Below, one piece after another: positions 1-64,000 of a stretch of 64,000 nucleotides of DNA; positions within the stretch are counted from its first letter, which is position 1; each line of letters begins with the position of its first letter. Under the pieces are notes generated by a model. It saw only the letters and a list, made by a program, of their open reading frames with translations, did not search any database and was not told where the DNA came from. Both the position numbers and the translations under genes were made by a program. Source of the stretch: Thermoanaerobaculia bacterium (GTDB lineage: Bacteria > Acidobacteriota > Thermoanaerobaculia > Multivoradales > JAHEKO01); NCBI GenBank assembly GCA_963781065.1, contig CAWAET010000002.1, positions 146,462 to 210,461 on the forward strand, in the 5' to 3' direction.

Positions 1-269
1 CGTGGTGCTCGATGGCGCGGGCGACGATGTCGAGCCGTGCGTCGGCGGCCGTCTCGGCCGGCGCCGCCGGCGTCACGACCGCGGCCAGCATCAGCGCCGC
101 GGCCAGCTGCCGCGCCGCGCGCGGCACCCCGGGCGGGCACCGCCGCCGAATCCACTGCGCGGGCTTGGACATCGGGGCATTGTACGCCGGCCGCACGGCG
201 CGCCGCCCGGCGAGATAGACTCTCACCGCCGCCACGCCGCTCCCCCACCCCCGATTCCCGCCCCGCGCC

Positions 270-2067
<1,798 letters not shown>

Positions 2068-2082
2068 GGGCGCTCCACCGAG

Positions 2083-3378
2083 ATGCCCTCCCCCGCATCC
2101 GCACGCGACGCCTCCTCGCCGCCGCCGGGCGGCCGTGGTGAGCGGCCCGGCATCTACGTCCACGTGCCGTTCTGTTCGGCGATCTGCCCCTACTGCGACT
2201 TCGCGGTGACCACCCCCAGCGGCGGCCGCCGGCAGCGCTACCTGCCCGCGCTGCTGGGCGAGATCGAGCTCGTCTCCGGCGATCCCTGGCGCGGCGCGCC
2301 GGCGCCACCCGCCGCCGACACCGTCTACCTCGGCGGCGGCACGCCGTCGCTGCTCGAGCCCGACGAGCTGGCCCAGATCGTGGCGGCGCTCGCGGCCCGG
2401 CTCGACCTGGCCGCGGCGCCGTGGCTGGGGCTCGAGGCCAACCCGGAGGACGTGACGCCGGCCCGGCTCGCCGCCTGGCGCCGGCTCGGCGTTCGCTTCC
2501 TGAGCCTCGGTGTCCAGTCCTTCGACGAGGAGTCGCTGGCCTTCCTCGGCCGCCGTCACACCGCCGCCGAGGCGCGCGCCGCGGTCACGACGGCGCTCGC
2601 CGCCGGCATCGAGACGGTCTCGGTCGACCTGATCAACGGCCTGCCGGGCGAAAACGCCGAGAGCTGGCGGCGGCAGCTCGAGACCGCCGCGGCGCTCGCG
2701 CCGCAGCACCTCTCCTGCTACCAGCTGACCGTCGAGACGGGCACGCCGTTCGCCGCCCTGCACCGCCGGGGCGAGCTGCGCGAGCTGCCCGAGGAGGCCC
2801 AGGGCGAGCTGTTCCGGCTCACTCACGCCTGGCTCGCCGACCACGGCTTCGAGCCCTACGAGGCCTGCAACTTCGCCGCCGCGCCCGAGCATCGCTCACG
2901 GCACAACCCGAAATACTGGCGCCACCTGCCCTACCTGGGGCTGGGCCCCTCGGCCCACTCCTTCGACGGCCGCCGGCGCTGGTGGAACCAGCGGCAGATC
3001 GGTCCCTGGTCGGAAGACGTGGCGCGGGGCCGGCGACCGATCGAGGGCGAGGAGGTCCTCACCGCGAACCAGCTCGCCCTCGAAGAGCTGATGCTGGGCC
3101 TACGCACGGTCGAGGGAATCGACCTCGACCGCTTCACCGCCCGCCACGGGATCGACCTCGTGGCCGCCAATCGCGATCGCTGCGCGACGCTCTGCGAGCA
3201 GAACCTGCTCCTCGTCGAAGGCAGCCGGCTGAGCGCCACGCGCGCCGGGCTGGCGGTCGCCGACGGGCTGGCGCGGGCGCTGGATCTCGTGGTCGGGAGC
3301 GACGCTCGCCCCTTCCAGCCGGCGCCGGATCGTCCGGGTCAGGCGCCTGCGGCAGCCGCCCTCACTGGCCGTTCCTGA
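2083..3378 (+). CDS. hemW: Radical SAM heme chaperone HemW / oxygen-independent coproporphyrinogen oxidase-like protein
   Basis: 431-aa ORF with the radical SAM cluster motif HVPFCSAICPYCDF and HemN-like body. It sits in the classic position directly downstream of lepA. Confidence 0.85.
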   Translation: MPSPASARDASSPPPGGRGERPGIYVHVPFCSAICPYCDFAVTTPSGGRRQRYLPALLGEIELVSGDPWRGAPAPPAADTVYLGGGTPSLLEPDELAQIVAALAARLDLAAAPWLGLEANPEDVTPARLAAWRRLGVRFLSLGVQSFDEESLAFLGRRHTAAEARAAVTTALAAGIETVSVDLINGLPGENAESWRRQLETAAALAPQHLSCYQLTVETGTPFAALHRRGELRELPEEAQGELFRLTHAWLADHGFEPYEACNFAAAPEHRSRHNPKYWRHLPYLGLGPSAHSFDGRRRWWNQRQIGPWSEDVARGRRPIEGEEVLTANQLALEELMLGLRTVEGIDLDRFTARHGIDLVAANRDRCATLCEQNLLLVEGSRLSATRAGLAVADGLARALDLVVGSDARPFQPAPDRPGQAPAAAALTGRS

Positions 3379-4705
3379 CCTCGATGCCCGATCCCGTCTG
3401 GTACTGCGGATTGCCGTTCTTGACCGTGTAGATCTTGTTCATGAAGGCCTCGACCTCGCCGGTATCCAGGGGCTTCAGGCAGTCCAGGACGGTCGGCCCG
3501 CCACAGGCAAAGCAGCCCGAGAAGCTGTAGGTCCGGTCTCCCCAGGTCGCGGCCGTCGGGCTCGTGTAGTGGGTGATGAAGTCGAGAATCTCCTTGCTGG
3601 CGGGATCGTAGTAGACCATCTTGAAGCCGGGGTTGTTGCCGTGCAGCGGCGTGATCCCCGGCGCTGCCAGCGCCAACTCCATCACGGTGGCCGGATTGTC
3701 GGGCTGCCTGCGCACGTGGAGCCGGCGCAGCTCGTCCATGTGGGTGTGGCCGTAGAGAATGCCCACAACCGTGGCGGCATTCGCGCCCACCAGGTCAAGG
3801 AACCGGTCCTGCCAGTGGGGGGTGTGGCCCTGAATCGAATGCCCCTGGCCGGCGGGATCGTGAGTCCACATCTGGCCCGGGGTCTTGTGGTGCGAGACGT
3901 TGTAGGCGTTGAGCCCGGGCGGGATGTGCATCGCGATGAGGACCTTGTCCCCGGCCTTCGCCGCGCGATCGAGCTCGGTCCCGAGCCAGCTCAGTTGGGC
4001 CTTACCGGCGGCCTCCTGCATAGTGCCGTCGGCCTCGGTGTAGTCGGTCCCGAGGACGACGGAGTTGAGCGAGATGACCCGCAGTCCGGGCACCGGCGAA
4101 GCACTGAAGTAGCCCATGGCCGGATTCGAGGCGGCCACACAGGGCGGCGAGCCGCAGGAGCTCGCGGCGTTGACCGCCGGCCAGCCGTCGCTCGCCGGCT
4201 CCACCGAAAGCGGGGTCCGGCCGCTGCCGTCGGTGAAGGAATAGTAGTCGCCGGCGAGGGAGTCGTTGTTGCCCGGCAGATAGAGCAGCGGGATGCCGGT
4301 GCCGTCGACGAGCGCGTGAAGATCGGTCAGGACGGTATCGATGTCGGTGCCGTGAGAGGGCGGCGGAGTGCTGCCGCGGTAGTGGGCGGGCAGGTCCCCC
4401 GTGTAGAGGACGAAATCGGGCGGGTCCGGGCCCGCCAGGCTGGCCGCGAGCTTGGCCTTGGTGATCCTCCACAGCCCCGGTTGGGTATCGCCGGGCGAGG
4501 TGCCCGCGGTGTCGAGGTGAACATCGGAAAGGTGCAGAAAGCTGGCGCTGCCGGCGGGAGGCTCGCCCCCGACACAGGTCGTCGCCGCCTGCCCGCCGGA
4601 GACCGTCGGGCCCTCGACGCCGCCGGGCGGCCCGCCGACCGGCGCCGTGGCGCACGCACCGAGCAGGATCAGGATGGCGGTGCTGTAGAGAAGAAACCTG
4701 CGCAT
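3362..4705 (-). CDS. Calcineurin-like metallophosphoesterase, probable lipoprotein
   Basis: Motifs LSDVHLD, GDLPAH, GNNDS, HIPPG, GHTHMD. N-terminus MRRFLLYSTAILILLGACA has signal plus lipobox features. ATG at 4705 is preceded by AAGGGA; the further-upstream start in the ORF track is less likely. Confidence 0.75.
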   Translation of the reverse strand: MRRFLLYSTAILILLGACATAPVGGPPGGVEGPTVSGGQAATTCVGGEPPAGSASFLHLSDVHLDTAGTSPGDTQPGLWRITKAKLAASLAGPDPPDFVLYTGDLPAHYRGSTPPPSHGTDIDTVLTDLHALVDGTGIPLLYLPGNNDSLAGDYYSFTDGSGRTPLSVEPASDGWPAVNAASSCGSPPCVAASNPAMGYFSASPVPGLRVISLNSVVLGTDYTEADGTMQEAAGKAQLSWLGTELDRAAKAGDKVLIAMHIPPGLNAYNVSHHKTPGQMWTHDPAGQGHSIQGHTPHWQDRFLDLVGANAATVVGILYGHTHMDELRRLHVRRQPDNPATVMELALAAPGITPLHGNNPGFKMVYYDPASKEILDFITHYTSPTAATWGDRTYSFSGCFACGGPTVLDCLKPLDTGEVEAFMNKIYTVKNGNPQYQTGSGIEVRNGQ

Positions 4706-4802
4706 GAATTCCCTTCGGCGCCTGTCTGACGCCCGTCGAGCAGACTGGTTGAATGGCTGGCGAGAACCTAACACACGACCCTATCGAACGGCGGACCTCG
4801 GC

Positions 4803-4830
4803 TTGACAAACCGGCTACCGTCTTTAGATA
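4803..4830 (+). promoter_or_regulatory. Candidate sigma-70 promoter of the his operon (TTGACA - 16 nt - TAGATA)
   Basis: TTGACA at 4803-4808 and TAGATA at 4825-4830, about 12 nt upstream of the leader ATG. Assigned by sequence pattern only. Confidence 0.4.
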
Positions 4831-4841
4831 CTGCCGCGGTC

Positions 4842-4910
4842 ATGGATGCTGCTCGCGCCTACCGTCGTCACCACCACCATCTGCATCACGGCCCCTCCGG
4901 GGTCCGGTGA
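4842..4910 (+). CDS. hisL: Histidine operon leader peptide MDAARAYRRHHHHLHHGPSGVR
   Basis: 22-codon ORF with 6 His codons in a 7-codon stretch (cac cac cac cat ctg cat cac). It lies between the promoter and an intrinsic terminator, immediately upstream of hisG. Confidence 0.7.
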   Translation: MDAARAYRRHHHHLHHGPSGVR

Positions 4911-4937
4911 CGGTCCTGCAGCGCGAGTGAACCGAAA

Positions 4938-4970
4938 CGCCGGCCCCCAAGCGGCCGGCGTTTTCGCATT
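4938..4970 (+). terminator. Attenuator / intrinsic terminator of the his leader
   Basis: Perfect 8-bp GC stem CGCCGGCC (4938-4945) / GGCCGGCG (4953-4960), followed by TTTTCGCATT and preceded by AAA. It sits 50 nt upstream of the hisG ATG. Confidence 0.7.
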
Positions 4971-5019
4971 CTGAAACCTCGCAACGCCGACCGCCGAAGG
5001 GCCTCACGGAGGTCTCGAA

Positions 5020-5891
5020 ATGAACGGTCGTCGACAAAGCCCGCTGCGCGTGGCGCTGCCCAAGGGGCGGATGCAGCCGGCGTGGTCGATCTGCTGGAGG
5101 ACGCCGGCATCCGCATCCTGGCCACCGCCCGCGGCTACCGGCCTCGCCTTTCCCTGCCCGACTGCGAGGTCAAGATCCTCAAGCCGCAGAACATCGTCGA
5201 GATGCTCCAGGTCGGCTCGCGCGACGTCGGGCTCACCGGCGCCGACTGGGTCGCCGAGCTGGACGGCGAGGTGGTCGAGCTGCTCGACACCGGGCTCGAC
5301 CCGGTGCGTATCGTCGCCGCGGCGCCCAGGGAGCTGCTCACCGGCGGCGCGCTGCCCCGACCGCCGGCTGGTCGTCGCCTCGGAGTACGAGCGGCTGACC
5401 CGCACGCTGGATCGAGCGGCGCGGGCTCGATGCCCGCTTCGTCCGCTCCTACGGCGCCACCGAGGTCTTCCCGCCCGAGGACGCCGACGTCATCGTCGAC
5501 AACACCGCCACCGGCAGCACGCTGGAGGCCAACGGGCTCGAGATCGTCGACGAGATCATGGGCTCCTCCACCCGCCTCTACGCCGGCAGCCAGGCGCTCG
5601 AGGACCCGGACCGCAAGCGCCGCATCGAGGACCTGCGCTGCTGCTCGCGAGCGTGCTCGAGGCCCGCGACGGGTGATGGTCGAGGTCAACGCCCCGGCCG
5701 ACCGGCTGGAGGCGGTCGTCGCGCTGCTGCCCTGCATGCGCGAGGTCACCGTGTCCCCGCTCTACGGCGACTCCGGCTTCGCGGTCAAGGCGGCGGTGCC
5801 CCGCGACCAGCTGCCGGTGGTCATCCCCGCGGTCAAGGCCGCCGGCGGCTCCGACGTGGTGGTGACCCGCGTCGGGCAGATCGTGCCATGA
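5020..5891 (+). pseudogene. hisG: ATP phosphoribosyltransferase, long form (HisG with C-terminal regulatory domain); at least 5 frame switches as assembled
   Basis: HisG sequence is readable only by hopping frames: LRVALPKGRM | VVDLLEDAGIRIL...RELLTGGALP | RRLVVASEYERLTR | WIERRGLDARFVRSYGATEVFPPEDADVIVDNTATGSTLEANGL...RRIEDLR | LLLASVLEARD | RVMVEVNAPADRLEAVV...VVVTRVGQIVP*. Switches are near 5078, 5358, 5405, 5638 and 5670. GGAGG precedes ATG 5020. Confidence 0.85.
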
Positions 5892-7622
5892 GCCAGGCCC
5901 GCCCTGCCCGCGACCCGGATCCCGAGCACGCCGTACAACCGCCCTTCCCCGATCGCCGCCGGACAGCCTGCGGCTCGACGGCAACGAGGGCAGCCTGCCC
6001 GACCCGGAGCTGCTGCGCGACCTGGCCGGCCAGCCGGCCGGCCTGCTGCGCGACTACCCCGACCTGACCGCCCTGGGCGAGCGAATCGCCCGGCGCCACT
6101 CGGTCGAGCCGGCACGAGTGGTCGTGACCGACGGCGCCGACGACGCCATGGACCGGCTGTTCCGCGCCTATCTCGAGCCCGGACGCGAGCTGCTCGTGCC
6201 GGTTCCCACCTTCGAGATGATCCACCGCTTCGCCGCCGGCTGCGGCGCGGACGTGGCGCAAGTGCCCTGGGTCGACGCGCTTCCCCCTGGCCGAGATCGC
6301 CGAGCGGATCGGCCCGCGGACGGCGCTGGTCGCCGTCGTCTCGCCCAACAACCCCACCGGCGCGGTCATCTCGGCCGCCGAGCTGGCCGAGCTGGCCGGC
6401 CGTGCCGCCGCCGCCGGCGCCCTGCTGCTGCTCGACCACGTCTACGCCGAGTACGCCGACGACGACCTGACCGGCCGAGGCGCTGGCGCACCCCAACGTC
6501 GTCGTGCTGCGCACCTTCTCCAAGGCCTGGGGCCTGGCCGGGCTGCCGCGTCGGCTACGCCCTGGCCGCGCCCGAGGTGGCGGCGACCCTGCGCAACGCC
6601 GGCAACCCCTACCCGGTGGCGGCGCTGTCGGCGCGGATCGCCCGGCGCCGGCTCGACCGCGGCGGCGAGGCGATGCGGCGGCACGTCGACGCGGGTGCGC
6701 CGCGAGCGCCGCCAGCTGAGCGACTGGCTGGCCGCTCGGGGCGTGGCGGTGCCGCCGTCGCAGGGCAACTTCGTGCTCGCCGACTTCGGCCGCCGCGCCG
6801 GCTTCGTCCGCCGGGCCCTGGCCGCCCTCGGCGTCGCTGGTGCGCGCCTTTCCCCACCGGCCCGAGATCGCCGACGCCCTGCGCATCAGCCTGCCCGGGC
6901 GAGCCGGACGGGTTCGAGCGCCTGCTGCGGGCGCTGGCGACGGTCCTCGAGCCGCAGGCGCTGCTGTTCGACCTGGACGGCGTGCTGGCCGACGTCGAGG
7001 GCTCCTACCGCGCGGCGATCCTCGCCACGGTCGGCCTCGTTCGGCGCCGAGCTCGAGCCGCGACGAGCTGCGCGCCGCCACCCTCGCCGGCAACGCCAAC
7101 AACGACTGGGAGCTGAGCCGCCGCCTGCTCGCCGAGCGCGGCGTCGATCGCCTCGCTCGACGAGGTCACGCGCCGCTTCCAGGCGCTCTACCTGGGCGCC
7201 GACGGCACGCCCGGGCTGCGCGAGCGGGAGCGGCCGCTGGTGCCGGCCGAGCGGCTCGCCGCCTGGGCCGGCCGGCTGCCGCTGGCGGTGGTCACCGGAC
7301 GGCCGCGGGCGGAGGCCGAGTGGTTTCTCAGCCGCCACGGCCTCGCCGACCTCGTTCGCCGCCCTGGTCGCCCAGGAGGACGCGCCCGCCAAGCCCGATC
7401 CCGGCGCCGGTTCGCCTCGCCCTCGAGCGGCTCGGCGTCGACGCGCGCCTGGATGGTCGGCGACACGCCCGACGACCTCGCCGCGGCGGCGCGCGCCGGC
7501 GTCGTGCCGCTGGGCGTGCCGGCGCCGGGCGAGGCGGGCGCCGAGACCGCCGCGGCGCTGCGTCGGCGCCGGCGCCGCCGTCGTGCTCGACGACGACGAC
7601 CGACCTGGAGGAGCTGCTATGA
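5888..7622 (+). pseudogene. hisC: Histidinol-phosphate aminotransferase fused to a HAD-IA phosphatase domain; many frame switches as assembled
   Basis: HisC pieces: LRLDGNEG, VVVTDGADDAMDRL, AVVSPNNPTGAV, LRTFSKAWGLAGL-RVGYALA (PLP lysine motif), QGNFVLADF, VRAFPHRPEIADALRISLPG. The sequence continues without a stop into HAD motifs [36 protein letters not shown] overlaps occur at both ends (5888-5891, 7619-7622). Confidence 0.8.
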
Positions 7623-8227
7623 CCGAACTCCGTTCCGCGCGCGTCGAGCGCGCCACCGCCGAGACCGCCTTCGCGGTCGACCTCACTCTCGACGGCCGCG
7701 GCGACGGCCGCACATCGCAACCGGCATCGGCTTCCTCGATCACCTGCTGACCGCGCTCACCCGCCACGCCCGCTTCGACCTGACGCTCGACGGCCGCGGC
7801 GATCTCGAGATCGACGACCACCACACCGTCGAGGACTGCGCCCTGACCCTGGGCCAGGCGCTCGACCAGGCGCTCGGCGACCGCGCCGGCATCCAGCGGT
7901 TCGGCAGCGCCTACGCGCCCGCTCGACGAGGCGCTGGCCCGCGCCGTGGTCGACCTGTCCGGGCGCCCCTTCGCCGCCGTCGACCTCGGCCTGCGCCGCG
8001 AGCGGCTGGGCCGGCTGTCGACCGAGAACGTGCCCCACTTCCTGCAGTCGCTGGCGATCGCCGGGCGGCTGACCCTGCACGTCGACCTGCTGCGCGGCGA
8101 CAACGACCACCATCGAGCCGAGGCCGCCTTCAAGGCGCTGGCGCTGGCCCTGCGCCAGGCCGTGGCCCGCTCGGGCTACGCCGACGTGCCGTCCACCAAG
8201 GGCACGCTCGGCAGGGCGGAGGCGTGA
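7619..8227 (+). pseudogene. hisB: Imidazoleglycerol-phosphate dehydratase (monofunctional); 2 frame switches as assembled
   Basis: [26 protein letters not shown] | [15 protein letters not shown]...[12 protein letters not shown]...FGSAYAP | [17 protein letters not shown]...[16 protein letters not shown]...STKGTL*. Switches are near 7715 and 7922. Confidence 0.85.
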
Positions 8228-9610
8228 ACCGCGCCGCGGTCATCGACTCCGGCGTCGCCAACCTGGCCTCGGTCCTGAGCGCTCTCGACGAGCTGGGCGC
8301 CCGTCCCGAGGTCGTCCGCCAGGCGGACGGGCTCGCCGGCGCCAGCCACGTGGTCTTGCCGGGCGTCGGCGCCTTCGGCCCGGCCGCGAAGTCGCTGCGC
8401 GAGCGGGGCTTCGACGTCGCCATCCGCCGGGCCGCCGACGAAGGCATCCCGGTTCTCGGCATCTGCCTCGGCATGCAGCTGCTGGGCGAGGCCAGCGAGG
8501 AGGCACCCGGCGAGCGCGGCATCGGCCTCTTCCCCGGCACCTTCGAGCGCCTGCCGGCCACCGTCACCGTGCCGCACCTGGGCTGGAACGGGGTCGAGGT
8601 GTCGACTCCCGACGCGGTGCTGTGCTCGGGCGACGCCGCCTTCGCCAACTCCTACTGCCTGCCGGCGCCGCCGCCGGGCTGGGCGGTGGCGCGCACCCGG
8701 CACGGCCGGCCCTTCGTCGCCGCCCTGCGTCGCGGCCGCACCCTGCTGTGCCAGTTCCACCCCGAGCTCTCGGGCGAGTTCGGGCTCGGCCTGCTGCGCC
8801 GCTGGCTGGCCGGCGCCGATCGTCCGGCGCCCTCGCACGGCCGCCCGCCCAGCCGCGGCCTGACCTTGCGGATCGTGCCCTGCCTCGACGTGCGCCACGG
8901 CGAGGTGGTCAAGGGCGTCCGCTTCCAGGGCCTGCGCCAGGCGGGAGTGCCGGCCGAGCGGGCCGCGCTCTACGAGCGCCAGGGCGCCGACGAGCTGGTC
9001 GTGCTCGACGTCGCCGCCTCGCCCGAGGGCGCCGGCACCCAGATCGAGACCGTGCGCGCCGTGCGGGCGCGGCTGCACATCCCGCTGACCGTGGGCGGCG
9101 GCGTGCGCTCGGTCGAGGACGCCCGGCGCCTGCTCGCCGCCGGCGCCGACAAGGTGAGCGTCAACACCGCCGCGGTCGCCGAGCCCGACCTGCTGCGGCG
9201 GCTGGCCGAGGCGTTCGGCTCGCAGTGCGTGGTGCTGGCGATCGACGCCCGCCGCGCCGGCGACTCCTGGCAGACGCTGACGGTGGGCGGCAGGGTGGCC
9301 GAGGGCGGCGACGCGATCGCCTGGGCGCGCCGCGGCGTCGAGCGCGGCGCCGGCGAGATCCTGCTCACCAGCTGGGACCGTGACGGCACGCGCGACGGGC
9401 TACGACCTGGAGCTGCTGGAACGGGTCGCGGGCGCGGTGCCGGTGCCGGTGATCGCCTCGGGCGGCGTCGGCTCGCGGCGCGACGCCTTCGACGCCTGGC
9501 AGGCGGGCGCCGCCGCGGTGCTCGCCGCTTCCATCTTCCACGACGGCGAAGAGACGCCCGACGGCGTCAAGCGCTACCTCGCCGAGAAAGGAGTTCCGGT
9601 ACGCCGATGA
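8224..9610 (+). CDS. hisH/hisF: Imidazole glycerol phosphate synthase, HisH (glutaminase) and HisF (cyclase) in one reading frame; 1 frame switch near 9395
   Basis: GTGA overlap with hisB. HisH motifs [22 protein letters not shown] run without a stop into His[20 protein letters not shown]...LTVGGGVRS...LTSWDRDGT | GYDLELL...IASGGVGS...AASIFH. ATGA overlap with hisA. Confidence 0.85.
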
Positions 9611-10913
9611 TCGTTCCCAGCATCGACATCATGAACGGCCAGGCGGTGCAGCTGCGCCGCGGCCGCGAGACGGTCATCGAGGCGGGCGACCCGCTGGCCC
9701 GGCTCGACGAGCTGGCGGTCGTCGGCGAGGTGGCGGTGGTCGACCTCGACGCCGCTCTCGGCCGGGGCTCGAACACCGCCCTGATCCGCGAGATGGTCCG
9801 TCGTGCCCCCTGCCGGGTGGGCGGCGGAATCCGCGACCTGGAGGCGGCCCGCCGCTGGCTCGACGCCGGCGCCGCTCGCGTCGTCCTCGGCACCGCCGCG
9901 ACGCCCGAGATCTGTGCCGCCCTGCCGGCCGAGCGGGTGATCGCGGCGGTCGACAGCGAGCGGGGCGCGGTGGTGGTCGAGGGCTGGCGCACCCGCACCG
10001 GCGAGGATCCGATCGCCAAGATCGGCCAGCTGCGCGAGCACGTCGGCGGCTTTCTGCTCACCCAGGTCGAGCACGAGGGCTGCATGGGCGGCTTCGACTT
10101 CGCCCTGGTCGAGCGCGCGGTCGCGGCGGCCGGGCAGCGCCGGCTGACCGCCGCCGGCGGCATCACCACCGGCGACGAGATCGCCCGCCTGGCGCGGCTC
10201 GGCGCCGACGCCCAGATCGGCATGGCCCTCTACTCCGGCCGGCTGACCCTCGGCGCCGGCTTCGCGGCGCTGCTCGACAAGGGAGTGGAGGACCGCCTGT
10301 GGCCGACCGTCGTCTGCGACGAGCTCGGCGCCGCCCTGGGCCTGGTGTGGAGCACCCGCGAGTCGGTGACGGCGGCGATCGACGAGCGTCGCGGCATCTA
10401 CTGGTCGCGCTCGCGCCGCAGCCTGTGGCGCAAGGGCGAGACCTCGGGCAACCGGCAGCAGCTGCTGCGCGCCGATCTCGACTGCGATCGCGACGCCCTC
10501 CGCTTCACGGTTCGACAGCAGGGCGGCTTCTGCCACACCGGCGAGCGCGGCTGCTGGCCGAGCCGATTCTCGCTCGGCGGGCTCGAGCGGCGGCTGCGCG
10601 AGCGTGCCGGCGGCGGCGGCGGCGGGCGCCTCGGGCACCGCCCGGCTCCTCCGGCGACCCGGATCTGCTGGCCGCCAAGCTGCTCGAGGAGGCGCGCGAG
10701 CTGGCCGCCGCGGGCGGCGCCGACGAGGTCGCCCGCGAGGCTGCCGACCTGCTCTACTTCACCCTGGTCGCGGCCGTGCGCTCCGGGATCGGGCTCGACG
10801 AGATCGAACGCGAGCTCGGCCGGCGCAGCCTGCGCCTGACCCGCCGCCCGATGCGGGCCAAGCGGACCGCGGCCGAGGCTTCGGGCGCCGCTACCGGCGA
10901 GGCGCCGGCATGA
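9607..10913 (+). CDS. hisA/hisIE: HisA isomerase fused to HisI cyclohydrolase and HisE pyrophosphohydrolase; 2 frame switches near 10610-10655
   Basis: HisA: [16 protein letters not shown]...VVDLDAA...GGGI...AAGGITT. HisI: [23 protein letters not shown]...[14 protein letters not shown]...[26 protein letters not shown]. HisE: SGTARLL | [18 protein letters not shown]...[11 protein letters not shown]. No stop between the domains. ATGA overlap with hisD. Confidence 0.85.
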
Positions 10914-12169
10914 TCCTGCCCCGTCTGTCCGCCGACGCCCTCGACCGACCGCGACGGGCGGCGGACGATCCCGAGATCCTCCGCGGCGCCGCCGCGATCG
11001 TCGATACGGTGCGCGCCGGCGGCGAGCCCGCGCTGCGCGCATACGCCGAGCGCTTCGACGGGCTGGAGGCGGCCGGGCGCCTGGTCTACGACCGCCGGGC
11101 CCTGGAAGCGGCCCTGGCCGGGGCGCCACCCGAGGCCCGCCGGCGCCTCGAGCGGATCGCGGGCCGCATCCGGGCCTTCGCCGCCGCGCAGCTCGACGCC
11201 GTGCGACCGCTGAGCGTGCCGGTCCCGGGCGGCGAGGCCGGCCACGCGCTGGCGCCGGTCGCCGGCGCCGGCTGCTACGCCCCGGGCGGCCGCTATCCGC
11301 TGCCCTCCTCCGCCCTGATGACCGTCATCCCGGCGCGCGTCGCCGGGGTCGAAACGGTCTGGCTGGCCAGCCCGCGGCCGGCACCGGTGGTGCTGTGGGC
11401 GGCGGCCGTTGCCGGTGTCGACGGCCTGCTGGCCGCCGGCGGCGCCCAGGCCGTGGCGGCGCTGGCCTTTGGCGCCGGCGCGGTGCCGGCCGCCGACGTC
11501 GTGGTCGGCCCGGGCAACCCCTGGGTGACCGCCGCCAAGCAGCTGGTGGCCGGCGAGGTCGCGATCGATCTGCCCGCCGGCCCCTCCGAGCTGCTGGTCA
11601 TCGCCGATGCCGGGTCGGACCCGCGCCGGATCGCCGCCGACCTTCTGGCCCAGGCCGAGCACGACGAGCTGGCCCGGCCGTGGCTGCTGACCACCGACGA
11701 AGCCCTGATCGGGCGCGTCGAGGCGGAGCTCGAACGGCAGCTCGACGGCCTGCCTACCGCCGCCACCGCCCGCGCGGCGCTGGCCGGCGGCGGCGCCGTC
11801 CTCTGCCGCGACGAGCGGGAGATCGTCCAGCTGGCCGACGCGCTGGCGCCCGAGCACCTGCAGCTCTCGATCGCCCAGCCCCAGCGGCTGTCGCGGCGGC
11901 TGCGGCACTACGGCGCCCTGTTCCTGGGCGAGGGCACCGCCGAGGTCTTCGGCGACTACGGCGCCGGCCCCAACCACGTCCTGCCCACCGGCGGCGCCGC
12001 CCGTCACAGCGGCGGGTTGTCGGTGCTCAGCTTCCTGCGACTGCGAACCTGGATGCGCGGCGACGCCGGCGCGGTCGACGAGGGGCTGATCGACGACACG
12101 GTCTGGCTGGCCCGCCAGGAGGGGCTGGAAGCCCACGCCCGGGCCGCCCTGCTCCGCCGACGGGCGTAG
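10910..12169 (+). CDS. hisD: Histidinol dehydrogenase (intact)
   Basis: Uninterrupted 419-aa reading frame from ATG 10910 inside ORF 10604..12169. It carries GCYAPGGRYPLPSS, GPGNPWVTAAK, QAEHD and GDYGAGPNHVLPT motifs. Confidence 0.92.
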   Translation: MILPRLSADALDRPRRAADDPEILRGAAAIVDTVRAGGEPALRAYAERFDGLEAAGRLVYDRRALEAALAGAPPEARRRLERIAGRIRAFAAAQLDAVRPLSVPVPGGEAGHALAPVAGAGCYAPGGRYPLPSSALMTVIPARVAGVETVWLASPRPAPVVLWAAAVAGVDGLLAAGGAQAVAALAFGAGAVPAADVVVGPGNPWVTAAKQLVAGEVAIDLPAGPSELLVIADAGSDPRRIAADLLAQAEHDELARPWLLTTDEALIGRVEAELERQLDGLPTAATARAALAGGGAVLCRDEREIVQLADALAPEHLQLSIAQPQRLSRRLRHYGALFLGEGTAEVFGDYGAGPNHVLPTGGAARHSGGLSVLSFLRLRTWMRGDAGAVDEGLIDDTVWLARQEGLEAHARAALLRRRA

Positions 12170-12270
12170 GCCACAGACCCGCGGACGTCCCGCGGCGTTC
12201 CCGATCGAGGCTCTGGCCGCTGCGGCTCTGGAGCCATTCGGTTTGCCAGCGCCGCTCGGCTCCCGCCGGC

Positions 12271-12732
12271 TCAGCTTGCCATGTACCGCTCGAGGCTGCG
12301 GGCGGCGGTCCGCGCCACTTTGGACCGAAGAAGGCCCGACCAACCCAACAGCAGCCCCGGCAGGCCCAGGGCCTGGCGCGACCAGCGCCAGAAGTCGAAA
12401 GTGTCTACGTGGCGGACGATCTGCCCCTCGGCGATCTCGAACCGGGCGTCGATCGAGTTGTGGACCGGCCGGCCGGTGGCCGAGAACGTGTAGCGCGCCT
12501 CCCAGCGCGCCCGGCCGCGGTCGTCGCCGGCCTCGATGCCGCCGAACTCGATCCGGAGGTCCTCGCCGCGCTCGCAGAGCATGGCCCACATCGCCGCCAC
12601 CTCCGCCCCACGCAGATCGAAGACCTCGTCGGTGAAGTGGATCCGCGGGTGGTAGCAGGCCGCCATGGCGGCGGCATCGCGCGCCGCGAGGGCGCGGTAG
12701 AGGGTCTCGATCAATCGGGCATTGGGGTGCAC
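12271..12732 (-). CDS. NTF2/SnoaL-like fold protein, function unknown
   Basis: The 3' 153 codons of ORF 12271..13563 read VHPNARLIETLYRALAARDAAAMAACYHPRIHFTDEVF...ARFEIAEGQIVRHVDTFDFWRW, typical of SnoaL-like/NTF2 proteins. GTG start at 12732; upstream residues are Arg/Ala-rich junk. Confidence 0.65.
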   Translation of the reverse strand: MHPNARLIETLYRALAARDAAAMAACYHPRIHFTDEVFDLRGAEVAAMWAMLCERGEDLRIEFGGIEAGDDRGRARWEARYTFSATGRPVHNSIDARFEIAEGQIVRHVDTFDFWRWSRQALGLPGLLLGWSGLLRSKVARTAARSLERYMAS

Positions 12733-13038
12733 CGGCTGGATCCTAGCAGCGGAACCGGTACCGCGAGCGCGGCGGCGCACGATCGAGCGGCCGCGCCGCG
12801 CCCGGCGGCGCACCCCCGCCAGAACCGCTTGAGGCACAGCCCTCCAACTGCTATAGTCCGACGGCGGGGGAGAGCTTCGACGGCCGAGCAGCTGCTGGGC
12901 CCTTCGAAGAGCCGAAGGTCGAATCGGGAATCCCGACCCTCTCACAGGGCGCTCCTCCGACCGGCGACGACGCCGTCCCGCGACTCGAAAGTGCGAACCG
13001 CACCAACCGCGCCAGAAGCCACACAGCGGCCCATCTGA

Positions 13039-16000
13039 GTGGAAACTCCAGAACAGAACGAAAGCGCCGGCTCTCCGCCGCGCAAACGGCGTGGCCCCGG
13101 CGCGGCAAGACCGGTGCCGCTGCACAAGCGCAGCAGCTCGCACTTCCGGCCGACCGTGCGCGAGCGCGGTCGACAGGACCTCGAGGCGGGACGGGTGACC
13201 CTGGAGGTCGACGACATGCGCAGCCGGGCGCGGGTCGAGGGCGCCGACCAGAAAACCTACGCGGTCGGGCTCGACTGGTCCCAGGTGGAAGCGAAACGGG
13301 CGCTGCATGCCTTCTGCGAATGCCGTCGGTTCGCGGCCGGCAAGCCCTGCGAGCACATCTGGGCGACCCTGCTGGCCCTGGCCGGTCACGGCAAGAGCAT
13401 CCAGCCGCCGGGACGCGACCGCGTCTCGCTGCGCAAGGACCGCGCCTCGGCCTGGGACGACCTGGGAATCTCGCCCGAGGCCCTGGCGCTGGCAGTAGCG
13501 GTCGAAGAGGCGCCGCCGCCGCCACGCTCGACCCAGCGCAGTCGGACCGCCGGGGCACGCCACTCCGCGACCTCCTGGCGGTCGCAGCTCGACTCACTGC
13601 GCGCCGAGGTCGGCCGGCTGTCGACGCCGGCGGTAGGCGCCCCCAAGACCGCCGACGCCAAGGTCGTCACCCGCTTTCTGGTCAACACCTCGGCCAGTCG
13701 CAATCAAGACGGCCTGGTTCTGGATATCTTCACTCGCAGGCTCGGCCCCGGCGGCCGGCCGGGCAAGCTCAAGCGCTCCGGCCTCGAGCCCGAAGCGCTG
13801 AGCCGGCTGCTGCTGCCCCAGGGCGCCGTCGCCGATACCAACGGCGACCTGCCGGTGATCACCGCCCTGGCTTCGGCGGCCAAGGCTCGGCAGGGGCGGG
13901 CTCGGCGCGGCCAGCAGAGCAACGGCAGGATCCAGCGCTTCCGCCTGCCGGATCGCCTGCACGAGGCGGTGCTCTCGAATCTGGCCGCGGCGGGCGTGCT
14001 CGGTTCCTGGGACGGCCGCCGGCTGAGCGAAGGCGCCGCCCTGAATTGGGACACCGGTCGGCCGTGGCGGCTCAGGCTGCGGCTGGCGGCGGCCGCCGGC
14101 GGCGCCAAGCTGGCCGGCAGCCTGGAGCGCAACGGCGACCGGGTGCCGCTGACTGCCCCGCTGCTGATCCTGCCCACCGCCAAGCCGGGCCGTTCGCTGG
14201 TCGTCTTCGCCGAGACCATCGGCGTCTTGCGGGCCGCCGAAAGCGAGCTGCACTGGATCACGCTGCTGCGCGACGCGCGAGAGATCGTCATCCCCGAGCG
14301 CGACCTCGAAGACGCGCTGACCGAGCTGCTCGAGATTCCCGACCTGCCCAGCCTCGAGATCCCCGATGAGCTGCGCGCCGCCGAGGAGACCTCGCCCCCG
14401 CGGCCGCGGCTGATGCTGACCAAGGACGCCAATTCGGTACTGCCCCACGCGCCGCTGCTGGCCGAGCTCTCGTTCCGCTACGGCGAGCTCGAGGTCAGCG
14501 CCCGGGACGCACGGCCGACGATCATCGAGTGGCCGGGCCCGACCCTGCTGCGGCGCGACATGGAGCGCGAGCACCAGCTGTTGATCCGCCTGCTCGAGGC
14601 CGGCGTCGAGCCGGTCCCCGGCAGCCAGGAGAACGAGATCGAGCTGTCGCCGCACAAGGTCCCGGCCGCCGCCGAGCTGCTGCTCATGGAGGGCTGGGAG
14701 GTGGAGATCAGCGGCGCCTCGCTGCGGGCGCCGGGCCCGCCGGCGCTGAGGATCGAGAGCGGCATCGACTGGTTCGAGCTCGCCGGCGGGCTGGAGTTCG
14801 CGGGCAACGAGGTCGAGCTCAAGAAGATCCTCGAGGCGGTCAAGAAGGGCCAGCGATTCGTCGCCCTCAAGGACGGCTCGCAGGGACTGCTGCCGTCGTC
14901 GTGGAGCGAGGCCTACGGCTCGCTGGCCCAGCTGGCCCAGGACACGAGCGAGGAAGGGCTGCGCTTCCTGCCGTCGCAGGCGATGCTGGTCGATGCCCTG
15001 CTGGTCGAGATGCCGCCGGCGGCGGTGGACAAGACGTTTGCCGAGCTGCGCGAGAAGCTGAGCTCGTTCGACCGCATCAAGCCGAAGAAGGAGCCGCGCG
15101 GCTTTGGCGGCACCCTGCGCGGCTACCAGCGCGAGGGACTCGGCTGGCTCGACTTCATGCGCCAGTTCGGCCTCGGCGGCGTGCTGGCCGACGACATGGG
15201 GCTGGGCAAGACGGTGCAGCTGCTGGCCCTGCTGCGCCTCAACCGCACGCCCTCGAAGACCACCGGCCTGCCCTCGCTGGTGGTGGTGCCGCGCAGCCTG
15301 CTCTACAACTGGCTCGAGGAGGCGGCGCGCTTCACCCCCAAGCTCAAGGTGGTCGAGTACAGCGGCCCCGGGCGCGAGGCCTTGCAGGGCAAGTTGGACA
15401 GCTACGACCTGGTGTTGACGACCTACGGCACGCTGCGCCGCGACATCGGGTATCTGGCGACGGTCGAGTTCGACACCGTCGTCCTCGACGAGGCGCAGGC
15501 GATCAAGAACCGCGACTCGCAGGCCGCCAAGGCCAGCCGGCTGCTCCAGGGCCGCCACCGGCTGGCGCTGACCGGCACGCCGATCGAGAACCATCTGGGC
15601 GAGCTCTGCTCGCTGTTCGAGTTCCTCAACCCGGGGCTGCTGGGCCGGCTGCCGACCCTCGAGATCCTCTCCAGCGGCCGCAAGGCGGGGGCCGACGAGC
15701 TGGCCAAGGTGGCCGCCGGCATCCGCCCCTTCATCCTGCGGCGGACCAAGGCACAGGTGCTGCCCGATCTGCCGGCGAAGACCGAGCAGGTGCTGCACTG
15801 CACCCTCAACCCGCGTCAGCGCGAGATCTACGACCAGCTCAAGGCCGGCTATCAAACCACCCTGCTGCGCCAGGCCGAGCAGGATGGCGTCGGCAAGTCG
15901 GCCATCCAGGTGCTCGAGGCGCTGCTGCGGCTGCGCCAGGTCGCCTGCCATCCGGGGCTGGTCAACGACGAGTGGGTCGAGGCCGGCAGCGCCAAGCTGG

Positions 16001-16494
16001 ACACCCTGTTCGACCTGGTCGACGAGGTGCTCGACGAGGGGCACAAGGTGCTGGTCTTCTCCCAGTTCACCAAGCTGCTCGGTCTGGTCCGGGAGCGGCT
16101 CGAGGAGCGCGGCATCGACTACGCCTACCTCGACGGCCAGACCCGCAACCGCGGTCGGGTGGTCGAGCGGTTCCAGACCGAGCCGAGCTGCAACCTCTTC
16201 CTGATCAGCCTCAAGGCCGGCGGCGTCGGCCTCAACCTGACCGCCGCCGACTACGTCTTCCTGCTCGACCCGTGGTGGAACCCGGCGGTCGAGGCCCAGG
16301 CGATCGACCGCACCCACCGCATCGGCCAGACCCAGCCGGTCTTCGCCTACCGGCTGATCGCCCAGGACACGGTCGAGGAGAAGATCCTCCAGCTGCAGAG
16401 CTCCAAGCGCAAGCTCGCCGACGCCATCCTCGGCGGCGAGGGCGGACCGCTCAAGGAGCTGACCGCCGACGATCTACGGATGCTGCTGAGCTAG
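13039..16494 (+). CDS. SWIM zinc-finger + SNF2/RapA-family helicase
   Basis: 1151-aa ORF with a SWIM motif CECRRFAAGKPCEHIWA near the N-terminus. SNF2 ATPase motifs: LADDMGLGKT, VLDEAQAIKN, LTGTPIENHL. Helicase C motifs: VLVFSQFT, LISLKAGGVGLNLT, DPWWNPAVEAQAIDRTHRIGQ. Confidence 0.85.
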   Translation: METPEQNESAGSPPRKRRGPGAARPVPLHKRSSSHFRPTVRERGRQDLEAGRVTLEVDDMRSRARVEGADQKTYAVGLDWSQVEAKRALHAFCECRRFAAGKPCEHIWATLLALAGHGKSIQPPGRDRVSLRKDRASAWDDLGISPEALALAVAVEEAPPPPRSTQRSRTAGARHSATSWRSQLDSLRAEVGRLSTPAVGAPKTADAKVVTRFLVNTSASRNQDGLVLDIFTRRLGPGGRPGKLKRSGLEPEALSRLLLPQGAVADTNGDLPVITALASAAKARQGRARRGQQSNGRIQRFRLPDRLHEAVLSNLAAAGVLGSWDGRRLSEGAALNWDTGRPWRLRLRLAAAAGGAKLAGSLERNGDRVPLTAPLLILPTAKPGRSLVVFAETIGVLRAAESELHWITLLRDAREIVIPERDLEDALTELLEIPDLPSLEIPDELRAAEETSPPRPRLMLTKDANSVLPHAPLLAELSFRYGELEVSARDARPTIIEWPGPTLLRRDMEREHQLLIRLLEAGVEPVPGSQENEIELSPHKVPAAAELLLMEGWEVEISGASLRAPGPPALRIESGIDWFELAGGLEFAGNEVELKKILEAVKKGQRFVALKDGSQGLLPSSWSEAYGSLAQLAQDTSEEGLRFLPSQAMLVDALLVEMPPAAVDKTFAELREKLSSFDRIKPKKEPRGFGGTLRGYQREGLGWLDFMRQFGLGGVLADDMGLGKTVQLLALLRLNRTPSKTTGLPSLVVVPRSLLYNWLEEAARFTPKLKVVEYSGPGREALQGKLDSYDLVLTTYGTLRRDIGYLATVEFDTVVLDEAQAIKNRDSQAAKASRLLQGRHRLALTGTPIENHLGELCSLFEFLNPGLLGRLPTLEILSSGRKAGADELAKVAAGIRPFILRRTKAQVLPDLPAKTEQVLHCTLNPRQREIYDQLKAGYQTTLLRQAEQDGVGKSAIQVLEALLRLRQVACHPGLVNDEWVEAGSAKLDTLFDLVDEVLDEGHKVLVFSQFTKLLGLVRERLEERGIDYAYLDGQTRNRGRVVERFQTEPSCNLFLISLKAGGVGLNLTAADYVFLLDPWWNPAVEAQAIDRTHRIGQTQPVFAYRLIAQDTVEEKILQLQSSKRKLADAILGGEGGPLKELTADDLRMLLS

Positions 16495-16631
16495 CCGGAG
16501 TTTCTCACCAACTCCCTACTGCGCCGACGCCTGCACTTGAATCTGCGGGACTTCCCTCGGTCGAGCATCCTCGCGAGTCGGATCCCGCGCCTTCGCCGAC
16601 CGGTTCGTGTGCCGGGCGGGTTCCCGTCGCC

Positions 16632-19589
16632 CTACTCCACCTGGAACCTCCAGGTGATCCGACCGACCTCGCGACCGCGGTAGAGCTGCCGGATCGCCAG
16701 GCTGTCGCCTGGCCGGGTGGCGTCGTCGACGTGGAAGGCGCAGTCGAACCGCGCCCCGGCGAGCAGCCGGAGCCGCCCGATCGCCACCCGCGGCTGCTTC
16801 GGGGGCACCAGCCGCACCTGCTCCGGCCTGCCGGTATTCTCCGGCGTCCGCCAGAGACGGCTACGACCGATCTGCGAGGCCAGCGCCGCCTGCGCGTCGA
16901 GCGCCAGGGTAGCCGGGGGCGCCAGGTTGCGGACGATCTCGAAGTCGAAGGTCCGCGCCCGGTCCGGAGTGCCGGTGATCAGGAAGGACAGCTCAGCCTT
17001 CCGGCCTGCCGGGACGCGGTGAACGTTGCAGAAGGCGACACCGGCATGCCAGTCGAGAAACGACAGATAGCGCCGCCAGTCGAAGTAGGGCCAGCGATGC
17101 GGCGGCACCGCCAGGCCCGGTGGGGTCCCCTCCTCGTCGCGCCGATCCTGCACCGTGGCGACAAAGCCGCAACGCCCCTCAGCGGGCGCCTCGAGGGCGA
17201 ATGCTCCGGACCAGACCGGAGATTCGGCCACCGCCACGGCGCCGCCGCCGGGCGCGGCCGGTAGCTCGCTCCACAGGTCGGGTGTCAGCAGGGTCGCGAC
17301 CGGGCACCCGTAGAGCTTGACGTCCGCCTGCTCGGCTCGCTGCAGGCCGCGGTTGTGGAGCCGCACGTGGACCGAGTAGGCCGCTCCGGGCGTCATCGGC
17401 GCCAGTTCGGCGGCACCCTCCTGCAGCGGGTCCGTCGGGCTCTCGCCGACGGCCAGCGCCACGATGTCGGGGCTGCAACAGGTCCGCCGCGCCACCGGCA
17501 CGGCGCCCTCGTCTTCCAGGCAGTCGCGGATGCCGAGATCCGACACCAGGCCCAACCCCTGGCGCAGGACGCGCCGGAGGTCGGGCATGACGCCGATCCG
17601 GCCGCGCACCCCGCGGCCCTGGCGGGTGCCGTATGTCGGATCGGCGAGCAGCCGCCGCATCTCCGATGGCGAGAGCCGGGTCCCGGCCAGCCGCTCGCGC
17701 ACTCCCTGGACCAGCAGGGCGGCGCCGGCGATGATCGGCGCCGCGCCGCTGGTGCCGCCGAAATAGGCCGTGTAGGCCCGTCTCGCGGCCACCTCCTCGG
17801 CCACCTCCGGATCTTCCAGATAGCCGTTCATGTCGCCGTAACCGGCGGTGGCCACGCGGTCGCCGTGGGCAAAACAGTCGATGCGTGAGCCATGGTTCGA
17901 GCCCACCCCCACCCGGCCCGACAGGCGATCGTGGGGCCGCGCCGAGCGCGCCGCGGCGACCATCAGGGCGCCCGATTCGCGGAAGTGCGGATGGCGGCGG
18001 TTCAGCACCCGCTCACCGCGCTCGTCGACATAGCGGTCGAGATCGGCGTTGCCGTTGCCCGCCGCCTCGATGACGATGATGCCATTGGCCACCGCCAGCC
18101 GGATGGCGTCACGGTCGGCCGGGTCGACCTCGGTGGGCAGGTAGCTGCGCTGCACCTCGAGCAGCAGCACGTCGCCAGGGTCCAGCCGATCGATGGCGTG
18201 GCGGATGCCGTTGGCCACGTTGCCGGAGGTCTGCTGGCCCTGGTCCCAGTGGGAGACCAGCTGTAGCCGATGGGTGCCCTTGCTGATGCCGCGCACGCCC
18301 TTGTCGTTGCCCCGCGTGGCGAGCAGCTCGGCCAGAACCGCCGTGCCGTGATGTCCCCGGTAGTCGCCGAAGTCGTGCCGGTTGTCACCGAAGACAAGAG
18401 CCGTGCCGAGGTCGACGTTCAGATCCTCGTGCGCCAGCCGGCCCGCCCCGTCCTCGAGCCAGCCCTGTTCGAGGTCCATGAAGCCGACGTCGAGCGCGCC
18501 GTCGGGCGTGTAGCGCCAGGCCCAACGGACGCCGAGCCCGGCTGGAGCCCGGTCCAGGTGTTCCTGCACCCCGAGGTAGGTGTCGTCCGGCGAGGGGTCG
18601 GTGGCGGCGAGCTCGCGATAGGCGAGATCGACCTCGGGCAGTTCGTTGAGCTGGCGGACGAATCGCCGGGCCACCTGACGATAGGAGGGCTCCCAGCCGT
18701 TGACGCGACGTTCGCCCGGCGCCGCCTCGATCTCGACGTGCAGGAAGCGCGCATCGATCCGCCAGTACGAGGACAGCGGGTTGAGGGGCGGCAGCGTGGA
18801 CCGCGCCGCCCGCCGCTCGAGCTCGTAGGTCGTGGGCCTGGGCTTGGGCCGCTCCTCTCGAGCTCCCTTTCGCCTGCCCTTTCTGCGCTCCCTTGGCTGG
18901 TCCTCGTCCCGCGCGCACTCTCTGCCGCGGTCCTCTGGCGGGTCCTCGTCCGGCGCGCGCTCTCTGCCGCGGTCCACCACGTCCACCAGCCGGCCGGTCA
19001 TGTCGGCCGAGATCCCGTGCCGCCGCAACACCCGCCGCAGCCCGACGAGCTCCAGCCGCCTGGCCGCCTCGCGCAGATCGTCCACCTCGTCCGCCAGGCT
19101 CAGGTCCAGCTCGGGCGACAGACGGACGACAATCCTACCGCTGTGCTGGATCGGGAAGCTTCTGCTCCGGCGGCGCGGCGAACACCGCTGACGACTCGCC
19201 CCCTGCCGCCGTCCGGCAAGGCGCCCACACAGCCGCCGCAGAAGTCGCTGGGTTCCTGGATCGTCAAGATCGCCAATACCCAGCGGCCGGGGGTCGTCGG
19301 GATCACCGATGTCAATCGGCCGCGGGTCGTCGGGATCACCGATGTCAATCGGCCGCGGGTCATCGGGATCGCCGATGTCGATCGGCCGCGGGTCGTCGGG
19401 ATCACCGATGTCGATCGGCCGCGGGTCGTCGGGATCGCCGATGTCAATCGGCCGCGGGTCGTCGGGATCGCCGATGTCAATCGGCCGTGGGTCGTCGGGA
19501 TCGCCGATGTCAATCGGCCGTGGGTCGTCGGGATCGCCGATGTCAATCGGCCGTGGGTCGGACAGGAAGAACGGTCCTTCTCGAGTCAT
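16632..19589 (-). CDS. S8 (subtilisin-family) serine peptidase with N-terminal 11-aa tandem repeats, no signal peptide
   Basis: Catalytic motifs FMDLEQGW (Asp), HHGTAVLAEL (His), GGTSGAAPIIAG (Ser). ATG at 19589 is preceded by CAAGAGGGAGAGGCAG and overlaps the stop of the upstream CHAT gene (ATGA). N-terminus MTREGPFFLS is followed by 8 x DPRPIDIGDPD. Confidence 0.8.
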   Translation of the reverse strand: MTREGPFFLSDPRPIDIGDPDDPRPIDIGDPDDPRPIDIGDPDDPRPIDIGDPDDPRPIDIGDPDDPRPIDIGDPDDPRPIDIGDPDDPRPIDIGDPDDPRPLGIGDLDDPGTQRLLRRLCGRLAGRRQGASRQRCSPRRRSRSFPIQHSGRIVVRLSPELDLSLADEVDDLREAARRLELVGLRRVLRRHGISADMTGRLVDVVDRGRERAPDEDPPEDRGRECARDEDQPRERRKGRRKGAREERPKPRPTTYELERRAARSTLPPLNPLSSYWRIDARFLHVEIEAAPGERRVNGWEPSYRQVARRFVRQLNELPEVDLAYRELAATDPSPDDTYLGVQEHLDRAPAGLGVRWAWRYTPDGALDVGFMDLEQGWLEDGAGRLAHEDLNVDLGTALVFGDNRHDFGDYRGHHGTAVLAELLATRGNDKGVRGISKGTHRLQLVSHWDQGQQTSGNVANGIRHAIDRLDPGDVLLLEVQRSYLPTEVDPADRDAIRLAVANGIIVIEAAGNGNADLDRYVDERGERVLNRRHPHFRESGALMVAAARSARPHDRLSGRVGVGSNHGSRIDCFAHGDRVATAGYGDMNGYLEDPEVAEEVAARRAYTAYFGGTSGAAPIIAGAALLVQGVRERLAGTRLSPSEMRRLLADPTYGTRQGRGVRGRIGVMPDLRRVLRQGLGLVSDLGIRDCLEDEGAVPVARRTCCSPDIVALAVGESPTDPLQEGAAELAPMTPGAAYSVHVRLHNRGLQRAEQADVKLYGCPVATLLTPDLWSELPAAPGGGAVAVAESPVWSGAFALEAPAEGRCGFVATVQDRRDEEGTPPGLAVPPHRWPYFDWRRYLSFLDWHAGVAFCNVHRVPAGRKAELSFLITGTPDRARTFDFEIVRNLAPPATLALDAQAALASQIGRSRLWRTPENTGRPEQVRLVPPKQPRVAIGRLRLLAGARFDCAFHVDDATRPGDSLAIRQLYRGREVGRITWRFQVE
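19257..19560 (-). repeat. 33-bp tandem repeat, about 9 units (8 near-identical plus 1 degenerate), in frame inside the S8 gene
   Basis: Unit GGTCGTCGGGATCRCCGATGTCRATCGGCCGYG on the plus strand, repeated head to tail. It encodes PRPIDIGDPDD x8 plus PRPLGIGDLDD. Confidence 0.95.
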
Positions 19590-22500
19590 CTGCCTCTCCC
19601 TCTTGCGTTGGGTGGATGCGAAACCGGCCTCACCTCGGAGGCTCGCGTGGCTTCCACGGGCTCTTGGATAGACGCGGCTGGGCGCCACTCACCCTGGATT
19701 ATGAAACCGGACCAGAAGTACGGGTGCGGGCGACTCGCTCGCAGAGTCAGCTGTGCCTTGCGGAGTGCCGCCGCTGGCGCGAGTCCTTCGACGAGCAAAC
19801 CGCGATAGAAGAGCTTCATCAGATCTGCCGTGGCACGGTCGCGCACCTTCCAGAGGCTGACGATCACCCGCGGCGAGCCGGCGTACATGAAGCCGCGGGG
19901 CAAACCGACCAACCCCTCGCCCCGCACTTGCTTGCCGAGCGCGGTCTCGCACGCGCTCAGTACCACCAGGTCAGCCTGCAGCTCGAGGTTGTAGACCTCG
20001 TGCGCCCTGAGGAGCCCGTCGACCGGCTCGCCCCGACGATCCACCTGCGACAGGACGATGCCGGAGAGGGCCGGCTGCTCGGCGTTCAACACGGCATGGG
20101 TCGCGAAATGAACGATCCGATAGCCCGCGAGCCGGCCCGAAACAACGTTCTGCTTGGTCGCGTCGAAGTCGAGCGCTCGGAAGGCCCCCTCCGACGGCAC
20201 CAGGCTGAGGATCGCCTCGGCTTCCGCTCGTGACTGCGGCAGCCGCGGCCAGGGGCCGGAGTCGATCTGCCCGTCTCTCGCCGGCGAAACGGCCGGAGCC
20301 CTGACCAGGCTCTGCGACCCGCGGCTTTCCCCGACGACCCTGCTGTCGTCGGGACCGAACACCGGATCCGCCAGAATGGCGATCGTCCCTCTGGGCCTCT
20401 GCCGGCCGTCGTCTCGTCGGAGCGCCGCGAGCGTCGAGGCGGAGGGAAGGTGGACGATCTCGTGGCTGACGACGAGCGGCTCGGCGGTCAGGCAGCGGTC
20501 CAGGGAAGACGGCTCCGGCAAGGCCCCGAACGGCAGGTACTCCAGGGCGCCGTCGGCGACGATGAGCAGCCGCTTGCTCCCCAGCCGGCTCGCCGCCGGC
20601 TGCAGGAGCTGGCGGCTCAACTCGCACAGCAGGGCCGTGGCGCGCCCTTCGCTCTGCCGCCGAGGGCCTTCCTGTAGCAGCTCGCGGATCGCCCGCACTT
20701 TGCTCTCGATCTCCAAGGCCGGCGCCAGCTCGAAGGCGGCCAACTCCTCGGTGGAGAGAAGCCACAAGTAGCTCCGCTCGCGAGCCAGCCGATACTCGAG
20801 CAGCACGGTGTCAGCGTCCAGCAGGCTGTCCTGGATCTCTCCCACGGTCAGCGGCGGCGGTTGGGTCAGGGCGGCATAGCGAGGACTCTGGCGTCGGATC
20901 GCGGCCCGGACCGCATCAAGCCGTTCCAAGGCAACTCCGACCGCCTCTGCCGCGGCCGCTCTCTGCGTCTCGCCAGCCGCCTCATCCTCCATCACCTCGA
21001 CGCTACGGTTGAGCACCCGCTGCATGGACCGCTCCTGCTCGAGAAGCTGCGGCGCAGCGCTGTCCCGGATCTCGGCCCCGGCCTCGCTGAGCAGGTCCAG
21101 CAGTGATCGCGCCCGCGCGCGCTCGTTCACCTGCAACGCGAGCGCGGCGTGCCCGGCCAGGGGGTCGGTCCGGTCAAGCTCCATCAACAGGTCGATGTAG
21201 AAGTCGAAGTACTGCTGCACGGCGGCAAAGAAGGAAACACGCAGCTCCTCGCTGAACGGCTTCAGCCGCAACCCCTCGATGATCTCGAGAGCCCGTCTGC
21301 CCGCCGCGAGCGCCGGTTGCAGTTCGCCCCGCTGACGCTCTGCGGTCGCCACCCCCAGGAGCGCTCGCGCCTTGCCGAGGGGGTCCCCGATCACGTTGTA
21401 GATCTCCAGGGCCGCGCGGTAGTAGTCGAGAGCTTCCTGGCCCCGGCCGAGCCGACTGTGAAGATCGCCGAGGTTGGTGAGCAGAGCGGCCTTCGACCTC
21501 GGACTGTCGACGGACTCGAGCAGTTCGAGAGCCTCCAGGAAGCTCGAGCGTGCCTGCTCGACGTCACCGCTGGCGAGCAGAACCGAGCCGATCTCCCGCA
21601 AGGCGACGGCCTCGCCCCTCCGGTCCTTCCGCTGGCGGCGGAGAGCCAGGGCATCGCGCAGAGTGTGGAGGGCGAGCTCGGTGTCGCCGGACTCGAAGGC
21701 CAGCTGGCCAATCTGGCTCAAAGAGGAAGCCTGCCAGCTCTCCTCACCCAGCACCGCGAACTCGCGCTCGGCCATTCGCAGCTGCTCGAGGGCCGCTTCT
21801 CGCCGGCCCTGCTGGCGGTAGAGCGTGCCGAGATTGTGCAGCTGGAAAGCCCGGTAGCGACGATCCTCTGGCCGATCGAGCCGCGCCAGAGACCCCTCGA
21901 AGCTGTCCAACGCCTTCTGCGTCTCTCCCTGGATCTTGTAGATGTTGGCCAGCGCTCCGAGCGAGATCCCCTCGCCGCGACGATCGCCCAACTCCCGATT
22001 CAGCGCCAGCACTCGGGTGTTGTAGCCGATCGCCCGCTCCATCTCTCCCAGCTCGAAGCAGTCCGTCGCCAGATGGCCCAAGCTGACCGCGAGGAACCTC
22101 GGCGCGGCTTGGCGCTCGAAGGCCGCCACCGCCTGCTCGTGGAAACTGGCCGCCCTGGCCCAGTCGCCGAGATGGCGATACGTGCTGCCGATCCGGTCCA
22201 GGCTCTCCGCCTGCCAGAACTCGTCCCCGGCACGGCGCCACCGTTCCAGCGAGTCCTGGAACGGGATCAGGGCCTCGCGGTATCTCCCGTCCCAGTACAG
22301 CTGCTCGCCCTCGTGGAACTTCCGCGCCGCCTGCGCTCTGAGCTGCTCGCCAACGCCGGCTCGGCGCAGAGAGACCAGGGAGAGCACGTAGTCGCCACCG
22401 GCATCCTCGCTCTCCCACGCCTGCAACCGAAGCCGATGGGTACCGCTTTGCACGGCGACCCCGAGCATGGGCTCGACGCCGAGATCGGCGATTGGCAGGT

Positions 22501-22852
22501 CCATCTCGAGTAACAGGCCGTCGTCCGGCCCGAACAGGCTCAGGCCGACGTCGATGCCCCTCTGTTCCACCTCGAGGTCGAAGTAGTCGCCGGCTTCGAG
22601 AACCAGTAGATAGTCGTGGACCTCGCCCGGCAAGACGCGGCCTTCGATCGGCTCACCAAGCGAGAGCCGCGGCAGCCCTTCGTTCCCGGCGCTCTCCGGC
22701 GTCGACACAGCGATGGCCTCCGCCTTGGCGCCTGCCGGCTCAACGCTCTCCTCCCGCGCCGCGGGGCAGGCGCCCAGCACCAGGGCGCCCGCAAGCGCCG
22801 CCGCCCGCCACCGTCGCGCGACGCAACTCCGGCTCAGCATTCGTCTCCACAC
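19586..22852 (-). CDS. TPR-repeat CHAT-domain (caspase-fold, clan CD) protease, probable lipoprotein
   Basis: N-terminal signal with lipobox LVLGAC. A PPC-like beta-sandwich segment (GEVHDYLLVLEAGDYFDLEV...YVLSL) is followed by a long TPR array. The C-terminal CHAT has His motif IVHFATHA and Cys motif LVVLSACETALG, ending in PYFWSGFIIQGEW. The alternative start ATG 22840 is equally plausible. Confidence 0.85.
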   Translation of the reverse strand: MWRRMLSRSCVARRWRAAALAGALVLGACPAAREESVEPAGAKAEAIAVSTPESAGNEGLPRLSLGEPIEGRVLPGEVHDYLLVLEAGDYFDLEVEQRGIDVGLSLFGPDDGLLLEMDLPIADLGVEPMLGVAVQSGTHRLRLQAWESEDAGGDYVLSLVSLRRAGVGEQLRAQAARKFHEGEQLYWDGRYREALIPFQDSLERWRRAGDEFWQAESLDRIGSTYRHLGDWARAASFHEQAVAAFERQAAPRFLAVSLGHLATDCFELGEMERAIGYNTRVLALNRELGDRRGEGISLGALANIYKIQGETQKALDSFEGSLARLDRPEDRRYRAFQLHNLGTLYRQQGRREAALEQLRMAEREFAVLGEESWQASSLSQIGQLAFESGDTELALHTLRDALALRRQRKDRRGEAVALREIGSVLLASGDVEQARSSFLEALELLESVDSPRSKAALLTNLGDLHSRLGRGQEALDYYRAALEIYNVIGDPLGKARALLGVATAERQRGELQPALAAGRRALEIIEGLRLKPFSEELRVSFFAAVQQYFDFYIDLLMELDRTDPLAGHAALALQVNERARARSLLDLLSEAGAEIRDSAAPQLLEQERSMQRVLNRSVEVMEDEAAGETQRAAAAEAVGVALERLDAVRAAIRRQSPRYAALTQPPPLTVGEIQDSLLDADTVLLEYRLARERSYLWLLSTEELAAFELAPALEIESKVRAIRELLQEGPRRQSEGRATALLCELSRQLLQPAASRLGSKRLLIVADGALEYLPFGALPEPSSLDRCLTAEPLVVSHEIVHLPSASTLAALRRDDGRQRPRGTIAILADPVFGPDDSRVVGESRGSQSLVRAPAVSPARDGQIDSGPWPRLPQSRAEAEAILSLVPSEGAFRALDFDATKQNVVSGRLAGYRIVHFATHAVLNAEQPALSGIVLSQVDRRGEPVDGLLRAHEVYNLELQADLVVLSACETALGKQVRGEGLVGLPRGFMYAGSPRVIVSLWKVRDRATADLMKLFYRGLLVEGLAPAAALRKAQLTLRASRPHPYFWSGFIIQGEWRPAASIQEPVEATRASEVRPVSHPPNARGRGR

Positions 22853-23123
22853 TGCTCGCTCGAGCCCGAACCGCCGTCAGCGGCCGCTTCGATTCGTGGA
22901 TCGGTCACCGAGTTCTCCTCGAGACATTGACGCGGACTGAAATCGGAACCTTAAAGCCAGTCTCTCACAAGCACTGGCGACAGGCAGAGCGGTCAGCGCG
23001 ATCTCCGAGCCTCACCGTACTCCTGAAGCCTGGCCCTCTTCGATGAAGAGGCCACGGTAGGCCGAGCCGCACCAGGCCTCGCCCCCTCCCGGCTCCCGGC
23101 GGGGAGCCGGCGCCCCCTCCTCC

Positions 23124-24935
23124 CTACTCCTCCGCCACCGGCAGCCCGAGCGAGCGCATCAGGGCCAGGGCATTGCCGCGGGTGACGGTACCGGGCCGCA
23201 GCCGGTAGTCGAAGGCCATGCGACCCTGCTCGAGGTGGTCCTCGAAGTGGACGTTGACCGCCGCCGGCGCCAGCTCGTCGGCGATCTCGGCCAGCGCCAG
23301 GTCGTGGGTGGTGACCAGGCCGATCGCCCCCGCATCCAGCAGCCCGCGGATCACCCCGGCGGCACCGAGCCGCCGGTCGTGCGAGTTGGTGCCGTGCAGG
23401 ATCTCGTCGAGCAGGAACAGGGTCGGCCCGGCCGCCGCCAGCTCACCGATCTGACTGAGGCGCTGCAGCTCGGCGTAGAACCGCGAGACCCCCTCGAGCA
23501 GCGAGTCGTGCAGCTGGATGCTGGCACCCACCTGCAGCGGGGTCAGCCGCAACCGGCTCGCCGGCACCGGTGCACCGGCGAGCGCGAGGACCGCCGCGAC
23601 GCCCACCGTGCGCAGCAGCGTGCTCTTGCCCGACATGTTGGACCCGCTGACGAGCAGGAGCCGCGGCCCATCACCGGTCGCGGAGCCGCCCAGAACGACG
23701 GTGTTGGCCACCCTCGCCCCGACCGGCAGCAACGGATGGGCGAGGTCGCCACCCTCGAGCCGCGGCGGCCCGTCAAGGATCTCCGGCAAGACGTACTCCG
23801 GGTTCTCGTAGGCAAACGTCGCCAACGAACTGAGCGCCTCGAACTCGCCGATCGCCCGCAGCCAGCCGCCCACGGCCGCGCCGTGCCGCGCCCGCCAGCG
23901 CTCGGCGGCGAAGGCGAATTGGGTGCCCAGGAGCAGCAGCGCCGCGATCGGCTGGAAGAAGAGGTTGCCCCGCGAGTCGTTCCACTCGATCAACCGGGCC
24001 AGCTCGAGGAGCCGCGCGCTCGGCCGTTGCCGGGCGTCGGCGGACCGGCGCTGCAGGTCGCGCAGCCGGGCGCTAGTAAAGCTCTGCGATTCGAGCCGGC
24101 TCAGCAGCCCCGCCAGGAAGCGCAGCTCTCCAGCCGGCGCGGCGAGGCCGGCCAGCACTTCCTTGACGCGCGCCCTCACCGCCAGCGCCAGCAGCCCGGC
24201 GACGGCGAGCCCCGGCAGAACGAAGCGGCCGGGGAGCGGCCCCGACAGCCAGGCGGCGAGCGCGGCTAGATTGATCGCTCCGAGCACGGCCGCGACGACC
24301 GGCCCGGCCGCCCCGCTGAGCCGCGCTGGCGCGCGGCCCCACCTATCGAGATCCTCGCCCCGGACCTCGGGCGACAGGTCGGCCGCCAGGATCGTCAGCT
24401 CCTCGCGCAGATCGAGCCGCTCACGAAGCTCGGTGGCGGCCTGCTGACGGCCTGCGATCCGCTGCGGCGTGGCGGGAGCCGACAACCACGCGGCCAGCGT
24501 CTGCCGCCCGGGAAGACTGTGCGCCGTGCAGAGCAGCGCATAGACCGAGCCGCGGCCGAACAGATCGAGATCCTCGGCATAGGGATGCTCCTCATCGCGG
24601 TACTCGGCGCCCTCGTCGAGCGGATCGGACCAATCTCCGGCCAGCCGGGCCAGGCCCCGCCGGTAGAAGGCGGCGGCCAGCCTTCGCCGGGCCAGCGCCG
24701 AGACGACCGGACCGTGCGCCGCCACCAGGGCGACGAACGCAGCCACCGGCAGGGCGAGCCAGGCCGGGTGCCATGTGCCATTGACCAGCACCGGCCACAC
24801 CATGGCGGCGGCGACCAGGAAGACCGCCACGCGAGCGTTGCCCAGCCGCCGGTCCAACCGGTCCAGCCGGGCGATCTCGGCCTCGCGTTGCCCGAGCCGG
24901 CGCGGGTACTCCTCCTGGGCGGCGGCTTGCGGCAC
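23124..24935 (-). CDS. MutS-related ABC-type ATPase (MutS domain V only) with N-terminal transmembrane segments
   Basis: 603-aa ORF with several hydrophobic helices in the first ~260 aa. The C-terminal MutS ATPase has motifs SGSNMSGKSTLLR, LLDEILHGTNSHDR, TTHDL. No mismatch-binding or Smr domain is evident. Confidence 0.75.
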   Translation of the reverse strand: MPQAAAQEEYPRRLGQREAEIARLDRLDRRLGNARVAVFLVAAAMVWPVLVNGTWHPAWLALPVAAFVALVAAHGPVVSALARRRLAAAFYRRGLARLAGDWSDPLDEGAEYRDEEHPYAEDLDLFGRGSVYALLCTAHSLPGRQTLAAWLSAPATPQRIAGRQQAATELRERLDLREELTILAADLSPEVRGEDLDRWGRAPARLSGAAGPVVAAVLGAINLAALAAWLSGPLPGRFVLPGLAVAGLLALAVRARVKEVLAGLAAPAGELRFLAGLLSRLESQSFTSARLRDLQRRSADARQRPSARLLELARLIEWNDSRGNLFFQPIAALLLLGTQFAFAAERWRARHGAAVGGWLRAIGEFEALSSLATFAYENPEYVLPEILDGPPRLEGGDLAHPLLPVGARVANTVVLGGSATGDGPRLLLVSGSNMSGKSTLLRTVGVAAVLALAGAPVPASRLRLTPLQVGASIQLHDSLLEGVSRFYAELQRLSQIGELAAAGPTLFLLDEILHGTNSHDRRLGAAGVIRGLLDAGAIGLVTTHDLALAEIADELAPAAVNVHFEDHLEQGRMAFDYRLRPGTVTRGNALALMRSLGLPVAEE

Positions 24936-25020
24936 GACTAGGTCGGACTCTACACCCCGATCGGCTGCAACAGCTTGCCTTTCCTAGGTCCGGCTGACCG
25001 GAAACTCGAGGGCGGCGCTC

Positions 25021-25950
25021 TTAGAAGGGCAGCGGCTCACCGTCGCGGGCCGTCCGCTCGCGGAACAACTCTCGCAGTCGCCGCGTCAGCGGCCCGGCAC
25101 CACCGTCGCCGATCCGTCGCCCGTCGATCTCCAGCACCGGCGACAGCTCGCCCATGGTGCCGGTGGTGAAGACCTCGTCGGCGGTCCACAGCTCGGCCGG
25201 GGTGATGCGCGCCTCGCGGGTGGGAATCTCGGCCTCGCGGGCGATCTCGAGCACCACCTTGCGGGTGATCCCCGGCAGACAGCCGTCGGCGATGGGGGTC
25301 GCCAGCTCGCCGTACTTGACCAGGAAGATGTTGGTGGCGTTGGTCTCGGCGACAAAGCCGCGCAGGTCGAGCATCACCGCGTCGTCGACGCCGGCGGCGT
25401 CGGCCTCGAGCTTGGCCAGGATGTTGTTGAGCAGGTTGTTGTGGTGGATCCTGGAATCGAGGCACTGCGGCGGGTTGCGACGGATCGAGGAGGTGATCAG
25501 CCGGATGCCGGCCGGGTCGTAGACCGGCGGCTTCCACTCCGCGAGGACGATCAGGCAGGTGCCCTTGCGGTTGAACCGCGGGCTCATGCCGGAGGTCGAC
25601 TTGGGACCGCGGGTCAAGGTCAACCGGACGTGGGCGCCGTCGCGCATGCCGTTGGCCTCGAGGGTGGCGAACAGCGCCCGGCGCACCGCGGCCGGGTCCG
25701 GAAGCGGCTCGAACCGCAGCGCCCGGGCCGAGTCCAGCAGCCGCTCCAGGTGGTCGGCGAGCCGGAAGACCCTGCCGTCGTAGACCCGCAGCCCCTCCCA
25801 CACCGCGTCACCGCCCTGGACCGAGCTGTCGAACACCGAGACCCGGGCCTCGGCGCGCGGCCACAGCCGGTCGCCGACCCAGACCTGGATCTCGGCGTTG
25901 CGCGGATCGGCAAGCTCCTGGGGCAGATAGTCGGCCATGGGCTGAGGCAT
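25021..25950 (-). CDS. ilvE: Class IV (branched-chain / D-amino-acid) aminotransferase
   Basis: 309-aa ORF with SVFDSSVQGGDAVWEGLRVYDG, RLTLTRG, GFVAETNATNIF and GITR motifs, typical of fold-type IV PLP enzymes. The gene symbol is tentative. Confidence 0.8.
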   Translation of the reverse strand: MPQPMADYLPQELADPRNAEIQVWVGDRLWPRAEARVSVFDSSVQGGDAVWEGLRVYDGRVFRLADHLERLLDSARALRFEPLPDPAAVRRALFATLEANGMRDGAHVRLTLTRGPKSTSGMSPRFNRKGTCLIVLAEWKPPVYDPAGIRLITSSIRRNPPQCLDSRIHHNNLLNNILAKLEADAAGVDDAVMLDLRGFVAETNATNIFLVKYGELATPIADGCLPGITRKVVLEIAREAEIPTREARITPAELWTADEVFTTGTMGELSPVLEIDGRRIGDGGAGPLTRRLRELFRERTARDGEPLPF

Positions 25951-26043
25951 TATCCACCACGTTCGCCCGTGCCGGCAGGCCGCGGGGGTCGCCGCGCAGG
26001 GATCGCGGCCGACCCGGCCGCAAGCGGCGGCGAGAAGCTGGTC

Positions 26044-26769
26044 TCAGGCGCCGCGAATGGCGTGCGCCAGCAGCCTCAGGTAGTGCGGCCGCGCCTCCTC
26101 AAGGACCGGCCGCAGCCGCTCGGGGAAGGGGCCGGTCTTGGGCCGGTAGGGCGCAAAGCCGGTCGAGCGGTGGACGTTGGCGTACCAGTGCGGCGCCCAG
26201 ACGCCGTCCTCGGGCCGGCCGCCGGCCGGCCAGCTCAGCATGCCGGGATCGGGCTCGAGGCCGAGGCGCCGGCAGAGCTTCTCGAGCACCGCCGCCGGCG
26301 CCAGCAGCAGCTCGCGCGAGTCGACCACCGGCGGCTCGGCGCCGGACCGGCGCAGCTCGTCGAAAAGCGCGCTCTGGATCGCGATGCCGGTGTCGGCCAG
26401 GCGCGGCGCCGCCAGCTGGTGACGCAGGCTGCGCAGCACCTCCGCCGGGTCGCGGATCAGCAGGACGTTGGCGGTCTCGGCCAGAAAGCTCCGGTCGAGC
26501 TCGACCAGATGGTGGGCCATCTGCTTGAGAAACAAGACCGGCCGGTCGCAGGGGCCGAGGATCACCCGCCGCACCACCCGGTCGCCGTCGCAGTCGACCG
26601 CCGCCATCACCTCGCCGCCGCCCGGATGGTCGGCACCGCTGACCCGCAGGTAGTGGCCGTAGAGCGGCTCGTCGACCACCCGCGTATCGGGCCGCTGGCC
26701 GAAGGCGTACATCAGGGCCGTCGAGACGTTGCGCGGCCCCGACCAGAGGTTGATCCGCAGCGTGGCCAG
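26044..26769 (-). CDS. Sulfotransferase-fold P-loop-like protein of an uncharacterised family; start codon unresolved
   Basis: ORF-track ATG 26712 gives MYAFGQRPDTRVVDEPLYGHYL.... The same frame stays open upstream and encodes LATLRINLWSGPRNVSTAL, a phosphate-binding-loop-like motif. No ATG/GTG/TTG is available there; the nearest candidate is CTG at 26769, immediately after the upstream stop. Confidence 0.5.
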   Translation of the reverse strand: MATLRINLWSGPRNVSTALMYAFGQRPDTRVVDEPLYGHYLRVSGADHPGGGEVMAAVDCDGDRVVRRVILGPCDRPVLFLKQMAHHLVELDRSFLAETANVLLIRDPAEVLRSLRHQLAAPRLADTGIAIQSALFDELRRSGAEPPVVDSRELLLAPAAVLEKLCRRLGLEPDPGMLSWPAGGRPEDGVWAPHWYANVHRSTGFAPYRPKTGPFPERLRPVLEEARPHYLRLLAHAIRGA

Positions 26770-26770
26770 C

Positions 26771-27922
26771 TCAGCCCCCGTCGAGCCACGACGGGCGTAG
26801 CCGCAGGGTGAGCACCAGGCTGCTGCCGTCGGGCTCCACGGTCCGCATCCGCAGGCCGCAGCCGCGCCCGGTGACCTCGCAGCCAGCCAGCAGCAGCCAG
26901 CGACCGTTGGCCAGGCGCAGCAGATGGCTGTAGCCGACCTCGTCGCCCGCCACCGGCTCGGCGGCCGGCAGGCTGGCCACGACCCGCCAGGGGCCGCCGG
27001 GCGGCCGCTCGCTCAGGTGGAGCTCGGGCAGGCCGGGGCCGCGGTTGTCGAACCAGGCCACCGACAGGGGCGCGGCGGGGTCGGTGACCGGCAGATCGAC
27101 CGACCAGGCGGGCTCGGCCCCGGGCGCCGAAGCGTCGCCGTCCCAGGGCAGCCACCGGTTGACGGTCCAGCCGGCGCCGCCGTCCGGGGAGAGGTAGATC
27201 CGGCCGTCGCGGGCCAGGTAGGCGACCTCGTCGCCCGGCCGCGGCACCAGGTGACCGCGCTCGCGCGCCGGCAGACCCGGCAGCCCGGTCACCCAGGAAG
27301 ACGGCCTGAGGCCGGCGAGGAAGCGGCCGCTGCCGGTGAAGACGCCGGCGCCCGCCGTCGCCGTCGCCGCCGGACTGCCCACCGCCGCGACGGGCAGGCT
27401 GCCCTCCTCCTCCCACCCCCCGGCGGTCAGTCGGTAGGCCTCGGCGAGCACCACGCCGGCCTCGTCGGTCGGCCGGTGGAGGACGACCCAGGGCGTGCCG
27501 TCGCCGTCACGCGTCGGATAAGCGGTGGCCGAGGAGGCCGCCGCAAGGGCCCCCCCCAGCGCCTGCCAGCCGCCGTCGGCCCAACTCATCAGCTGCAGAC
27601 AGTCGTCGCCGCAGCGGCTGAGAACCAGCACCGGGCCGGGAGCCACGGAGCCGCCCAACCGTCGCCGCTCACGCCAGTCCGGGTAGAGATTCGCCACCCC
27701 GGCCAGCGCCCGCAGCTCGACGATCCAGCCGGGGATCGCCTCCTGCCGGCTGGGCATGGCAAACAGGGCCACGCCCGCGACCGTGTCGACGCCGATCAGG
27801 GTGAGCGCCGTGTAGGCGTCGCAGACCTGGCGCAGGTCGAGATCGGCAGCGCCGGCCGGAGCCGTCCCGGCGCAGCAGACCGCCACGACCACCGACAGCA
27901 ACAACAGCCGCCGTCTCATCAC
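26771..27922 (-). CDS. Secreted hypothetical protein
   Basis: 383-aa ORF with a clear signal peptide MMRRRLLLLSVVVAVCCAGTAPAGAAD and non-shadow composition (W/D/Y-containing). No recognisable domain. Confidence 0.55.
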   Translation of the reverse strand: MMRRRLLLLSVVVAVCCAGTAPAGAADLDLRQVCDAYTALTLIGVDTVAGVALFAMPSRQEAIPGWIVELRALAGVANLYPDWRERRRLGGSVAPGPVLVLSRCGDDCLQLMSWADGGWQALGGALAAASSATAYPTRDGDGTPWVVLHRPTDEAGVVLAEAYRLTAGGWEEEGSLPVAAVGSPAATATAGAGVFTGSGRFLAGLRPSSWVTGLPGLPARERGHLVPRPGDEVAYLARDGRIYLSPDGGAGWTVNRWLPWDGDASAPGAEPAWSVDLPVTDPAAPLSVAWFDNRGPGLPELHLSERPPGGPWRVVASLPAAEPVAGDEVGYSHLLRLANGRWLLLAGCEVTGRGCGLRMRTVEPDGSSLVLTLRLRPSWLDGG

Positions 27923-27953
27923 TCAGTTGCCGGCCGTAGGAGGCGCCGGGCTG

Positions 27954-28499
27954 CTAGTGCGGGGTCGCCGTCGGCGCGAGGACCATCACCATGCGACGAC
28001 CCTCGAGACCGGTGGTGCGGCCCTCGACCTCCGAGATTTCGGCCAGCTCCTGCGAGACCCGGTCCAGGATCTCGGCCCCCAATTCGGGCCGGCGTAGCTG
28101 GCGGTAGCGGAAGAAGATCGTCACCTTGACCTTCTTGCCCTGCTCGAGGAAGCGGCGGGCGCGCTTCGTCTTGATGTCGTAGTCGTGGTCTTCGATGTTG
28201 GGTCGGTACTTGATCTCCTTGACATCGATGACATGCGTCTTCTTCTTCGACTCGCGCTTCTTCTTCTCGCGCTCGTACTTGAGCTTGCCCCAATCCAGGA
28301 TGCGGACGACCGGCGGGTCCGCGGTGGGGCCGACCTCGACCAGATCCAGGCCGCGCTCCTGGGCCTCGCGCCGCGCGTCCTCGATCGAGACGATGCCCAT
28401 CTGCTCGCCCTCGGGACCGATCAGCCGCACCGGGCTGCGCCGGATGCGGAGATTGGTCCGCGGCTCCTGGACCTTGGGCGCTGGCGCTCGGCGTCTCAC
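27954..28499 (-). CDS. infC: Translation initiation factor IF-3
   Basis: IRRSPVRLIGPEGEQMGIVSIEDARREAQERGLDLVEV...KYRPNIEDHDYDIKTKRARRFLEQGKKVKVTIFFRYRQL.... The start is uncertain; the GTG at 28499 is chosen here, and IF-3 genes commonly use unusual starts. Confidence 0.85.
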   Translation of the reverse strand: MRRRAPAPKVQEPRTNLRIRRSPVRLIGPEGEQMGIVSIEDARREAQERGLDLVEVGPTADPPVVRILDWGKLKYEREKKKRESKKKTHVIDVKEIKYRPNIEDHDYDIKTKRARRFLEQGKKVKVTIFFRYRQLRRPELGAEILDRVSQELAEISEVEGRTTGLEGRRMVMVLAPTATPH

Positions 28500-28662
28500 G
28501 AATTCGGGGCGACAGGCGCGATTCCGCACCGGGCTGGCGACAGCCCGCGACCGGAGAGGGGATACCGAGAGGGAGCGCTCAAGCTACGACCGGAAGCGCT
28601 GCGGAGGACTGGCAGGAAGCAATCACTGGCGCAGAGCTTAACACAGGACCGGGGCGGAAGAG

Positions 28663-29871
28663 TCAACCGCGCCCCTGACGACGGCGGGCCATCACCAGGC
28701 GGTGGCCGGCGACGCCGCGCCGCCGAAAGCCCAGCAGGTGGAAGAACTGCAGGGCCTCCCAGCGGGCGATTCGGCGGTCGATGACAAAGGCGCCCTCGTT
28801 GTCGGGATCCCGGCGCACGCCCGGCAGCCAGTGGAGGAATCGCTCGAGCCGCCAGGGGCGCACCCGCTCCGACAGGCGGAGCCAGAACGGATTCACCGGA
28901 TCCACCAGGAAGAAGCCCTCCTCACCCTGGTCCTGGTAGAGGGGCATCAGCACCATGCCGTCGAACGGCGACCTCACTTCGCCCGCGCGGTCGGTGGCCA
29001 GCGCATCGCCGCTCGCCACCGGCTGGAAGCTGACCAGGCCGGGGCGGCTGCGGAAACCGTCCTCCGAGCTGATCGCATGGCGGTAGCGCACTTCCACCAC
29101 GACCGGCAGGCCGCGGCTCTCGTTCTCCAGCAGAGTGCGCGCAGCGGCGTACTCGGCATGGCCGTCGGCCAGCAGGCCGGCCGCCTCGAGAGCGATCCAG
29201 ATCGCCGCCTCGGCGCGGACGGCGGCCTCGGCCTCGTCGTGCTGGCCGGCCTCGAAGCCGACCGGGATGACGCCCTCCGCCGTCAGGTGGTGCGCCATGG
29301 TGCCGCTCAACTCCTCGTCGAGGCCGAGCACCAGCGGCACCGGGAATCGGTTGGCGAAGCGGCGGTTGAGCAGCGTGTCGTCGATCACCACGAAGGCCGG
29401 CCCCGGCCCCGAGATGGTATGCAGGTCGAGGGCGTAGACCTCGCCGCGCGCCCGCCCGAGCGCCGCCCGCACCTCCCGCTCGAGCTCGCGCAGCTGGCGG
29501 TCCTCGATCGACACCGGCTCGGTCACGTCGAACGCCTCGAGGCGCGGCCGCAGCCAGATCCGATTGAGGTCCTCGTCGATGAAACGGCGGCCGACCGCCA
29601 GCGCCTCGAGATTGCCCGCCAGACCGAGCAACTCGCCGCGCGCCAGCCCAACCTCGCCGAGCCGCGACAGCACCCGCTCGAGCCCCAGCAGCCCGGCAGG
29701 CTCGTTGCCGTGCAGGCCGCCGACGACGAGCAGCGTCGGCCCGGGCTGCTCCGCGGTCACCCGAACCACCACCCGCGGCCACGACCGCCCTGTCGGCGCA
29801 TTCGCCACCGCCGCGGCGGCCTGACCTTCCCCCCGCGCCTCGGCGCTCTCCACGCCCAAGCTCTCCGTCAT
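28663..29871 (-). CDS. Succinylglutamate desuccinylase/aspartoacylase-family (M14-like) zinc hydrolase
   Basis: LLVVGGLHGNEPAG and YALDLHT zinc-ligand motifs. Start taken at the internal ATG (MTESLGVES), position 29871. Confidence 0.65.
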   Translation of the reverse strand: MTESLGVESAEARGEGQAAAAVANAPTGRSWPRVVVRVTAEQPGPTLLVVGGLHGNEPAGLLGLERVLSRLGEVGLARGELLGLAGNLEALAVGRRFIDEDLNRIWLRPRLEAFDVTEPVSIEDRQLRELEREVRAALGRARGEVYALDLHTISGPGPAFVVIDDTLLNRRFANRFPVPLVLGLDEELSGTMAHHLTAEGVIPVGFEAGQHDEAEAAVRAEAAIWIALEAAGLLADGHAEYAAARTLLENESRGLPVVVEVRYRHAISSEDGFRSRPGLVSFQPVASGDALATDRAGEVRSPFDGMVLMPLYQDQGEEGFFLVDPVNPFWLRLSERVRPWRLERFLHWLPGVRRDPDNEGAFVIDRRIARWEALQFFHLLGFRRRGVAGHRLVMARRRQGRG

Positions 29872-30063
29872 GACAACCGGTCTTCCATTCTCTGTTCTGT
29901 CGGCGGATCCGCGGGCGGGAGGTTCACGCCCGAGCTCGGGCCCGCGCGAGCATAGCACTCCGCGGCGACCCTCGGCGCGTCAGATCTTCGCCGGCCGGCG
30001 CGGCGCCCGCGACCTTCGACCTGCCCTTTCGCCGCCGCCCGAAACCCGATAGCCTCCCCGTTC

Positions 30064-31512
30064 GTGAGCCGATCGATCGAGCACGGCGGGGCCGCCCTGG
30101 CCACGAGCTCCTACGAGGAGTTCCTGGCTCGTTACCCCGAGTACGGCACGACCCTGGAGCTGGACGAGCTGCGCCAGCGCGAGTACTCGCGCCTCGACGC
30201 CGCGGGCGAGATCTACCTCGACTACACCGGCGGCTCGCTCTACGGCGCCAGCCAGGTGCGGACCCACCAGCGGTTCCTGCTCGAGACGGTGCTCGGCAAC
30301 CCGCACTCGACCAACCCCACCTCGCGGGCCGCCACCGAGCGGGTCGAGGCCTGCCGCCGGCAGGTTCTCGAGTTCTTCAACGGCACGCCGGAGGAGTACG
30401 CGGTGATCTTCACCGCCAACGCCAGCCAAGCCCTCAAGCTGGTCGGCGAGTCGTACCCCTTCGAGCCCGGCGACCGGTTCCTGCTCACCTTCGACAACCA
30501 CAACTCGGTCAACGGCATCCGCGAGTTCGACCGCGCCCACGGCGCCGAAACGGCCTATGTCCCCGTGGTGCCGCCCGAGATGGTGGTCGACGAGGCGACG
30601 CTCGACGAGTATCTGGCGACCTCCCGGCCCGGCGGGCACAACCTGTTCGCCTACCCCGCGCAGTCCAACTTCTCCGGTGTCCAGCATCCGCTGGAGTGGA
30701 TCGCCCGGGCGCAGTCGGCCGGCTGGGACGTGCTGCTCGACGCCGCCGCCTACGTCGGCACCACCCGCCTCGATCTCGGCCGCTGGAAGCCTGACTACGT
30801 TGCGGTCTCGTTCTACAAGATGTTCGGCTACCCCACCGGCGTCGGGGTGCTGATCGCGCGCTGGCCGGCGCTCGCCAAGCTCCACCGGCCGTGGTTCGCC
30901 GGCGGCACCATCACCGTCGCCTCGGTCCAGGCCGACAGCCACGTGCTGGCCGCCGGCGCCGCCGCCTTCGAGGACGGGACGCTCGACTACGCCAACATCC
31001 CGGCGGTGGCCACCGGCCTGAGCTTCCTCGCCGAGGCCGGCCTCGACCGCATCCACCGGCGAGTGGGCTGCCTGACCTCCTGGCTGATCGAACAGCTGCT
31101 CGCTCTGCGCCACGCCGGCGGCCGCCCGCTGGTGATGCTGTACGGCCCGCGCCGGCCCGGCCGCCGCGGCGGGACGGTGACCTTCAACTTCTGCGACCCC
31201 GCGGGCCAGCTGCTCGACCACGAGCTGATCGAAGAGCAGGCCGGGCGCCGCCGGATCTCGCTGCGCACCGGCTGCTTCTGCAACCCGGGGGCGGGCGAGA
31301 TGGCCCTGGGGCTGTCGCGCGAGGAGCTCGTAACCTGTTTCGGCCAGCGGCCGGACGGCATGACCTACGAGGAGTTCCGCACCTGCATCGACGACAAGGG
31401 CACCGGCGCGGTGCGGGTGTCGCTGGGCATCGCCTCGAACTTCGCCGACGTCGAGCACTTCCTGCGCTTCGCGGCCAGCTTTCTCGACCAGCCGGCCGCC
31501 GCCGGCTCGTAG
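30064..31512 (+). CDS. Class V aminotransferase-fold PLP enzyme (MOCOS / cysteine-desulfurase-like)
   Basis: 482-aa ORF with GNPHS, VIFTANASQALKLV and VSFYKMFGYPTGVGVLI (PLP lysine) motifs, resembling the NifS-like domain of molybdenum cofactor sulfurases. Confidence 0.75.
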   Translation: MSRSIEHGGAALATSSYEEFLARYPEYGTTLELDELRQREYSRLDAAGEIYLDYTGGSLYGASQVRTHQRFLLETVLGNPHSTNPTSRAATERVEACRRQVLEFFNGTPEEYAVIFTANASQALKLVGESYPFEPGDRFLLTFDNHNSVNGIREFDRAHGAETAYVPVVPPEMVVDEATLDEYLATSRPGGHNLFAYPAQSNFSGVQHPLEWIARAQSAGWDVLLDAAAYVGTTRLDLGRWKPDYVAVSFYKMFGYPTGVGVLIARWPALAKLHRPWFAGGTITVASVQADSHVLAAGAAAFEDGTLDYANIPAVATGLSFLAEAGLDRIHRRVGCLTSWLIEQLLALRHAGGRPLVMLYGPRRPGRRGGTVTFNFCDPAGQLLDHELIEEQAGRRRISLRTGCFCNPGAGEMALGLSREELVTCFGQRPDGMTYEEFRTCIDDKGTGAVRVSLGIASNFADVEHFLRFAASFLDQPAAAGS

Positions 31513-31519
31513 CCGGCAG

Positions 31520-33424
31520 CTAACTGTCGGAGTCGCGGTCCCACTCGAGCCGCTGGACCACCGGCAGCTGCAGGGCGCGCTCGCGGTCGAGGTCGAGCGA
31601 GCCGACGTGCAGCGACAGCGGCGCCTGCACCCACTTGTAGATCGAGCGGGTGAACAGCTCGACGAACTCCCGCGCCCAGTCGGCCAGCCGCTCGGGATCC
31701 TGGTCGGGGAACAGCGACCGCAGGGCGCGCGCCACCTCGGCCGAGGTCAGCTTGTCGCCGGCGTAGAGGCGCAGGCAGGCATCGAGGACCGGGAACGGCA
31801 TAAGCTCGGACTCAGCCGTCTGGTCGGCGGCCAGCTCCGGGCCCGGAATGGTGTCCAGGGTGCGGGCGATGCCGGCAAAGCCGAACCGCTGGTGCAGCCG
31901 CTCGAGCATGGCCACGACCACCGTCTTGGGCAGGTTGGCGATCACCGACAGGCCGCCCTCGAGGTCGCCGCCGATGGTGGTGTAGCCCACCGCCTTCTCG
32001 CTCATGTCGCCGGTCTGGAGGAACAGGCCCCCGGCGCTGTTGGCCCAGTTCCACATCCGCTGGGCGCGCAGCCGCGCCTGGATGTTCTGCCGCGCCACCG
32101 GCGACGGCTCGCTGCCACCGAGCATCTCGCGGGCCGCCTCGACCTCGCGCTCGTAGGCGTTGTCGATCGAGACCGTCCGCAGCGGCACCCCGAGATCCCG
32201 GCAGAGGGTCTCGGCGGCGGCGCGGGTGCCCTCGCCGGAGTAGCGGGTGGGCATGTAGAAGGCGCGCAGCAGCCCTTCGGTCTCCTGGCCCTCGACCGCC
32301 TCCAGCAGCTGCGCCGCCCGCCAGGCGACCAGCAGCGTGAGGGTCGAATCGCGACCGCCGGACAGGGCGACACCGAGGCAGCGGAAGCCGCCGGTCTTGA
32401 CGAAGTAGTCCTTGACCCCCAGGGCCAGCACTTCGAAGACCTCGTCGAGCTGCTCCTGGCGCGGCGAGCGATCCGGGATCTCGTCGCTGGGCAGGAAGAA
32501 GCTGCCGCCCACGGGGGAGGGATAGTCCAGCCGCGACCGATCCGCGGTGGCACCGCCGCAGTCGAGCACCGCGATCCGGCGGTTCCGCTGGATGAACTCG
32601 TTGCTGTCGCGGCGCCAGGTGGTGTTCTCCGAGCGCAGCTGGAGCGTGCGATCGAGGTCGACCACCGCCGCCGCCGAGCCCTCGACCAGCCGCGGCGCGT
32701 CGAGCACCAGGCGGCCGTTCTGGAAGATGTAGCCGCCGCCGTCGAAGATCAGGCCGTCCTGGCAGCCGACGGCGTTGGTGTAGACGTAGGTGACCTGGTT
32801 GTCGGCCGAGCGGGTGGCGAACATCTCGCGCCGCGTCTCGATGACGCCGGCCCGGTAGGGTGAGGCCGAGGCGTTGACCACGACCTCGGCGCCCGAGTAG
32901 CAGCGCCGCCGCGCCGGCCCGTCCGGCGACCAGGCGTCTTCGCAGACCTCCACCGCCACCAGGCCGAAGTCGAAGCGGAACAGGTAATCGCCCAGCGGCA
33001 CGCCGCCGACCTCGCCCTCCAGGCTCGGCCCGCCGCGCGAGAAGGTACGCTCCTCGTAGAAGACGTTGTAGGTCGGCAGCTTCTCTTTCGGCACGAAGCC
33101 CATCACCCGGCCGTCGTGCACCACGGCGGCGCAGTTGAACAGCTGGCTGCCGTCCGCGATGGTGGTGCCGAGGACGAACACCGTCGGCCAGGCGGCGGTG
33201 GCCTCGACGAACCGGTCGAGCTGGCGGCGCTGCGCGGCGACAAAACCGCGCCACTGGATCAGGTCCTCCGGCGGATAGCCGCCGATGACCTGCTCGGGAA
33301 AGCAGGCCAGGGTGACCTCGTCGGCAGCCGCCGCCGCGGCCATCTCGATCAGCCGATCGGTGTTCGAGCGCACCGCGCCCACCGTCGGGCTGACGGTTGC
33401 CACCGCGATCTTTATCAGGCGCAA
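31520..33424 (-). CDS. nadE: Glutamine-dependent NAD+ synthetase
   Basis: 634-aa ORF with an N-terminal CN-hydrolase domain (CFPEQVIGGYPPEDL, CEDAW) and a C-terminal NAD synthetase domain with the SGGRDS PP-loop. Confidence 0.9.
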   Translation of the reverse strand: MRLIKIAVATVSPTVGAVRSNTDRLIEMAAAAAADEVTLACFPEQVIGGYPPEDLIQWRGFVAAQRRQLDRFVEATAAWPTVFVLGTTIADGSQLFNCAAVVHDGRVMGFVPKEKLPTYNVFYEERTFSRGGPSLEGEVGGVPLGDYLFRFDFGLVAVEVCEDAWSPDGPARRRCYSGAEVVVNASASPYRAGVIETRREMFATRSADNQVTYVYTNAVGCQDGLIFDGGGYIFQNGRLVLDAPRLVEGSAAAVVDLDRTLQLRSENTTWRRDSNEFIQRNRRIAVLDCGGATADRSRLDYPSPVGGSFFLPSDEIPDRSPRQEQLDEVFEVLALGVKDYFVKTGGFRCLGVALSGGRDSTLTLLVAWRAAQLLEAVEGQETEGLLRAFYMPTRYSGEGTRAAAETLCRDLGVPLRTVSIDNAYEREVEAAREMLGGSEPSPVARQNIQARLRAQRMWNWANSAGGLFLQTGDMSEKAVGYTTIGGDLEGGLSVIANLPKTVVVAMLERLHQRFGFAGIARTLDTIPGPELAADQTAESELMPFPVLDACLRLYAGDKLTSAEVARALRSLFPDQDPERLADWAREFVELFTRSIYKWVQAPLSLHVGSLDLDRERALQLPVVQRLEWDRDSDS

Positions 33425-33461
33425 ATCGAACGGTCCTCCGCGTGCGGGTTGTCGGCTGATC

Positions 33462-33821
33462 CTACCGCGGACCGGCTCGGGCCGGCTCTACGGTCTGGCG
33501 GCGCAGGCTTTCCGCGCGGATGCGCCAGTGGCTGGCGTGCCAGACCGCCTTGCCGTCGCGCAGCAGCATCGCCTGCGGCGACTCGTGCCGGATGCCGGTG
33601 CGGCGGGCAAGCTCGTCGGAGAGCGGCCGCGCGGTCTGCACCTCGATCAGGGCGTGGCCCGTGGCGCCGGCCTCGCCGGCGAAGGCCCGATACTCCTCCA
33701 GCGCGGCCGCCGAGATCGGGCAGGTCAGGCTGTGCTTGAAGATCCAGACCGGTTCGCTGCGCGAGCGCGCCAGCCAGCCTTCCAGCTCATCCATCGCGTT
33801 CAGCTTTGTCAGGTCGCCCAT
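33462..33821 (-). CDS. ytxJ: YtxJ-like monothiol thioredoxin-fold protein
   Basis: 119-aa reading from ATG 33821: MGDLTKLNAMDELEGWL...VWIFKHSLTCPIS...ESPQAMLLRDGKAVWHASHWRI. The TCPIS motif matches the YtxJ/DUF2847 family. Confidence 0.65.
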   Translation of the reverse strand: MGDLTKLNAMDELEGWLARSRSEPVWIFKHSLTCPISAAALEEYRAFAGEAGATGHALIEVQTARPLSDELARRTGIRHESPQAMLLRDGKAVWHASHWRIRAESLRRQTVEPARAGPR

Positions 33822-33966
33822 GATCGCTTGTCTCCCGGTGGCAGCGCCGTCCTTCGTGGACACGATACCCGGCCAGCGCCAGGTCGCACCAGGCCGCCGG
33901 CCGGCAAGCCGCTGGCCGGCCGGCCGCGACCCCACCTCGGCAGGTTCAACCTTGGCGGGTCGACCG

Positions 33967-34506
33967 CTATTCCTGCGTCTCCTCGGCGCCGCCGCGCGGC
34001 AGCGCGGCGATGCGGCGGGGCGGATCCTCGCCACCGACGAGGCCGGCGGCCACCTCGGCCAGCCGCTCTCCGGTCACCGGGTGGCACACGTCCGGGCCGA
34101 CCTCGGCCAGAGGCAGGGCCAAGTAGGCCCGATCGAGGATTTCGGGATCCGGGATACGCAGTCCGGCCGCCGGGTCGTCGATCACCCGCGAGCCGAACAG
34201 CGCGATGTCGAGATCGATGGTCCTGGGGGCGTCGCGGTCGCCTTGCCGGCGGCGCCCGAGATCGGCCTCGATTCGACGCAGCAGACGCTTGAGCGCCGCC
34301 GGGGCCAACGCGGTGCGGAAGCGGACGGCCGCGTTGAGGAAGCGAGGCGTCCCCGGCGCCCCGTACGGCTCGGACTCCCAGACGCCGGAGACCGCCTCGA
34401 GGTCGAGCTCGCGCCGCAGCCGCGAGATCGCCCGCTCGAGGTTGGCGCGCGGCTCGATGTTCGAGCCCAGCGTGATGAACACCGTGGTCGGCGCCGGTTC
34501 AGCCAC
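33967..34506 (-). CDS. folK: 2-amino-4-hydroxy-6-hydroxymethyldihydropteridine diphosphokinase
   Basis: VFITLGSNIEPRANL...WESEPYG...RTIDLDIALFG...IPDPEILDRAYLALPLAEV. The GTG start at 34506 overlaps the folB stop. Confidence 0.85.
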   Translation of the reverse strand: MAEPAPTTVFITLGSNIEPRANLERAISRLRRELDLEAVSGVWESEPYGAPGTPRFLNAAVRFRTALAPAALKRLLRRIEADLGRRRQGDRDAPRTIDLDIALFGSRVIDDPAAGLRIPDPEILDRAYLALPLAEVGPDVCHPVTGERLAEVAAGLVGGEDPPRRIAALPRGGAEETQE

Positions 34507-34879
34507 TCGCGAAATCCGCCGGCCCACGCGAGATCTCGACGCCGACCGACTCGGCGAAGCGCAGCGCGCCCGGCTTCTCCACTTTCACCACCGCCCGCGC
34601 GGCACCGTGGTCGACGACGCAGATCCGGGCGATGCCGGCGGCCAGCGCCTCGACGAGGAAGTGCCGGGAGCTCTCGACGTAGGCGATCACCGCCTTGGTC
34701 AGGGTGCGGTAGTTGAGGGTGTCGGCAACGTCGTCGCTGGCGCCCGCGGCGCGCAGGTCGGTGTACAGCGCCAGGTTGATCAGGATGTCCTGCGGCTTCT
34801 CCCGCTCCCAGTCGTTGATGCCGATGATGCCGCGCAGCAGCAGGTCGCGAATCAGGATCCGGTCGCTCTCGTCACTCAT
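34499..34879 (-). CDS. folB: Dihydroneopterin aldolase
   Basis: 126-aa reading from ATG 34879: MSDESDRILIRDLLLRGIIGINDWEREKPQDILINLALYTDL...TLNYRTL...VKVEKPGALRFA. Confidence 0.85.
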   Translation of the reverse strand: MSDESDRILIRDLLLRGIIGINDWEREKPQDILINLALYTDLRAAGASDDVADTLNYRTLTKAVIAYVESSRHFLVEALAAGIARICVVDHGAARAVVKVEKPGALRFAESVGVEISRGPADFASG

Positions 34880-34908
34880 CTCATCTCTCCCGCGATCTCC
34901 AGCCCCCT

Positions 34909-35676
34909 CTAGTGATGGCCCGCGCCCAGCAGCGACTCGCCGCCATCGACGACCAGCGTCGCCCCGGTGACGAAGTCGTTGGCGGCCAGGAAGGCCACCG
35001 CGTCGCCCACTTCCTGGGGCTCGCCGGCCCGCCGCAAAGGCAGCCGATTCACCGTCTCCTGCCAGGCGGCGTCGGTCGCCTCCATGCCCGGCGGCGGCAG
35101 GATGGCCCCCGGCACGACCGCGTTGACTCGGATGTCCGGCGCCAGGTCGCGCGCCGCGAGGCGGGTGAGGTGGATCAGCGCCGCCTTGCTGGCGCCGTGG
35201 TGGGCCTGCCGGCTCCATGGCAGCAGGCCGCTGAGATCGGCGACGTTGACGACCGAGGCGGGCGAGCTTCCCGGTCGCGGCAGCCGCCGCATCAACGGCG
35301 CCGCCCGTTGCAGGCAGAGGAAGGGCGCGCGCAAGTTGAGGGCCAGGACCGCGTCCCAGTCGTCGGCGGCGATCTCCTCGAACGCCCCCCGCTCGAAGCT
35401 GGCGGCGCTGTTGACCAGTAGATCGAGCCGGCCGAATCGTCGATCGAACTCGTCGAACAGGCGATCGATCTCCGCCGGCCGGCCGAGATCGGCGGCAAAC
35501 GGCTCGGCCTCGACGCCCAATTGGCGCAGCTCGGCGGCGGTAGCTTCCGCCTGGTCGCGGGAGCTGCGGTAGTGGACCGCCACCGCGCTGCCGCGACGCG
35601 CCACGGCGACGGCGATCTGCTTGCCGAGGCGGCGCGACGCGCCGGTCACCAGGGAGACGCTTCCTTCGAGCTTCAT
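34909..35676 (-). CDS. Short-chain dehydrogenase/reductase, pteridine-reductase-like by context; the catalytic Tyr position reads His
   Basis: TGASRRLG Rossmann motif. The SDR active-site block reads AHHGASKAAL where YxxxK is expected (codon cac, not tac). It forms an operon with folB-folK on the same strand. Confidence 0.75.
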   Translation of the reverse strand: MKLEGSVSLVTGASRRLGKQIAVAVARRGSAVAVHYRSSRDQAEATAAELRQLGVEAEPFAADLGRPAEIDRLFDEFDRRFGRLDLLVNSAASFERGAFEEIAADDWDAVLALNLRAPFLCLQRAAPLMRRLPRPGSSPASVVNVADLSGLLPWSRQAHHGASKAALIHLTRLAARDLAPDIRVNAVVPGAILPPPGMEATDAAWQETVNRLPLRRAGEPQEVGDAVAFLAANDFVTGATLVVDGGESLLGAGHH

Positions 35677-35952
35677 GGCCGCCTCGCGCGCACGGCGCGA
35701 TCTTGGTTGCCGGGCGGCGGAGCTGTCAACCGGGGGCGAGTGTTTCGGCGCTGCTGCGGAAGAGGGAAAGGAACGGGAGGCTCGTTCAGGGTGAGTGTTT
35801 TAGGAGTTTACTCTGGGAATACCAGAGAGCGGGGCGGGATGCTGGTGATGGGTTGAAGACGTCTTACGGTCTCCATCAAAGTTGGTAGGAACTTTGTTTG
35901 AGGGAGCCTCCCTCCAACGCTGATCGCGTCGACTTGAAGACACTATAGCACT

Positions 35953-35970
35953 TTGTGAAAGTTTTCACAA
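35953..35970. promoter_or_regulatory. Perfect 18-bp palindrome TTGTGAAA-GT-TTTCACAA, matching the CRP-family consensus TGTGA-N6-TCACA; overlaps candidate divergent -35 elements
   Basis: Read directly at 35953-35970. On the minus strand, TTGTGA (35965-35970) lies 17 nt from TATAGT (35942-35947), forming a plausible promoter toward the SDR-folB-folK operon. Confidence 0.4.
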
Positions 35971-36161
35971 GCCTCCTAAGACCAACGCGCTCAAGGGTTT
36001 CCCTGCGGCCACCAGAATCCGGCCGAGCGTTCGTTCGGTCTGTCGCCAGACGAGATCGCCGCCTCCCGCCGCGGCCAGGAGGGCCCCGTCCGCTCTTCCG
36101 AATCGAGCCTCTCGCATGCCCGGCACGCGATTCACCCGCGATTTGCTATTGTCGAGACGCC

Positions 36162-36539
36162 GTGGGAGTTCACCGCAACGGTGGCATCGTTGGGCGCATC
36201 ACCGGCGCCCTGCTGCTCGCTCAGCTGCCCTTCGTGCTCGCCGGCAGCCTTGCGCTTCACCACGAGCACCCCGCCGGCCAGATCGCGACACCGGTCTTCG
36301 CCGACGCCGCCCACGGCGGGCTGGCCGCCCACTGGGAGGCCGCCGAGACGGTCCGGCTGCGCCAGTGCGCCGCCTGTCTGTTGCCGGCACAGCCCCTCGA
36401 GCCGCCGGCGACGGACAGCGTCGGTCATCTCCAAGCCGAGGCCGAGCGGGCGCCGCTTCCGGCATCCACCGGGCTGCCGACTTCGGGCGCCGGCCGATCC
36501 CAACGCTCCCGCGCTCCTCCGCCTTCCGGGTTGGCCTGA
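36162..36539 (+). CDS. Possible small membrane protein with His-rich and CxxC motifs (DUF2946-like?), weak call
   Basis: GTG 36162 opens VGVHRNGGIVGRITGALLLAQLPFVLAGSLALHHEHPAG...AAHWEA...RQCAACLLPAQP. It has one hydrophobic helix followed by HHEH and CAAC. It lies upstream of a metal-uptake cluster. Composition is otherwise shadow-like. Confidence 0.25.
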   Translation: MGVHRNGGIVGRITGALLLAQLPFVLAGSLALHHEHPAGQIATPVFADAAHGGLAAHWEAAETVRLRQCAACLLPAQPLEPPATDSVGHLQAEAERAPLPASTGLPTSGAGRSQRSRAPPPSGLA

Positions 36540-36612
36540 CGCCGTCGCGGGGGCACCCTGCGACGCATGCCGCCGCCAGGCGGCGCAGATCGACAACGGA
36601 AGGGAGTGGGAT

Positions 36613-37890
36613 GTGATCAAGAGTTCCGTGGTACCGATCCTCACGGCCATCGTGCTGACGCTCGGCCCGTCAGCGCCGGTCGCCGCCGGCCAGGAGGCCG
36701 CGCTCGACCAGCTGCGGGCCGAGATCGCCGAGCTGCGCCGGGAATACGAGACCCGACTGGCGGCACTGGAAGCGAGGCTCGCGGCCCTGGAGGGCGACAC
36801 GGCCAGCGCCGCGCCGGTCACGGGCGAGCTGGAACGGCTGCGCCTGGCCGCCCGCGAGGCCGCCGGCGGCGCCACGCCACCCGCCGCCGCGGCGACGGGC
36901 TCGGCGCTCGCGGCGGTGGGCCGCGAGCGCAACCTGAATCGCCTCAATCCGGAGATCTCGTTCACCGGCATGGTCCTCGGCGCGACTTCCGACGCCGGCC
37001 GTGAGGAGTTCAGCCTGCAGGAGTTCGAGCTCGATCTGCAGGCCGCTCTCGACCCGTTCTCGCGCACCCGCTGGACGATCGCCTTTGGCGAGGAGGGGGC
37101 CGAGATCGAGGAGGGCTACGTCCTCTACAGCTCGTTGCCCGGCGGCCTGGAGCTGACCGCGGGCAAGTTCCGCCAGCGTTTCGGCCCCCTCAACCGGCAG
37201 CATCTGCACGCCTTGCCGCAAAGCACCTATCCCCTGGCGCTCGAGACCTACTTCGGCGAGGAGGGCCTGGCGCAGACCGGCATCTCCTTCGCCTGGCTGC
37301 TGCCCCGTCCCTGGGCCACCTCCAACGAGGTCGCCATCCAGATCACCTCGGGCGAGAACGAAGAGGCGTTCGGCGGCGAGCTGTTCGAAGACCTGGCGAT
37401 CCTCGCCCGGGTGCAGAACTTCTGGCAGCTTTCCGACGCCGCCTACTTCGAGTGGGGGCTGTCGGGTGTCGGCGGCAAGACCGCCGCCGGCGGCGACAGC
37501 CGCGTCCTGGGCACCGACATCACCTTCAGCTGGCAGCCGCCGGCGCGCGCCAAGTACCGCGCCCTGACCTGGCGCAGCGAGCTGCTGCGCTCCGAGCGCG
37601 ACGACGACGGCGGCGCGCGACAGGAGGCATGGGGCGGCTACACCTATCTCGAAGGCATCTTTCGCCGCAACCTGTGGGCCGGCCTGCGCTTCGACTGGGC
37701 CGAGGATCCGCTCGACCCCGAGCGCCGGCTGCGCGGCATCGTGCCCTACCTGACCTGGTGGCAGAGCGAGTTCGTCCGTCTGCGAGCGGAGTACGGCCGT
37801 CTCGAAGACGAGTCGACCGGCGAGACCGAGAACCGCTTCGCGCTGCAGCTCACCTGGGCGGCCGGGCCGCACAAACACGAGACCTACTGA
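36613..37890 (+). CDS. Outer-membrane beta-barrel (porin-like) protein with N-terminal coiled coil
   Basis: GTG 36613 follows GGAAGGGAG. The signal peptide VIKSSVVPILTAIVLTLGPSAPVAAG is followed by the heptad-like stretch LDQLRAEIAELRREYETRLAALEARLAALEG. Alternating beta-strand-like sequence then ends in ...LQLTWAAGPHKHETY, a C-terminal aromatic residue typical of OMPs. Confidence 0.6.
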   Translation: MIKSSVVPILTAIVLTLGPSAPVAAGQEAALDQLRAEIAELRREYETRLAALEARLAALEGDTASAAPVTGELERLRLAAREAAGGATPPAAAATGSALAAVGRERNLNRLNPEISFTGMVLGATSDAGREEFSLQEFELDLQAALDPFSRTRWTIAFGEEGAEIEEGYVLYSSLPGGLELTAGKFRQRFGPLNRQHLHALPQSTYPLALETYFGEEGLAQTGISFAWLLPRPWATSNEVAIQITSGENEEAFGGELFEDLAILARVQNFWQLSDAAYFEWGLSGVGGKTAAGGDSRVLGTDITFSWQPPARAKYRALTWRSELLRSERDDDGGARQEAWGGYTYLEGIFRRNLWAGLRFDWAEDPLDPERRLRGIVPYLTWWQSEFVRLRAEYGRLEDESTGETENRFALQLTWAAGPHKHETY

Positions 37891-37901
37891 GGAGATCGCC
37901 G

Positions 37902-38933
37902 ATGAGACCCGCGACCGCCATCTTGTCCATCCTGGCTCTCGCCGGAGCCGCCGTGGCCGGCGCGGCTCGGATCGAGGTCGTCACCACGGTGCCCGTCTAC
38001 GCCGCCATCGCCAGCGCGGTCGGTGGCGACCGGGTGAACGCCCAGTCGATCTCGCGAGGCGACGAGGACGCCCATTTCGTCAAGCCCAAACCCTCCTTCG
38101 CCCTGATGCTCAAGAGCGCCGATCTGTTCGTCACCACCGGCCTCGACCTGGAGCTCTGGGCGCCGACCTTGGTGGACAAGTCGGGGAACCGGTCCATCCG
38201 TGACGGCCAGCCGGGGTTCGTCAACGCCAGCCAGGGAGTCGAGCTGCTCGACATCCCGGCGGGTGTCGACCGCTCGGCGGGCGATGTGCACATCTACGGC
38301 AATCCCCACATCTTCACCAGCCCGCTCAACGCCAAGATCGTCGCCGCCAACATCGCCGCCGGCCTGCGCCGCGTCGACCCGTCCGGCGCGGCGGCCTACG
38401 ACGCCAACCTGGCGAGTTTCCAGCAGCGGATCGACGAGACGATCTACGGCGCCGAACTGAGCCGGCTGCTCGGCTCGGAGGTGCTCGATCCGCTGGCGCG
38501 GCAGGGCAAGCTGGTCGACTGGCTGGCCCGGCAGCAGCTGGACGGCGTGCCACTGGCCGGCAAGCTCGGCGGCTGGCTGGCCAAGGGCGCCGTCTTCCGC
38601 GGCAAACGCATCCTGGCCTACCACAAGAACTGGATCTACTTCACCGACATCTTCGGGCTGGAGGTCGTAGGATACGTCGAGCCGAAGCCCGGGATCCCGC
38701 CCTCCGCAAGACATGTCCACGAGCTCGTGCAACAGGTCGAGCGCGAGGGCATTCGCATCCTGCTGGCCGCCAGCTATTTCAGCCCGCGTCAGATCGACCT
38801 CATCGCCGAGCGCACGGGGATCGCGACGGTACAGGTGCCGCTGGGCCCGCCCGAGATCAGCGGCGACAGCTACTTCGAGCTCGTCGACGACTGGGTCGAC
38901 CGCCTCGCCGCGGCCGCCGAGAACGCACAGTGA
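37902..38933 (+). CDS. Metal (Zn/Mn/Fe) ABC transporter substrate-binding protein, TroA/ZnuA-like
   Basis: ATG 37902 follows GAGGAG. Signal peptide MRPATAILSILALAGAAVAGA, with GDEDAHFVKPKPS, DVHIYGNPHIF and ILAYHKNWIYF motifs. Confidence 0.8.
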   Translation: MRPATAILSILALAGAAVAGAARIEVVTTVPVYAAIASAVGGDRVNAQSISRGDEDAHFVKPKPSFALMLKSADLFVTTGLDLELWAPTLVDKSGNRSIRDGQPGFVNASQGVELLDIPAGVDRSAGDVHIYGNPHIFTSPLNAKIVAANIAAGLRRVDPSGAAAYDANLASFQQRIDETIYGAELSRLLGSEVLDPLARQGKLVDWLARQQLDGVPLAGKLGGWLAKGAVFRGKRILAYHKNWIYFTDIFGLEVVGYVEPKPGIPPSARHVHELVQQVEREGIRILLAASYFSPRQIDLIAERTGIATVQVPLGPPEISGDSYFELVDDWVDRLAAAAENAQ

Positions 38934-38939
38934 GATGAG

Positions 38940-39785
38940 GTGCCCATGGCCGACGAGCTGATTTTCCTGGCCGCCCCGTTCGCCGCCTGCGTCGTGCTGG
39001 TGGGCGCCCTCGGCTATCTGGGGCTGCACGTCCTGCTGCGCAAGGTCATCTTCGTCGACCTGGCGTTGGCCCAGATCGCCGCCTTCGGAGCCGTGGTGGC
39101 CTTCTACTTCGGCCACGAGCCGGGCACCCTCGAATCGACCCTCTTCTCGCTCGGGGCCGCCACGTTTGGCGCCGCGATCTTCGCCGTTTCCCGCATGCGG
39201 CACGAGCGGGTGCCCCAGGAGGCGATCATCGGCATCACCTACGTGATCGCCTCGGCGGCGACAATCGTCATCGCCGACCGGGCCCCCGAGGGGGCGGAGC
39301 ACATCAAGGAGCTGCTTGCCGGCGCCATCCTCTGGGTCACCTGGCCGACGGTGATCAAGATCCTGGCGGTGTGCGCCGCCGTCGGAGTCATCCACTACTT
39401 CCTGCGACGGCGGTTCGCCATGATCTCGGAGCGTCCCGACGAGGCGTTCGCGGCCGGCATCAACGTCCGCTGGTGGGACTTCTTCTTCTACCTCACCTTC
39501 GGGGTCGTCATCACCGTCTCGGTCGAGATCGCCGGCGTCCTGATGGTCTTCGCCTATCTGGTGGCGCCGGCGATCATCGCCCTGGCCGCGGCCGACAGCT
39601 GGGCGGGGCGTATCGCCCTCGCCTGGATCGTGGGCCTGCTGGCCAGCGCACTCGGCCTGCTCGCCTCCTACCGCTGGGACCTGCCCAGCGGGCCGGCAAT
39701 CGTCTGTATGCTGGGCGCGCTGCTGGTGCTGTTCGCCGTCGGGCGGCGGCTGCTCGGCGGCCGCGCGGCGGACTCCCGAGGTTAG
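38940..39785 (+). CDS. Metal ABC transporter permease (ZnuB/TroC-like)
   Basis: 281-aa polytopic membrane ORF with VIFVDLALAQIAAFG and VFAYLVAPAIIAL, typical of ABC-3 family permeases. Confidence 0.8.
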   Translation: MPMADELIFLAAPFAACVVLVGALGYLGLHVLLRKVIFVDLALAQIAAFGAVVAFYFGHEPGTLESTLFSLGAATFGAAIFAVSRMRHERVPQEAIIGITYVIASAATIVIADRAPEGAEHIKELLAGAILWVTWPTVIKILAVCAAVGVIHYFLRRRFAMISERPDEAFAAGINVRWWDFFFYLTFGVVITVSVEIAGVLMVFAYLVAPAIIALAAADSWAGRIALAWIVGLLASALGLLASYRWDLPSGPAIVCMLGALLVLFAVGRRLLGGRAADSRG

Positions 39786-39819
39786 AGACGGGGCTGCCCC
39801 TGCCGCTATAATCCCGGAG

Positions 39820-40876
39820 ATGCTGCCCAAGGCGCTCGGCAAGTTCCGTCCCCGTACCAGCGAATCGCGCCGCATCCCGCTCGAGCGGGAGATCAGCTTT
39901 CGCGTCCCCAGGTTCGAGAACTTCGTCACCGAGTACTCAGCCAACATCTCGGCCACCGGGATCTTCATCCGCACGCACGAGCCGCTCGATCCCGGCACCG
40001 ACCTGAGCCTCGAGTTCAAGGTCGCCGACGACTGGAAGCTGATCCGGGGCCGTGGCCGGGTCATCTGGGTGCGCAGCAAGGACGAGGGCGCCGACGCGCC
40101 GGCCGGCATGGGCATCCGCTTCCTCGAGATCGATCCGCAGAGCCGGCGGCTGATCCACTGGATGGTCGACAAGCACGCCCGCGAGGGCGGCGACACCTTC
40201 GAGTTCGAGGAGTTGCGCCAGACCGCGGACCAGGCGCTCGGCGAGGCGTTCGGCGGCGACGAGCAGCTGATCACCGCCGGCCGCGGCATCCGGCAGGTCG
40301 GGCGCCGCCGACCGGGCGGCGTTCACCCGCCGCTTGGCGATGGTGGCGGTCGGCCTCGGCCTGCTGGGCCTGCTGTCGTGGCTCATCCTGAGGCTGGCGC
40401 CGTTCGATGGCGCTCGGGGCGGAGGCTCCCGCGCGGTGGCGGGGCCGACCGCGGCCGGAGCCGACCAGGCCACGGATGGCGCAACGGACGACTCGGCGGC
40501 CGCCGCGCCAGCCGTCGTGCTCGGTGCCGCCTCCCCGACCAGCGCCGCCAGCGAGCTGATCGCCGCCTGGGCCGACGCCTGGTCCGAGGGTAGGGTCGAC
40601 GAGTACCTCTCGTACTACTCCGACGACTTCACCCCCGCCAACGGGCTCGGCCTGCGCCAGTGGCGCGCCAGCCGGACCGAGCGATTGAGCTCGGCGCAGT
40701 ACATCCGGGTCTCGATCACCGCCCTCGAACTGGAAGTGCTCGCCGCCGACCGGATGCGCGCCACCTTCTTCCAGAACTACCGCTCCGACCGCTTCGAGGA
40801 CACGGTGCGCAAGCAGCTCGAGCTGGGGATCGAAGAGGGCCGCTGGCGCATCCTGCTGGAACGCGTCATCGGTTAA
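39820..40876 (+). CDS. PilZ-domain protein, probably continuous with a TM helix and a Cds6/NTF2-like C-terminal domain through a frame switch near 40290
   Basis: The N-terminus RRIPLEREISF...ANISATGIFIRT...GRGRVIWVR...GMGIRFLE is a PilZ-like domain. After ...DEQLITAGRGIRQ the frame becomes Arg/Gly junk. The +1 frame then reads RAAFTRRLAMVAVGLGLLGLLSWLIL...AWADAWSEGRVDEYLSYYSDDFTP...WRILLERVIG*. It could alternatively be two genes, with the second starting at ATG 40334. Confidence 0.55.
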
Positions 40877-40916
40877 CCCCGGGCTTCGCAGTCGGGCTGA
40901 CCGCCGCCAGGGCCTC

Positions 40917-43133
40917 CTACTCGAGCGGCGCCGGCGGCCGATCGGCGCGCAGCAGGCGCCGCCGCGGCGGCTCGTAGCCGCGGCGGTAGAGCTCTCGGCG
41001 CGCGCCGTCGCGGGCTCTGCGGACCAGCAGCCCGCTGCTCTGCTCCACCCAGCGCTCGACCACGCCGTCGGGCCGGGCGGGCGGCGGCGCCGGATAGGCC
41101 GGGGCCGCCCGTCGCATGAAGCGTCCCCAGGCCGGGGCCGCGTCGGCGCCGCCGCGCAGCCCGCCGCCCTCGGCGCCGGTCACCCCGATCCAGACCGCGG
41201 TCACCAGCGAGCCGGCGCCACCGACGAACCAGGCGTCACGGCCGCCGCTGGAGGTGCCGGTCTTGCCCCAGGCGGCGACGCCGTCCAGCGCGGCGGCGGT
41301 GCCGGTGCCGCGCTCGACCGCGTCGCGCAGCAGGTCACGGACCAGATAGGCGCTGGCAGGGTCGGCGATCCGGCGCGAGTCGACGCCGTGTCGACCCAGC
41401 CGGCGCCCGGCGGGGCGCCTGGCCCGGCTCCAGGCCCGCGGCTCGACCAGCTGGCCGTCGCGGGCAAAGGCGGTAAACGCGGTCGCCAGGGCTAGCGGCG
41501 AGGTCTCGACCGCGCCCAGGACCAGCGCCGGCGGCGCCGGCGCCGGCACGTCGAGCCCGGCGCGGCGAAAGCGGTCCGCCACCTGCTCGAAGCCGCACCA
41601 GCGTCCAACGCGGACCAGCGGCACGTTGAGCGAGTCGACCAGGGCCTGGCGCAGATCCACCGTGCCGCGGTAGCGACGGCCGAAGTTCTCCGGCTGCCAC
41701 GGCCCGGACGGCAGATCGAGGCGGATCGGTTGGTCGAGGACGCGCCGCGACGGATAGAGCGGCGCCCGCTCGCCGCAGTCGGCGAACGCCTCGAGCAGGA
41801 CCAGCGGCTTGATCGCGGAGCCCGGCTGGCGCCGCGCCCGGCGCACCCGGTCGAAGCGGTCGGCGACGGCGTCGGGATCGCCCGCGACATAGGCAACGAC
41901 ATCGCCGCTGACGGTGTCGATCGAGACCAGCGCCGCCTCCGGCCGGCGCCCGGCCTGCCGCTGACGTCGCAGCGCCGCCCGCACCACGCCTTCCGCCTCC
42001 GCCTGCAGGAGTGGATCGAGGGTCGTCTCGACGACCACTCCCCGCCCCTTCTCCAGCCGGCGCCCGGCCCGGCCGCCGAGCGACGCCGCGACCCAGCGGA
42101 CGAAGGCGCCCGCGGGTGGCGGCTTCGCGCTCGGCAACTGCAACCGCGGCAGGCCGGCTCGTTCCGCGGCGGCCACCGCTTCCGCCTCGACCCAGCCGAG
42201 CTCTTCGAGCCGGCCCAGCACCCACCGCTGGCGGTCCAACGCCGCCTCCGGATGGCGTCCCGGATGGAGCCGGTTGGGGCCCTGGATCAGCGCCGCCAGC
42301 AGGGCCGATTCACCGAGGCCGAGCCGGGCTGCCGGCTTGCCGAACCAGGCCTCGGCGGCGGTGCCGACGCCGTGCACCGCGAGGCCGCCGACGTGACCGA
42401 GGTAGACCGAGTTGAGATAAGCCTGGAGGATCTCCTCTTTCGAGTGGGCACGCTCGAGGGAGAGCGCCCGCACCGCCTCGGACAGTTTGCGACCGAACCG
42501 GCGGCGCGGCGTCAGATCACGGTTCTTGATCAGCTGCTGGGTGATGGTGCTGCCGCCCTGCACGACCCGCCCGGCCTGGACGTTGCGGACAACGGCCCGC
42601 GACAGCGCCCGGGCGTCGACGCCGGGGTGGTCGAAGAAGCGCGCGTCCTCCGCCGCCAGCACCGCCCGCCAGAGGTGCTCGGGCAGCTCGCCGAGCCGCA
42701 CCGGAAGCCGCGGCGCCCGATCCCCGTCGAGGGACTCGGCCAGCAGCGTCGGCTCGAGCGCCGCCGTGGCGTCCTCGGGCAGCGACAGGATGCGACCGGT
42801 GGAGCGCTCGATCGGCAGCCGCAGCAGCTGCGCCGGCACCGCCCGGTCGTCGGGGTGCGCCCGACGGTAGATCCAGAAGACCTCGTGACCCCAGAAATAC
42901 TCCCCCGGCCGCTCGGGCTGGCGCCGCACGCGCCGGTAGCCCAGCGCGTCGAGGCGATCGGCGAGGCCGGAATCCCCCACCCGGACACCCCGCCGCAGGC
43001 GGTAGGCCGCCGAATAGACCCGGCTCTCGCTGCGGCCGACGGACTCCTCCAGCCCGGCGGCACCGAGCGACGCCGAGGCCGGCAGGGTCAGCAGGCCGGC
43101 GAGGAAGACGCGTCCGATGCAGGCGCTCGTCAC
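40917..43133 (-). CDS. Class A penicillin-binding protein (GT51 transglycosylase + transpeptidase), PBP1C-like
   Basis: GT51 motifs EDARFFDHPGVD, GGSTITQQLIKN. Transpeptidase motifs GSAIKP, DSLN, KTGTS. The GTG at 43133 gives a signal-anchor VTSACIGRVFLAGLLTLPASA. The longer ORF-track start overlaps the divergent GT2 gene. Confidence 0.85.
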   Translation of the reverse strand: MTSACIGRVFLAGLLTLPASASLGAAGLEESVGRSESRVYSAAYRLRRGVRVGDSGLADRLDALGYRRVRRQPERPGEYFWGHEVFWIYRRAHPDDRAVPAQLLRLPIERSTGRILSLPEDATAALEPTLLAESLDGDRAPRLPVRLGELPEHLWRAVLAAEDARFFDHPGVDARALSRAVVRNVQAGRVVQGGSTITQQLIKNRDLTPRRRFGRKLSEAVRALSLERAHSKEEILQAYLNSVYLGHVGGLAVHGVGTAAEAWFGKPAARLGLGESALLAALIQGPNRLHPGRHPEAALDRQRWVLGRLEELGWVEAEAVAAAERAGLPRLQLPSAKPPPAGAFVRWVAASLGGRAGRRLEKGRGVVVETTLDPLLQAEAEGVVRAALRRQRQAGRRPEAALVSIDTVSGDVVAYVAGDPDAVADRFDRVRRARRQPGSAIKPLVLLEAFADCGERAPLYPSRRVLDQPIRLDLPSGPWQPENFGRRYRGTVDLRQALVDSLNVPLVRVGRWCGFEQVADRFRRAGLDVPAPAPPALVLGAVETSPLALATAFTAFARDGQLVEPRAWSRARRPAGRRLGRHGVDSRRIADPASAYLVRDLLRDAVERGTGTAAALDGVAAWGKTGTSSGGRDAWFVGGAGSLVTAVWIGVTGAEGGGLRGGADAAPAWGRFMRRAAPAYPAPPPARPDGVVERWVEQSSGLLVRRARDGARRELYRRGYEPPRRRLLRADRPPAPLE

Positions 43134-43179
43134 GACCCTCGCCCCCTGCAAGACGGTCGCCAGCCGTCGAAGGTCGGGA

Positions 43180-44295
43180 ATGGACAAGCCGACCGAGGCT
43201 GGTCTCGGAGATTCCCGCCGCCACGGCGGCGTCGAGGAAGAGCTGGCGGGGGGCACGCTAGACTCAGCCGCAGTGTCCGCGACGCCGCGCGTCTCCGTCC
43301 TGCTGCCCGTGCGTGACGCGCGGCCCTTTCTCGGCGACGCTCTGGCCAGCCTCGGCGCGCAGACCCTGGCCGACTTCGAGGTCGTCGCCGTCGACGACGG
43401 CTCGCGCGACGGCTCGGCGGAGCTGCTGGCCGCGGCGGCGCGGCGCGACCCGCGACTGCGGCTGCTCCGGCAGACCCGGCGCGGCCTGGTGCCGGCGCTC
43501 AACCGCGGGCTCGAGGCCTGCCGGGCGCCCTACGTGGCGCGACTCGACGCCGACGATCTGGCGGCCCGGCGCCGGCTCGAGCTCCAGGCCGGGGCGCTCG
43601 ACGCCGACCCCGGGCTCGGAGTGGTCTCCTGCCGCGTGCGCCACTTCCCCTCGGCCGACGTCGGAATGGGCTTTCGGGTCTACGAGCGCTGGCTCAACCG
43701 GCTGCTGAGCCACGAGCAGATCGTCCGCGAGCGCTTCATCGAGAGCCCGCTGCCCCACCCCTCGGTGATGGCGCGGCGAGGGGTGCTGGAGGCGGCCGGC
43801 GGCTACCGCGACCAGGGCTGGCCGGAAGACTACGATCTGTGGCTGCGCCTGGCGGCGGCCGGCGCGCGCTTTCGCAAGCTGCCCCGCTGCCTGGTCGGCT
43901 GGCGCGCCCATCCCGGGCGCCTGACCCACACCGATCGGCGCTACTCCGTCGAGCGCTTCCTGGCCTGCAAGGCCCACCATCTGGCGCTCGGCCCCCTGGC
44001 CGGACGGCGCCCGCTGGTGTGGGGAGCCGGACAGACCGGCCGCCGGCTGGCCAAGCACCTCGAGCGCGAGGGCGTCGCGCCGCTGGCGTTCCTCGACATC
44101 GACCCGAAGAAGATCGGCGGCCGGCTGCGACGGCAGCCGGTGGTGGCGGCCGACGAGCTGCCGCGCCTCTTGCTGGAGCTCGACGGCCCGCCGGTGGTGA
44201 CCGCGGTCGCCTCGCGCGGGGCTCGTCAGCTCATTCGCGAGCGGCTGGCGACGTGGGGCCTGGTCGAGGGCGCGACATTCTGGTGCGCCGCCTGA
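43180..44295 (+). CDS. Family 2 glycosyltransferase with uncharacterised C-terminal domain
   Basis: VSVLLPVRDARPFLGDALASLGAQT, VAVDDGSRDGS, RLDADD, WPEDYDLWLR. Start ATG 43180 is tentative. Confidence 0.75.
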   Translation: MDKPTEAGLGDSRRHGGVEEELAGGTLDSAAVSATPRVSVLLPVRDARPFLGDALASLGAQTLADFEVVAVDDGSRDGSAELLAAAARRDPRLRLLRQTRRGLVPALNRGLEACRAPYVARLDADDLAARRRLELQAGALDADPGLGVVSCRVRHFPSADVGMGFRVYERWLNRLLSHEQIVRERFIESPLPHPSVMARRGVLEAAGGYRDQGWPEDYDLWLRLAAAGARFRKLPRCLVGWRAHPGRLTHTDRRYSVERFLACKAHHLALGPLAGRRPLVWGAGQTGRRLAKHLEREGVAPLAFLDIDPKKIGGRLRRQPVVAADELPRLLLELDGPPVVTAVASRGARQLIRERLATWGLVEGATFWCAA

Positions 44296-44322
44296 CCGGC
44301 GGCGCAGGCACCGGCCCGGCTC

Positions 44323-45202
44323 TCAGGCCTCGAGCGACACTCGCCCGGCGCCGGAGTAGATGTTGAAGCGACCGTCGCGCAGAAAGCCGATCAGGGTCAT
44401 GCCGTGGTCGCGCGCCAGCTCGACCGCCAGGCTGCTCGGGGCGCCCACCGCCGCCAGCAGCGGCAAGCCGGCCAGCACCGCCTTCTGCACCAGCTCGAAG
44501 CTGGCTCGACCGCTGACCAGGAGCAGCCGGTCGGGCGCCGGCAGCCGGCCGGCGAGCAGCAGGGCGCCCACCACCTTGTCGACCGCGTTGTGCCGCCCGA
44601 CGTCCTCGCGCACCAGGTCCAGACCGCCGGCGGCGTCGAACAGCGCGGCGGCATGCAGACCGCCGGTGGCGGCGAAGGTCGCCTGCGCCGCCGCCAGCCG
44701 GCGCGGCAGCGACAGCAGCGTCTCGGCAGCGACCCGCAGCTCGTCGGCCGCAACGGCCGGCGCCGCCGGCAGCGCGGCCCGCACCAGCTCGAGCGATCCG
44801 CGGCCGCAGACGCCGCAGCTCGAGCTGGTGAGGACGTTGCGGCTGAAGCGGGCCGGGTCGAAGGCGCAGCCCGGCGCCAGGGTCAGCTCGACGACGTTGC
44901 GCGCCTCCTCGGCGGCGCCGCCCTCGCAGTAGGCGAGGCCGGCCACCTCCGCCGCGGCCGCCGACCGCTCCCTCGCCGTGGAGGAATCCCGCCGCCAGCT
45001 CGAAGTCGTGGCCGGGAGTGCGCATGGTCACGGCGACGGCGTGCCGGCGGCGCCGTCCCGCCGTCTCGGTCACCACCCGCACCTCCAGCGGCTCCTCCAC
45101 CGCCAGCAGATCGCTCCGCTCGCGGCTCTTCCCGGCCTCGACAACCCGCACCGCCGAGCGGCTCACGCTGGCGGCGGGAGGAGCGGTGCGCCGGCCGCTC
45201 AC
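44323..45202 (-). CDS. fdhD: Formate dehydrogenase accessory sulfurtransferase FdhD; 1 frame switch near 44965
   Basis: The GTG at 45202 overlaps the stop of the upstream oxidoreductase (GTGA). The N-terminal half ...AVEEPLEVRV...MRTPGHDFELAAGFLHGEGAV is in one frame. The C-terminal half VAGLAYCEG...SSCGVCG...GRHNAVDK...SGRASFELVQKA is ORF 44323..44946. Confidence 0.8.
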
Positions 45203-47409
45203 GACGACGTCGCGGGCGGCCTGCCGGCCGCCGGCACCACCTCGACCTCGGCGTCGCGATAGGCCGGGATGCCGCAGGCCTCGTCGAAGACGCCTCGCGG
45301 CACCAGGACGTTGGCCTCGGGCCAGAACATCATGACGGTGCCGGGCTCGACCGCGCCGGCGACCGCCCGGCCGGCGAGCTCGCCGGCATCGCTGCGCACG
45401 ACCACCGCGTCGCCGGCCACGAGGCCCAGCCGTTCGAGCTCGCCGGGGGCCATCACCACGGCGTCCCGCTCGGCGCCGGTCAGCGTGTCGCGCTGGCCGA
45501 ACACCATGCTGTTGAACTGCTTGCCGCGGCGACTGTTGAGCCGGTACCAGCCCGGCCGGCGGCGGCGCTCGGGCGGCGCCACGGCGACGAACCGGGCGCG
45601 GCCGTCGGCGGTGCCGAAGCGGCCGTCGGCCGCCAGATGGCGCCCGCCCCACTGCACCTGGTCGCCCTCGCGCGCCAGCTTCTCGATGCCCTTGTAGAGC
45701 GGAATCACCCGCGCGATCTCGGCGCGGATCTCGGCGGTCGAGCCGAAGGCGACCCGCTCGGCGGCCTGCGGACGGACGCGGCCGGCCAGCTCGGCGAGCA
45801 CCCGCCACTCGTCGCGCGCCGCGGCCACCCGCGGCCCCGGGATCTCGGGGCTGAAGATGATCCGCCGCTCGGTAGAGGTCTCGGTGCAGCCGCCGGCCAT
45901 CTCGTAGCGGGTGGTGGCCGGCAACAGCAGCACCGCCTCCGCCGGATCGACCAGCATCTGCGGGTTGAGCATGATGTCGTGATGGATGCGCAGCGGGATC
46001 CGCTCCATCGCCGCCCGCACATAGCCCGGGTCGGGCAGTACTCCCAGCAGGTTCGAGCCGACGCAGTAGAGCGCCTCCAGCTCGCCGTCGTGGGCGCGAT
46101 CGATCATCTCGGCGACGTAGGCGCCGCGACCGGTCGGCACCGCGAAGCCCCACAACGCCTCGAGCTGTCGCGCTCCCGCCGCGTCCGTCGCCATGCCGCC
46201 CGGCAGGACGTTCGGCACGCAGCCCATCTCGGCGCCGCCCTGAACCCCGGAATGGCCGCGGATCGGCATCAGACCGGCGCCGTTGCGTCCGACCATGCCG
46301 CGCGCCAGGGCCAGGTCGGCGATCGCCTGCACGTTGTCGACGCCGTGCCGGTGCATGGTGAGGCCCATCGACCAGACGAAGATCGCCGAGCCGGACTCGG
46401 CATAGAGCCGAGCCAGCTCCAGCATCGCCGCCCGTGAAAGCCCGGACAGCTGCTCGAGCCGCTCGAAGCTCTGCTCGGACAGCGCCGCCTCGAGCTCGGC
46501 CCAGCCGTGGGTGTGCTCGTCGATGAAGCGGCGGTCCAGCCAGTCGTTGGCGACCAGCTGCTTGAGGACGCCGTTGACGAAGGCGATGTCGCCGCCCACC
46601 CGCACCGGGAAGTGGCGGTCGGCGATGGCGGTGCCGAGGAGCGCCGAATCGACGTTCGACGGCACCCAGTAGCGCTCCAGCCCGGGCTCGCGGTAGGGGT
46701 TCACCATCACCACCCGGGTGCCGCGCTTCTTGGCCAGATGCAGGTACTTCATCATCACCGGCTGGTTGTTAGCCGGGTCGCTGCCGAAGAAGACCACCAG
46801 ATCGCTCTCGAGCACGTCGCGGTAGCTGCAGGTGGTGGCGGCGAAGCCGATGGTGCGCTGGAGCCCGGTGGTGCTGGCGGCGTGGCAGAGCCGTGACGAG
46901 TTGTCGACGTTGTTGGTGCCCAGATAGCGCGCCACCTTCTGCGCCACGTAGTAGGTCTCGTTGGCGGTGCCGCGGGAGACCAGGTAGAAGGCCAGCCGCC
47001 GCGGATCGATCCCCCGCATCCGATCGGCCGCCAGCGACAGGGCGGCGTCCCAGGAGATCGGCCGGAAGCCGGCCTCCCCCCGTCGCCGCACCAGCGGCAC
47101 CGGCAGCCGCCCGAGCTGCCTCAGGTCGGCCTCGCTCCGGCCGGCCAGCGCCGCGGCGTCCGCCGCCACCGCCGGATCGAAGGCCGGCATGGTGTTCAGG
47201 CGCAGCAGGTTCAGCCGGACCCAACACAGATGGATGCCGTCGATCGTCCAGTCGCGCATGCCGGCGGTGCCCAGGGCGCAGCCGTCGCAGACCCCGTGGT
47301 TGAGGATCCGCCAGGCGTAGCCGGGCCGGTCCCGGTTCTGCCAGGCGGTGCGGGCGATCTCCTGAAAGGGGCCGAACTGCCGCCGCAGCCGCCGGCCGAG
47401 GGCGCTCAC
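45199..47409 (-). CDS. Molybdopterin oxidoreductase of the FdhF/YdeP family
   Basis: 736-aa reading from GTG 47409, which overlaps the mobA stop (GTGA). Motifs include NHGVCDGCALG, SRLCHAAS, a long MopB body and a C-terminal molybdopterin dinucleotide-binding domain. The upstream part of ORF 45199..48174 is read-through in a shadow frame. Confidence 0.8.
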   Translation of the reverse strand: MSALGRRLRRQFGPFQEIARTAWQNRDRPGYAWRILNHGVCDGCALGTAGMRDWTIDGIHLCWVRLNLLRLNTMPAFDPAVAADAAALAGRSEADLRQLGRLPVPLVRRRGEAGFRPISWDAALSLAADRMRGIDPRRLAFYLVSRGTANETYYVAQKVARYLGTNNVDNSSRLCHAASTTGLQRTIGFAATTCSYRDVLESDLVVFFGSDPANNQPVMMKYLHLAKKRGTRVVMVNPYREPGLERYWVPSNVDSALLGTAIADRHFPVRVGGDIAFVNGVLKQLVANDWLDRRFIDEHTHGWAELEAALSEQSFERLEQLSGLSRAAMLELARLYAESGSAIFVWSMGLTMHRHGVDNVQAIADLALARGMVGRNGAGLMPIRGHSGVQGGAEMGCVPNVLPGGMATDAAGARQLEALWGFAVPTGRGAYVAEMIDRAHDGELEALYCVGSNLLGVLPDPGYVRAAMERIPLRIHHDIMLNPQMLVDPAEAVLLLPATTRYEMAGGCTETSTERRIIFSPEIPGPRVAAARDEWRVLAELAGRVRPQAAERVAFGSTAEIRAEIARVIPLYKGIEKLAREGDQVQWGGRHLAADGRFGTADGRARFVAVAPPERRRRPGWYRLNSRRGKQFNSMVFGQRDTLTGAERDAVVMAPGELERLGLVAGDAVVVRSDAGELAGRAVAGAVEPGTVMMFWPEANVLVPRGVFDEACGIPAYRDAEVEVVPAAGRPPATSS

Positions 47410-48032
47410 CGCGCCGCCCCGGCGGTCGCGCCAAGCAGCCGGCGAGCCCGGCGCAGGTCGTCCGGCCGGTTGAGGTTGAGCAGCAGCTCGGGGCGGTAGC
47501 AGTCGAGCTCGGCCTTGATCGGCACCGCGACGCCACCGATCGCCATGAAGAAGCCGCGCACCGCAAGCTCGCCGGCCCGCAGCCGCGCCTCCGCCACGGC
47601 GCGCGCGGCCGGCGAGTAGACGCCGCACAGCGGCTGGGTTCCGGCGGCGTCGGCCGCCGCCCAGCCGGCCTCGTCCGGAGCCTCCGCCGCCCGCGCCGCG
47701 GCGAACGCAGCCAGGTAGCGCACCAGATCGGCTTCGACAAACGGCAGGTCGCAGGCCAGGGCGAAGATCGCCCGGCCCCCGGCACGCTCGAGCCCGGCGT
47801 GCAGGCCGGCGAGCGGCCCGCGGCCGGGGAATCGGTCCGGCACCGCCTCGACCCCGGCCGGTGCCGCGCCGGCAGGGCCGGCGACGACCACCTCGCCGCA
47901 GGCCTCCACCAGCACCGCGGCGGCGCGATGGGCCAGGGGCGTGCCGGTCCACGGCAGCGTCGCCTTGTCGCGGCCGAGCCGCCGGCTGGCGCCGCCGGCC
48001 AGAACCACGCCCAGGATGTCGAAGTCGCTCAT
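47406..48032 (-). CDS. mobA: Molybdenum cofactor guanylyltransferase
   Basis: MSDFDILGVVLAGGASRRLGRDKATLPW...VPDRFPGRGPLAGLHAGL...LACDLPF. Confidence 0.8.
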   Translation of the reverse strand: MSDFDILGVVLAGGASRRLGRDKATLPWTGTPLAHRAAAVLVEACGEVVVAGPAGAAPAGVEAVPDRFPGRGPLAGLHAGLERAGGRAIFALACDLPFVEADLVRYLAAFAAARAAEAPDEAGWAAADAAGTQPLCGVYSPAARAVAEARLRAGELAVRGFFMAIGGVAVPIKAELDCYRPELLLNLNRPDDLRRARRLLGATAGAAR

Positions 48033-48086
48033 GCGAGACGTCCCACCGGGACGGGCGGATCGTAGCAGGGGCGCCGCGAGCCGTAC

Positions 48087-48279
48087 GGCGCACTAGCCCG
48101 ACCTTCTCACCGGCTCTCGCAGCGAGCCGGCGTAGGTGCCTGAAGATGTGGGACTTGCCGACCGAGGGCACCACAGGCGTACTTGAAGTACGTCGAGGAT
48201 GACCGACCGAGGGAAGTCTCGCAGATTCAGGTACCTACGTCGGCGCAGTCGAGAGCTGGTGAGAAGGTCGGGCTAGCGC
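48087..48279. repeat. Nested imperfect palindrome of about 190 nt (MITE-like element or long structured RNA)
   Basis: Outer arms 48093-48119 / 48250-48276 form 27 contiguous pairs. Middle arms are 48126-48156 / 48214-48244. The central palindrome CGTACTT-G-AAGTACG is at 48178-48192. An 11-bp direct repeat CCGACCGAGGG occurs at 48158-48168 and 48203-48213. CTAG sits at both outer ends. Confidence 0.7.
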
Positions 48280-50552
48280 AGGAACGAGCGGTGAACCAGC
48301 CGCGAATGGCTGATCCACGAGGTGTCCGGGATCAGCCCGGCGGGCAGCGGCGGCGTCTCCGGCAGGCCCCAGAACTGCTCGGTCAGGTGCAGCTCGACCG
48401 GCCAGCGGTCGGGTAGCTCGAAGGCGACCTCCAGCCCCTCGGGGGGCAGGCCGGCGAGCTCCAGCCGCAGCGGTCTCGCGGCCTCGTCGGCGCCGCGCTC
48501 GAAGCGCTGTCCGGCCAGCTCGACGGCGGTGATCTGGACTGTCGAGACGGCCTCGACCCGCAGCATCGGCGCGCCGCCGGGCGAGCGCAGCCGCACGGTC
48601 AGCCGGCGGCCGTCCCGCCGCAGATCCTCGACCACCACCGCCTCCGGTCCGGCGGCCGTGGCGGCAACGGCGGGGCTCTTGAGGATCGGCCGCTCCGGCA
48701 GACCGAGAGACGGCGGCGCCCGCCACGACTGTGGCGCGCCACCAAGCCGCTCGACGATCCACGGATGCGGCCGCGCGTCGCGGCTGAGCCAGAAGCCGGC
48801 ACCCTGGTCCAGGTCCTCGAGACGGAGCAGGTCCGCCGTGCGCGGCCGCTCGGCGTCGGGGACGCCCCAGACCGAGGCGGCCAGGGCCACCAGACAGCCG
48901 ACCAGCGCCGCCAGCGCAACCCCCTGCCGCTCGCCGGCCGCCGCTCGCAGCGCCGGCAGGGCGAGGACCGCGATCAGCGCCGCCGGTGCCAGCGCCGCCG
49001 CGGCCAGTTGCGGCGTCAACGCCAGGAAGATCTGCTCGGCCAGCGGCGTCAGAAGCGCCACTCCGGGCAGCGCGCCCGCGCTCAGCAACAGCACCGCCAC
49101 CGGCCGCGGCAGGTCCGCCGCCACGACCACGGCCGCGGCGCCCAGCAGCCCCCAGAGCGGCCACCAGAACAGAAAACCGGTACCGGGCAGAAGCGCGGCG
49201 CTCACCAGCGCGAGGACCGCCAGCAGCAACGCCACGCCTAGCGCCGTCTCGGCCGGCCGCGACCGCCGGCTCAACCCCACCGGCACGGCCGCCGCCGCCA
49301 GCCCGCCTAGAAACAGCGCGACGCCGCACAGCTCCAGACGGTGCGGCAGGCCGTATGGAGTGTCCAGCAGCGCTCCGGCGTTGTCGGCAAAGAGCTTCCA
49401 GAGCAGCGCCCCGGCCAGCGGCACGATCACCAGAACGGTCAGCCCGAGCGCCGCCGCCCTCGCGAGGGCGCGGCCGTCGAGCCGACCGCGCCTGATGCCG
49501 GCAATCGCCAGCGCCAGGGCGAGCGCCGCCAGGATCGCCGCCAGCGGCACGATCGCGCCGGCCGGGAGCACGAGCAGCCAGCTGCCGAGCGGGTTGAACC
49601 AGACGCCCCCCGCCGGCCGCGATGCCCCCGGCCAGCCGTCGAGCTGGCGAATCAGCGCCACCGCGTTGGCGCCGGCGTGCTGCAGGCTTCCCGGGTCCAG
49701 TCGGTCGACGGTGTCGAGCGCCGTGTGGTAGGCGTCGAGCCCGCCGAGAAAAGCGAAGTTGAGACCGCTCGCGCCGCGCGCGCGGAAGGCGCTGAAGTCG
49801 CTGTCGTTGGGCATCCGCTCGTACACCGCGGCGCTCAGCGAGGTGGCCATCGGATGCGGCGCGGCGCGGGCGAAAACCCGCACCAGGTCGAGATCTCCCC
49901 GGCCGGTCTCGAACATCACCGCCGGTCCGCGCGAGCCGCGCGCCTCGAAGTTCAGCGCCACCTCCACCTCCGCCATCCAGGGATGCTCGGCGGCGAAGCC
50001 GCGAGCGCCGAGCAGGCCGAGCTCCTCGCCGTCGGTGAGCAGCACGATCAGATCCCTCGCCGGCGGCGGCCCCTGCGCCAGCGCCCGCACGGTCTCGAGC
50101 ACCACCGCCACCCCCGAGCCGTCGTCGCTGGCGCCCGGGGTGTTGGGCCGGCTGTCGTAGTGGGCCGCCAGCAGCACCGGGCCGGCGCCGCCGCGGCCCG
50201 CGCGGCGGCCGACCAGGTTGCGCACGCGCGCCGCGCGGATCAAACCCTGCCGCTCCCGGGCGACGATCGTCTCCTGCACGCGTGGCGCCAGCTCCAGCGC
50301 CGCCATCCGGGCGAGCAGGTAGTCGCGCGCCGCCCGGTGGCCCGGCGAGCCCACCGGTCGCGGCTGCCGCGCCAGCTCGCGGACGTCGATCAGGGCGCGG
50401 CCGGCGGCGAAGCGGTGAGCGGCGGCGGCGGCCGGCAGCGGCCGAGGCGGCCGCGCCAGCCAGAGCGATAGCGCCGCCGCCAGAGCCACCAGAGCCAGTC
50501 CGGCGGCGCCGGCCAGCCTCTCGCGGGCTCTGCCGAGGCCTTCTTCACTCAT
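48273..50552 (-). CDS. Membrane-bound M28-family aminopeptidase
   Basis: 759-aa ORF. The N-terminal M28 domain has AAHYDSRPNTPGASDDGSGVAVVLE and LLTDGEELGLLG motifs. Multiple hydrophobic helices follow, then a C-terminal soluble region. Confidence 0.8.
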   Translation of the reverse strand: MSEEGLGRARERLAGAAGLALVALAAALSLWLARPPRPLPAAAAAHRFAAGRALIDVRELARQPRPVGSPGHRAARDYLLARMAALELAPRVQETIVARERQGLIRAARVRNLVGRRAGRGGAGPVLLAAHYDSRPNTPGASDDGSGVAVVLETVRALAQGPPPARDLIVLLTDGEELGLLGARGFAAEHPWMAEVEVALNFEARGSRGPAVMFETGRGDLDLVRVFARAAPHPMATSLSAAVYERMPNDSDFSAFRARGASGLNFAFLGGLDAYHTALDTVDRLDPGSLQHAGANAVALIRQLDGWPGASRPAGGVWFNPLGSWLLVLPAGAIVPLAAILAALALALAIAGIRRGRLDGRALARAAALGLTVLVIVPLAGALLWKLFADNAGALLDTPYGLPHRLELCGVALFLGGLAAAAVPVGLSRRSRPAETALGVALLLAVLALVSAALLPGTGFLFWWPLWGLLGAAAVVVAADLPRPVAVLLLSAGALPGVALLTPLAEQIFLALTPQLAAAALAPAALIAVLALPALRAAAGERQGVALAALVGCLVALAASVWGVPDAERPRTADLLRLEDLDQGAGFWLSRDARPHPWIVERLGGAPQSWRAPPSLGLPERPILKSPAVAATAAGPEAVVVEDLRRDGRRLTVRLRSPGGAPMLRVEAVSTVQITAVELAGQRFERGADEAARPLRLELAGLPPEGLEVAFELPDRWPVELHLTEQFWGLPETPPLPAGLIPDTSWISHSRLVHRSFLR

Positions 50553-50632
50553 GCTACTGTCACGAAAGATACTGATTGACCAGACGAACGCAAATCGGCG
50601 TGACGTCAGGGCGCGGGGAGGGAGGGAAACCG

Positions 50633-51022
50633 ATGAAGATTCTCGTAGCCGACGACGAGCCCCAGGTGCTCGACGTCGTCGCCCGCATCCTCGACGGCGC
50701 CGGCCACCATGTCCTGACCGCGATCGACGGCAACGAGGCCCTACGGCGGGTCTACGAGACCCACCCCGACCTCGTCCTGCTGGACATCCGCATGCCGCAC
50801 AAGGACGGAACGACCGTGGCGCAGCAGATGCGCGACGACCCGCGCACGCGCGAGATCCCGGTGGTCTTCCTCACCGGCCTGATCCGCGCCTCCGAGGCCG
50901 ATCACCGCGGCGGCCACCACCTCTTCCTGGCCAAGCCTTTCGTGGCTCGCGAACTGCTCGAGATCGTCGAGCGCGCGACCGCCGATAGCGACGACGCACC
51001 GGCGCCCCCGCCGGCTGGCTGA
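50633..51022 (+). CDS. Stand-alone response regulator receiver protein
   Basis: ATG 50633 follows GGGGAGGGAGGGA. MKILVADDEP...DLVLLDIRMPHKDG...IPVVFLTG...FLAKPF. Confidence 0.8.
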   Translation: MKILVADDEPQVLDVVARILDGAGHHVLTAIDGNEALRRVYETHPDLVLLDIRMPHKDGTTVAQQMRDDPRTREIPVVFLTGLIRASEADHRGGHHLFLAKPFVARELLEIVERATADSDDAPAPPPAG

Positions 51023-51138
51023 CCGCCCGCGCGGCCGGCTCGCGGGCCGGCCCGGCGCGGGATCGATGGCGCCGTTTGACTTGGCGGCCCGGGCGCGTCA
51101 GCATTCCACCACTCCTCCCCGGAGAAAGAGAGTGGAAG

Positions 51139-51699
51139 ATGGCTTTGGAAAAGCGCGACGATCGCGATCTGATCGCCGCCTACCTGCGCGGCGAGACGGA
51201 GGCGGTCGCCGCCATGGAGATCTTGATCCTGCGCGCCGCACGCTCCTATCGCCGCCGGCTGGACCACTGCTGGGAGGACGTTCTCCAGGATCTGCAGCTC
51301 GAGATCTACCGGCTGCTCCACGCCGGACGCTTCCGTGGTGAGTCGGCGCTCGCCACCTATGTCTGGCGGGTCGTCAGTCACACCTGCCTCGACCGCATCC
51401 GCTCGCAGGGACGGCGGCGCGAGACCGATCTCGAAGAGGAGGGGCTGGGCGAGATGTCGGCGCTGGTCTCCAGCCGGCGACGGCGGTGGTCCGAGTCGCT
51501 CGACCTGGTCCAGAGAGTCCTGGCCGAGGTGCCGGTAGAGTGCCGGCGGCTTTGGCAGATGGTCCTGGCCGGGCACAGCTATCGCGAGATGAGCGTCACT
51601 CTCGAGGTCGCCGAGGGCACCCTCCGGGTGCGCGTCCTGCGCTGCCGCAAGAAGGCCCTGGAAGCGCGCGATCGTCTGCTGGCGACGCCCCGGATGTAG
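51139..51699 (+). CDS. ECF-type RNA polymerase sigma factor
   Basis: MALEKRDDRDLIAAYLRGETEA...DVLQDLQLEIYR (region 2) and SYREMSVTLEVAEGTLRVRVLRCRKKA (region 4 HTH). Confidence 0.8.
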   Translation: MALEKRDDRDLIAAYLRGETEAVAAMEILILRAARSYRRRLDHCWEDVLQDLQLEIYRLLHAGRFRGESALATYVWRVVSHTCLDRIRSQGRRRETDLEEEGLGEMSALVSSRRRRWSESLDLVQRVLAEVPVECRRLWQMVLAGHSYREMSVTLEVAEGTLRVRVLRCRKKALEARDRLLATPRM

Positions 51700-51745
51700 C
51701 GAAACCGACCGCGGAACGCCCAACCTAGCAGGGAGGGACCATTAA

Positions 51746-52627
51746 GTGGACTGCCAACAAGTCGCCGAACTGCTGCCCTGGTTGCTGAACGGCACCCTGG
51801 AGGGCGCCGAGCGGAGCGATCTCGAGCAACACCTGGAGGGCTGTGACGTCTGCCGGGCCGAGCTGCGCGAGGCCGAGGCGGCGCGGCTCCTGTTCGGCGG
51901 CCACCCGCCGGTCGAGATGCTGGTGGAGCACGCCGCGGACGAGCCCGAGGCGGCGCAAGCCCTCGTCGAGGCCCACCTCGCCGGTTGCGACAGCTGCACC
52001 GAGGAGTTGGCCCTGGTGCTCGACAGTCGTCGCGCGATGGCGGGCGCGACGGCGGCCGTGGCCACGCCGGCGGCCCCTGCCAACGTCGTGCCCCTGCGGC
52101 AGCCGCGGGCGGCGCAGCCGATCTGGCGCGCGGCCGCCGTGGCCGCGGCGGTGATCGGCCTGGTCGGTGCCGGCGGCGGCCTGTGGAGCTGGCGCGCCCT
52201 GGACCTCGAGCGCAGCGGCTTCGCCGAGCGCCAGCGCGCCGCCGACGGGCGCATCGCCGAGCTCGAGGCCGAGCTCCGCGGAGGCGCAGGCGTCCGGCTC
52301 AACGTGGCGATCCACGACCTGTGGCCGAACGACTCGTTCGTCCGCTCGGCGGACAGCGGCCCCTTGCAGCTGCCGGCCGGGGACCGCCCGCCGGCCACCC
52401 TGATCCTCAACTCACAGCTCGCGCCCGGCCAGGAGGTCGCCCGGCTGGAGATCAGGAAGGCCGAAGGGCGAGAGCTTCACAGCCTGGGAGGCGTCCGGGT
52501 CGATGCCGACGGCAGCATCACCATGAGCCTCGACCTCGCCCAGCTACCCCGCGGCGAGCTGCAAATCGTGCTCTTCGGACCCGACGGCGCGGCGCCGCTC
52601 GAGACCTACTCGTTCGAGCTCCGCTGA
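51746..52627 (+). CDS. Anti-sigma factor (zf-HC2) with one TM helix and an extracytoplasmic domain
   Basis: The GTG start gives MDCQQVAELLPWLLNGTLEGAERSDLEQHLEGCDVCRAEL (H-x3-C-x2-C). The TM helix is WRAAAVAAAVIGLVGAGGGLW. Confidence 0.7.
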   Translation: MDCQQVAELLPWLLNGTLEGAERSDLEQHLEGCDVCRAELREAEAARLLFGGHPPVEMLVEHAADEPEAAQALVEAHLAGCDSCTEELALVLDSRRAMAGATAAVATPAAPANVVPLRQPRAAQPIWRAAAVAAAVIGLVGAGGGLWSWRALDLERSGFAERQRAADGRIAELEAELRGGAGVRLNVAIHDLWPNDSFVRSADSGPLQLPAGDRPPATLILNSQLAPGQEVARLEIRKAEGRELHSLGGVRVDADGSITMSLDLAQLPRGELQIVLFGPDGAAPLETYSFELR

Positions 52628-52652
52628 GCCCGCTCGGGTAGACTCGGCCTCC

Positions 52653-54293
52653 ATGCGCGCCGCCCGGCCCAGCGCCCGACACCGGCTAGCCGCCCCCGTG
52701 GCGATGGCGGCGCTGGCGCTGGCGCTATCCCCCGCGGCCGGCGCCCACGACGAAGAGGGCGAGACCAAGGAGACCGCGGGCGGCGCTCCCGGCATCCAGT
52801 ACAGCCTCGGACCGGCCCGCTGCCTCGACGGCAAGGCCGGGCAGTTCCCCTGCAACCGGGTCGACCTGCTGAGCGCGGTGGCGGTGGCCGACATGGGTGC
52901 CGAGAAGGCCAACGACATCTGGGGCTGGACCGATCCCGCCACCGGCCGCGAATACGCTCTCGTCGGGCTGATCAACGGCGTCGGCTTCGTCGACCTCAGC
53001 GATCCCGAAGCGCCGCTGGTAGTGGGCCACTTGCCGACCCGCACCGAGAGCTCGAGCTGGCGCGACCTCAAGGTCTACGAGGATCACCTGTTCGTCGTCA
53101 GCGAGGCCGACAATCACGGTCTGCAGGTCTTCGACCTGAAACGGCTGCGCAACGCCACCGACCCGCCGGCGGTCTTCGCCGCCACCGCCGAGTACACCGG
53201 GTTCGGCTCGGCTCACAACCTGGCGATCAACGAAGCCAGCGGCTTCGCCTACGCCGTCGGCACCGGCGCGAGCGACGGCTGCGCGGGCGGCCTGCACATG
53301 GTCGACATCAGCCAGCCCACCGCGCCTCGGTTCGCCGGCTGCTTTGCCGCCGACGGCTACACCCACGACGTCCAGTGCGTCAGATACGACGGTCCCGACA
53401 CCGACCACACCGCCAAGGAGATCTGCTTCGCCGCCAACGAGGACACCCTGACCATCGTCGACGTCACCGACAAGAACGCGCCGGCGCAGATCTCGCGCAC
53501 CGGCTACCCGGGCGCCGGCTACACCCACCAGGGTTGGCTCGCCGGCGACCACCGGTTCTTCCTGGCCGACGACGAGCTCGACGAGACCAGGAGCGGTCAC
53601 AAGACCCGCACCTACATCTGGGACCTGCACGACCTCGACGCGCCGCGGCTCGCCGGCAGCCACGAGGCGACCACCCGGGCGATCGACCACAACCTCTATA
53701 TCCGCGGCCGCCACGCCTACCAGGCCAACTATCGCGCCGGCCTGCGCATCCTCGAGCTCACCAACCCGGCCGCCGGCAAGATCGCCCAGCGGGCCTTCTT
53801 CGACGTCTACCCCGCCGACGACGAGCCCGGCTTCAACGGCGCCTGGAGCGTCTACCCCTACTTCTCGAGCGGCATCGTCATCATCAGCTCGATCGAGTCC
53901 GGCCTGTTCGTCGTCCGGCCGCGGCTGGGAACCGACCTCGAGACCCGGATCACCGGCCTCGACACCGACCGCGTCGCCTGCCGCGACGAGACGGCGCGCA
54001 CCGGCGGCGCCCTCGAGCTCGACGGCGACCCCACCTGGACCTGCCGCGACGCCGGCCTCCGGCTGCCGCCGGGCAACCGGCTGCGCCAAGACCTGCGAGG
54101 CACCGCCACCCGCCGGCGGGTCAACGGCCGCGCCACCGGCCTCACCCCGGGCCTGGTCCGCTGCCGCAACCTGACCAGCGGCGAGATGGTCGAGCAGCGC
54201 TCCCAGCGCCTGCGCTTCGACTGCGCCGCCCTCGGCCTGCCGGCCGCGCCCGGTGACCGGATGCTGATCCAGATCTGGGGCCGGGTGGACTGA
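52653..54293 (+). CDS. Choice-of-anchor B / LVIVD-repeat beta-propeller secreted protein
   Basis: Signal peptide, then GQFPCNRVDLLSAV...NDIWGWTDPATGREYALVG...FVDLSDPEAPLVVGHLPT...SSWRDLKVYEDHLFVVSEADNHGLQVFDL, characteristic of the family. Confidence 0.7.
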   Translation: MRAARPSARHRLAAPVAMAALALALSPAAGAHDEEGETKETAGGAPGIQYSLGPARCLDGKAGQFPCNRVDLLSAVAVADMGAEKANDIWGWTDPATGREYALVGLINGVGFVDLSDPEAPLVVGHLPTRTESSSWRDLKVYEDHLFVVSEADNHGLQVFDLKRLRNATDPPAVFAATAEYTGFGSAHNLAINEASGFAYAVGTGASDGCAGGLHMVDISQPTAPRFAGCFAADGYTHDVQCVRYDGPDTDHTAKEICFAANEDTLTIVDVTDKNAPAQISRTGYPGAGYTHQGWLAGDHRFFLADDELDETRSGHKTRTYIWDLHDLDAPRLAGSHEATTRAIDHNLYIRGRHAYQANYRAGLRILELTNPAAGKIAQRAFFDVYPADDEPGFNGAWSVYPYFSSGIVIISSIESGLFVVRPRLGTDLETRITGLDTDRVACRDETARTGGALELDGDPTWTCRDAGLRLPPGNRLRQDLRGTATRRRVNGRATGLTPGLVRCRNLTSGEMVEQRSQRLRFDCAALGLPAAPGDRMLIQIWGRVD

Positions 54294-54342
54294 CGGCCTT
54301 CCAAGCCGTGGGTCGCGGGTTCGTTTCCCGTCTCCCGCTCCA
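54293..54342 (+). pseudogene. 3' half of a tRNA-Gly(UCC): anticodon arm, variable loop, T arm, 3' acceptor strand, CCA. No 5' half is present.
   Basis: ACGGC-CTTCCAA-GCCGT (anticodon TCC), GGGTC, GCGGG-TTCGTTT-CCCGT, CTCCCGC-T-CCA. No GCGGGAG acceptor strand or D arm is found upstream, where the sequence is the 3' end of the preceding CDS. Confidence 0.7.
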
Positions 54343-54494
54343 TCTTCCTTCTCGGAGAGAACCCCAAACGTGTTACGTTTTGGGCGCCTGAAGGACCCAG
54401 AAACCGCTCCTCGCCGGTCCCGCCGGCTGCGTGCGGTTTCGCACCCCGCGGGTGCTCGGAGCGGCGAAGCCAGAGCGACCGACACAGCGATGCC

Positions 54495-54971
54495 ATGACG
54501 CCCGAGGAGGCCACAGCGATTCTCGCCGCGCTCGTCGACGAGGGCGTGGAGTTCGTCGTAATCGGCTCGATGGCCATGGCGGCCCAGGGTCTACCACGTG
54601 CGACCCAGGATCTCGACCTCTTCGTTGCACCCAGCATCGACAACCTGGAAGCTCTCAAGCGAGCGCTCGGATCTCTGTTCGACGACCCGAGCATCGAGGA
54701 GATCGATCCCGAGGAGCTGGCCGGGGCCTATCCCGCCATCCAGTACGTTCCGCCACACGGACGGTACTCCCTGGACTTCTTGACGCGATTGGGTGAGGCG
54801 TTCAGCTGGGAGGACCTCGACGCGGGTAGCGAGGAGCTAGCCTTCGAGGGCGTCACCGTGCGCGTTGCCACCCCAGGCATGCTCTATCGGATGAAGAAGG
54901 ACACGGTCCGGCCCCAGGACCGGGCTGATGCAGCCAGGATCCGAGAGGCTTTCGGCATCGAGGACGAGTGA
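54495..54971 (+). CDS. Nucleotidyltransferase-fold protein (DUF6036-like)
   Basis: 158-aa ORF: EFVVIGSMAMAAQGLPRATQDLDLFV...ATPGMLYRMKKDTVRPQDRADAARI. Lower GC and different codon usage from its neighbours. Confidence 0.6.
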   Translation: MTPEEATAILAALVDEGVEFVVIGSMAMAAQGLPRATQDLDLFVAPSIDNLEALKRALGSLFDDPSIEEIDPEELAGAYPAIQYVPPHGRYSLDFLTRLGEAFSWEDLDAGSEELAFEGVTVRVATPGMLYRMKKDTVRPQDRADAARIREAFGIEDE

Positions 54972-55204
54972 TGCCGGTCCGGAAGTACAGGACAGTGGGC
55001 GACATGCCAGGACCTCCACGCCGTCAACCACTCGACCCGCAAAACCTACGAATCGCATTCGAGCTGAGTGAGCTCGCGTTCGCCCTTCATCCCTGGCGAT
55101 TCGAGCCGGGTGTGCGCAAGTTCAGCTCGGCCGGTGAGGCGTCCCGACATCGGCAGGAGTGGGAGAAACAGCAGGCCGGGGCTGGGGCCTCGAGTCCTCG
55201 ATGA
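54968..55204 (+). CDS. Small hypothetical protein overlapping the nucleotidyltransferase stop
   Basis: GTG 54968 or ATG 54971 overlaps TGA 54969-54971. MPVRKYRTVGDMPGPPRRQPLDPQNLRIAFELSELAF.... No recognised domain. Confidence 0.4.
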   Translation: MMPVRKYRTVGDMPGPPRRQPLDPQNLRIAFELSELAFALHPWRFEPGVRKFSSAGEASRHRQEWEKQQAGAGASSPR

Positions 55205-55563
55205 GGTCGAGGGATTCCCCGCCGGCACGGTGAGACCGGCGAGCCCATCACCGGTGTCTGGTACGACCGAACGAGCGAATATCGAACCCTCCGAGATCAA
55301 GGCACGGACCGAAGAGATCCAAGCCCACATCATCCAGGAAACGACCTCGCGCCACCGGTCCAGGGGGTCTCGACCCCTGGACCGGCGTCGCATCCTGCGC
55401 CAACCGCCTCCCGCCTGGCCGCACCGCGTCCGACGTTCCCCAGCGCCGTGGTTTCACGCCGCCACCTGCGAGATCCGCAGAATGCTCGAGGCGATGTACC
55501 GGGCCTTCCTGGATCTGCGGGCCGAGGCCTTGGAGGCGCTGCGCGAGCCGAGCAAGCGGCTGC

Positions 55564-57945
<2,382 letters not shown>

Positions 57946-58018
57946 TGACGGACGAGTATACCGGCCCCGGCTGGTCTCGGGTCACGGCCGCTTGTGGCTA
58001 CAATCCCCTACAGATCCC

Positions 58019-58882
58019 ATGCGAGTCCTCGTCGCCTGTCCCCGCTGCGCGCGTCAGTTCGACGCCGCCGATCGCCCGGTCGGAAGCCGGTTCCGCTGTC
58101 TCTGTGGCGCCGCCTTGACCGTTCCCGAGCCTCGGGCGCGCGACGCCGCGGTGGTGCGCTGCTCCGCCTGTGGCGCCCCCCGCGAGAAGGGCGTCGCGGC
58201 GTGCGGCTTCTGCGGCGCCGACTTCACGCTGCACGAGCGGGACCTGCACACCCTCTGCCCCGGCTGCATGGCGCGGGTGAGCGATCGAGCGCGCTACTGC
58301 CACCACTGCGCGACACCGCTGCTGCCGCAGCCGCTGGGGCCGGTCACCCGGCACGGCTGTCCGGCCTGCGGCGAGGCGGCGCCGTTGACCAGCCGCAGCC
58401 TCGGCGGTCAGCAGGTGCCGATCCTGGAGTGCCAGCGATGTGCCGGTCTGTGGCTGGGCCGCGCGGCCTTCGCCGTCCTGCTCGACCGCGCCCGCCACGA
58501 CGGCGCGATCCGAGACGATCGCGAGGCGCCGCGGCCGGCTCCGAGACAATCCCAGAGCGGCCCCCTCTACCGGCCCTGCCCGGAGTGTGGCGCTCTCATG
58601 CATCGCCGCAACTACGGCCGCCGAAGCGGGGTCATCGTCGACAACTGCAACGCGCACGGTCTCTGGTTCGATGCCCGCGAGCTGGACGATCTGCTGGCCT
58701 GGGCACGACGCGGGGGCGAGGCGGCGACCGCCAGGCGGCAAGCCGAGGAAAGGGGGCAGCTCGACCGGCAGCAACGGCTGCATGAGGAGATCCGGGCCGA
58801 AACCGGCGCCCCGGGGGAGGATGCCGGCAATGTCTGGCTGCTTGACGTGCTCCGCGACCTGGTGAGGCGGTTTCTCGACTGA
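58019..58882 (+). CDS. Multi-zinc-ribbon protein with two TFIIB-type zinc-finger modules
   Basis: ATG 58019. Successive CxxC pairs: CPRC...CLCG, CSAC...CGFCG, CPGC...CHHC, CPACG...CQRCAGLWL, CPECG...CNAHGLWFDARELDDLL. Confidence 0.65.
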   Translation: MRVLVACPRCARQFDAADRPVGSRFRCLCGAALTVPEPRARDAAVVRCSACGAPREKGVAACGFCGADFTLHERDLHTLCPGCMARVSDRARYCHHCATPLLPQPLGPVTRHGCPACGEAAPLTSRSLGGQQVPILECQRCAGLWLGRAAFAVLLDRARHDGAIRDDREAPRPAPRQSQSGPLYRPCPECGALMHRRNYGRRSGVIVDNCNAHGLWFDARELDDLLAWARRGGEAATARRQAEERGQLDRQQRLHEEIRAETGAPGEDAGNVWLLDVLRDLVRRFLD

Positions 58883-59008
58883 AATTGCGGCGACTGAGCT
58901 TTCTACCGCTTTTTCGGCGGCGCCGTGCTACACTTCGCCCGCCGGACGGCCCCGACCCGGTCGCTCGGCACCGGGAGTCGCACCGGCCCCGCGGGTGAGT
59001 CCAGCGAG

Positions 59009-61993
<2,985 letters not shown>

Positions 61994-62099
61994 AAACGGC
62001 GACGGTAGTCGGGGCGCGCCCCGCAAACCCGCCGTTTCGCCTGGTTCCGGGCTCACCGCGACTGGCATCGGCTTTGCTCTATATGAGCTGCCAGAGGCC

Positions 62100-64000
62100 A
62101 TGAGGCTCTGGAATCGCCATATTTTTTCAACGGCCACTTTGGTGCTCGGAGTCCTGCTGGCGCTGGCATCCGGTGGGCCCGCGGCCGCCGACAGCCTGAA
62201 GATCCGCTTCGACCGGCTGTCGGTCGATGACGGACTGGCGCAGCAGGACGTCCACGCCATCCTGCAGGACCGTCTCGGCTTCATCTGGATCGGCACCCAG
62301 GCGGGGCTCAACCGCTTCGACGGCCACGATTTCGACACCTGGCGCCACGACCCCCGCGACCCCACGAGCCTGGGCCACAACTGGATCCTGTCGCTGCTCG
62401 AAGACAGCGGCGGCAACCTGTGGGTGGGAACCCAGGGCGGCGGGCTCAACCTGTGGGACCCCGAGCGCGGCGCCTTCATCCGCTTCCGCTCGGATCCGTC
62501 CAACCCGCACAGCTTGTCCAGCGACCGGGTCCGCGTGCTCTTCGAGGACGGCGCCGGCGAGCTGTGGATCGGCACCGACGGCGGCGGCCTGAACCGCTTC
62601 GATCGCCAGACTTCCCGCTTCCAGCGCTTCCTGCACGACCCGGGAGAACCGACCAGTCTGCACAACAACCGCATTCTGTGCATTCTCGAGGACGGCGCCG
62701 GCCAACTCTGGATCGGCACCGAGGGCGGCGGCCTCGACCGCTTCGACCGGGATACCGGCGAGTTCACTTCCTACCTGCGCAGCGCCGAGAACCCGCGCGG
62801 CATCGACGCCACGCGGGTTCGCACGGTCTTCGAGGACTCTCCCGGCGTGCTCTGGATCGGCACCTACGAGGACGGTCTGTTCCGCTACGAGACCGAGTCC
62901 GATTCGTACCGGCGCTTCACTCACGATCCGCGACAGCCCAGCACCCTGAGCTCGGATCGGGTGCGCACCATCTACCGCGACGATCAGGGGCTGCTTTGGA
63001 TCGGCACCGATAGCGGTCTCAACCTCTGGCAGCCCGACTCGCAGACCTTCACCCGCTTCGTCTACGACCCCGCCAACCCCCACAGCATCAGCGCCGACCG
63101 GGTGGTGACGATCTTCCAGGACCGCGGCGGCGTGCTCTGGATCGGGGTCCAGGGCGGCGGGCTGAACAAGTGGAACACCCGGTCCGGCCTGTTCACCACC
63201 TACAGCGAGGAGCCCGACAATCCCGAGAGCTTGAGCGACAACGTGGTCACCTCGCTGGAGGAAGAGCCGGACGGGACCGTCTGGATCGGCACCTACGGCG
63301 GCGGCCTCAACCGGCGCGATCGCGCCTCGAGCCGGTTTCGCCACTACCGCCACGACCCGGCAGATCCCCACAGCCTGGCCGACGACCGCGTCATGTCGCT
63401 GCTGATCGACAGCGAAGGCGTGCTTTGGGCCGGCACCTACGAGGGCGGACTGCATCGGCTCGACCGCGCCAGCGGCCGCTTTGAGCGCTTCACCCATAGG
63501 CCGGGAGATCCCCGCAGCATCAGCGGCAACGGCATCACGGTCATCTACGAGAGCCGCGACGGCTTCCTGTGGATCGGCACGCTCAACGGGCTCAACCGGT
63601 TCGATCGGCGCGACGGCCGCTTCGTCTCCTACCAGCACGATCCGGGCAACCCGACCAGCCTCAGCGGCGACCGCGTGCTGGCGATCGTCGAGGACAGCGC
63701 CGGCGACCTGTGGGTCGGCACCGACGGCGGCGGCCTCAACCGCTTCGACCGGGCCAGCGGCGCCTTCAGCCGCTACCGCCACGATCCGACCAACGAGCGC
63801 AGCCTGAGCGGCGACTCGGTCACGACCATCGCGGAGGACTCGGCCGGCGTGCTGTGGATCGGCACCCAGAGTGGGCTCAACCGCTGGGAGGCGGCCTCAC
63901 GGGCCGCCTTCCAGGGCGTCTTCCGCCGCTACTCAGAGGCCGACGGCCTGCCCAACAGCTCGATCTGGGGCATCCTCGAGGACGGCGCGGGCAACCTCTG
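62100..64000 (+). CDS. Two-component-regulator propeller (Reg_prop) repeat sensor protein, N-terminal part; the ORF runs off the window
   Basis: Not in the ORF track because it has no stop. ATG 62100 gives MRLWNRHIFSTATLVLGVLLALASGGPAAADS (signal). About 14 repeats of ~45 aa follow, with the pattern ...LWIGTxGGGLNRFDxxxxxFxxYxHDPxxPxSLSxxxV.... The frame stays open to position 64000. Confidence 0.85.
   Translation, partial: MRLWNRHIFSTATLVLGVLLALASGGPAAADSLKIRFDRLSVDDGLAQQDVHAILQDRLGFIWIGTQAGLNRFDGHDFDTWRHDPRDPTSLGHNWILSLLEDSGGNLWVGTQGGGLNLWDPERGAFIRFRSDPSNPHSLSSDRVRVLFEDGAGELWIGTDGGGLNRFDRQTSRFQRFLHDPGEPTSLHNNRILCILEDGAGQLWIGTEGGGLDRFDRDTGEFTSYLRSAENPRGIDATRVRTVFEDSPGVLWIGTYEDGLFRYETESDSYRRFTHDPRQPSTLSSDRVRTIYRDDQGLLWIGTDSGLNLWQPDSQTFTRFVYDPANPHSISADRVVTIFQDRGGVLWIGVQGGGLNKWNTRSGLFTTYSEEPDNPESLSDNVVTSLEEEPDGTVWIGTYGGGLNRRDRASSRFRHYRHDPADPHSLADDRVMSLLIDSEGVLWAGTYEGGLHRLDRASGRFERFTHRPGDPRSISGNGITVIYESRDGFLWIGTLNGLNRFDRRDGRFVSYQHDPGNPTSLSGDRVLAIVEDSAGDLWVGTDGGGLNRFDRASGAFSRYRHDPTNERSLSGDSVTTIAEDSAGVLWIGTQSGLNRWEAASRAAFQGVFRRYSEADGLPNSSIWGILEDGAGNL

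What the first reader, a model, noticed from the sequence alone, without database searches (positions are those of the whole stretch)
16632..22852. Translationally coupled TPR-CHAT caspase-like lipoprotein and signal-less S8 subtilase: candidate two-protease module
Seen in the sequence:
- On the minus strand, the 1088-aa ORF has a PPC-like beta-sandwich, a long TPR array and a C-terminal CHAT domain with an intact His/Cys dyad (IVHFATHA, VVLSACETA).
- Its TGA stop overlaps the ATG of the next gene (ATGA at 19586-19589).
- A strong ribosome-binding site (CAAGAGGGAGAGGCAG-ATG) for the second gene lies inside the last codons of the first.
- The second gene is a 985-aa S8 subtilase with an intact Asp/His/Ser triad (FMDLEQGW, HHGTAV, GGTSGAAP) and no signal peptide.
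- Its N-terminus is unusual: 8 identical DPRPIDIGDPD units, a highly charged Arg/Glu/Asp segment containing the internal duplication DRGRERAPDEDPPE / DRGRECARDEDQPRE, and a long unassigned region before the catalytic core. A long unassigned C-terminal region follows the core.

Established knowledge: CHAT domains are clan CD caspase-fold proteases. TPR-CHAT and SAVED-CHAT proteins act as switchable proteases in CRISPR type III-associated proteolytic cascades.

Inference: obligatory co-translation of two different protease classes suggests a zymogen-activation, protease-cascade or conflict module rather than two unrelated housekeeping enzymes. The Asp/Pro-rich repeat N-terminus could be a pro-region or a substrate-like bait for the partner. 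I do not recognise this pair as a described system.

Caveat: the CHAT protein carries a lipoprotein-type signal (LVLGAC) and the subtilase carries none, so the two may not share a compartment.
Basis: partly seen in the sequence, partly recalled or inferred. Interest (0 to 1): 0.75.

Follow-up and report, generated by a model that had tools for sequence, protein, structure and literature searches.

The report
ECF-linked CHAT lipoprotein plus subtilase pair
The two overlapping protease genes are real and recur together in several bacterial phyla, but they are the leftover half of a sigma / anti-sigma signalling operon, and the two enzymes are predicted to sit on opposite sides of the cell membrane rather than to activate each other directly.

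Summary
It comprises a 1088-aa lipoprotein-type beta-sandwich/TPR/CHAT protein, a 985-aa signal-less S8 subtilase, an ATGA overlap, eight identical DPRPIDIGDPD units and intact catalytic residues.

The pairing is not chance. CHAT genes flank relatives of this S8 in about 21 of 160 fetched loci, in three architectures across at least four phyla, and an ECF-type sigma gene leads each architecture in the loci I checked.

In the window's own S8 clade the operon is ECF sigma, zf-HC2 anti-sigma, TPR-CHAT lipoprotein, S8. One relative (L173) has all four genes in the same MutS_V...SNF2 chromosomal slot, so the window holds a reduced two-gene remnant.

In another architecture the CHAT protein is fused to an anti-sigma domain and a membrane helix, like Myxococcus DdvA, which is a top structural match.

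Across all types CHAT is exported and S8 lacks a signal peptide. The ATGA overlap is specific to the window among the eight loci compared; seven relatives have 60-123 nt spacers.

Best reading: a split DdvA-like envelope-sensing protease plus a co-expressed cytoplasmic zymogen-type subtilase. Direct CHAT-to-S8 activation is not excluded, because the S8's hypervariable acidic repeats look like TPR ligands.

Verdict: new variant of a known kind, moderate interest.

The parts
19586..22852 (-). Gene for a 1088-aa lipoprotein-type beta-sandwich / 9xTPR / helical linker / CHAT (clan CD) protease. An alternative ATG start lies at 22840.
   Evidence: ORF and translation. Pfam CHAT 8.2e-69 and TPR_12 7.8e-51. 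AlphaFold pLDDT 86.6. Foldseek matches separase, DdvA (8rw5/8rot) and Csx29.
22766..22852 (-). Signal peptide ending in the lipobox LVLGA-C (Cys29).
   Evidence: Sequence. Lipobox-type N-termini are conserved in most close orthologues. The hydrophobic stretch is too short for a membrane helix (inference).
22361..22678 (-). N-terminal 8-stranded beta-sandwich (PPC-like), residues ~59-164.
   Evidence: AlphaFold strands at model residues 65-160. No Pfam hit in the window protein. PF04151 hits occur in paralogues.
21269..22354 (-). TPR superhelix of about 9 repeats, residues ~167-528.
   Evidence: Pfam TPR families. 18 paired helices in the model. Resembles LGN/Pins and kinesin-light-chain TPRs.
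19691..20809 (-). CHAT protease domain. The catalytic His919 codon is at 20096-20098 and the Cys968 codon at 19949-19951 (1088-aa numbering).
   Evidence: Pfam residues 741-1054. His is invariant in 100 homologues and Cys is present in 99 of 100.
19589..19681 (-). 31-codon C-terminal tail of the CHAT ORF, disordered. It is a lineage-specific read-through of the former intergenic spacer.
   Evidence: Seven relatives stop 0-8 codons after QGEW/QGDW and have 60-123 nt spacers. pLDDT <50 at the C-terminus.
19586..19603 (-). Shine-Dalgarno sequence AGAGGGAGAGG (19593-19603) and the ATGA stop/start overlap (19586-19589).
   Evidence: Sequence. Relatives have GGAGG-type sites in the same place within a spacer.
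16632..19589 (-). Gene for a 985-aa signal-less S8 subtilase.
   Evidence: ORF and translation. Pfam S8 1.9e-10. Family of ~800-1000 aa proteins aligned over 96-99% of the query. AlphaFold pLDDT 79.6.
19284..19560 (-). Tandem repeat array: 8 identical DPRPIDIGDPD units plus 1 degenerate unit. Predicted disordered.
   Evidence: TRF 33-nt period x8.4 copies, 96% matches. pLDDT <50 for residues 1-143. Analogous arrays with different unit sequences occur in 18 of 110 family members.
19149..19262 (-). Arg-rich segment with two Cys (residues ~110-147).
   Evidence: Sequence. A Cys pair in a basic context at this position recurs across the family. Function unexplained.
18600..19145 (-). N-terminal domain (residues 149-330) with beta-alpha-beta...beta-alpha-beta topology, resembling a subtilase propeptide (I9-like). 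It is interrupted by a disordered charged insert (residues 201-253) that contains the 42-nt duplication at 18894-18975.
   Evidence: AlphaFold secondary structure. TRF. Conserved motifs YSGxIIVRLS, SYWRID and EVDLAYRE. Pfam finds nothing. The I9-like reading is an inference from topology.
17550..18572 (-). S8 catalytic domain. Codons: Asp372 at 18474-18476, His414 at 18348-18350, Asn512 at 18054-18056, Ser614 at 17748-17750.
   Evidence: All four residues are invariant in 110 of 110 sequences. Foldseek and PDB profile hits are to subtilisins, including intracellular subtilisins and pro-Tk-subtilisin.
16635..17537 (-). C-terminal beta-sandwich region (residues ~685-985), specific to this S8 family.
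   Evidence: High-confidence all-beta model. No Pfam hit. Conserved across the family. A search with this region alone was uninformative.
22959..22969 (-). Promoter-like motif TGTGAGAGACT, two mismatches from TGTGAGACAAT.
   Evidence: TGTGAGACAAT (<=1 mismatch) lies upstream of the sigma gene in L173, L102 and L008/L012, and upstream of CHAT in the sigma-less L006. There are 12 hits in 2.1 Mb overall. Weak evidence: the standard promoter scan finds nothing here.

Best explanation
The pair is the distal half of a conserved ECF-sigma-linked two-protease operon: ECF sigma, zf-HC2 anti-sigma, TPR-CHAT lipoprotein, signal-less S8. The window's lineage has lost the adjacent sigma and anti-sigma genes.

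The CHAT protein is exported and lipid-anchored, and it is a split version of the DdvA-type TPR-CHAT anti-sigma factor. Its most likely role is a periplasmic sensor-protease that clips the small periplasmic domain or linker of the cognate anti-sigma, that is, site-1-like cleavage.

The S8 is a cytoplasmic enzyme that keeps a propeptide-like N-domain. It is co-expressed and acts on the other side of the membrane in the same pathway, either removing the released anti-sigma/sigma fragment or serving as the proteolytic output.

Shown:
- the conserved gene linkage;
- the ancestral four-gene state at the same chromosomal site;
- the opposite export signals;
- intact catalytic residues;
- the DdvA/separase/craspase-type fold.

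Inferred:
- what each protease cleaves;
- that the remnant pair still answers to a sigma / anti-sigma pair encoded elsewhere.
For: - Four-gene operon in different flanking contexts. Sigma, zf-HC2 anti-sigma, TPR-CHAT and S8 occur in that order in L008, L009 and L010, in L019, L054 and L065, and in L102.
- Same chromosomal slot. L173 has all four genes between MutS_V and a convergent SNF2 gene, the same slot as in the window. Its proteins are orthologous by HMM: sigma 2.5e-89, anti-sigma 4.9e-62.
- Phylogeny. In the S8 tree the window group (window, L004, L006, L007) nests inside the sigma-linked clade.
- Architecture B. A weak ECF-like sigma is followed by a ~1200-aa protein with an anti-sigma N-domain, a membrane helix, TPR and CHAT, and then by S8 (L024, L095, L099). 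L128 has the same fused protein, with an H-x3-C-x2-C motif, followed by S8; its upstream sigma was not examined.
- Architecture C (Chitinophagaceae). In L052, L055 and L129 the order is ECF sigma, TPR protein, small ORF, S8, signal-peptide TPR-CHAT. L051, L149 and L152 show the same S8-then-CHAT order; their upstream genes were not examined.
- Structure. Foldseek of the CHAT model returns separase, DdvA (8rw5, 8rot) and Csx29.
- Export signals. Most close CHAT orthologues have a lipobox, while only 1 of 110 S8 family members has a hydrophobic N-terminus.
- Literature. DdvA is a periplasmic TPR-CHAT anti-sigma proposed to self-cleave before RseP acts, and its operon ends in a C25 peptidase (PMC11506125). 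ECF54 is noted to have CHAT and subtilase genes in its context (PMC8999054).
Against: - No sigma or anti-sigma gene sits next to the pair in the window. The only ECF / zf-HC2 pair in the 64 kb (50989-52627) is not orthologous (E about 1e-4 and 1e-9, against 1e-38 or better for the sigma and 4e-8 to 1e-132 for the anti-sigma in the sigma-linked loci) and has its own partner.
- The pair has been kept intact in at least four sigma-less loci (window, L004, L006, L007). It may therefore work without an adjacent sigma.
- No substrate has been identified.
- The putative operon promoter motif looks sigma-70-like rather than ECF-like.
- Nothing explains the clade-specific acidic repeat array if S8 never meets the TPR protein.
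- One family member (P0090) carries a C-terminal OmpA-like, normally periplasmic, domain without a signal peptide. This hints that some S8s may leave the cytoplasm.
- Localisation rests on sequence signals only.
Confidence: 0.5

Rival explanations
1. Direct protease cascade in one compartment. The S8's N-terminal array of acidic-hydrophobic units docks in the concave channel of the partner's TPR superhelix. The CHAT domain then removes the N-terminal region or propeptide-like domain and so activates the subtilase. This requires S8 to reach the periplasm by a non-classical route.
For: - The repeat arrays are confined to the ~900-1000 aa members of the family: 18 of 110 carry one.
- Every repeat-bearing S8 whose neighbourhood was examined is CHAT-linked.
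- Unit sequences differ between lineages (DPRPIDIGDPD, DPRPEDWHDP, PEDFPLEPDD, DPEDEEGFSELE, DPGYEYVVPPPE and others), but nearly all keep acidic flanks around a central W, F, Y, M, I or L residue.
- The CHAT protein's TPRs most resemble LGN/Pins and kinesin light chain. From my own knowledge, these bind extended acidic or W-/Y-acidic peptides.
- There is precedent for a CHAT protease activating a second protease: SAVED-CHAT cleaves and activates PCaspase (bioRxiv 10.1101/2023.06.23.546230).
- P0090 fuses an OmpA-like domain to a signal-less S8.
Against: - Opposite export signals are conserved in all three architectures.
- There is no conserved twin-arginine motif in the CHAT signal peptides that could support hitch-hiker export.
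- CHAT-linked S8s of architectures B and C lack the repeats.
- No basic or other residue is conserved in the units that could serve as a P1 site, and Asp-Pro is a poor caspase-type site (established knowledge).
- The net charge of the TPR region does not differ between S8-linked orthologues and unlinked paralogues.
- No S8-CHAT fusion protein appeared among the top 120 hits of either search.
Confidence: 0.2
2. An ECF-controlled conflict or defence effector. The S8 is a toxic intracellular protease (abortive-infection type) held inactive by its N-terminal regions, and the envelope CHAT sensor detects phage or competitor attack, as proposed for the DdvS/DdvA regulon.
For: - DdvA/DdvS control a CBASS-CRISPR defence island and respond to phage (PMC11506125).
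- CHAT and other protease-sigma links recur in defence systems.
- Fast-evolving repeats are typical of conflict genes (inference).
- L173 has a TIR_2 gene beside the sigma gene, and L008 has an integrase nearby.
Against: - No PADLOC model hits S8, and the CHAT protein hits only a generic TPR model.
- The window is a core chromosomal region (LepA, HemN, infC, NadE, PBP1A), and the slot is stably syntenic among relatives.
- The window has no CRISPR or CBASS genes.
- The SNF2/SWIM neighbour matches only the helicase cores of DpdE/ZorD and is absent from the distant loci.
Confidence: 0.15
3. Two unrelated degradative or housekeeping proteases that are neighbours only through inherited synteny, with the overlap an accident of a compact high-GC genome.
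For: - Among the closest relatives, the whole MutS_V...SNF2 neighbourhood is conserved, not just the pair.
- The ATGA overlap is lineage-specific.
- Many S8 family members (Lysobacter, Kangiella, Actinomycetota, Bacteroidota, Nitrosospira) stand alone.
- Broader TPR-CHAT paralogues sit in unrelated contexts.
Against: - The adjacency recurs with entirely different flanking genes and in both gene orders. It is seen in Acidobacteriota, Bacteroidota, Planctomycetota and a Lysobacterales MAG. About 21 of 160 S8 loci have a CHAT gene as the nearest or next-nearest neighbour, against 3 CHAT hits elsewhere in about 2 Mb of flanks.
- L129 carries two S8-CHAT pairs in tandem.
Confidence: 0.05

Closest known systems
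DdvS/DdvA of Myxococcus xanthus: an ECF sigma plus a transmembrane anti-sigma with a periplasmic TPR-CHAT domain (PDB 8rot, 8rw5; PMC11506125)
   Same: - Periplasm-facing TPR-CHAT with a His/Cys dyad, and DdvA is a top Foldseek match.
- In relatives of the window the CHAT gene follows an ECF sigma and a zinc-finger anti-sigma. In architecture B it is fused to the anti-sigma exactly as in DdvA.
- The DdvS-DdvA operon also ends in a second peptidase gene, of the C25 type.
   Different: - Here the CHAT protein is a separate lipoprotein with an extra N-terminal beta-sandwich, not fused to the anti-sigma.
- The sequence relationship is too distant for phmmer against the PDB.
- The downstream peptidase is a ~1000-aa S8, not a C25.
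- There is no CBASS/CRISPR regulon nearby.
- In the window itself the sigma and anti-sigma genes are missing.
ECF54-type genomic context (Actinobacteria; Huang et al. 2015 and Casas-Pastor et al. 2021, as summarised in PMC8999054)
   Same: Genes for subtilase and CHAT-domain proteins are conserved next to an ECF sigma, and proteolytic control of the sigma has been proposed.
   Different: - ECF54 is described as lacking an anti-sigma and as also having a carboxypeptidase. The operon here has a zf-HC2 anti-sigma and no carboxypeptidase.
- It belongs to a different phylum.
- The ECF group of the sigma factors found here was not determined.
- The primary description (PMC4518836) could not be read.
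Cytoplasmic CHAT protease cascades of CRISPR type III systems: Craspase (Csx29/Csx30/CASP-sigma) and SAVED-CHAT acting on PCaspase
   Same: - TPR-CHAT fold.
- The concept of a CHAT protease acting on a second protease and on sigma-related factors.
   Different: - Those systems are cytoplasmic and are switched by RNA or cyclic oligoadenylate.
- Here there is no Cas7-11, Cmr, SAVED or CRISPR array, the CHAT protein is exported, and the partner is a serine protease.
Subtilases with retained propeptides and intracellular subtilisins (ISP of Bacillus; pro-Tk-subtilisin)
   Same: - S8 catalytic core with Asp/His/Ser and the oxyanion Asn.
- No signal peptide, as in ISPs.
- An N-terminal domain with propeptide-like topology.
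- These are among the best structural matches.
   Different: - ISPs are ~320 aa with an ~18-residue N-terminal extension. This family is 800-1000 aa.
- It has a 180-aa N-domain, a 300-aa C-terminal beta-sandwich region and, in the CHAT/sigma-linked clade, a disordered tandem-repeat head.

Membership tests
Peptidase family S8 (subtilases) | Asp-His-Ser catalytic triad in that order, plus the oxyanion-hole Asn, on a subtilisin fold | tested here: met
   Pfam PF00082 scores 41 bits against a 21.8-bit cut-off. D372, H414, N512 and S614 are invariant in 110 of 110 homologues. Foldseek E 1e-11 to subtilisins.
CHAT / clan CD caspase-like peptidases | CHAT domain with a His...Cys catalytic dyad | tested here: met
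   Pfam PF12770 8.2e-69. His is invariant in 100 homologues and Cys is present in 99 of 100. Foldseek matches separase, DdvA and Csx29.
Bacterial lipoproteins | N-terminal signal peptide ending in a lipobox with an invariant Cys | tested here: met
   The N-terminus MLSRSCVARRWRAAALAGALVLGA-C has a positive n-region, a ~13-residue h-region and then L-G-A-C. Equivalent ...AGC...GAC and ...AAC boxes occur in most close orthologues. No dedicated predictor (SignalP/LipoP) was available.
DdvA-type TPR-CHAT anti-sigma factors | Cytoplasmic zinc-binding anti-sigma domain and a membrane helix fused N-terminally to the periplasmic TPR-CHAT | tested here: not met
   The window protein starts with a lipoprotein signal and a beta-sandwich and has no anti-sigma domain. 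The fused form does exist next to S8 relatives in L024, L095, L099 and L128.
DdvA-type TPR-CHAT anti-sigma factors | Cognate ECF sigma gene encoded immediately upstream | tested here: not met
   The gene upstream in the window is MutS_V, 272 nt away. The feature is met in relatives L008-L010, L019, L054, L065, L102 and L173.
DdvA-type TPR-CHAT anti-sigma factors | Periplasm-facing separase/craspase-type TPR-CHAT fold | tested here: met
   Export signal. Foldseek gives DdvA 8rw5 at E 1.8e-15 and 8rot at 7.5e-15, although TM-scores are low (0.22-0.27) over the whole chain.
ECF sigma / anti-sigma regulated-proteolysis modules | The protease cleaves the anti-sigma and releases the sigma | not testable with these tools
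   This needs biochemistry or genetics. Only gene linkage is shown here.
ECF54 genomic context | Sigma factor belongs to group ECF54, there is no anti-sigma, and carboxypeptidase, subtilase and CHAT genes are neighbours | tested here: not met
   Relatives have a zf-HC2 anti-sigma. No carboxypeptidase was seen. The ECF group of the sigma was not assigned.
Type III-E Craspase / type III-B SAVED-CHAT systems | Association with Cas7-11 or Cmr effectors, a SAVED domain, and a CRISPR array | tested here: not met
   Neighbours are SNF2/SWIM, MutS_V, an aminotransferase and infC. There are no PADLOC hits beyond generic TPR, no Rfam CRISPR family in the window and no SAVED domain.
Intracellular subtilisin proteases (ISP) | ~320-aa signal-less subtilisin with a short N-terminal inhibitory extension | tested here: not met
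   The absence of a signal peptide is shared. The architecture differs: 985 aa, a 180-aa N-domain and a 300-aa C-terminal region. The similarity is confined to the catalytic core.
Gasdermin-protease cell-death operons | A gasdermin gene adjacent to a caspase-like or subtilase protease | tested here: not met
   No gasdermin-like gene appears among the neighbours in the window or in related loci.

The most novel reading that the evidence does not exclude
The hypervariable N-terminal array on the S8 is a multivalent ligand or pseudo-substrate for the TPR channel of its own CHAT partner. The array has 5-12 copies of a 10-12-residue acidic unit around a central aromatic or hydrophobic residue, homogenised within each protein and different between lineages. 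Under this reading the operon encodes an ECF-controlled caspase-like-to-subtilase activation cascade in the bacterial envelope, with S8 leaving the cytoplasm by an unrecognised signal-less route.
Probability: 0.15. Interest if true: 0.8.

Novelty: new variant of a known kind. Interest (0 to 1): 0.55.

Why it matters
Only one TPR-CHAT anti-sigma factor (DdvA) has been studied, and its authors reported such proteins only in Myxococcota and one Comamonas species.

The loci gathered here show that CHAT-based ECF modules also exist in Acidobacteriota, Bacteroidota and probably Planctomycetota and Gammaproteobacteria. They occur in split and fused forms, and they recurrently carry a dedicated signal-less subtilase.

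This gives three things:
- a natural 'split DdvA', in which sensor-protease and anti-sigma are separate polypeptides and so easier to dissect;
- a testable candidate for a second, cytoplasmic protease step in ECF signalling;
- a fast-evolving repeat array whose correlation with CHAT linkage needs an explanation.

For this particular window the practical message is more modest. The pair is a remnant of that operon, not a free-standing new system.

Tried and rejected
- Exact look-up of the window's S8 to identify the source contig: not on record. Cluster look-up gave no names.
- CRISPR- or defence-system reading: rejected. PADLOC gave no S8 hit and only a generic TPR hit for CHAT. The SNF2 neighbour matches only helicase cores and is not conserved with the pair. 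There are no Rfam hits.
- Tat hitch-hiker export of S8 with CHAT: rejected, because twin arginines are not conserved in the orthologues' signal peptides.
- Electrostatic complementarity between the TPR region and the acidic repeats: no difference in TPR net charge between S8-linked orthologues and other paralogues. The test is crude and uninformative.
- An ECF-type promoter shared upstream of the sigma genes: none found. Instead an extended -10-like TGTGAGACAAT motif turned up, and the generic promoter/terminator scan found nothing.
- The window's own ECF / zf-HC2 pair at 50989-52627 as the missing regulator: rejected as non-orthologous, and it has its own LVIVD partner.
- Search with the S8 C-terminal region alone: only family fragments.
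- Pfam on the isolated N-domain, C-domain and CHAT beta-sandwich: no hits.
- Metagenome scan: returned mostly distant family members rather than the close clade, though it revealed architectures B and C.
- Supplementary data of the ECF classification paper and the Huang 2015 paper: not held.

Full report
**1. Observation**

The window has 72% G+C. On the minus strand, ORF 19586-22852 encodes 1088 aa and ORF 16632-19589 encodes 985 aa from its ATG. The TGA of the first gene overlaps the ATG of the second (ATGA, 19586-19589), and AGAGGGAGAGG lies just upstream.

Pfam gives CHAT (8.2e-69, residues 741-1054) and multiple TPR families for the first protein. It gives Peptidase_S8 (1.9e-10, residues 407-650) for the second.

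The S8 N-terminus holds eight identical DPRPIDIGDPD units plus one degenerate unit (33-nt period, 8.4 copies, 96% matches). The DRGRE... duplication is a 42-nt unit repeated twice.

In alignments of 110 S8 homologues and 100 CHAT homologues the catalytic residues hold. S8 Asp372, His414, Asn512 and Ser614 are invariant, and so is the CHAT His. The CHAT Cys is present in 99 of 100 sequences, the exception being a gap.

**2. The overlap is not a conserved feature**

In seven relatives the CHAT ORF ends 0-8 codons after a conserved QGEW/QGDW motif. A 60-123 nt spacer with its own GGAGG-type site follows before the S8 ATG. In the window the ORF runs 31 further codons through that spacer, and this tail is disordered in the model. 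Co-transcription is likely. 'Obligatory co-translation' is a peculiarity of this lineage.

**3. What the two proteins are**

*CHAT protein.* AlphaFold (pLDDT 86.6) gives the following domains, in model numbering, which starts at the ATG (add 4 for the 1088-aa ORF):
- a disordered signal and linker;
- an 8-stranded beta-sandwich (~55-160);
- nine TPRs (163-524);
- long linker helices (531-660);
- the CHAT domain (678-1050).

Foldseek against the PDB returns separase, the Myxococcus anti-sigma DdvA (8rw5, 8rot) and craspase Csx29. The TPR part matches LGN/Pins. The N-terminus is a lipoprotein signal (LVLGA-C), and most close orthologues have an equivalent lipobox.

*S8 protein.* AlphaFold (pLDDT 79.6) gives:
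- a disordered head (1-143: repeats plus an Arg/Cys-rich stretch);
- an N-domain (149-330) with beta-alpha-beta...beta-alpha-beta topology, split by a disordered charged insert;
- the catalytic domain (~340-680);
- about 300 residues of beta-sandwich.

Only the catalytic core resembles solved structures, namely subtilisins, intracellular subtilisins and pro-Tk-subtilisin. The protein belongs to a large family of ~800-aa proteins aligned over 96-99% of the query. The family is found in Gammaproteobacteria, Gemmatimonadota, Acidobacteriota, Actinomycetota and Bacteroidota. Only 1 of 110 members has a hydrophobic N-terminus.

**4. Is the pairing meaningful?**

Distant family members stand alone: Lysobacter, Kangiella and many others. 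The closest relatives (57-79% identity) keep the pair, but they also keep the whole MutS_V...SNF2 neighbourhood, so on their own they prove little.

The decisive loci are more distant. L008, L009 and L010 (S8 about 41% identical, CHAT 44-48% identical) have entirely different flanks. All three carry ECF sigma, zf-HC2 anti-sigma, TPR-CHAT and S8 in that order.

I ran local HMM scans of 160 further loci, taken from one genome scan and one metagenome scan. They add L019, L054, L065 and L102 with the same four genes, and L035 (Lysobacterales) with sigma, anti-sigma and CHAT divergent from S8.

Two other architectures emerged.

- **Architecture B** (L024, L095, L099, L128). A ~1200-aa protein carries an anti-sigma-like N-domain (NF052375 4e-7 in L095; an H-x3-C-x2-C motif in L128), a membrane helix, TPRs and CHAT. 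This is the DdvA architecture. In L024, L095 and L099 it is preceded by a weak ECF-like sigma (TIGR02937, below its cut-off); the genes upstream in L128 were not examined. In all four it is followed by an ~800-aa or shorter S8.
- **Architecture C** (Chitinophagaceae). In L052, L055 and L129 the order is ECF sigma, a 245-aa TPR protein, a small ORF, a ~480-aa S8 and then a signal-peptide TPR-CHAT. L129 has two S8-CHAT pairs in tandem. L051, L149 and L152 show the same S8-then-CHAT order, but their upstream genes were not examined.

About 21 of the 160 loci have a CHAT gene as the nearest or next-nearest neighbour of S8. Only three CHAT hits occur elsewhere in about 2 Mb of flanking sequence. 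This comparison is rough and is not corrected for phylogeny.

Broader TPR-CHAT paralogues (37-40% identical) are not next to S8 or sigma genes.

**5. The window holds a remnant**

In a neighbour-joining tree of the S8 proteins, the window group (window, L004, L006, L007) nests within the sigma-linked clade.

L173 settles the matter. It has MutS_V on one side and a convergent SNF2 gene on the other, exactly as in the window. Between them lie an orthologous sigma (HMM 2.5e-89), an anti-sigma (4.9e-62, HLAACRTC), the lipoprotein CHAT and a repeat-bearing S8. The window, L004, L006 and L007 have therefore lost the two regulatory genes. L004 and L006 carry an ALGX gene in their place.

A motif, TGTGAGACAAT, lies upstream of sigma in L173, L102 and L008, and upstream of CHAT in the sigma-less L006. 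The window has a version with two mismatches. This suggests the operon promoter was retained, but the evidence is weak.

The window's own ECF / zf-HC2 pair at 50989-52627 is unrelated.

**6. Mechanism**

The literature provides three relevant precedents.
- DdvA is a transmembrane anti-sigma whose periplasmic TPR-CHAT is proposed to cut its own linker so that RseP can release DdvS. Its operon ends with an uncharacterised C25 peptidase (PMC11506125).
- For ECF54, conserved carboxypeptidase, subtilase and CHAT neighbours have prompted the idea of proteolytic control (PMC8999054).
- Cytoplasmic CHAT cascades exist, for example SAVED-CHAT activating PCaspase.

The most economical reading of the anatomy is a split DdvA. 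The lipoprotein TPR-CHAT senses something in the envelope and acts on the separate anti-sigma. The signal-less S8 keeps a propeptide-like domain and works in the cytoplasm within the same pathway.

The export dichotomy holds in all three architectures. I take this as the strongest argument against simple CHAT-to-S8 zymogen activation.

The substrates are inferred, not shown.

**7. What remains odd**

In the family alignment, 18 of 110 S8s have N-terminal tandem repeats. These are the ~900-1000 aa members, and every one whose neighbourhood was examined is CHAT-linked. The repeats have a period of 10-12 residues and 4-12 copies. They are homogenised within a protein but differ between lineages. 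Nearly all are acidic and Pro-rich around a central W, F, Y, M, I or L.

Such units look like short linear motifs of the kind bound by LGN- or kinesin-light-chain-type TPRs (my own knowledge). These are also the best matches for the partner's TPRs. This keeps a direct-interaction model alive, at a probability of about 0.15-0.2.

Two other oddities:
- P0090 fuses an OmpA-like domain to a signal-less S8.
- A Cys pair in a basic context precedes the N-domain throughout the family.

A crude charge test gave no support for TPR-repeat complementarity.

**8. Novelty and verdict**

I found no paper describing this operon. Its components and its logic are nevertheless known kinds: ECF-linked regulated proteolysis, the DdvA-type TPR-CHAT, and the ECF54 context note. 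I therefore rate it a new variant of a known kind.

The window itself carries a reduced version. Interest is moderate (0.55). It would be higher if the repeat array proves to be the CHAT partner's ligand.

Noticed in passing
window 19589-19681 (-): The CHAT ORF has absorbed the former CHAT-S8 intergenic spacer as a 31-codon disordered tail. The relatives' stop codons lie 0-8 codons after QGEW.
   Followed up: yes
window 19149-19262 (-); equivalent positions in L004, L006, L009, L010, L018, L021, L054, L065, L099, L102: A pair or cluster of cysteines (often C-G), usually in an Arg-rich context, sits just before the S8 N-domain. It occurs across the whole family, whether or not the S8 is linked to CHAT. 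Its function is unexplained.
   Followed up: partly
P0090 (S8 family member, 902 aa): It carries a C-terminal OmpA-like peptidoglycan-binding domain but no N-terminal signal peptide. This is at odds with a purely cytoplasmic family.
   Followed up: partly
P0226 (1583 aa): A TPR-CHAT protein is fused to a Peptidase_C25 domain. The DdvS-DdvA operon also ends in a C25 peptidase, so 'CHAT plus a second peptidase' may be a wider theme.
   Followed up: no
L129 2303-11441 (+): Two consecutive S8-CHAT gene pairs lie downstream of an ECF sigma and a TPR protein in a Chitinophagaceae-like metagenome contig.
   Followed up: partly
L173 1747-2550 (-): A TIR_2-domain gene lies between MutS_V and the sigma gene of the four-gene operon. 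It is absent from the window.
   Followed up: no
window 22959-22969 (-); L173 5219, L102 3807, L008 5120, L006 4642: An extended -10-like motif, TGTGAGACAAT, lies upstream of the operon's first gene whether that gene is sigma or CHAT. The window copy has two mismatches.
   Followed up: partly
window 50989-54293 (+): A separate ECF sigma, zf-HC2 anti-sigma and LVIVD/beta-propeller gene trio, not orthologous to the module's regulators.
   Followed up: partly
window 58898-61993 (+): A 1031-aa protein combines GGDEF, GAF and a sigma-54 activator AAA+ domain.
   Followed up: no
window 13039-16494 (+): An SNF2 helicase with SWIM and SNF2_assoc domains lies convergent with S8. It gives strong PADLOC hits to DpdE/ZorD helicase cores, but no other Dpd or Zorya genes are nearby. 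It is syntenic only in close relatives.
   Followed up: partly
window 24609-24703 (-) and 36816-36893 (-): ARAGORN calls tRNA-Pyl and tRNA-Ala. The first lies inside the MutS_V coding region and the second inside ORF 35980-37890, on the opposite strand. Rfam finds no tRNA. Both are probably false positives.
   Followed up: partly

Follow-up and report, generated by a model that had tools for sequence, protein, structure and literature searches.

In Rap-Phr and other RRNPP systems, a TPR receptor reads a short peptide that determines specificity, and Phr is matured by subtilisin-type proteases. Phr precursors are small, secreted and mostly yield a single mature peptide. The RRNPP receptors are cytoplasmic and have no CHAT domain. 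The cyanobactin precursor PatE carries several cassettes in which conserved recognition sequences flank hypervariable cores, and the S8 proteases PatA and PatG act on it. Intracellular subtilisins (ISP; 2wv7, 2x8j and 2xrm) are leaderless S8 enzymes regulated by a non-repetitive N-terminal extension of about 18 residues. The yeast alpha-factor precursor MFalpha1 holds tandem short peptides behind a signal peptide, with spacers and dibasic sites, and is cut by a separate S8-family protease, Kex2. The copy number of MFalpha1 repeats varies, and array turnover is combined with purifying selection (PMC5850478). DdvA-like modules contain a periplasm-facing TPR-CHAT protein with an ECF sigma factor and a zinc-binding anti-sigma factor, and a role as protein-signal sensor and site-1 protease has been proposed (PMC11506125). 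Craspase, whose Csx29 is a TPR-CHAT protease and whose partner is Csx30, has a link to an ECF-type sigma factor (PMC10028731; discussed in PMC11506125). In both separase-securin and craspase-Csx30, a disordered partner engages the TPR-CHAT protease as pseudosubstrate or substrate.

The locus described here lies in a 64-kb stretch of DNA from a Thermoanaerobaculia bacterium (the window). An S8 protease gene with a repeat array at its 5' end directly follows a TPR-CHAT gene. The features, with positions in the window, are as follows.

19586 to 22852, minus strand: lipoprotein TPR-CHAT protease gene, directly upstream of the S8 gene; its TGA overlaps the S8 ATG.
19593 to 19600, minus strand: Shine-Dalgarno-like GGGAGAGG, 3 nt 5' of the ATG; in orthologues this position is occupied by GGAGG.
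19557 to 19589, minus strand: start codon and short leader MTREGPFFLSD, without a signal peptide; the leader is conserved in orthologues.
19293 to 19556, minus strand: eight units of 33 nt that all translate to PRPIDIGDPDD and together make up S8 residues 12-99.
19260 to 19292, minus strand: ninth, degenerate edge unit, PRPLGIGDLDD, read in the frame of the S8 ORF.
19146 to 19259, minus strand: post-array linker (residues 111-148), Arg-rich (about +9 net), with two Cys and a short predicted helix at 111-121; the corresponding linker of orthologues is Arg/Cys-rich or has a Cys cluster (CxCCC).
18600 to 19145, minus strand: prodomain-like region (residues 149-330), starting from a conserved (Y/H)SGxIVVRLS motif.
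17550 to 18572, minus strand: Peptidase S8 catalytic domain, from PF00082, conserved columns and Foldseek.
16632 to 17522, minus strand: two C-terminal beta-sandwich domains (residues 690-985) and the stop codon; AlphaFold pLDDT mostly >90.

Literature searches, including the ECF classification paper, returned no description of such a TPR-CHAT/S8 array module. Like MFalpha1 and Kex2, it combines a tandem short peptide, repeats with synonymous differences only and an S8-family protease. Unlike MFalpha1, the array belongs to the same polypeptide as the protease, which is leaderless, and its units abut directly without spacers or dibasic sites, the DP(D)DP frame alone being shared. The likeness to Rap-Phr consists of TPR, a short peptide and a subtilisin-type protease. 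In contrast to PatE, the precursor would be fused to the protease and the cores are identical within one array; a RiPP precursor is unsupported, and the neighbourhood contains neither heterocyclase nor macrocyclase genes nor any others of the RiPP kind. ISP share the leaderless S8 architecture and are the best sequence match among solved structures, although a weak one (E = 1e-4 to 3e-5); the fold search recovers them too. Unlike the S8 protein, they have neither C-terminal beta-sandwich domains nor a TPR-CHAT partner. Separase-securin and craspase-Csx30 differ from this locus in being cytoplasmic, and their partners do not consist of one motif repeated in tandem.

The resemblance to DdvA-like modules lies in a periplasm-facing TPR-CHAT protein with a His-Cys dyad. 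In the relatives L001, L113, L115 and L117, ECF sigma, anti-sigma and TPR-CHAT genes stand in a row. Here, however, TPR-CHAT is a separate lipoprotein and is not fused to a zinc-binding anti-sigma factor and a transmembrane helix, and a repeat-bearing S8 gene follows it. A tblastn search detected no sigma or anti-sigma gene in the 64 kb of the window, and the ECF sigma factor is also absent at L110, L111 and L118. Relatives that have an anti-sigma factor encode it on its own, as a protein of about 255 residues that contains HxxxCxxC and a single hydrophobic stretch. The repeat units resemble its cytoplasmic segment PDPAPxxGVADLE; this lead was rejected because the segment is conserved while the unit cores vary, with no covariation between them.

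The TPR-CHAT protein carries the lipobox VLGAC and TPR_12 repeats. Its CHAT domain lies at residues 741-1054 (Pfam, 232.7 bits), and the translation contains HFATH with the His and LSACET with the Cys. Every orthologue starts with a lipoprotein signal, and so do the proteins of the distant clade. The S8 protein belongs to the Peptidase S8 (subtilase) family by profile, triad and fold. PF00082 matches residues 407-650 (E = 1.9e-10, 41 bits against a cutoff of 21.8), and the triad occurs in Asp-His-Ser order with the oxyanion Asn (Asp372, His414, Asn512 and Ser614). No variation is seen at H414 and S614; D372 and N512 are likewise fixed in A1/A2, and their conservation in A3 is at least 90%. The predicted subtilisin fold has a mean AlphaFold pLDDT of 80, and the top Foldseek matches are subtilases (E down to 7e-12, target TM-score about 0.65). 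These matches are generic and gave no functional clue for the C-terminal domains, in which the motif RQLYRGxEVGRITW is conserved. The prodomain-like region contains a variable, low-confidence insert and has no Pfam family match. Assignment as a T7SS mycosin (TIGR03921) was rejected, at 39 bits against an equivalog score of 278.75. Among the anti-phage defence models of PADLOC, none matches the S8 protein, and TPR-CHAT matches only a generic TPR model.

Tandem Repeats Finder reports the array at 19284-19560 with a period of 33, 8.4 copies, 96% matches and a score of 484. A 33-nt repeat in eight copies cannot have arisen by chance. A sequence-only reading had described an in-frame 33-bp array of eight units and a degenerate ninth at the 5' end of the S8 gene, with copies that differ only by synonymous transitions; coordinates and translation bear this out. 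Among units 1-8, four columns vary (CCA/CCG, ATT/ATC, GGC/GGT and GAC/GAT), all of them synonymous third-position transitions, so that the peptide is identical eight times. Units 1-3 are identical across about 100 nt. The S8 start ATG at 19589-19587 overlaps the TGA of the TPR-CHAT gene as ATGA, a stop/start overlap that signals co-expression. S8 orthologues share the N-terminus M-x-G-x-GPFF-x-SDP and the GGAGG Shine-Dalgarno sequence, which refutes a true start codon 3' of the array. As judged from this conservation, the array is shown to be translated in the S8 frame, and modelling predicts that it is disordered (AlphaFold pLDDT 30-45). It consists of about 27% Pro and 22% Asp. Predicted disorder combined with richness in Pro and Asp is typical of docking motifs.

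An array of this kind could be no selected protein feature at all, that is, an assembly artefact, a contingency locus that varies by slippage, or coding on the other strand. We consider this barely credible. No contig spans the array among the Logan short-read contigs of independent sediment metagenomes, all of which break inside it, and 8+1 is the copy count of the assembly; the near 100-nt identity of the first units could also favour an artefact. However, these independent contigs reproduce both array edges, the junction of units 3 and 4 (19425-19487) and the variant units 5 and 6 (19351-19413), and more than 60 independent arrays occur at the same position in homologues. In run X1, a strain variant of unit 9 differs at 19266 and 19290, both synonymous. 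A search for RNA runs found none. As for slippage, the 33-nt unit keeps the reading frame, which excludes an on/off switch of expression. The suggested length variation holds between lineages, which have 2-10 copies, and on/off phase variation is unlikely because the unit consists of whole codons. The case for the other strand comes from a plus-strand ORF at 19309-19671 that reads MSIGRGSSGSP eight times and also varies only synonymously in the window.

The synonymous-only pattern of the window by itself is only modest evidence of selection, because the chance that four sites varying at random are all synonymous is C(11,4)/C(33,4) = 0.008, and because the wobble-aligned antisense frame likewise gives four synonymous and zero nonsynonymous columns. 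The decisive evidence comes from relatives. In ten arrays (nine orthologous ones and that of the window), 67 of the 67 variable columns are synonymous, against an expected synonymous share of about 20-24% for random changes. Sixteen more distant arrays have 99 synonymous columns versus 19 in codons with an amino-acid change. In a six-frame control over the orthologous arrays, the wobble-aligned antisense frame gives 61 synonymous and six nonsynonymous columns and the other four frames about 0/67. The sense frame alone lacks a true nonsynonymous column, the two that were scored in L118 being a register offset into the leader. This control rules out the antisense ORF.

The codons of the units have had time to diverge in relatives. 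The probability that two units use the same codon matches that expected from codon usage in L111 (0.58 against 0.54), L113 (0.53 against 0.47), L116 (0.55 against 0.50) and L117 (0.45 against 0.42); in these four arrays codon divergence is saturated and the peptides are identical. In the window the value is 0.84 versus 0.61 expected, and this array is comparatively young. Since synonymous sites are saturated yet the peptides are identical, every unit is held identical by selection. On this comparative evidence, selection is shown to act on the peptide, on every residue of each unit, and not on the DNA. A 42-nt duplication in the same S8 gene (18894-18975) differs in 3 of 14 residues, unlike the array units. 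Purifying selection on a functional peptide, as the sequence-only reading had claimed, is thus supported, decisively by the relatives and only modestly by the window, and its interpretation as a whole is partly supported. The combination of synonymous saturation, zero amino-acid change and replacement of whole arrays between lineages makes this a clean case in which per-copy selection can be separated from homogenisation of DNA.

Across lineages the units have 10-13 residues. The frame DP-x-P...DP(D)D is conserved, DP being the only invariant feature of the unit consensus sequences, and a core of about four residues differs by lineage (IDIG in the window, and EDWH, EDMV and EEMR elsewhere). 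The units are 100% identical within the array in 32 of 48 arrays, and the 50%-identity representatives yielded another 13 arrays. A homologue search with the 148-residue N-terminus alone returned nothing, probably owing to its low complexity. At E <= 1e-30 the broader S8 family comprises 823 representative clusters, the majority of which lack an array.

The TPR-CHAT gene is immediately upstream of every array-bearing S8 gene that was examined. Repeats occur at 30 CHAT-linked loci and at no CHAT-less locus with sufficient upstream sequence, and about 70 CHAT-less loci have none (Fisher p = 6.5e-23). The CHAT-less S8 homologues have unrelated neighbour genes. Arrays are restricted to CHAT-linked S8 genes; the objection that homologous subtilases might lack any repeat applies only to S8 genes not linked to CHAT and fails for those that are. 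The closest relative, L118, shares about 93% identity with the window in the flanking SNF2, 79% in the S8 core and 54% in TPR-CHAT, and its core is EDWH where the window has IDIG. The L113 lineage also shows fast co-divergence. These alignments show a rapid divergence of the array and TPR-CHAT between close relatives. Over all 55 pairs the co-divergence is not significant (Spearman 0.08, p = 0.58), the signal coming from two lineage events; since it is suggestive for close pairs only, it is not taken as proof.

From these observations we infer, tentatively and at somewhat less than an even chance, that the array works as a multivalent recognition element, specific to the lineage and directed at the TPR-CHAT partner. 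It is translated and intrinsically disordered and extends a leaderless S8 protease at the N-terminus, and each unit of 10-13 residues is an individually selected short linear motif with an Asp/Pro frame and a lineage-specific core. Docking of the units may take place in the TPR solenoid or at the active site of CHAT, where they would act as tether, pseudosubstrate or substrate, much as securin and Csx30 engage separase and craspase. Such docking, whatever its consequence, would couple the S8 protein to TPR-CHAT, the lipoprotein protease encoded with it, and in many relatives the pair appears to sit within an ECF sigma/anti-sigma module. In evolution, one unit variant may occasionally replace the whole array, followed by long stasis with synonymous change only. 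Of the roles proposed earlier, a protease-recognition array comes closest, with the difference that the relevant protease is most likely TPR-CHAT, which was absent from that proposal. A simple spacer and a Ca-binding segment are both disfavoured, because every residue is identical among units and no Ca-binding repeat family matches.

Chelation of Ca2+ or another metal by the Asp-rich repeats, which would stabilize or regulate the protease, is very unlikely. Each window unit has four Asp, arrays have net charges of -5 to -43, many relatives have Cys clusters after the array, and subtilases are commonly Ca2+-dependent. Nevertheless, RTX, EF-hand and TSP3-type families are unmatched (Pfam gives S8 only at E <= 0.01), neither GGxGxD nor DxDxDG is conserved in the unit consensus, and the invariant DP is not a chelating pattern. 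Identical hydrophobic or aromatic cores such as DWH and YVM would also be left unexplained.

A second alternative involves neither an external partner nor sequence-specific recognition. The disordered array may be an intramolecular acidic pro-segment that masks the basic, Cys-rich linker or the S8 active site, or solubilises the zymogen. The charges agree with this, at -24 for the array and +9 for the linker, with medians of about -27 and of +9 to +19 in the clade with 10-11-residue units. The nearest solved relatives by sequence, the intracellular subtilisins 2wv7 and 2x8j, are inhibited by an N-terminal extension. A role of composition alone would, however, tolerate D/E or I/V swaps, of which there are 0 in the 72 units of the close clade despite saturation of the synonymous sites. 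Moreover, arrays persist in the clade with 12-13-residue units, where the linker is neutral (median 0), and the lineage-specific cores and strict TPR-CHAT link stay unexplained. We regard this pro-segment as unlikely.

The docking array would have to cope with a mismatch of compartments. TPR-CHAT is an exported lipoprotein, and no S8 member, read by eye, has a signal peptide or hydrophobic leader. Released peptides could bridge this mismatch if the array were a polyprotein-type precursor. Either S8, while its prodomain matures, or CHAT would cut it to give many identical peptides about 11 residues long, and these would reach the periplasmic TPR after export or cell lysis as a lineage-specific signal, as with alpha-factor/Kex2 and Phr/Rap. 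MFalpha1 is characterised by just such tandem peptides, identical in sequence but with synonymous variation (PMC5850478). Here the array is part of a protease and precedes a prodomain-like region of the kind that subtilases normally remove, and its conserved frame and variable core recall a recognition sequence and a payload. Of the sequence features of an alpha-factor-type precursor, however, only the tandem identical peptides are found. The signal peptide is absent, the conserved neighbourhood holds no exporter, and the array has no distinct spacer or dibasic processing site. The Pro-rich frame (D-P, P-x-P) is a further difficulty, since such sequence resists most serine proteases. A precursor is therefore doubtful as well.

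By analogy with pherotype or kin-recognition systems, where co-diversification is seen, the cytoplasmic S8 protein may instead carry the array as a 'self-label' peptide cassette. TPR-CHAT would read peptides from lysed kin or from self-processing and pass the signal by proteolysis to the ECF sigma factor, label and reader co-diversifying. This is a rather improbable extension. As a docking array, the repeats would offer a candidate, testable partner for the understudied envelope TPR-CHAT proteases, which are proposed sensors in ECF sigma signalling. The array also marks a widespread two-gene module, found in Acidobacteriota, Thermoanaerobaculia and other uncultured lineages. Gene callers can miss array-bearing N-termini: in one homologue (P0002) the gene call began at an internal ATG, and its eight-unit array was dropped.

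The array lies on the minus strand within the open reading frame 16632-19688 of the S8 gene. The real start codon of this gene is the ATG at 19589, with GGGAGAGG 5' of it. Tandem Repeats Finder detects a 33-nt repeat at 19284-19560 (8.4 copies, 96% matches, score 484). In-frame translation gives the following units:

19293-19556, minus strand: units 1-8, PRPIDIGDPDD in each
19260-19292, minus strand: unit 9, PRPLGIGDLDD

Units 1-8 vary in only four columns (CCA/CCG, ATT/ATC, GGC/GGT and GAC/GAT), all synonymous transitions, and the sequence-only reading described these identical peptides and their synonymous differences accurately. The chance that four variable sites all fall on the 11 synonymous of 33 positions is 0.008. 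The antisense frame with coincident wobble positions likewise has four synonymous and no nonsynonymous columns, and the window by itself provides only modest evidence. An antisense open reading frame (19309-19671, plus strand) encodes MSIGRGSSGSP eight times, again with synonymous differences only. This results from wobble positions shared with the sense frame, and any synonymous-only argument resting on one sequence is subject to this caveat. Short-read contigs from independent sediment metagenomes reproduce both array edges, the unit 3/4 junction and the variant units 5/6, and no array-spanning read or contig was found among them. In a co-occurring strain, unit 9 differs at two positions, both synonymous. 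A search for RNA runs found none. That the array is real is firmly established.

N-terminal tandem arrays are present in 48 of the 111 homologues, with 2-10 copies of units of 10-14 residues (approximately 27% Pro and 22% Asp). When 1.84 billion representative proteins were searched exhaustively, 823 family members were recovered at E <= 1e-30, and at least 13 further arrays were seen among the 123 new proteins in the best 150 matches. After the array come a linker, either Arg/Cys-rich or with a Cys cluster, and the conserved YSGxIVVRLS motif. Units are 100% identical within 32 of these 48 arrays. From protein to protein, the frame is conserved and a core of about four residues varies:

Window's clade (10-11 residues): frame DP-x-P-core-DP(D)D; cores IDIG, EDWH, SDWH, EDMV, EEWY, EDMI, EESG, QEMR, EEMR and IHSMG
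Distant clade (mostly 12-13 residues): frame typically DP-xxx-(Y/F)-V-M-P-x-P-D; example units DPGSDYVMPDPD and similar

An intramolecular acidic pro-segment, which we consider unlikely, would match how charge is distributed in the window's clade, but the linkers are neutral in the 12-13-residue clade and strict unit identity would be left unaccounted for. Ahead of the array, the 12-13-residue clade (e.g., P0044, P0054, P0132 and P0134) carries a short conserved M-x-R-(C/N)-L-H-I-T-I-x-E motif, which is replaced by M-x-G-x-GPFF-x-SDP in the window's clade; neither is a signal peptide. In many relatives (P0003, P0004, P0044-P0095), the linker that separates the array from the prodomain-like region contains densely clustered Cys residues (CxCCC, CCKPCCC, CGCGCGC), which may bind metal or sense redox state. 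The window linker has only two Cys at this position.

Between-unit variation was analyzed in the DNA of nine orthologous loci and the window. All 67 of 67 variable nucleotide columns are synonymous, where approximately 20-24% would be expected for random single-base changes. In 16 more distant arrays, 99 columns are synonymous and 19 lie in codons whose amino acid changes. A six-frame control finds no true nonsynonymous column in the sense frame (two scored in L118, the closest relative, arise from an offset of the register into the leader); the count is 61/6 in the wobble-aligned antisense frame and approximately 0/67 in the remaining four frames. In four orthologous loci (L111, L113, L116 and L117), the peptides are identical within each array, and the same-codon frequency between units is not above the expectation from the gene's codon usage. 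Synonymous sites are therefore saturated, without recent DNA homogenization. The values are 0.84 observed versus 0.61 expected in the window and 0.90 versus 0.57 in another locus, L001, and these two arrays are younger. The prodomain-like region has a low-confidence insert with a second tandem repeat (18894-18975; 42 nt, two copies, 92% matches). Its encoded peptides, EDRGRERAPDEDPP and EDRGRECARDEDQP, have 3 mismatches in 14 residues and provide an internal contrast to the N-terminal array. Together, the column counts, the six-frame control, codon saturation and this contrast exclude a function at the DNA or RNA level and argue against a composition-only role. Judged from these codon patterns, it is firmly established that the array is translated and that every residue of each copy is under selection.

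The S8 protein has 985 residues. Peptidase_S8 is the sole Pfam match (residues 407-650), and the catalytic Asp372, His414, Asn512 and Ser614 are conserved across the family. An AlphaFold2 model built from an alignment of 93 sequences (mean pLDDT 80) predicts:

Residues 1-109: array, disordered (pLDDT 30-45)
Residues 111-121: short helix
Residues 122-145: Arg-rich linker, disordered
Residues 149-330: prodomain-like region
Residues about 340-680: subtilisin domain
Residues 690-985: two beta-sandwich domains, confident

The predicted disorder of the array is firmly established. Foldseek with this model returns generic subtilases only, and the closest solved structures by sequence, a weak match, are intracellular subtilisins. 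The protein has no signal peptide, and no PADLOC model matches it.

A TPR-CHAT gene (approximately 1,040 residues, same strand) is immediately upstream of the S8 gene at every array-bearing locus examined. In a survey of approximately 110 loci of the S8 family, 30 CHAT-linked loci have repeats and 3 do not, whereas none of approximately 70 CHAT-less loci has them (Fisher's exact test, p = 6.5e-23). A single array has no visible CHAT gene, and its contig is too short to reveal one; the neighbors of CHAT-less homologues are unrelated genes. It is firmly established that the arrays occur only on S8 genes that have a lipoprotein TPR-CHAT as partner. An N-terminal lipoprotein signal is found in all TPR-CHAT orthologues as well as in the distant clade, and the CHAT His and Cys motifs are kept.

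For L118, the database protein P0002 (826 residues) reflects a gene call at an internal ATG; the true frame begins 393 nt upstream (L118 5608-6000) and contains eight DPRPEDWHDP units. Gene callers may systematically miss such N-termini. Amino-acid identities between the window and L118 are:

Flanking SNF2 helicase: about 93%
S8 core: 79%
TPR-CHAT: 54%

Between these loci, the repeat core has switched from EDWH to IDIG. Such wholesale swapping between lineages is, as read from these comparisons, firmly established. Among close pairs (S8 identity at least 64%), TPR-CHAT is conserved about equally to S8 when the core is identical or almost so. With a switched core (window and L113 lineages), TPR-CHAT is approximately 16 points behind S8, a lag from two independent events only, and co-divergence of core and TPR-CHAT is not significant over all 55 pairs.

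The best explanation, which we hold tentatively, is that the array would serve as a multivalent, lineage-specific recognition element for its TPR-CHAT partner. Securin and Csx30 are disordered partners of other TPR-CHAT proteases (PMC10028731) and parallel this proposed role. For DdvA, the proposal that its periplasmic TPR-CHAT acts upstream of an ECF sigma factor as the sensor of a protein signal (PMC11506125) is consistent with recognition of the array. The chief problem for the pairing is that the leaderless S8 protein and the exported TPR-CHAT are predicted to be in different compartments. In the main variant, which we consider unlikely, the N-terminus would be a polyprotein-type precursor from which identical peptides are released, in the manner of alpha-factor. 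Identical-peptide arrays with synonymous variation are already known in such eukaryotic precursors (PMC5850478), and TPR-CHAT/ECF modules are also known. A literature search found no published description of a bacterial S8 N-terminal array or its TPR-CHAT link. L001, L113, L115 and L117 encode an ECF sigma factor upstream, together with a protein of approximately 255 residues with a zinc-finger anti-sigma motif and one hydrophobic stretch. Both genes are missing from the 64-kb window.

In the window, the TPR-CHAT stop and S8 start overlap (ATGA, 19586-19589), unlike all ten orthologous loci, where the spacer is 71-86 nt. Nine of these ten spacers share a conserved GGATCT motif, after which most have a short GC-rich hairpin, approximately 50 nt before the S8 ATG. 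A promoter or an RNA element, lost in the window, is a possible interpretation. In the window interval 22853-24935, the gene immediately upstream of TPR-CHAT encodes a protein with MutS domain V (23124-24935, minus strand). An ALGX-domain gene lies between these two genes in L118 and L110, and upstream of TPR-CHAT in L001 as well. Its absence from the window indicates that the locus was rearranged in the same lineage that switched the repeat core. The convergent SNF2-family helicase (13039-16494, plus strand) has a SWIM finger and a bacterial SNF2-associated domain and strongly matches the PADLOC DpdE and ZorD models (E down to 2e-145). The helicase keeps its syntenic position in L111 and L115 and may be part of a defence system adjacent to the S8 gene.

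Follow-up and report, generated by a model that had tools for sequence, protein, structure and literature searches.

Within the window (the whole 64-kb stretch of DNA analysed here), an imperfect hairpin of 184 nt with near-perfect pairing occupies positions 48093-48276, between genes for an M28 family peptidase and a MobA-like NTP transferase. The mobA-like gene follows the peptidase gene on the minus strand, and its start lies 60 nt from the element. Homologues of the peptidase carry the names of Thermoanaerobaculia (Acidobacteriota). The features of the locus, together with a related piece found elsewhere in the window, are as follows.

16491-16573, minus strand: decayed half-copy comprising the right arm up to the central hairpin, where it is cut off (83% identical by blastn to element positions 102-184).
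47406-48032, minus strand: MobA-like NTP transferase of the molybdenum cofactor guanylyltransferase type (Pfam PF12804, E 7e-32).
48093-48096, unstranded: left target-site duplication CTAG (YTAR flanks are direct in nearly all copies).
48097-48272, plus strand: body of the probable MITE, 176 nt; the '+' orientation of the family is the window plus strand.
48097-48111, plus strand: left terminal inverted repeat core CCCGACCTTCTCACC, almost invariant among copies.
48158-48168, plus strand: direct repeat copy 1, CCGACCGAGGG, in the internal loop on the left arm, mirror of copy 2.
48178-48192, plus strand: central hairpin CGTACTT-G-AAGTACG, with a flanking G·T at 48177/48193 (columns 81-100 of alignment A3, described below).
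48203-48213, plus strand: direct repeat copy 2, CCGACCGAGGG, in the internal loop on the right arm, mirror of copy 1.
48258-48272, minus strand: right terminal inverted repeat core, GGTGAGAAGGTCGGG on the plus strand, conserved among copies.
48273-48276, unstranded: right target-site duplication CTAG, of which 48273-48275 is the TAG stop of the peptidase on the minus strand.
48273-50552, minus strand: M28 family peptidase, 759 aa (Pfam PF04389, E 1e-46), with its stop inside the insertion site.

The pairing reported in the first-pass annotation of this DNA was reproduced in full. Its outer arms (48093-48119 and 48250-48276) form 27 unbroken pairs, namely 26 Watson-Crick pairs and one G·T, and its second arm pair (48126-48156 and 48214-48244) covers 31 positions, of which two neighbouring ones are mismatched and four are G·T. 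The central palindrome and the mirror-placed 11-nt direct repeat are likewise present, all six transition-type mismatches (6/6) read G/T or T/G on the plus strand, and CTAG stands on both sides, the right-hand one supplying the peptidase stop. The borders read CTAG|CCCGACC and GGTCGGG|CTAG. The terminal repeat of about 27 bp that had been proposed holds as to its 27 pairs; the end conserved in the family is 15 nt (CCCGACCTTCTCACC), and the longer pairing belongs to the element-wide hairpin. When both strands were folded as RNA, the plus strand was more stable by 23 kcal/mol, with a minimum free energy of −145.7 kcal/mol (shuffled sequences −78.8 ± 4.7; z −14.2) compared with −122.4 kcal/mol (z −11.3) for the minus strand; DNA parameters gave −70.7 and −60.2 kcal/mol, respectively. 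The pairing of the palindrome is far beyond chance, and the remainder of the 64-kb window holds no comparable inverted repeat. An Rfam scan of 47000-49500 with E up to 10 returned zero matches on the element, and a consensus scan of 47700-48700 found no sigma-70-like promoter, no intrinsic terminator and no U-tract.

Comparison with the orthologous peptidase-mobA spacer, which the first-pass annotation had named as a check, shows the site without the element. At the closest other locus, L003, the peptidase is 86% identical and the gene order matches that of the window (M28 peptidase, mobA, molybdopterin oxidoreductase, fdhD), and the spacer, which lacks the element, measures 51 nt against 240 nt in the window. 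Without the element and one of the two CTAG, the window sequence can be aligned to L003 on either flank, including the final codons RSFLR-stop. The extra 180-190 nt constitute the element, and the orthologous site displays a presence/absence polymorphism. The C-terminus RSFLR* is the same in L003, where the gene stops with TGA (TCAG on the plus strand); since this empty site is TCAG and not CTAG, the pre-insertion tetranucleotide is deduced rather than observed. About 4 kb away from its empty site, L003 also has a gene for an integrase.

The element belongs to a dispersed family. Using an exact 23-mer of the arm as query, we matched two metagenome contigs, one with a full copy (L001; 96% identity across 182 nt, flanked by two unrelated genes in convergent orientation) and one with a 50-nt remnant (L002), and obtained zero matches in GTDB genomes. 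Neither PLSDB plasmids nor INPHARED phages gave a blastn match to the element. Scanning one genome per GTDB species with 17-mers gave at least 114 loci, and about two-thirds of the 114 loci listed were discarded as chance matches in unrelated phyla; many of these encode the ABC-ATPase Walker A peptide GEKVGL and have no YTAR flank. The same scan yielded at least 15 full copies, with 173-176 nt between the ends, and more than 20 further copies are partial or deleted. A nhmmer profile built from the 15 full copies scored the body of the element in the window at 142 bits on the plus strand versus 52 bits on the minus strand. Copies are hosted by Thermoanaerobaculia, Thermoanaerobaculales, Holophagae and other Acidobacteriota MAGs, and among the matches listed a few non-chance loci fall in Planctomycetota and Verrucomicrobiota. 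Multiple copies, which the first-pass annotation had taken as the mark of a MITE, were thus found in related MAGs, often on several contigs per MAG: JARFRM01 holds up to about 10 pieces, with 9 contigs involved, and in JBFGLX01 5 contigs carry pieces. Many contigs end within a copy, the usual mark of a dispersed repeat that breaks assemblies. A pair of end-like matches 2.76 kb apart (L105) was set aside as a chance pair with diverged ends.

The window itself contains one full copy and one half-copy in 64 kb. The half-copy at 16491-16573 was recovered with an nhmmer E of 5e-8, and its CTAG (16491-16494) holds the TAG stop of the plus-strand open reading frame 13039-16494. At 176 nt the element is well below the length of about 500 bp up to which MITEs are counted as short, and it is noncoding, its arms varying by compensatory changes without a codon pattern. 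Across the family, mini-derivatives of 50-120 nt keep one or both ends together with their flanks (L002, L013, L018, L029, L069 and L089), and half-copies terminate at the hairpin tip. One full copy, L101, matches its sister L042 at 158/176 positions as it stands and at 173/176 when the central 80 nt are reverse-complemented; the centre is inverted in L101, and therefore the arms recombine with each other, flipping the centre. Such centre flips, half-copies and mini-derivatives are ordinary fates of a palindromic transposon.

Every full copy starts with CCCGACCTTCTCACC and ends with its complement, with at most 1-2 changes, and is flanked on both sides by YTAR, most often CTAG/CTAG. The first-pass annotation had suggested a CTAG target duplication, and the flanks support this by co-varying as a direct repeat: L062 and L079 carry CTAA/CTAA, whereas an extension of the inverted repeat would give CTAA/TTAG, which identifies the flank as a direct duplication of the target. 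Perfect 4-nt direct-repeat flanks occur in 12 of the 19 two-ended copies (the two CTAA/CTAA cases among them), and in the other 7/19 the flanks differ by one mismatch. The apparent length of the duplication is 4 nt; because CTAG is itself palindromic, the flanks are compatible with a duplication of 2, 3 or 4 nt within the YTAR target.

The choice of target also accounts for the position on a stop codon. At a G+C content of 72%, the window holds 17 CTAG where 161 would be expected from base composition (about 10-fold depleted), and 3 of these 17 sites flank the two copies of the element. Using genes called by third-position G+C, we found that the window has 30 YTAR sites, 10 of them stop codons. 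Among 20 copies of the family, 9-10 have the stop codon of a neighbouring gene within the flank, including both copies in the window. That CTAG supplies the peptidase stop is consequently an outcome of target choice, and as duplication of CTAG regenerates the stop, the protein is unchanged.

The 64-kb window contains no transposase gene. Insertion sequences (IS) that carry CCCGACCTTCTCACC at one edge, preceded by CTAG, were found at three other loci: L068 (1727 bp; host Thermoanaerobaculia), L056 (about 1725 bp; host Bryobacterales) and L118 (1719 bp). Their second inverted repeat is imperfect (TCCGAAAATCTCACC, CCCGGATTTCTCAAG and CCCGGAAATCTCACC, respectively), their far-side flank is YTAG (CTAG or TTAG), and each encodes a single gene of about 470 codons. 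The 470-aa transposases of L068 and L056 match PF13701 at E 1e-150 and 1e-139 and the NCBIfam model NF033539, 'IS1380 family transposase', at 393 and 375 bits (equivalog cut-off 180 bits), and that of L118 (P0122) has precomputed PF13701 and PF01609 domains. A related IS (P0129) is listed at eight places, representing at least seven different insertion sites, with CTAG/CTAG flanks at seven places and CTAA/CTAG at one; a further protein, P0149, is by name an IS1380 family transposase of Thermoanaerobaculia. An open reading frame beside a lone end at L058 was considered as the partner transposase and rejected, as it encodes a glycosyltransferase.

The end of the element corresponds to the IRR tip of these IS (3' of the transposase gene), and both of its ends are of the IRR type. 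Alignment between the element and the IS is confined to the terminal 16-24 nt. Similarity limited to the ends is usual for MITEs of unrelated internal origin; it is compatible with cross-mobilisation. From the shared ends we infer that the element would be mobilised in trans by an IS1380-family transposase. Taken together, the empty orthologous site, the many copies elsewhere, the direct-repeat flanks and the IS1380-family ends bear out the suggestion of the first-pass annotation that this is a MITE, and we consider it very probable that a MITE mobilised in trans by an IS1380-family transposase was inserted into CTAG at the peptidase stop. Its further proposal, a recombination or protein-binding site, found no support as a reading in its own right; the transposase presumably binds at the ends. 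In the mechanism we propose, an IS1380-family transposase supplied in trans would bind the two identical ends and insert the 176-bp element into YTAR (here CTAG), duplicating the target. Given that CTAG is rare and one-third of the surviving YTAR sites are stops, the element came to lie exactly on the TAG of the M28 peptidase, whose stop the duplicated CTAG restored, leaving the peptidase intact.

An imperfect palindrome directly after a stop codon also recalls integron attC sites and terminators, just as intergenic repeats recall REPs, and other DNA machinery might therefore be invoked: a REP/REPIN moved by RAYT, the attC site of an integron, or an intrinsic terminator serving the peptidase gene. 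REP/REPIN elements are 20-40-nt palindromes that depend on the RAYT (IS200-like) transposase and make no target duplication, and attC sites are defined by R''/R' core sites (RYYYAAC ... GTTRRRY) and a linked integron integrase. The ends described here are those of a DDE IS1380-family IS and not of a RAYT-associated REP, and a 4-nt direct duplication is present at the flanks. No GTTRRRY/RYYYAAC core sites lie at the borders, the flanking genes encode a peptidase and MobA, and the integrase-bearing locus L003 is without the element. A terminator is opposed by the lack of a U-tract or terminator-like site in the region scanned. We regard this set of explanations as extremely improbable.

Several bacterial MITEs form hairpins, among them ERIC/IRU in enterobacteria, Correia/NEMIS in Neisseria and RUP in Streptococcus pneumoniae. 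These are noncoding elements of 100-200 bp with terminal inverted repeats and a short TA-centred duplication, and they occur between genes, near gene ends, in many diverged copies whose transcripts each fold into a single imperfect hairpin; RUP is associated with IS630-Spn1. The element described here, likened to them by description only and with no similarity in sequence noticed, shares their size, noncoding nature, ends, location and hairpin. It differs in its host phylum (Acidobacteriota, class Thermoanaerobaculia), in its YTAR target with an apparent 4-nt duplication and, compared with RUP, in having ends that match IS of the IS1380 family. A literature search (ISfinder and Dfam were not part of it) found no paper on an IS1380-related MITE or on this element. 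As far as checked, the family has not been described before; it is a MITE family of a familiar type from a phylum that has been little studied.

Within the IS1380 family, IS1247 is 1672 bp long with inverted repeats of 16/13 and a direct repeat of 5 bp (PMC3281130). The 1.72-kb partner IS resembles it in size and architecture, and the 5-bp direct repeat of IS1247 is close to the short 4-nt flank duplication of the MITE (PMC3281130). IS1380-family tips begin with CC, as do the ends of the MITE. Compared with IS of this family, the MITE lacks a transposase gene, has a tenth of the length and is bounded by IRR-type ends on both sides. It also resembles foldback-type elements with flip-flop centres, in that its arms pair over the full length and the centre of L101 is inverted; in contrast to these, it is very short, has a defined 15-nt transposase-type end and keeps a fixed length of 173-176 nt.

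We then turn to the question of why the hairpin is retained. Between subfamilies the arms are only about 70% identical, yet each copy still forms a hairpin. An RNAalifold consensus computed on 14 sequences (alignment A3) contains 56 pairs, and changes on both sides were seen in 29/56. Paired cells amount to 93%, versus 79% in column shuffles and 35-43% when the partners were slid, and the covariation score is 0.44, compared with 0.18 for shuffles and 0.06-0.10 for the slid controls. Double changes are concentrated in helix 3 (columns 30-53 / 127-150), where they affect 16 of 20 pairs. All subfamilies keep a small internal loop beside the ends (TCGnnnGCGAG opposite GCAGTAG) and purine-purine positions at 39/141, 49-50/130-131 and 56/124. 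The most conserved internal motif of the family, likewise retained by every subfamily, is the central GGCGTAC-loop-GTACGTCGAG, and its G·U at columns 82/99 is present in 11/14 copies. On both arms of the window/L001, L028/L048 and L055/L100 subfamilies stands the motif CGACCGAG, the position of which is ordinary helix in the L026 subfamily.

The hairpin is also strand-asymmetric. All full copies (15/15) fold 9-26 kcal/mol better in one orientation of the element, which corresponds to the window plus strand, and these copies are distributed over both contig strands, six on one and nine on the other. Stability hence tracks the orientation of the element, and a local strand mutation bias, which had been raised as an explanation of the G·T pattern, is rejected. 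The asymmetry is therefore a property of the family and not specific to the window. Its extent depends on how it is counted. G·T exceeds A·C by 46 to 3 among RNAalifold pairs with one representative per subfamily, and by 43 to 3 in the RNAalifold structure with a slightly different subfamily grouping; we discount both counts as biased, because the predictor permits G·U. Over all mirrored positions the ratio is 48 to 15, for differences within subfamilies it is 15 to 4, and for isolated mismatches with two Watson-Crick pairs on each side it is 12 to 6, which is non-significant (p 0.24). The probability of 1/64 that the first-pass annotation assigned to six of six mismatches on one strand is valid for the window copy; across the family, the last two counts make the bias weaker. 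We conclude that a family-wide strand bias is real and moderate, and that it is partly inherited from a common ancestor.

These observations could be taken to indicate a structured non-coding RNA gene on the plus strand, antisense to peptidase-mobA, for which mobility would be secondary or past; a long antisense RNA was among the alternatives of the first-pass annotation. The better fold of the plus strand by 23 kcal/mol, its recurrence in the same direction in all 15 family members and the compensatory changes in 29 of 56 pairs would fit such a gene, as would wobbles found repeatedly at given helix positions in both polarities (46/134 and 47/133 carry G·U as well as U·G) and internal loops that read G·A, A·G or G·G on the plus strand. 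Against it, no Rfam family was matched even at E 10, and 47700-48700 contains neither a sigma-70-like promoter nor an intrinsic terminator. Many copies are truncated or internally deleted, the sole nearly invariant sequence is the transposon end, and the centre flips relative to the arms, so that there is no fixed RNA sequence. Nor is there a consistent mRNA context, since, of the copies faced by the 3' end of a gene, 11 are antisense and 6 are sense to that gene; an apparent orientation bias of 8/8 antisense among full copies gave way to this 11 to 6 once partial copies were included. With orientation variable, no promoter in the region scanned and no relative in Rfam, a dedicated RNA gene is disfavoured, and we consider it quite unlikely.

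Alternatively, the element may be a DNA palindrome that arose from two copies of one IS end, its pairing maintained by recombination or repair between the arms with no function of a single strand, and its G·T inherited or due to a mutation bias tied to the element. Both ends are of the perfect IRR type, whereas the IS has an imperfect IRL, L101 equals L042 with its central 80 nt inverted, half-copies break at the hairpin tip, inter-arm recombination could maintain complementarity without selection, and the strictest test of the asymmetry is non-significant, all of which speaks for such a palindrome. On the other hand, subfamilies retain in common the asymmetric loops (columns 23-29 versus 151-156), the G·U at 82/99 and the G·A positions, and polymorphisms within subfamilies favour G·T (15 to 4). 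Frequent homogenisation of the arms is disfavoured because it would have erased these asymmetries in helices that have diverged by 30%; the retention of the same asymmetric loops through this divergence argues against pure homogenisation. This account is plausible, even though we lean against it.

Across the family, one and the same strand of the element shows G·T, G·A or G·G at the non-Watson-Crick positions, and we infer that a single-stranded form of this strand, RNA or DNA, may be constrained in the copies that are amplified. Candidate reasons for the hairpin and its strand bias are a single-strand constraint (on RNA, or on a DNA hairpin that would draw together the two ends of so short an element) and arm homogenisation together with ancestry. 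The stronger claim, that one specific strand must fold as RNA or single-stranded DNA for the element to work, would be based on the G·U wobbles, on tandem G·A loops kept through about 30% divergence and on the excess of G·T over A·C among recent variants; we hold it to be doubtful. If it is true, a DDE transposase of the IS1380 type would act on very short elements through a substrate in hairpin or cruciform form or, alternatively, the element would represent a mobile structured-RNA module that is tolerated or exploited by hosts at gene ends.

The element is an ordinary kind of object with an unusually intact hairpin that is biased towards one strand, and it reveals no new kind of system. Reading it as a MITE explains the 240-nt spacer and its 'nested palindrome' as a transposon insertion, and links a MITE family to IS1380-type elements in a barely cultured phylum. 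The combination of YTAR and CCCGACCTTCTCACC provides a signature for repeat-induced contig breaks in Thermoanaerobaculia MAGs. Specificity for a rare target tetranucleotide steers insertions onto stops in a high-G+C genome while leaving the protein undamaged, and the strand-biased hairpin offers a concrete system for asking whether MITE structure is selected, at the DNA or the RNA level. At the locus itself, a transcript reading through from the peptidase gene would bear the weaker, minus-strand hairpin, 60 nt upstream of the mobA start.

Two MITE copies in the related MAG JARFRM01, L101:7299-7474 and L042:1801-1976, differ chiefly in the orientation of their central ~80 nt, which are inverted between them. 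The copies match at 158 of 176 positions as they stand and at 173 of 176 once the centre is flipped, a relationship that, judged from the two sequences, indicates recombination between the MITE's two arms. Truncated and enlarged forms of the element, together with elements that share only its end, are listed below.

Variant forms of the MITE and elements sharing its end
Window 16491-16573, minus orientation: decayed half-copy (right-arm half), TIR CCGGAGTTTCTCACC
L061:3836-4121: longer version, 286 nt, Holophagae MAG, flanks TTAG/TTAA
L091:4097-4340: longer version, 244 nt, Holophagae MAG, flanks TTAG/TTAA
L046:59-291: shared end, unrelated interior, Planctomycetota
L070 and L072: shared end, unrelated interiors, Verrucomicrobiota
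L084: shared end, unrelated interior, Terriglobia

Both longer versions carry an additional 70-110-nt insert in mid-element, which may be a nested element. The half-copy stops at the central hairpin, and the TAG codon that terminates a 1151-aa ORF (13039..16494(+)) lies within its CTAG flank. The 64-kb window has 17 CTAG sites where 161 would be expected, a depletion of about ten-fold, and stop codons make up one third of its YTAR tetranucleotides. Among the 34 called genes of the window, TAG and TGA stops are equally common (16 and 15, respectively). Two MITE copies of one MAG, at L026:7885-7898 and L066:7153-7166, differ in their left flanks and have an identical right flank (CTAGgaggctgcac); a composite element, a chimeric assembly or a larger repeat could account for this.

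The end consisting of YTAG followed by CCCGACCTTCTCACC also delimits the four listed elements with unrelated interiors. Since a common end is thus combined with unrelated interiors in other phyla, these sequences suggest several independent MITE families with this IS1380-type end. The MITE end GGTGAGAAGGTCGGGCT doubles as coding sequence for the Walker A loop of ABC ATPases (GEKVGL), and the 17-mer search therefore draws ABC transporter genes across many phyla. L005, L011, L017, L021, L033, L036 and many more were rejected as MITE copies, being false positives of this kind.

Upstream of the molybdopterin oxidoreductase gene no stop codon interrupts its frame across mobA and on into the MITE, so that mechanical ORF lists give a spurious 991-aa ORF overlapping the element (window 45199-48174 (-)). 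Comparison with L003, a relative's locus with the same gene order and no MITE, places the real gene at approximately 45199-47409 (-). L003 additionally encodes an integrase of the phage type and a DUF433 protein (L003:737-2041) ~4 kb upstream of the peptidase, outside the shared gene order examined with the window.
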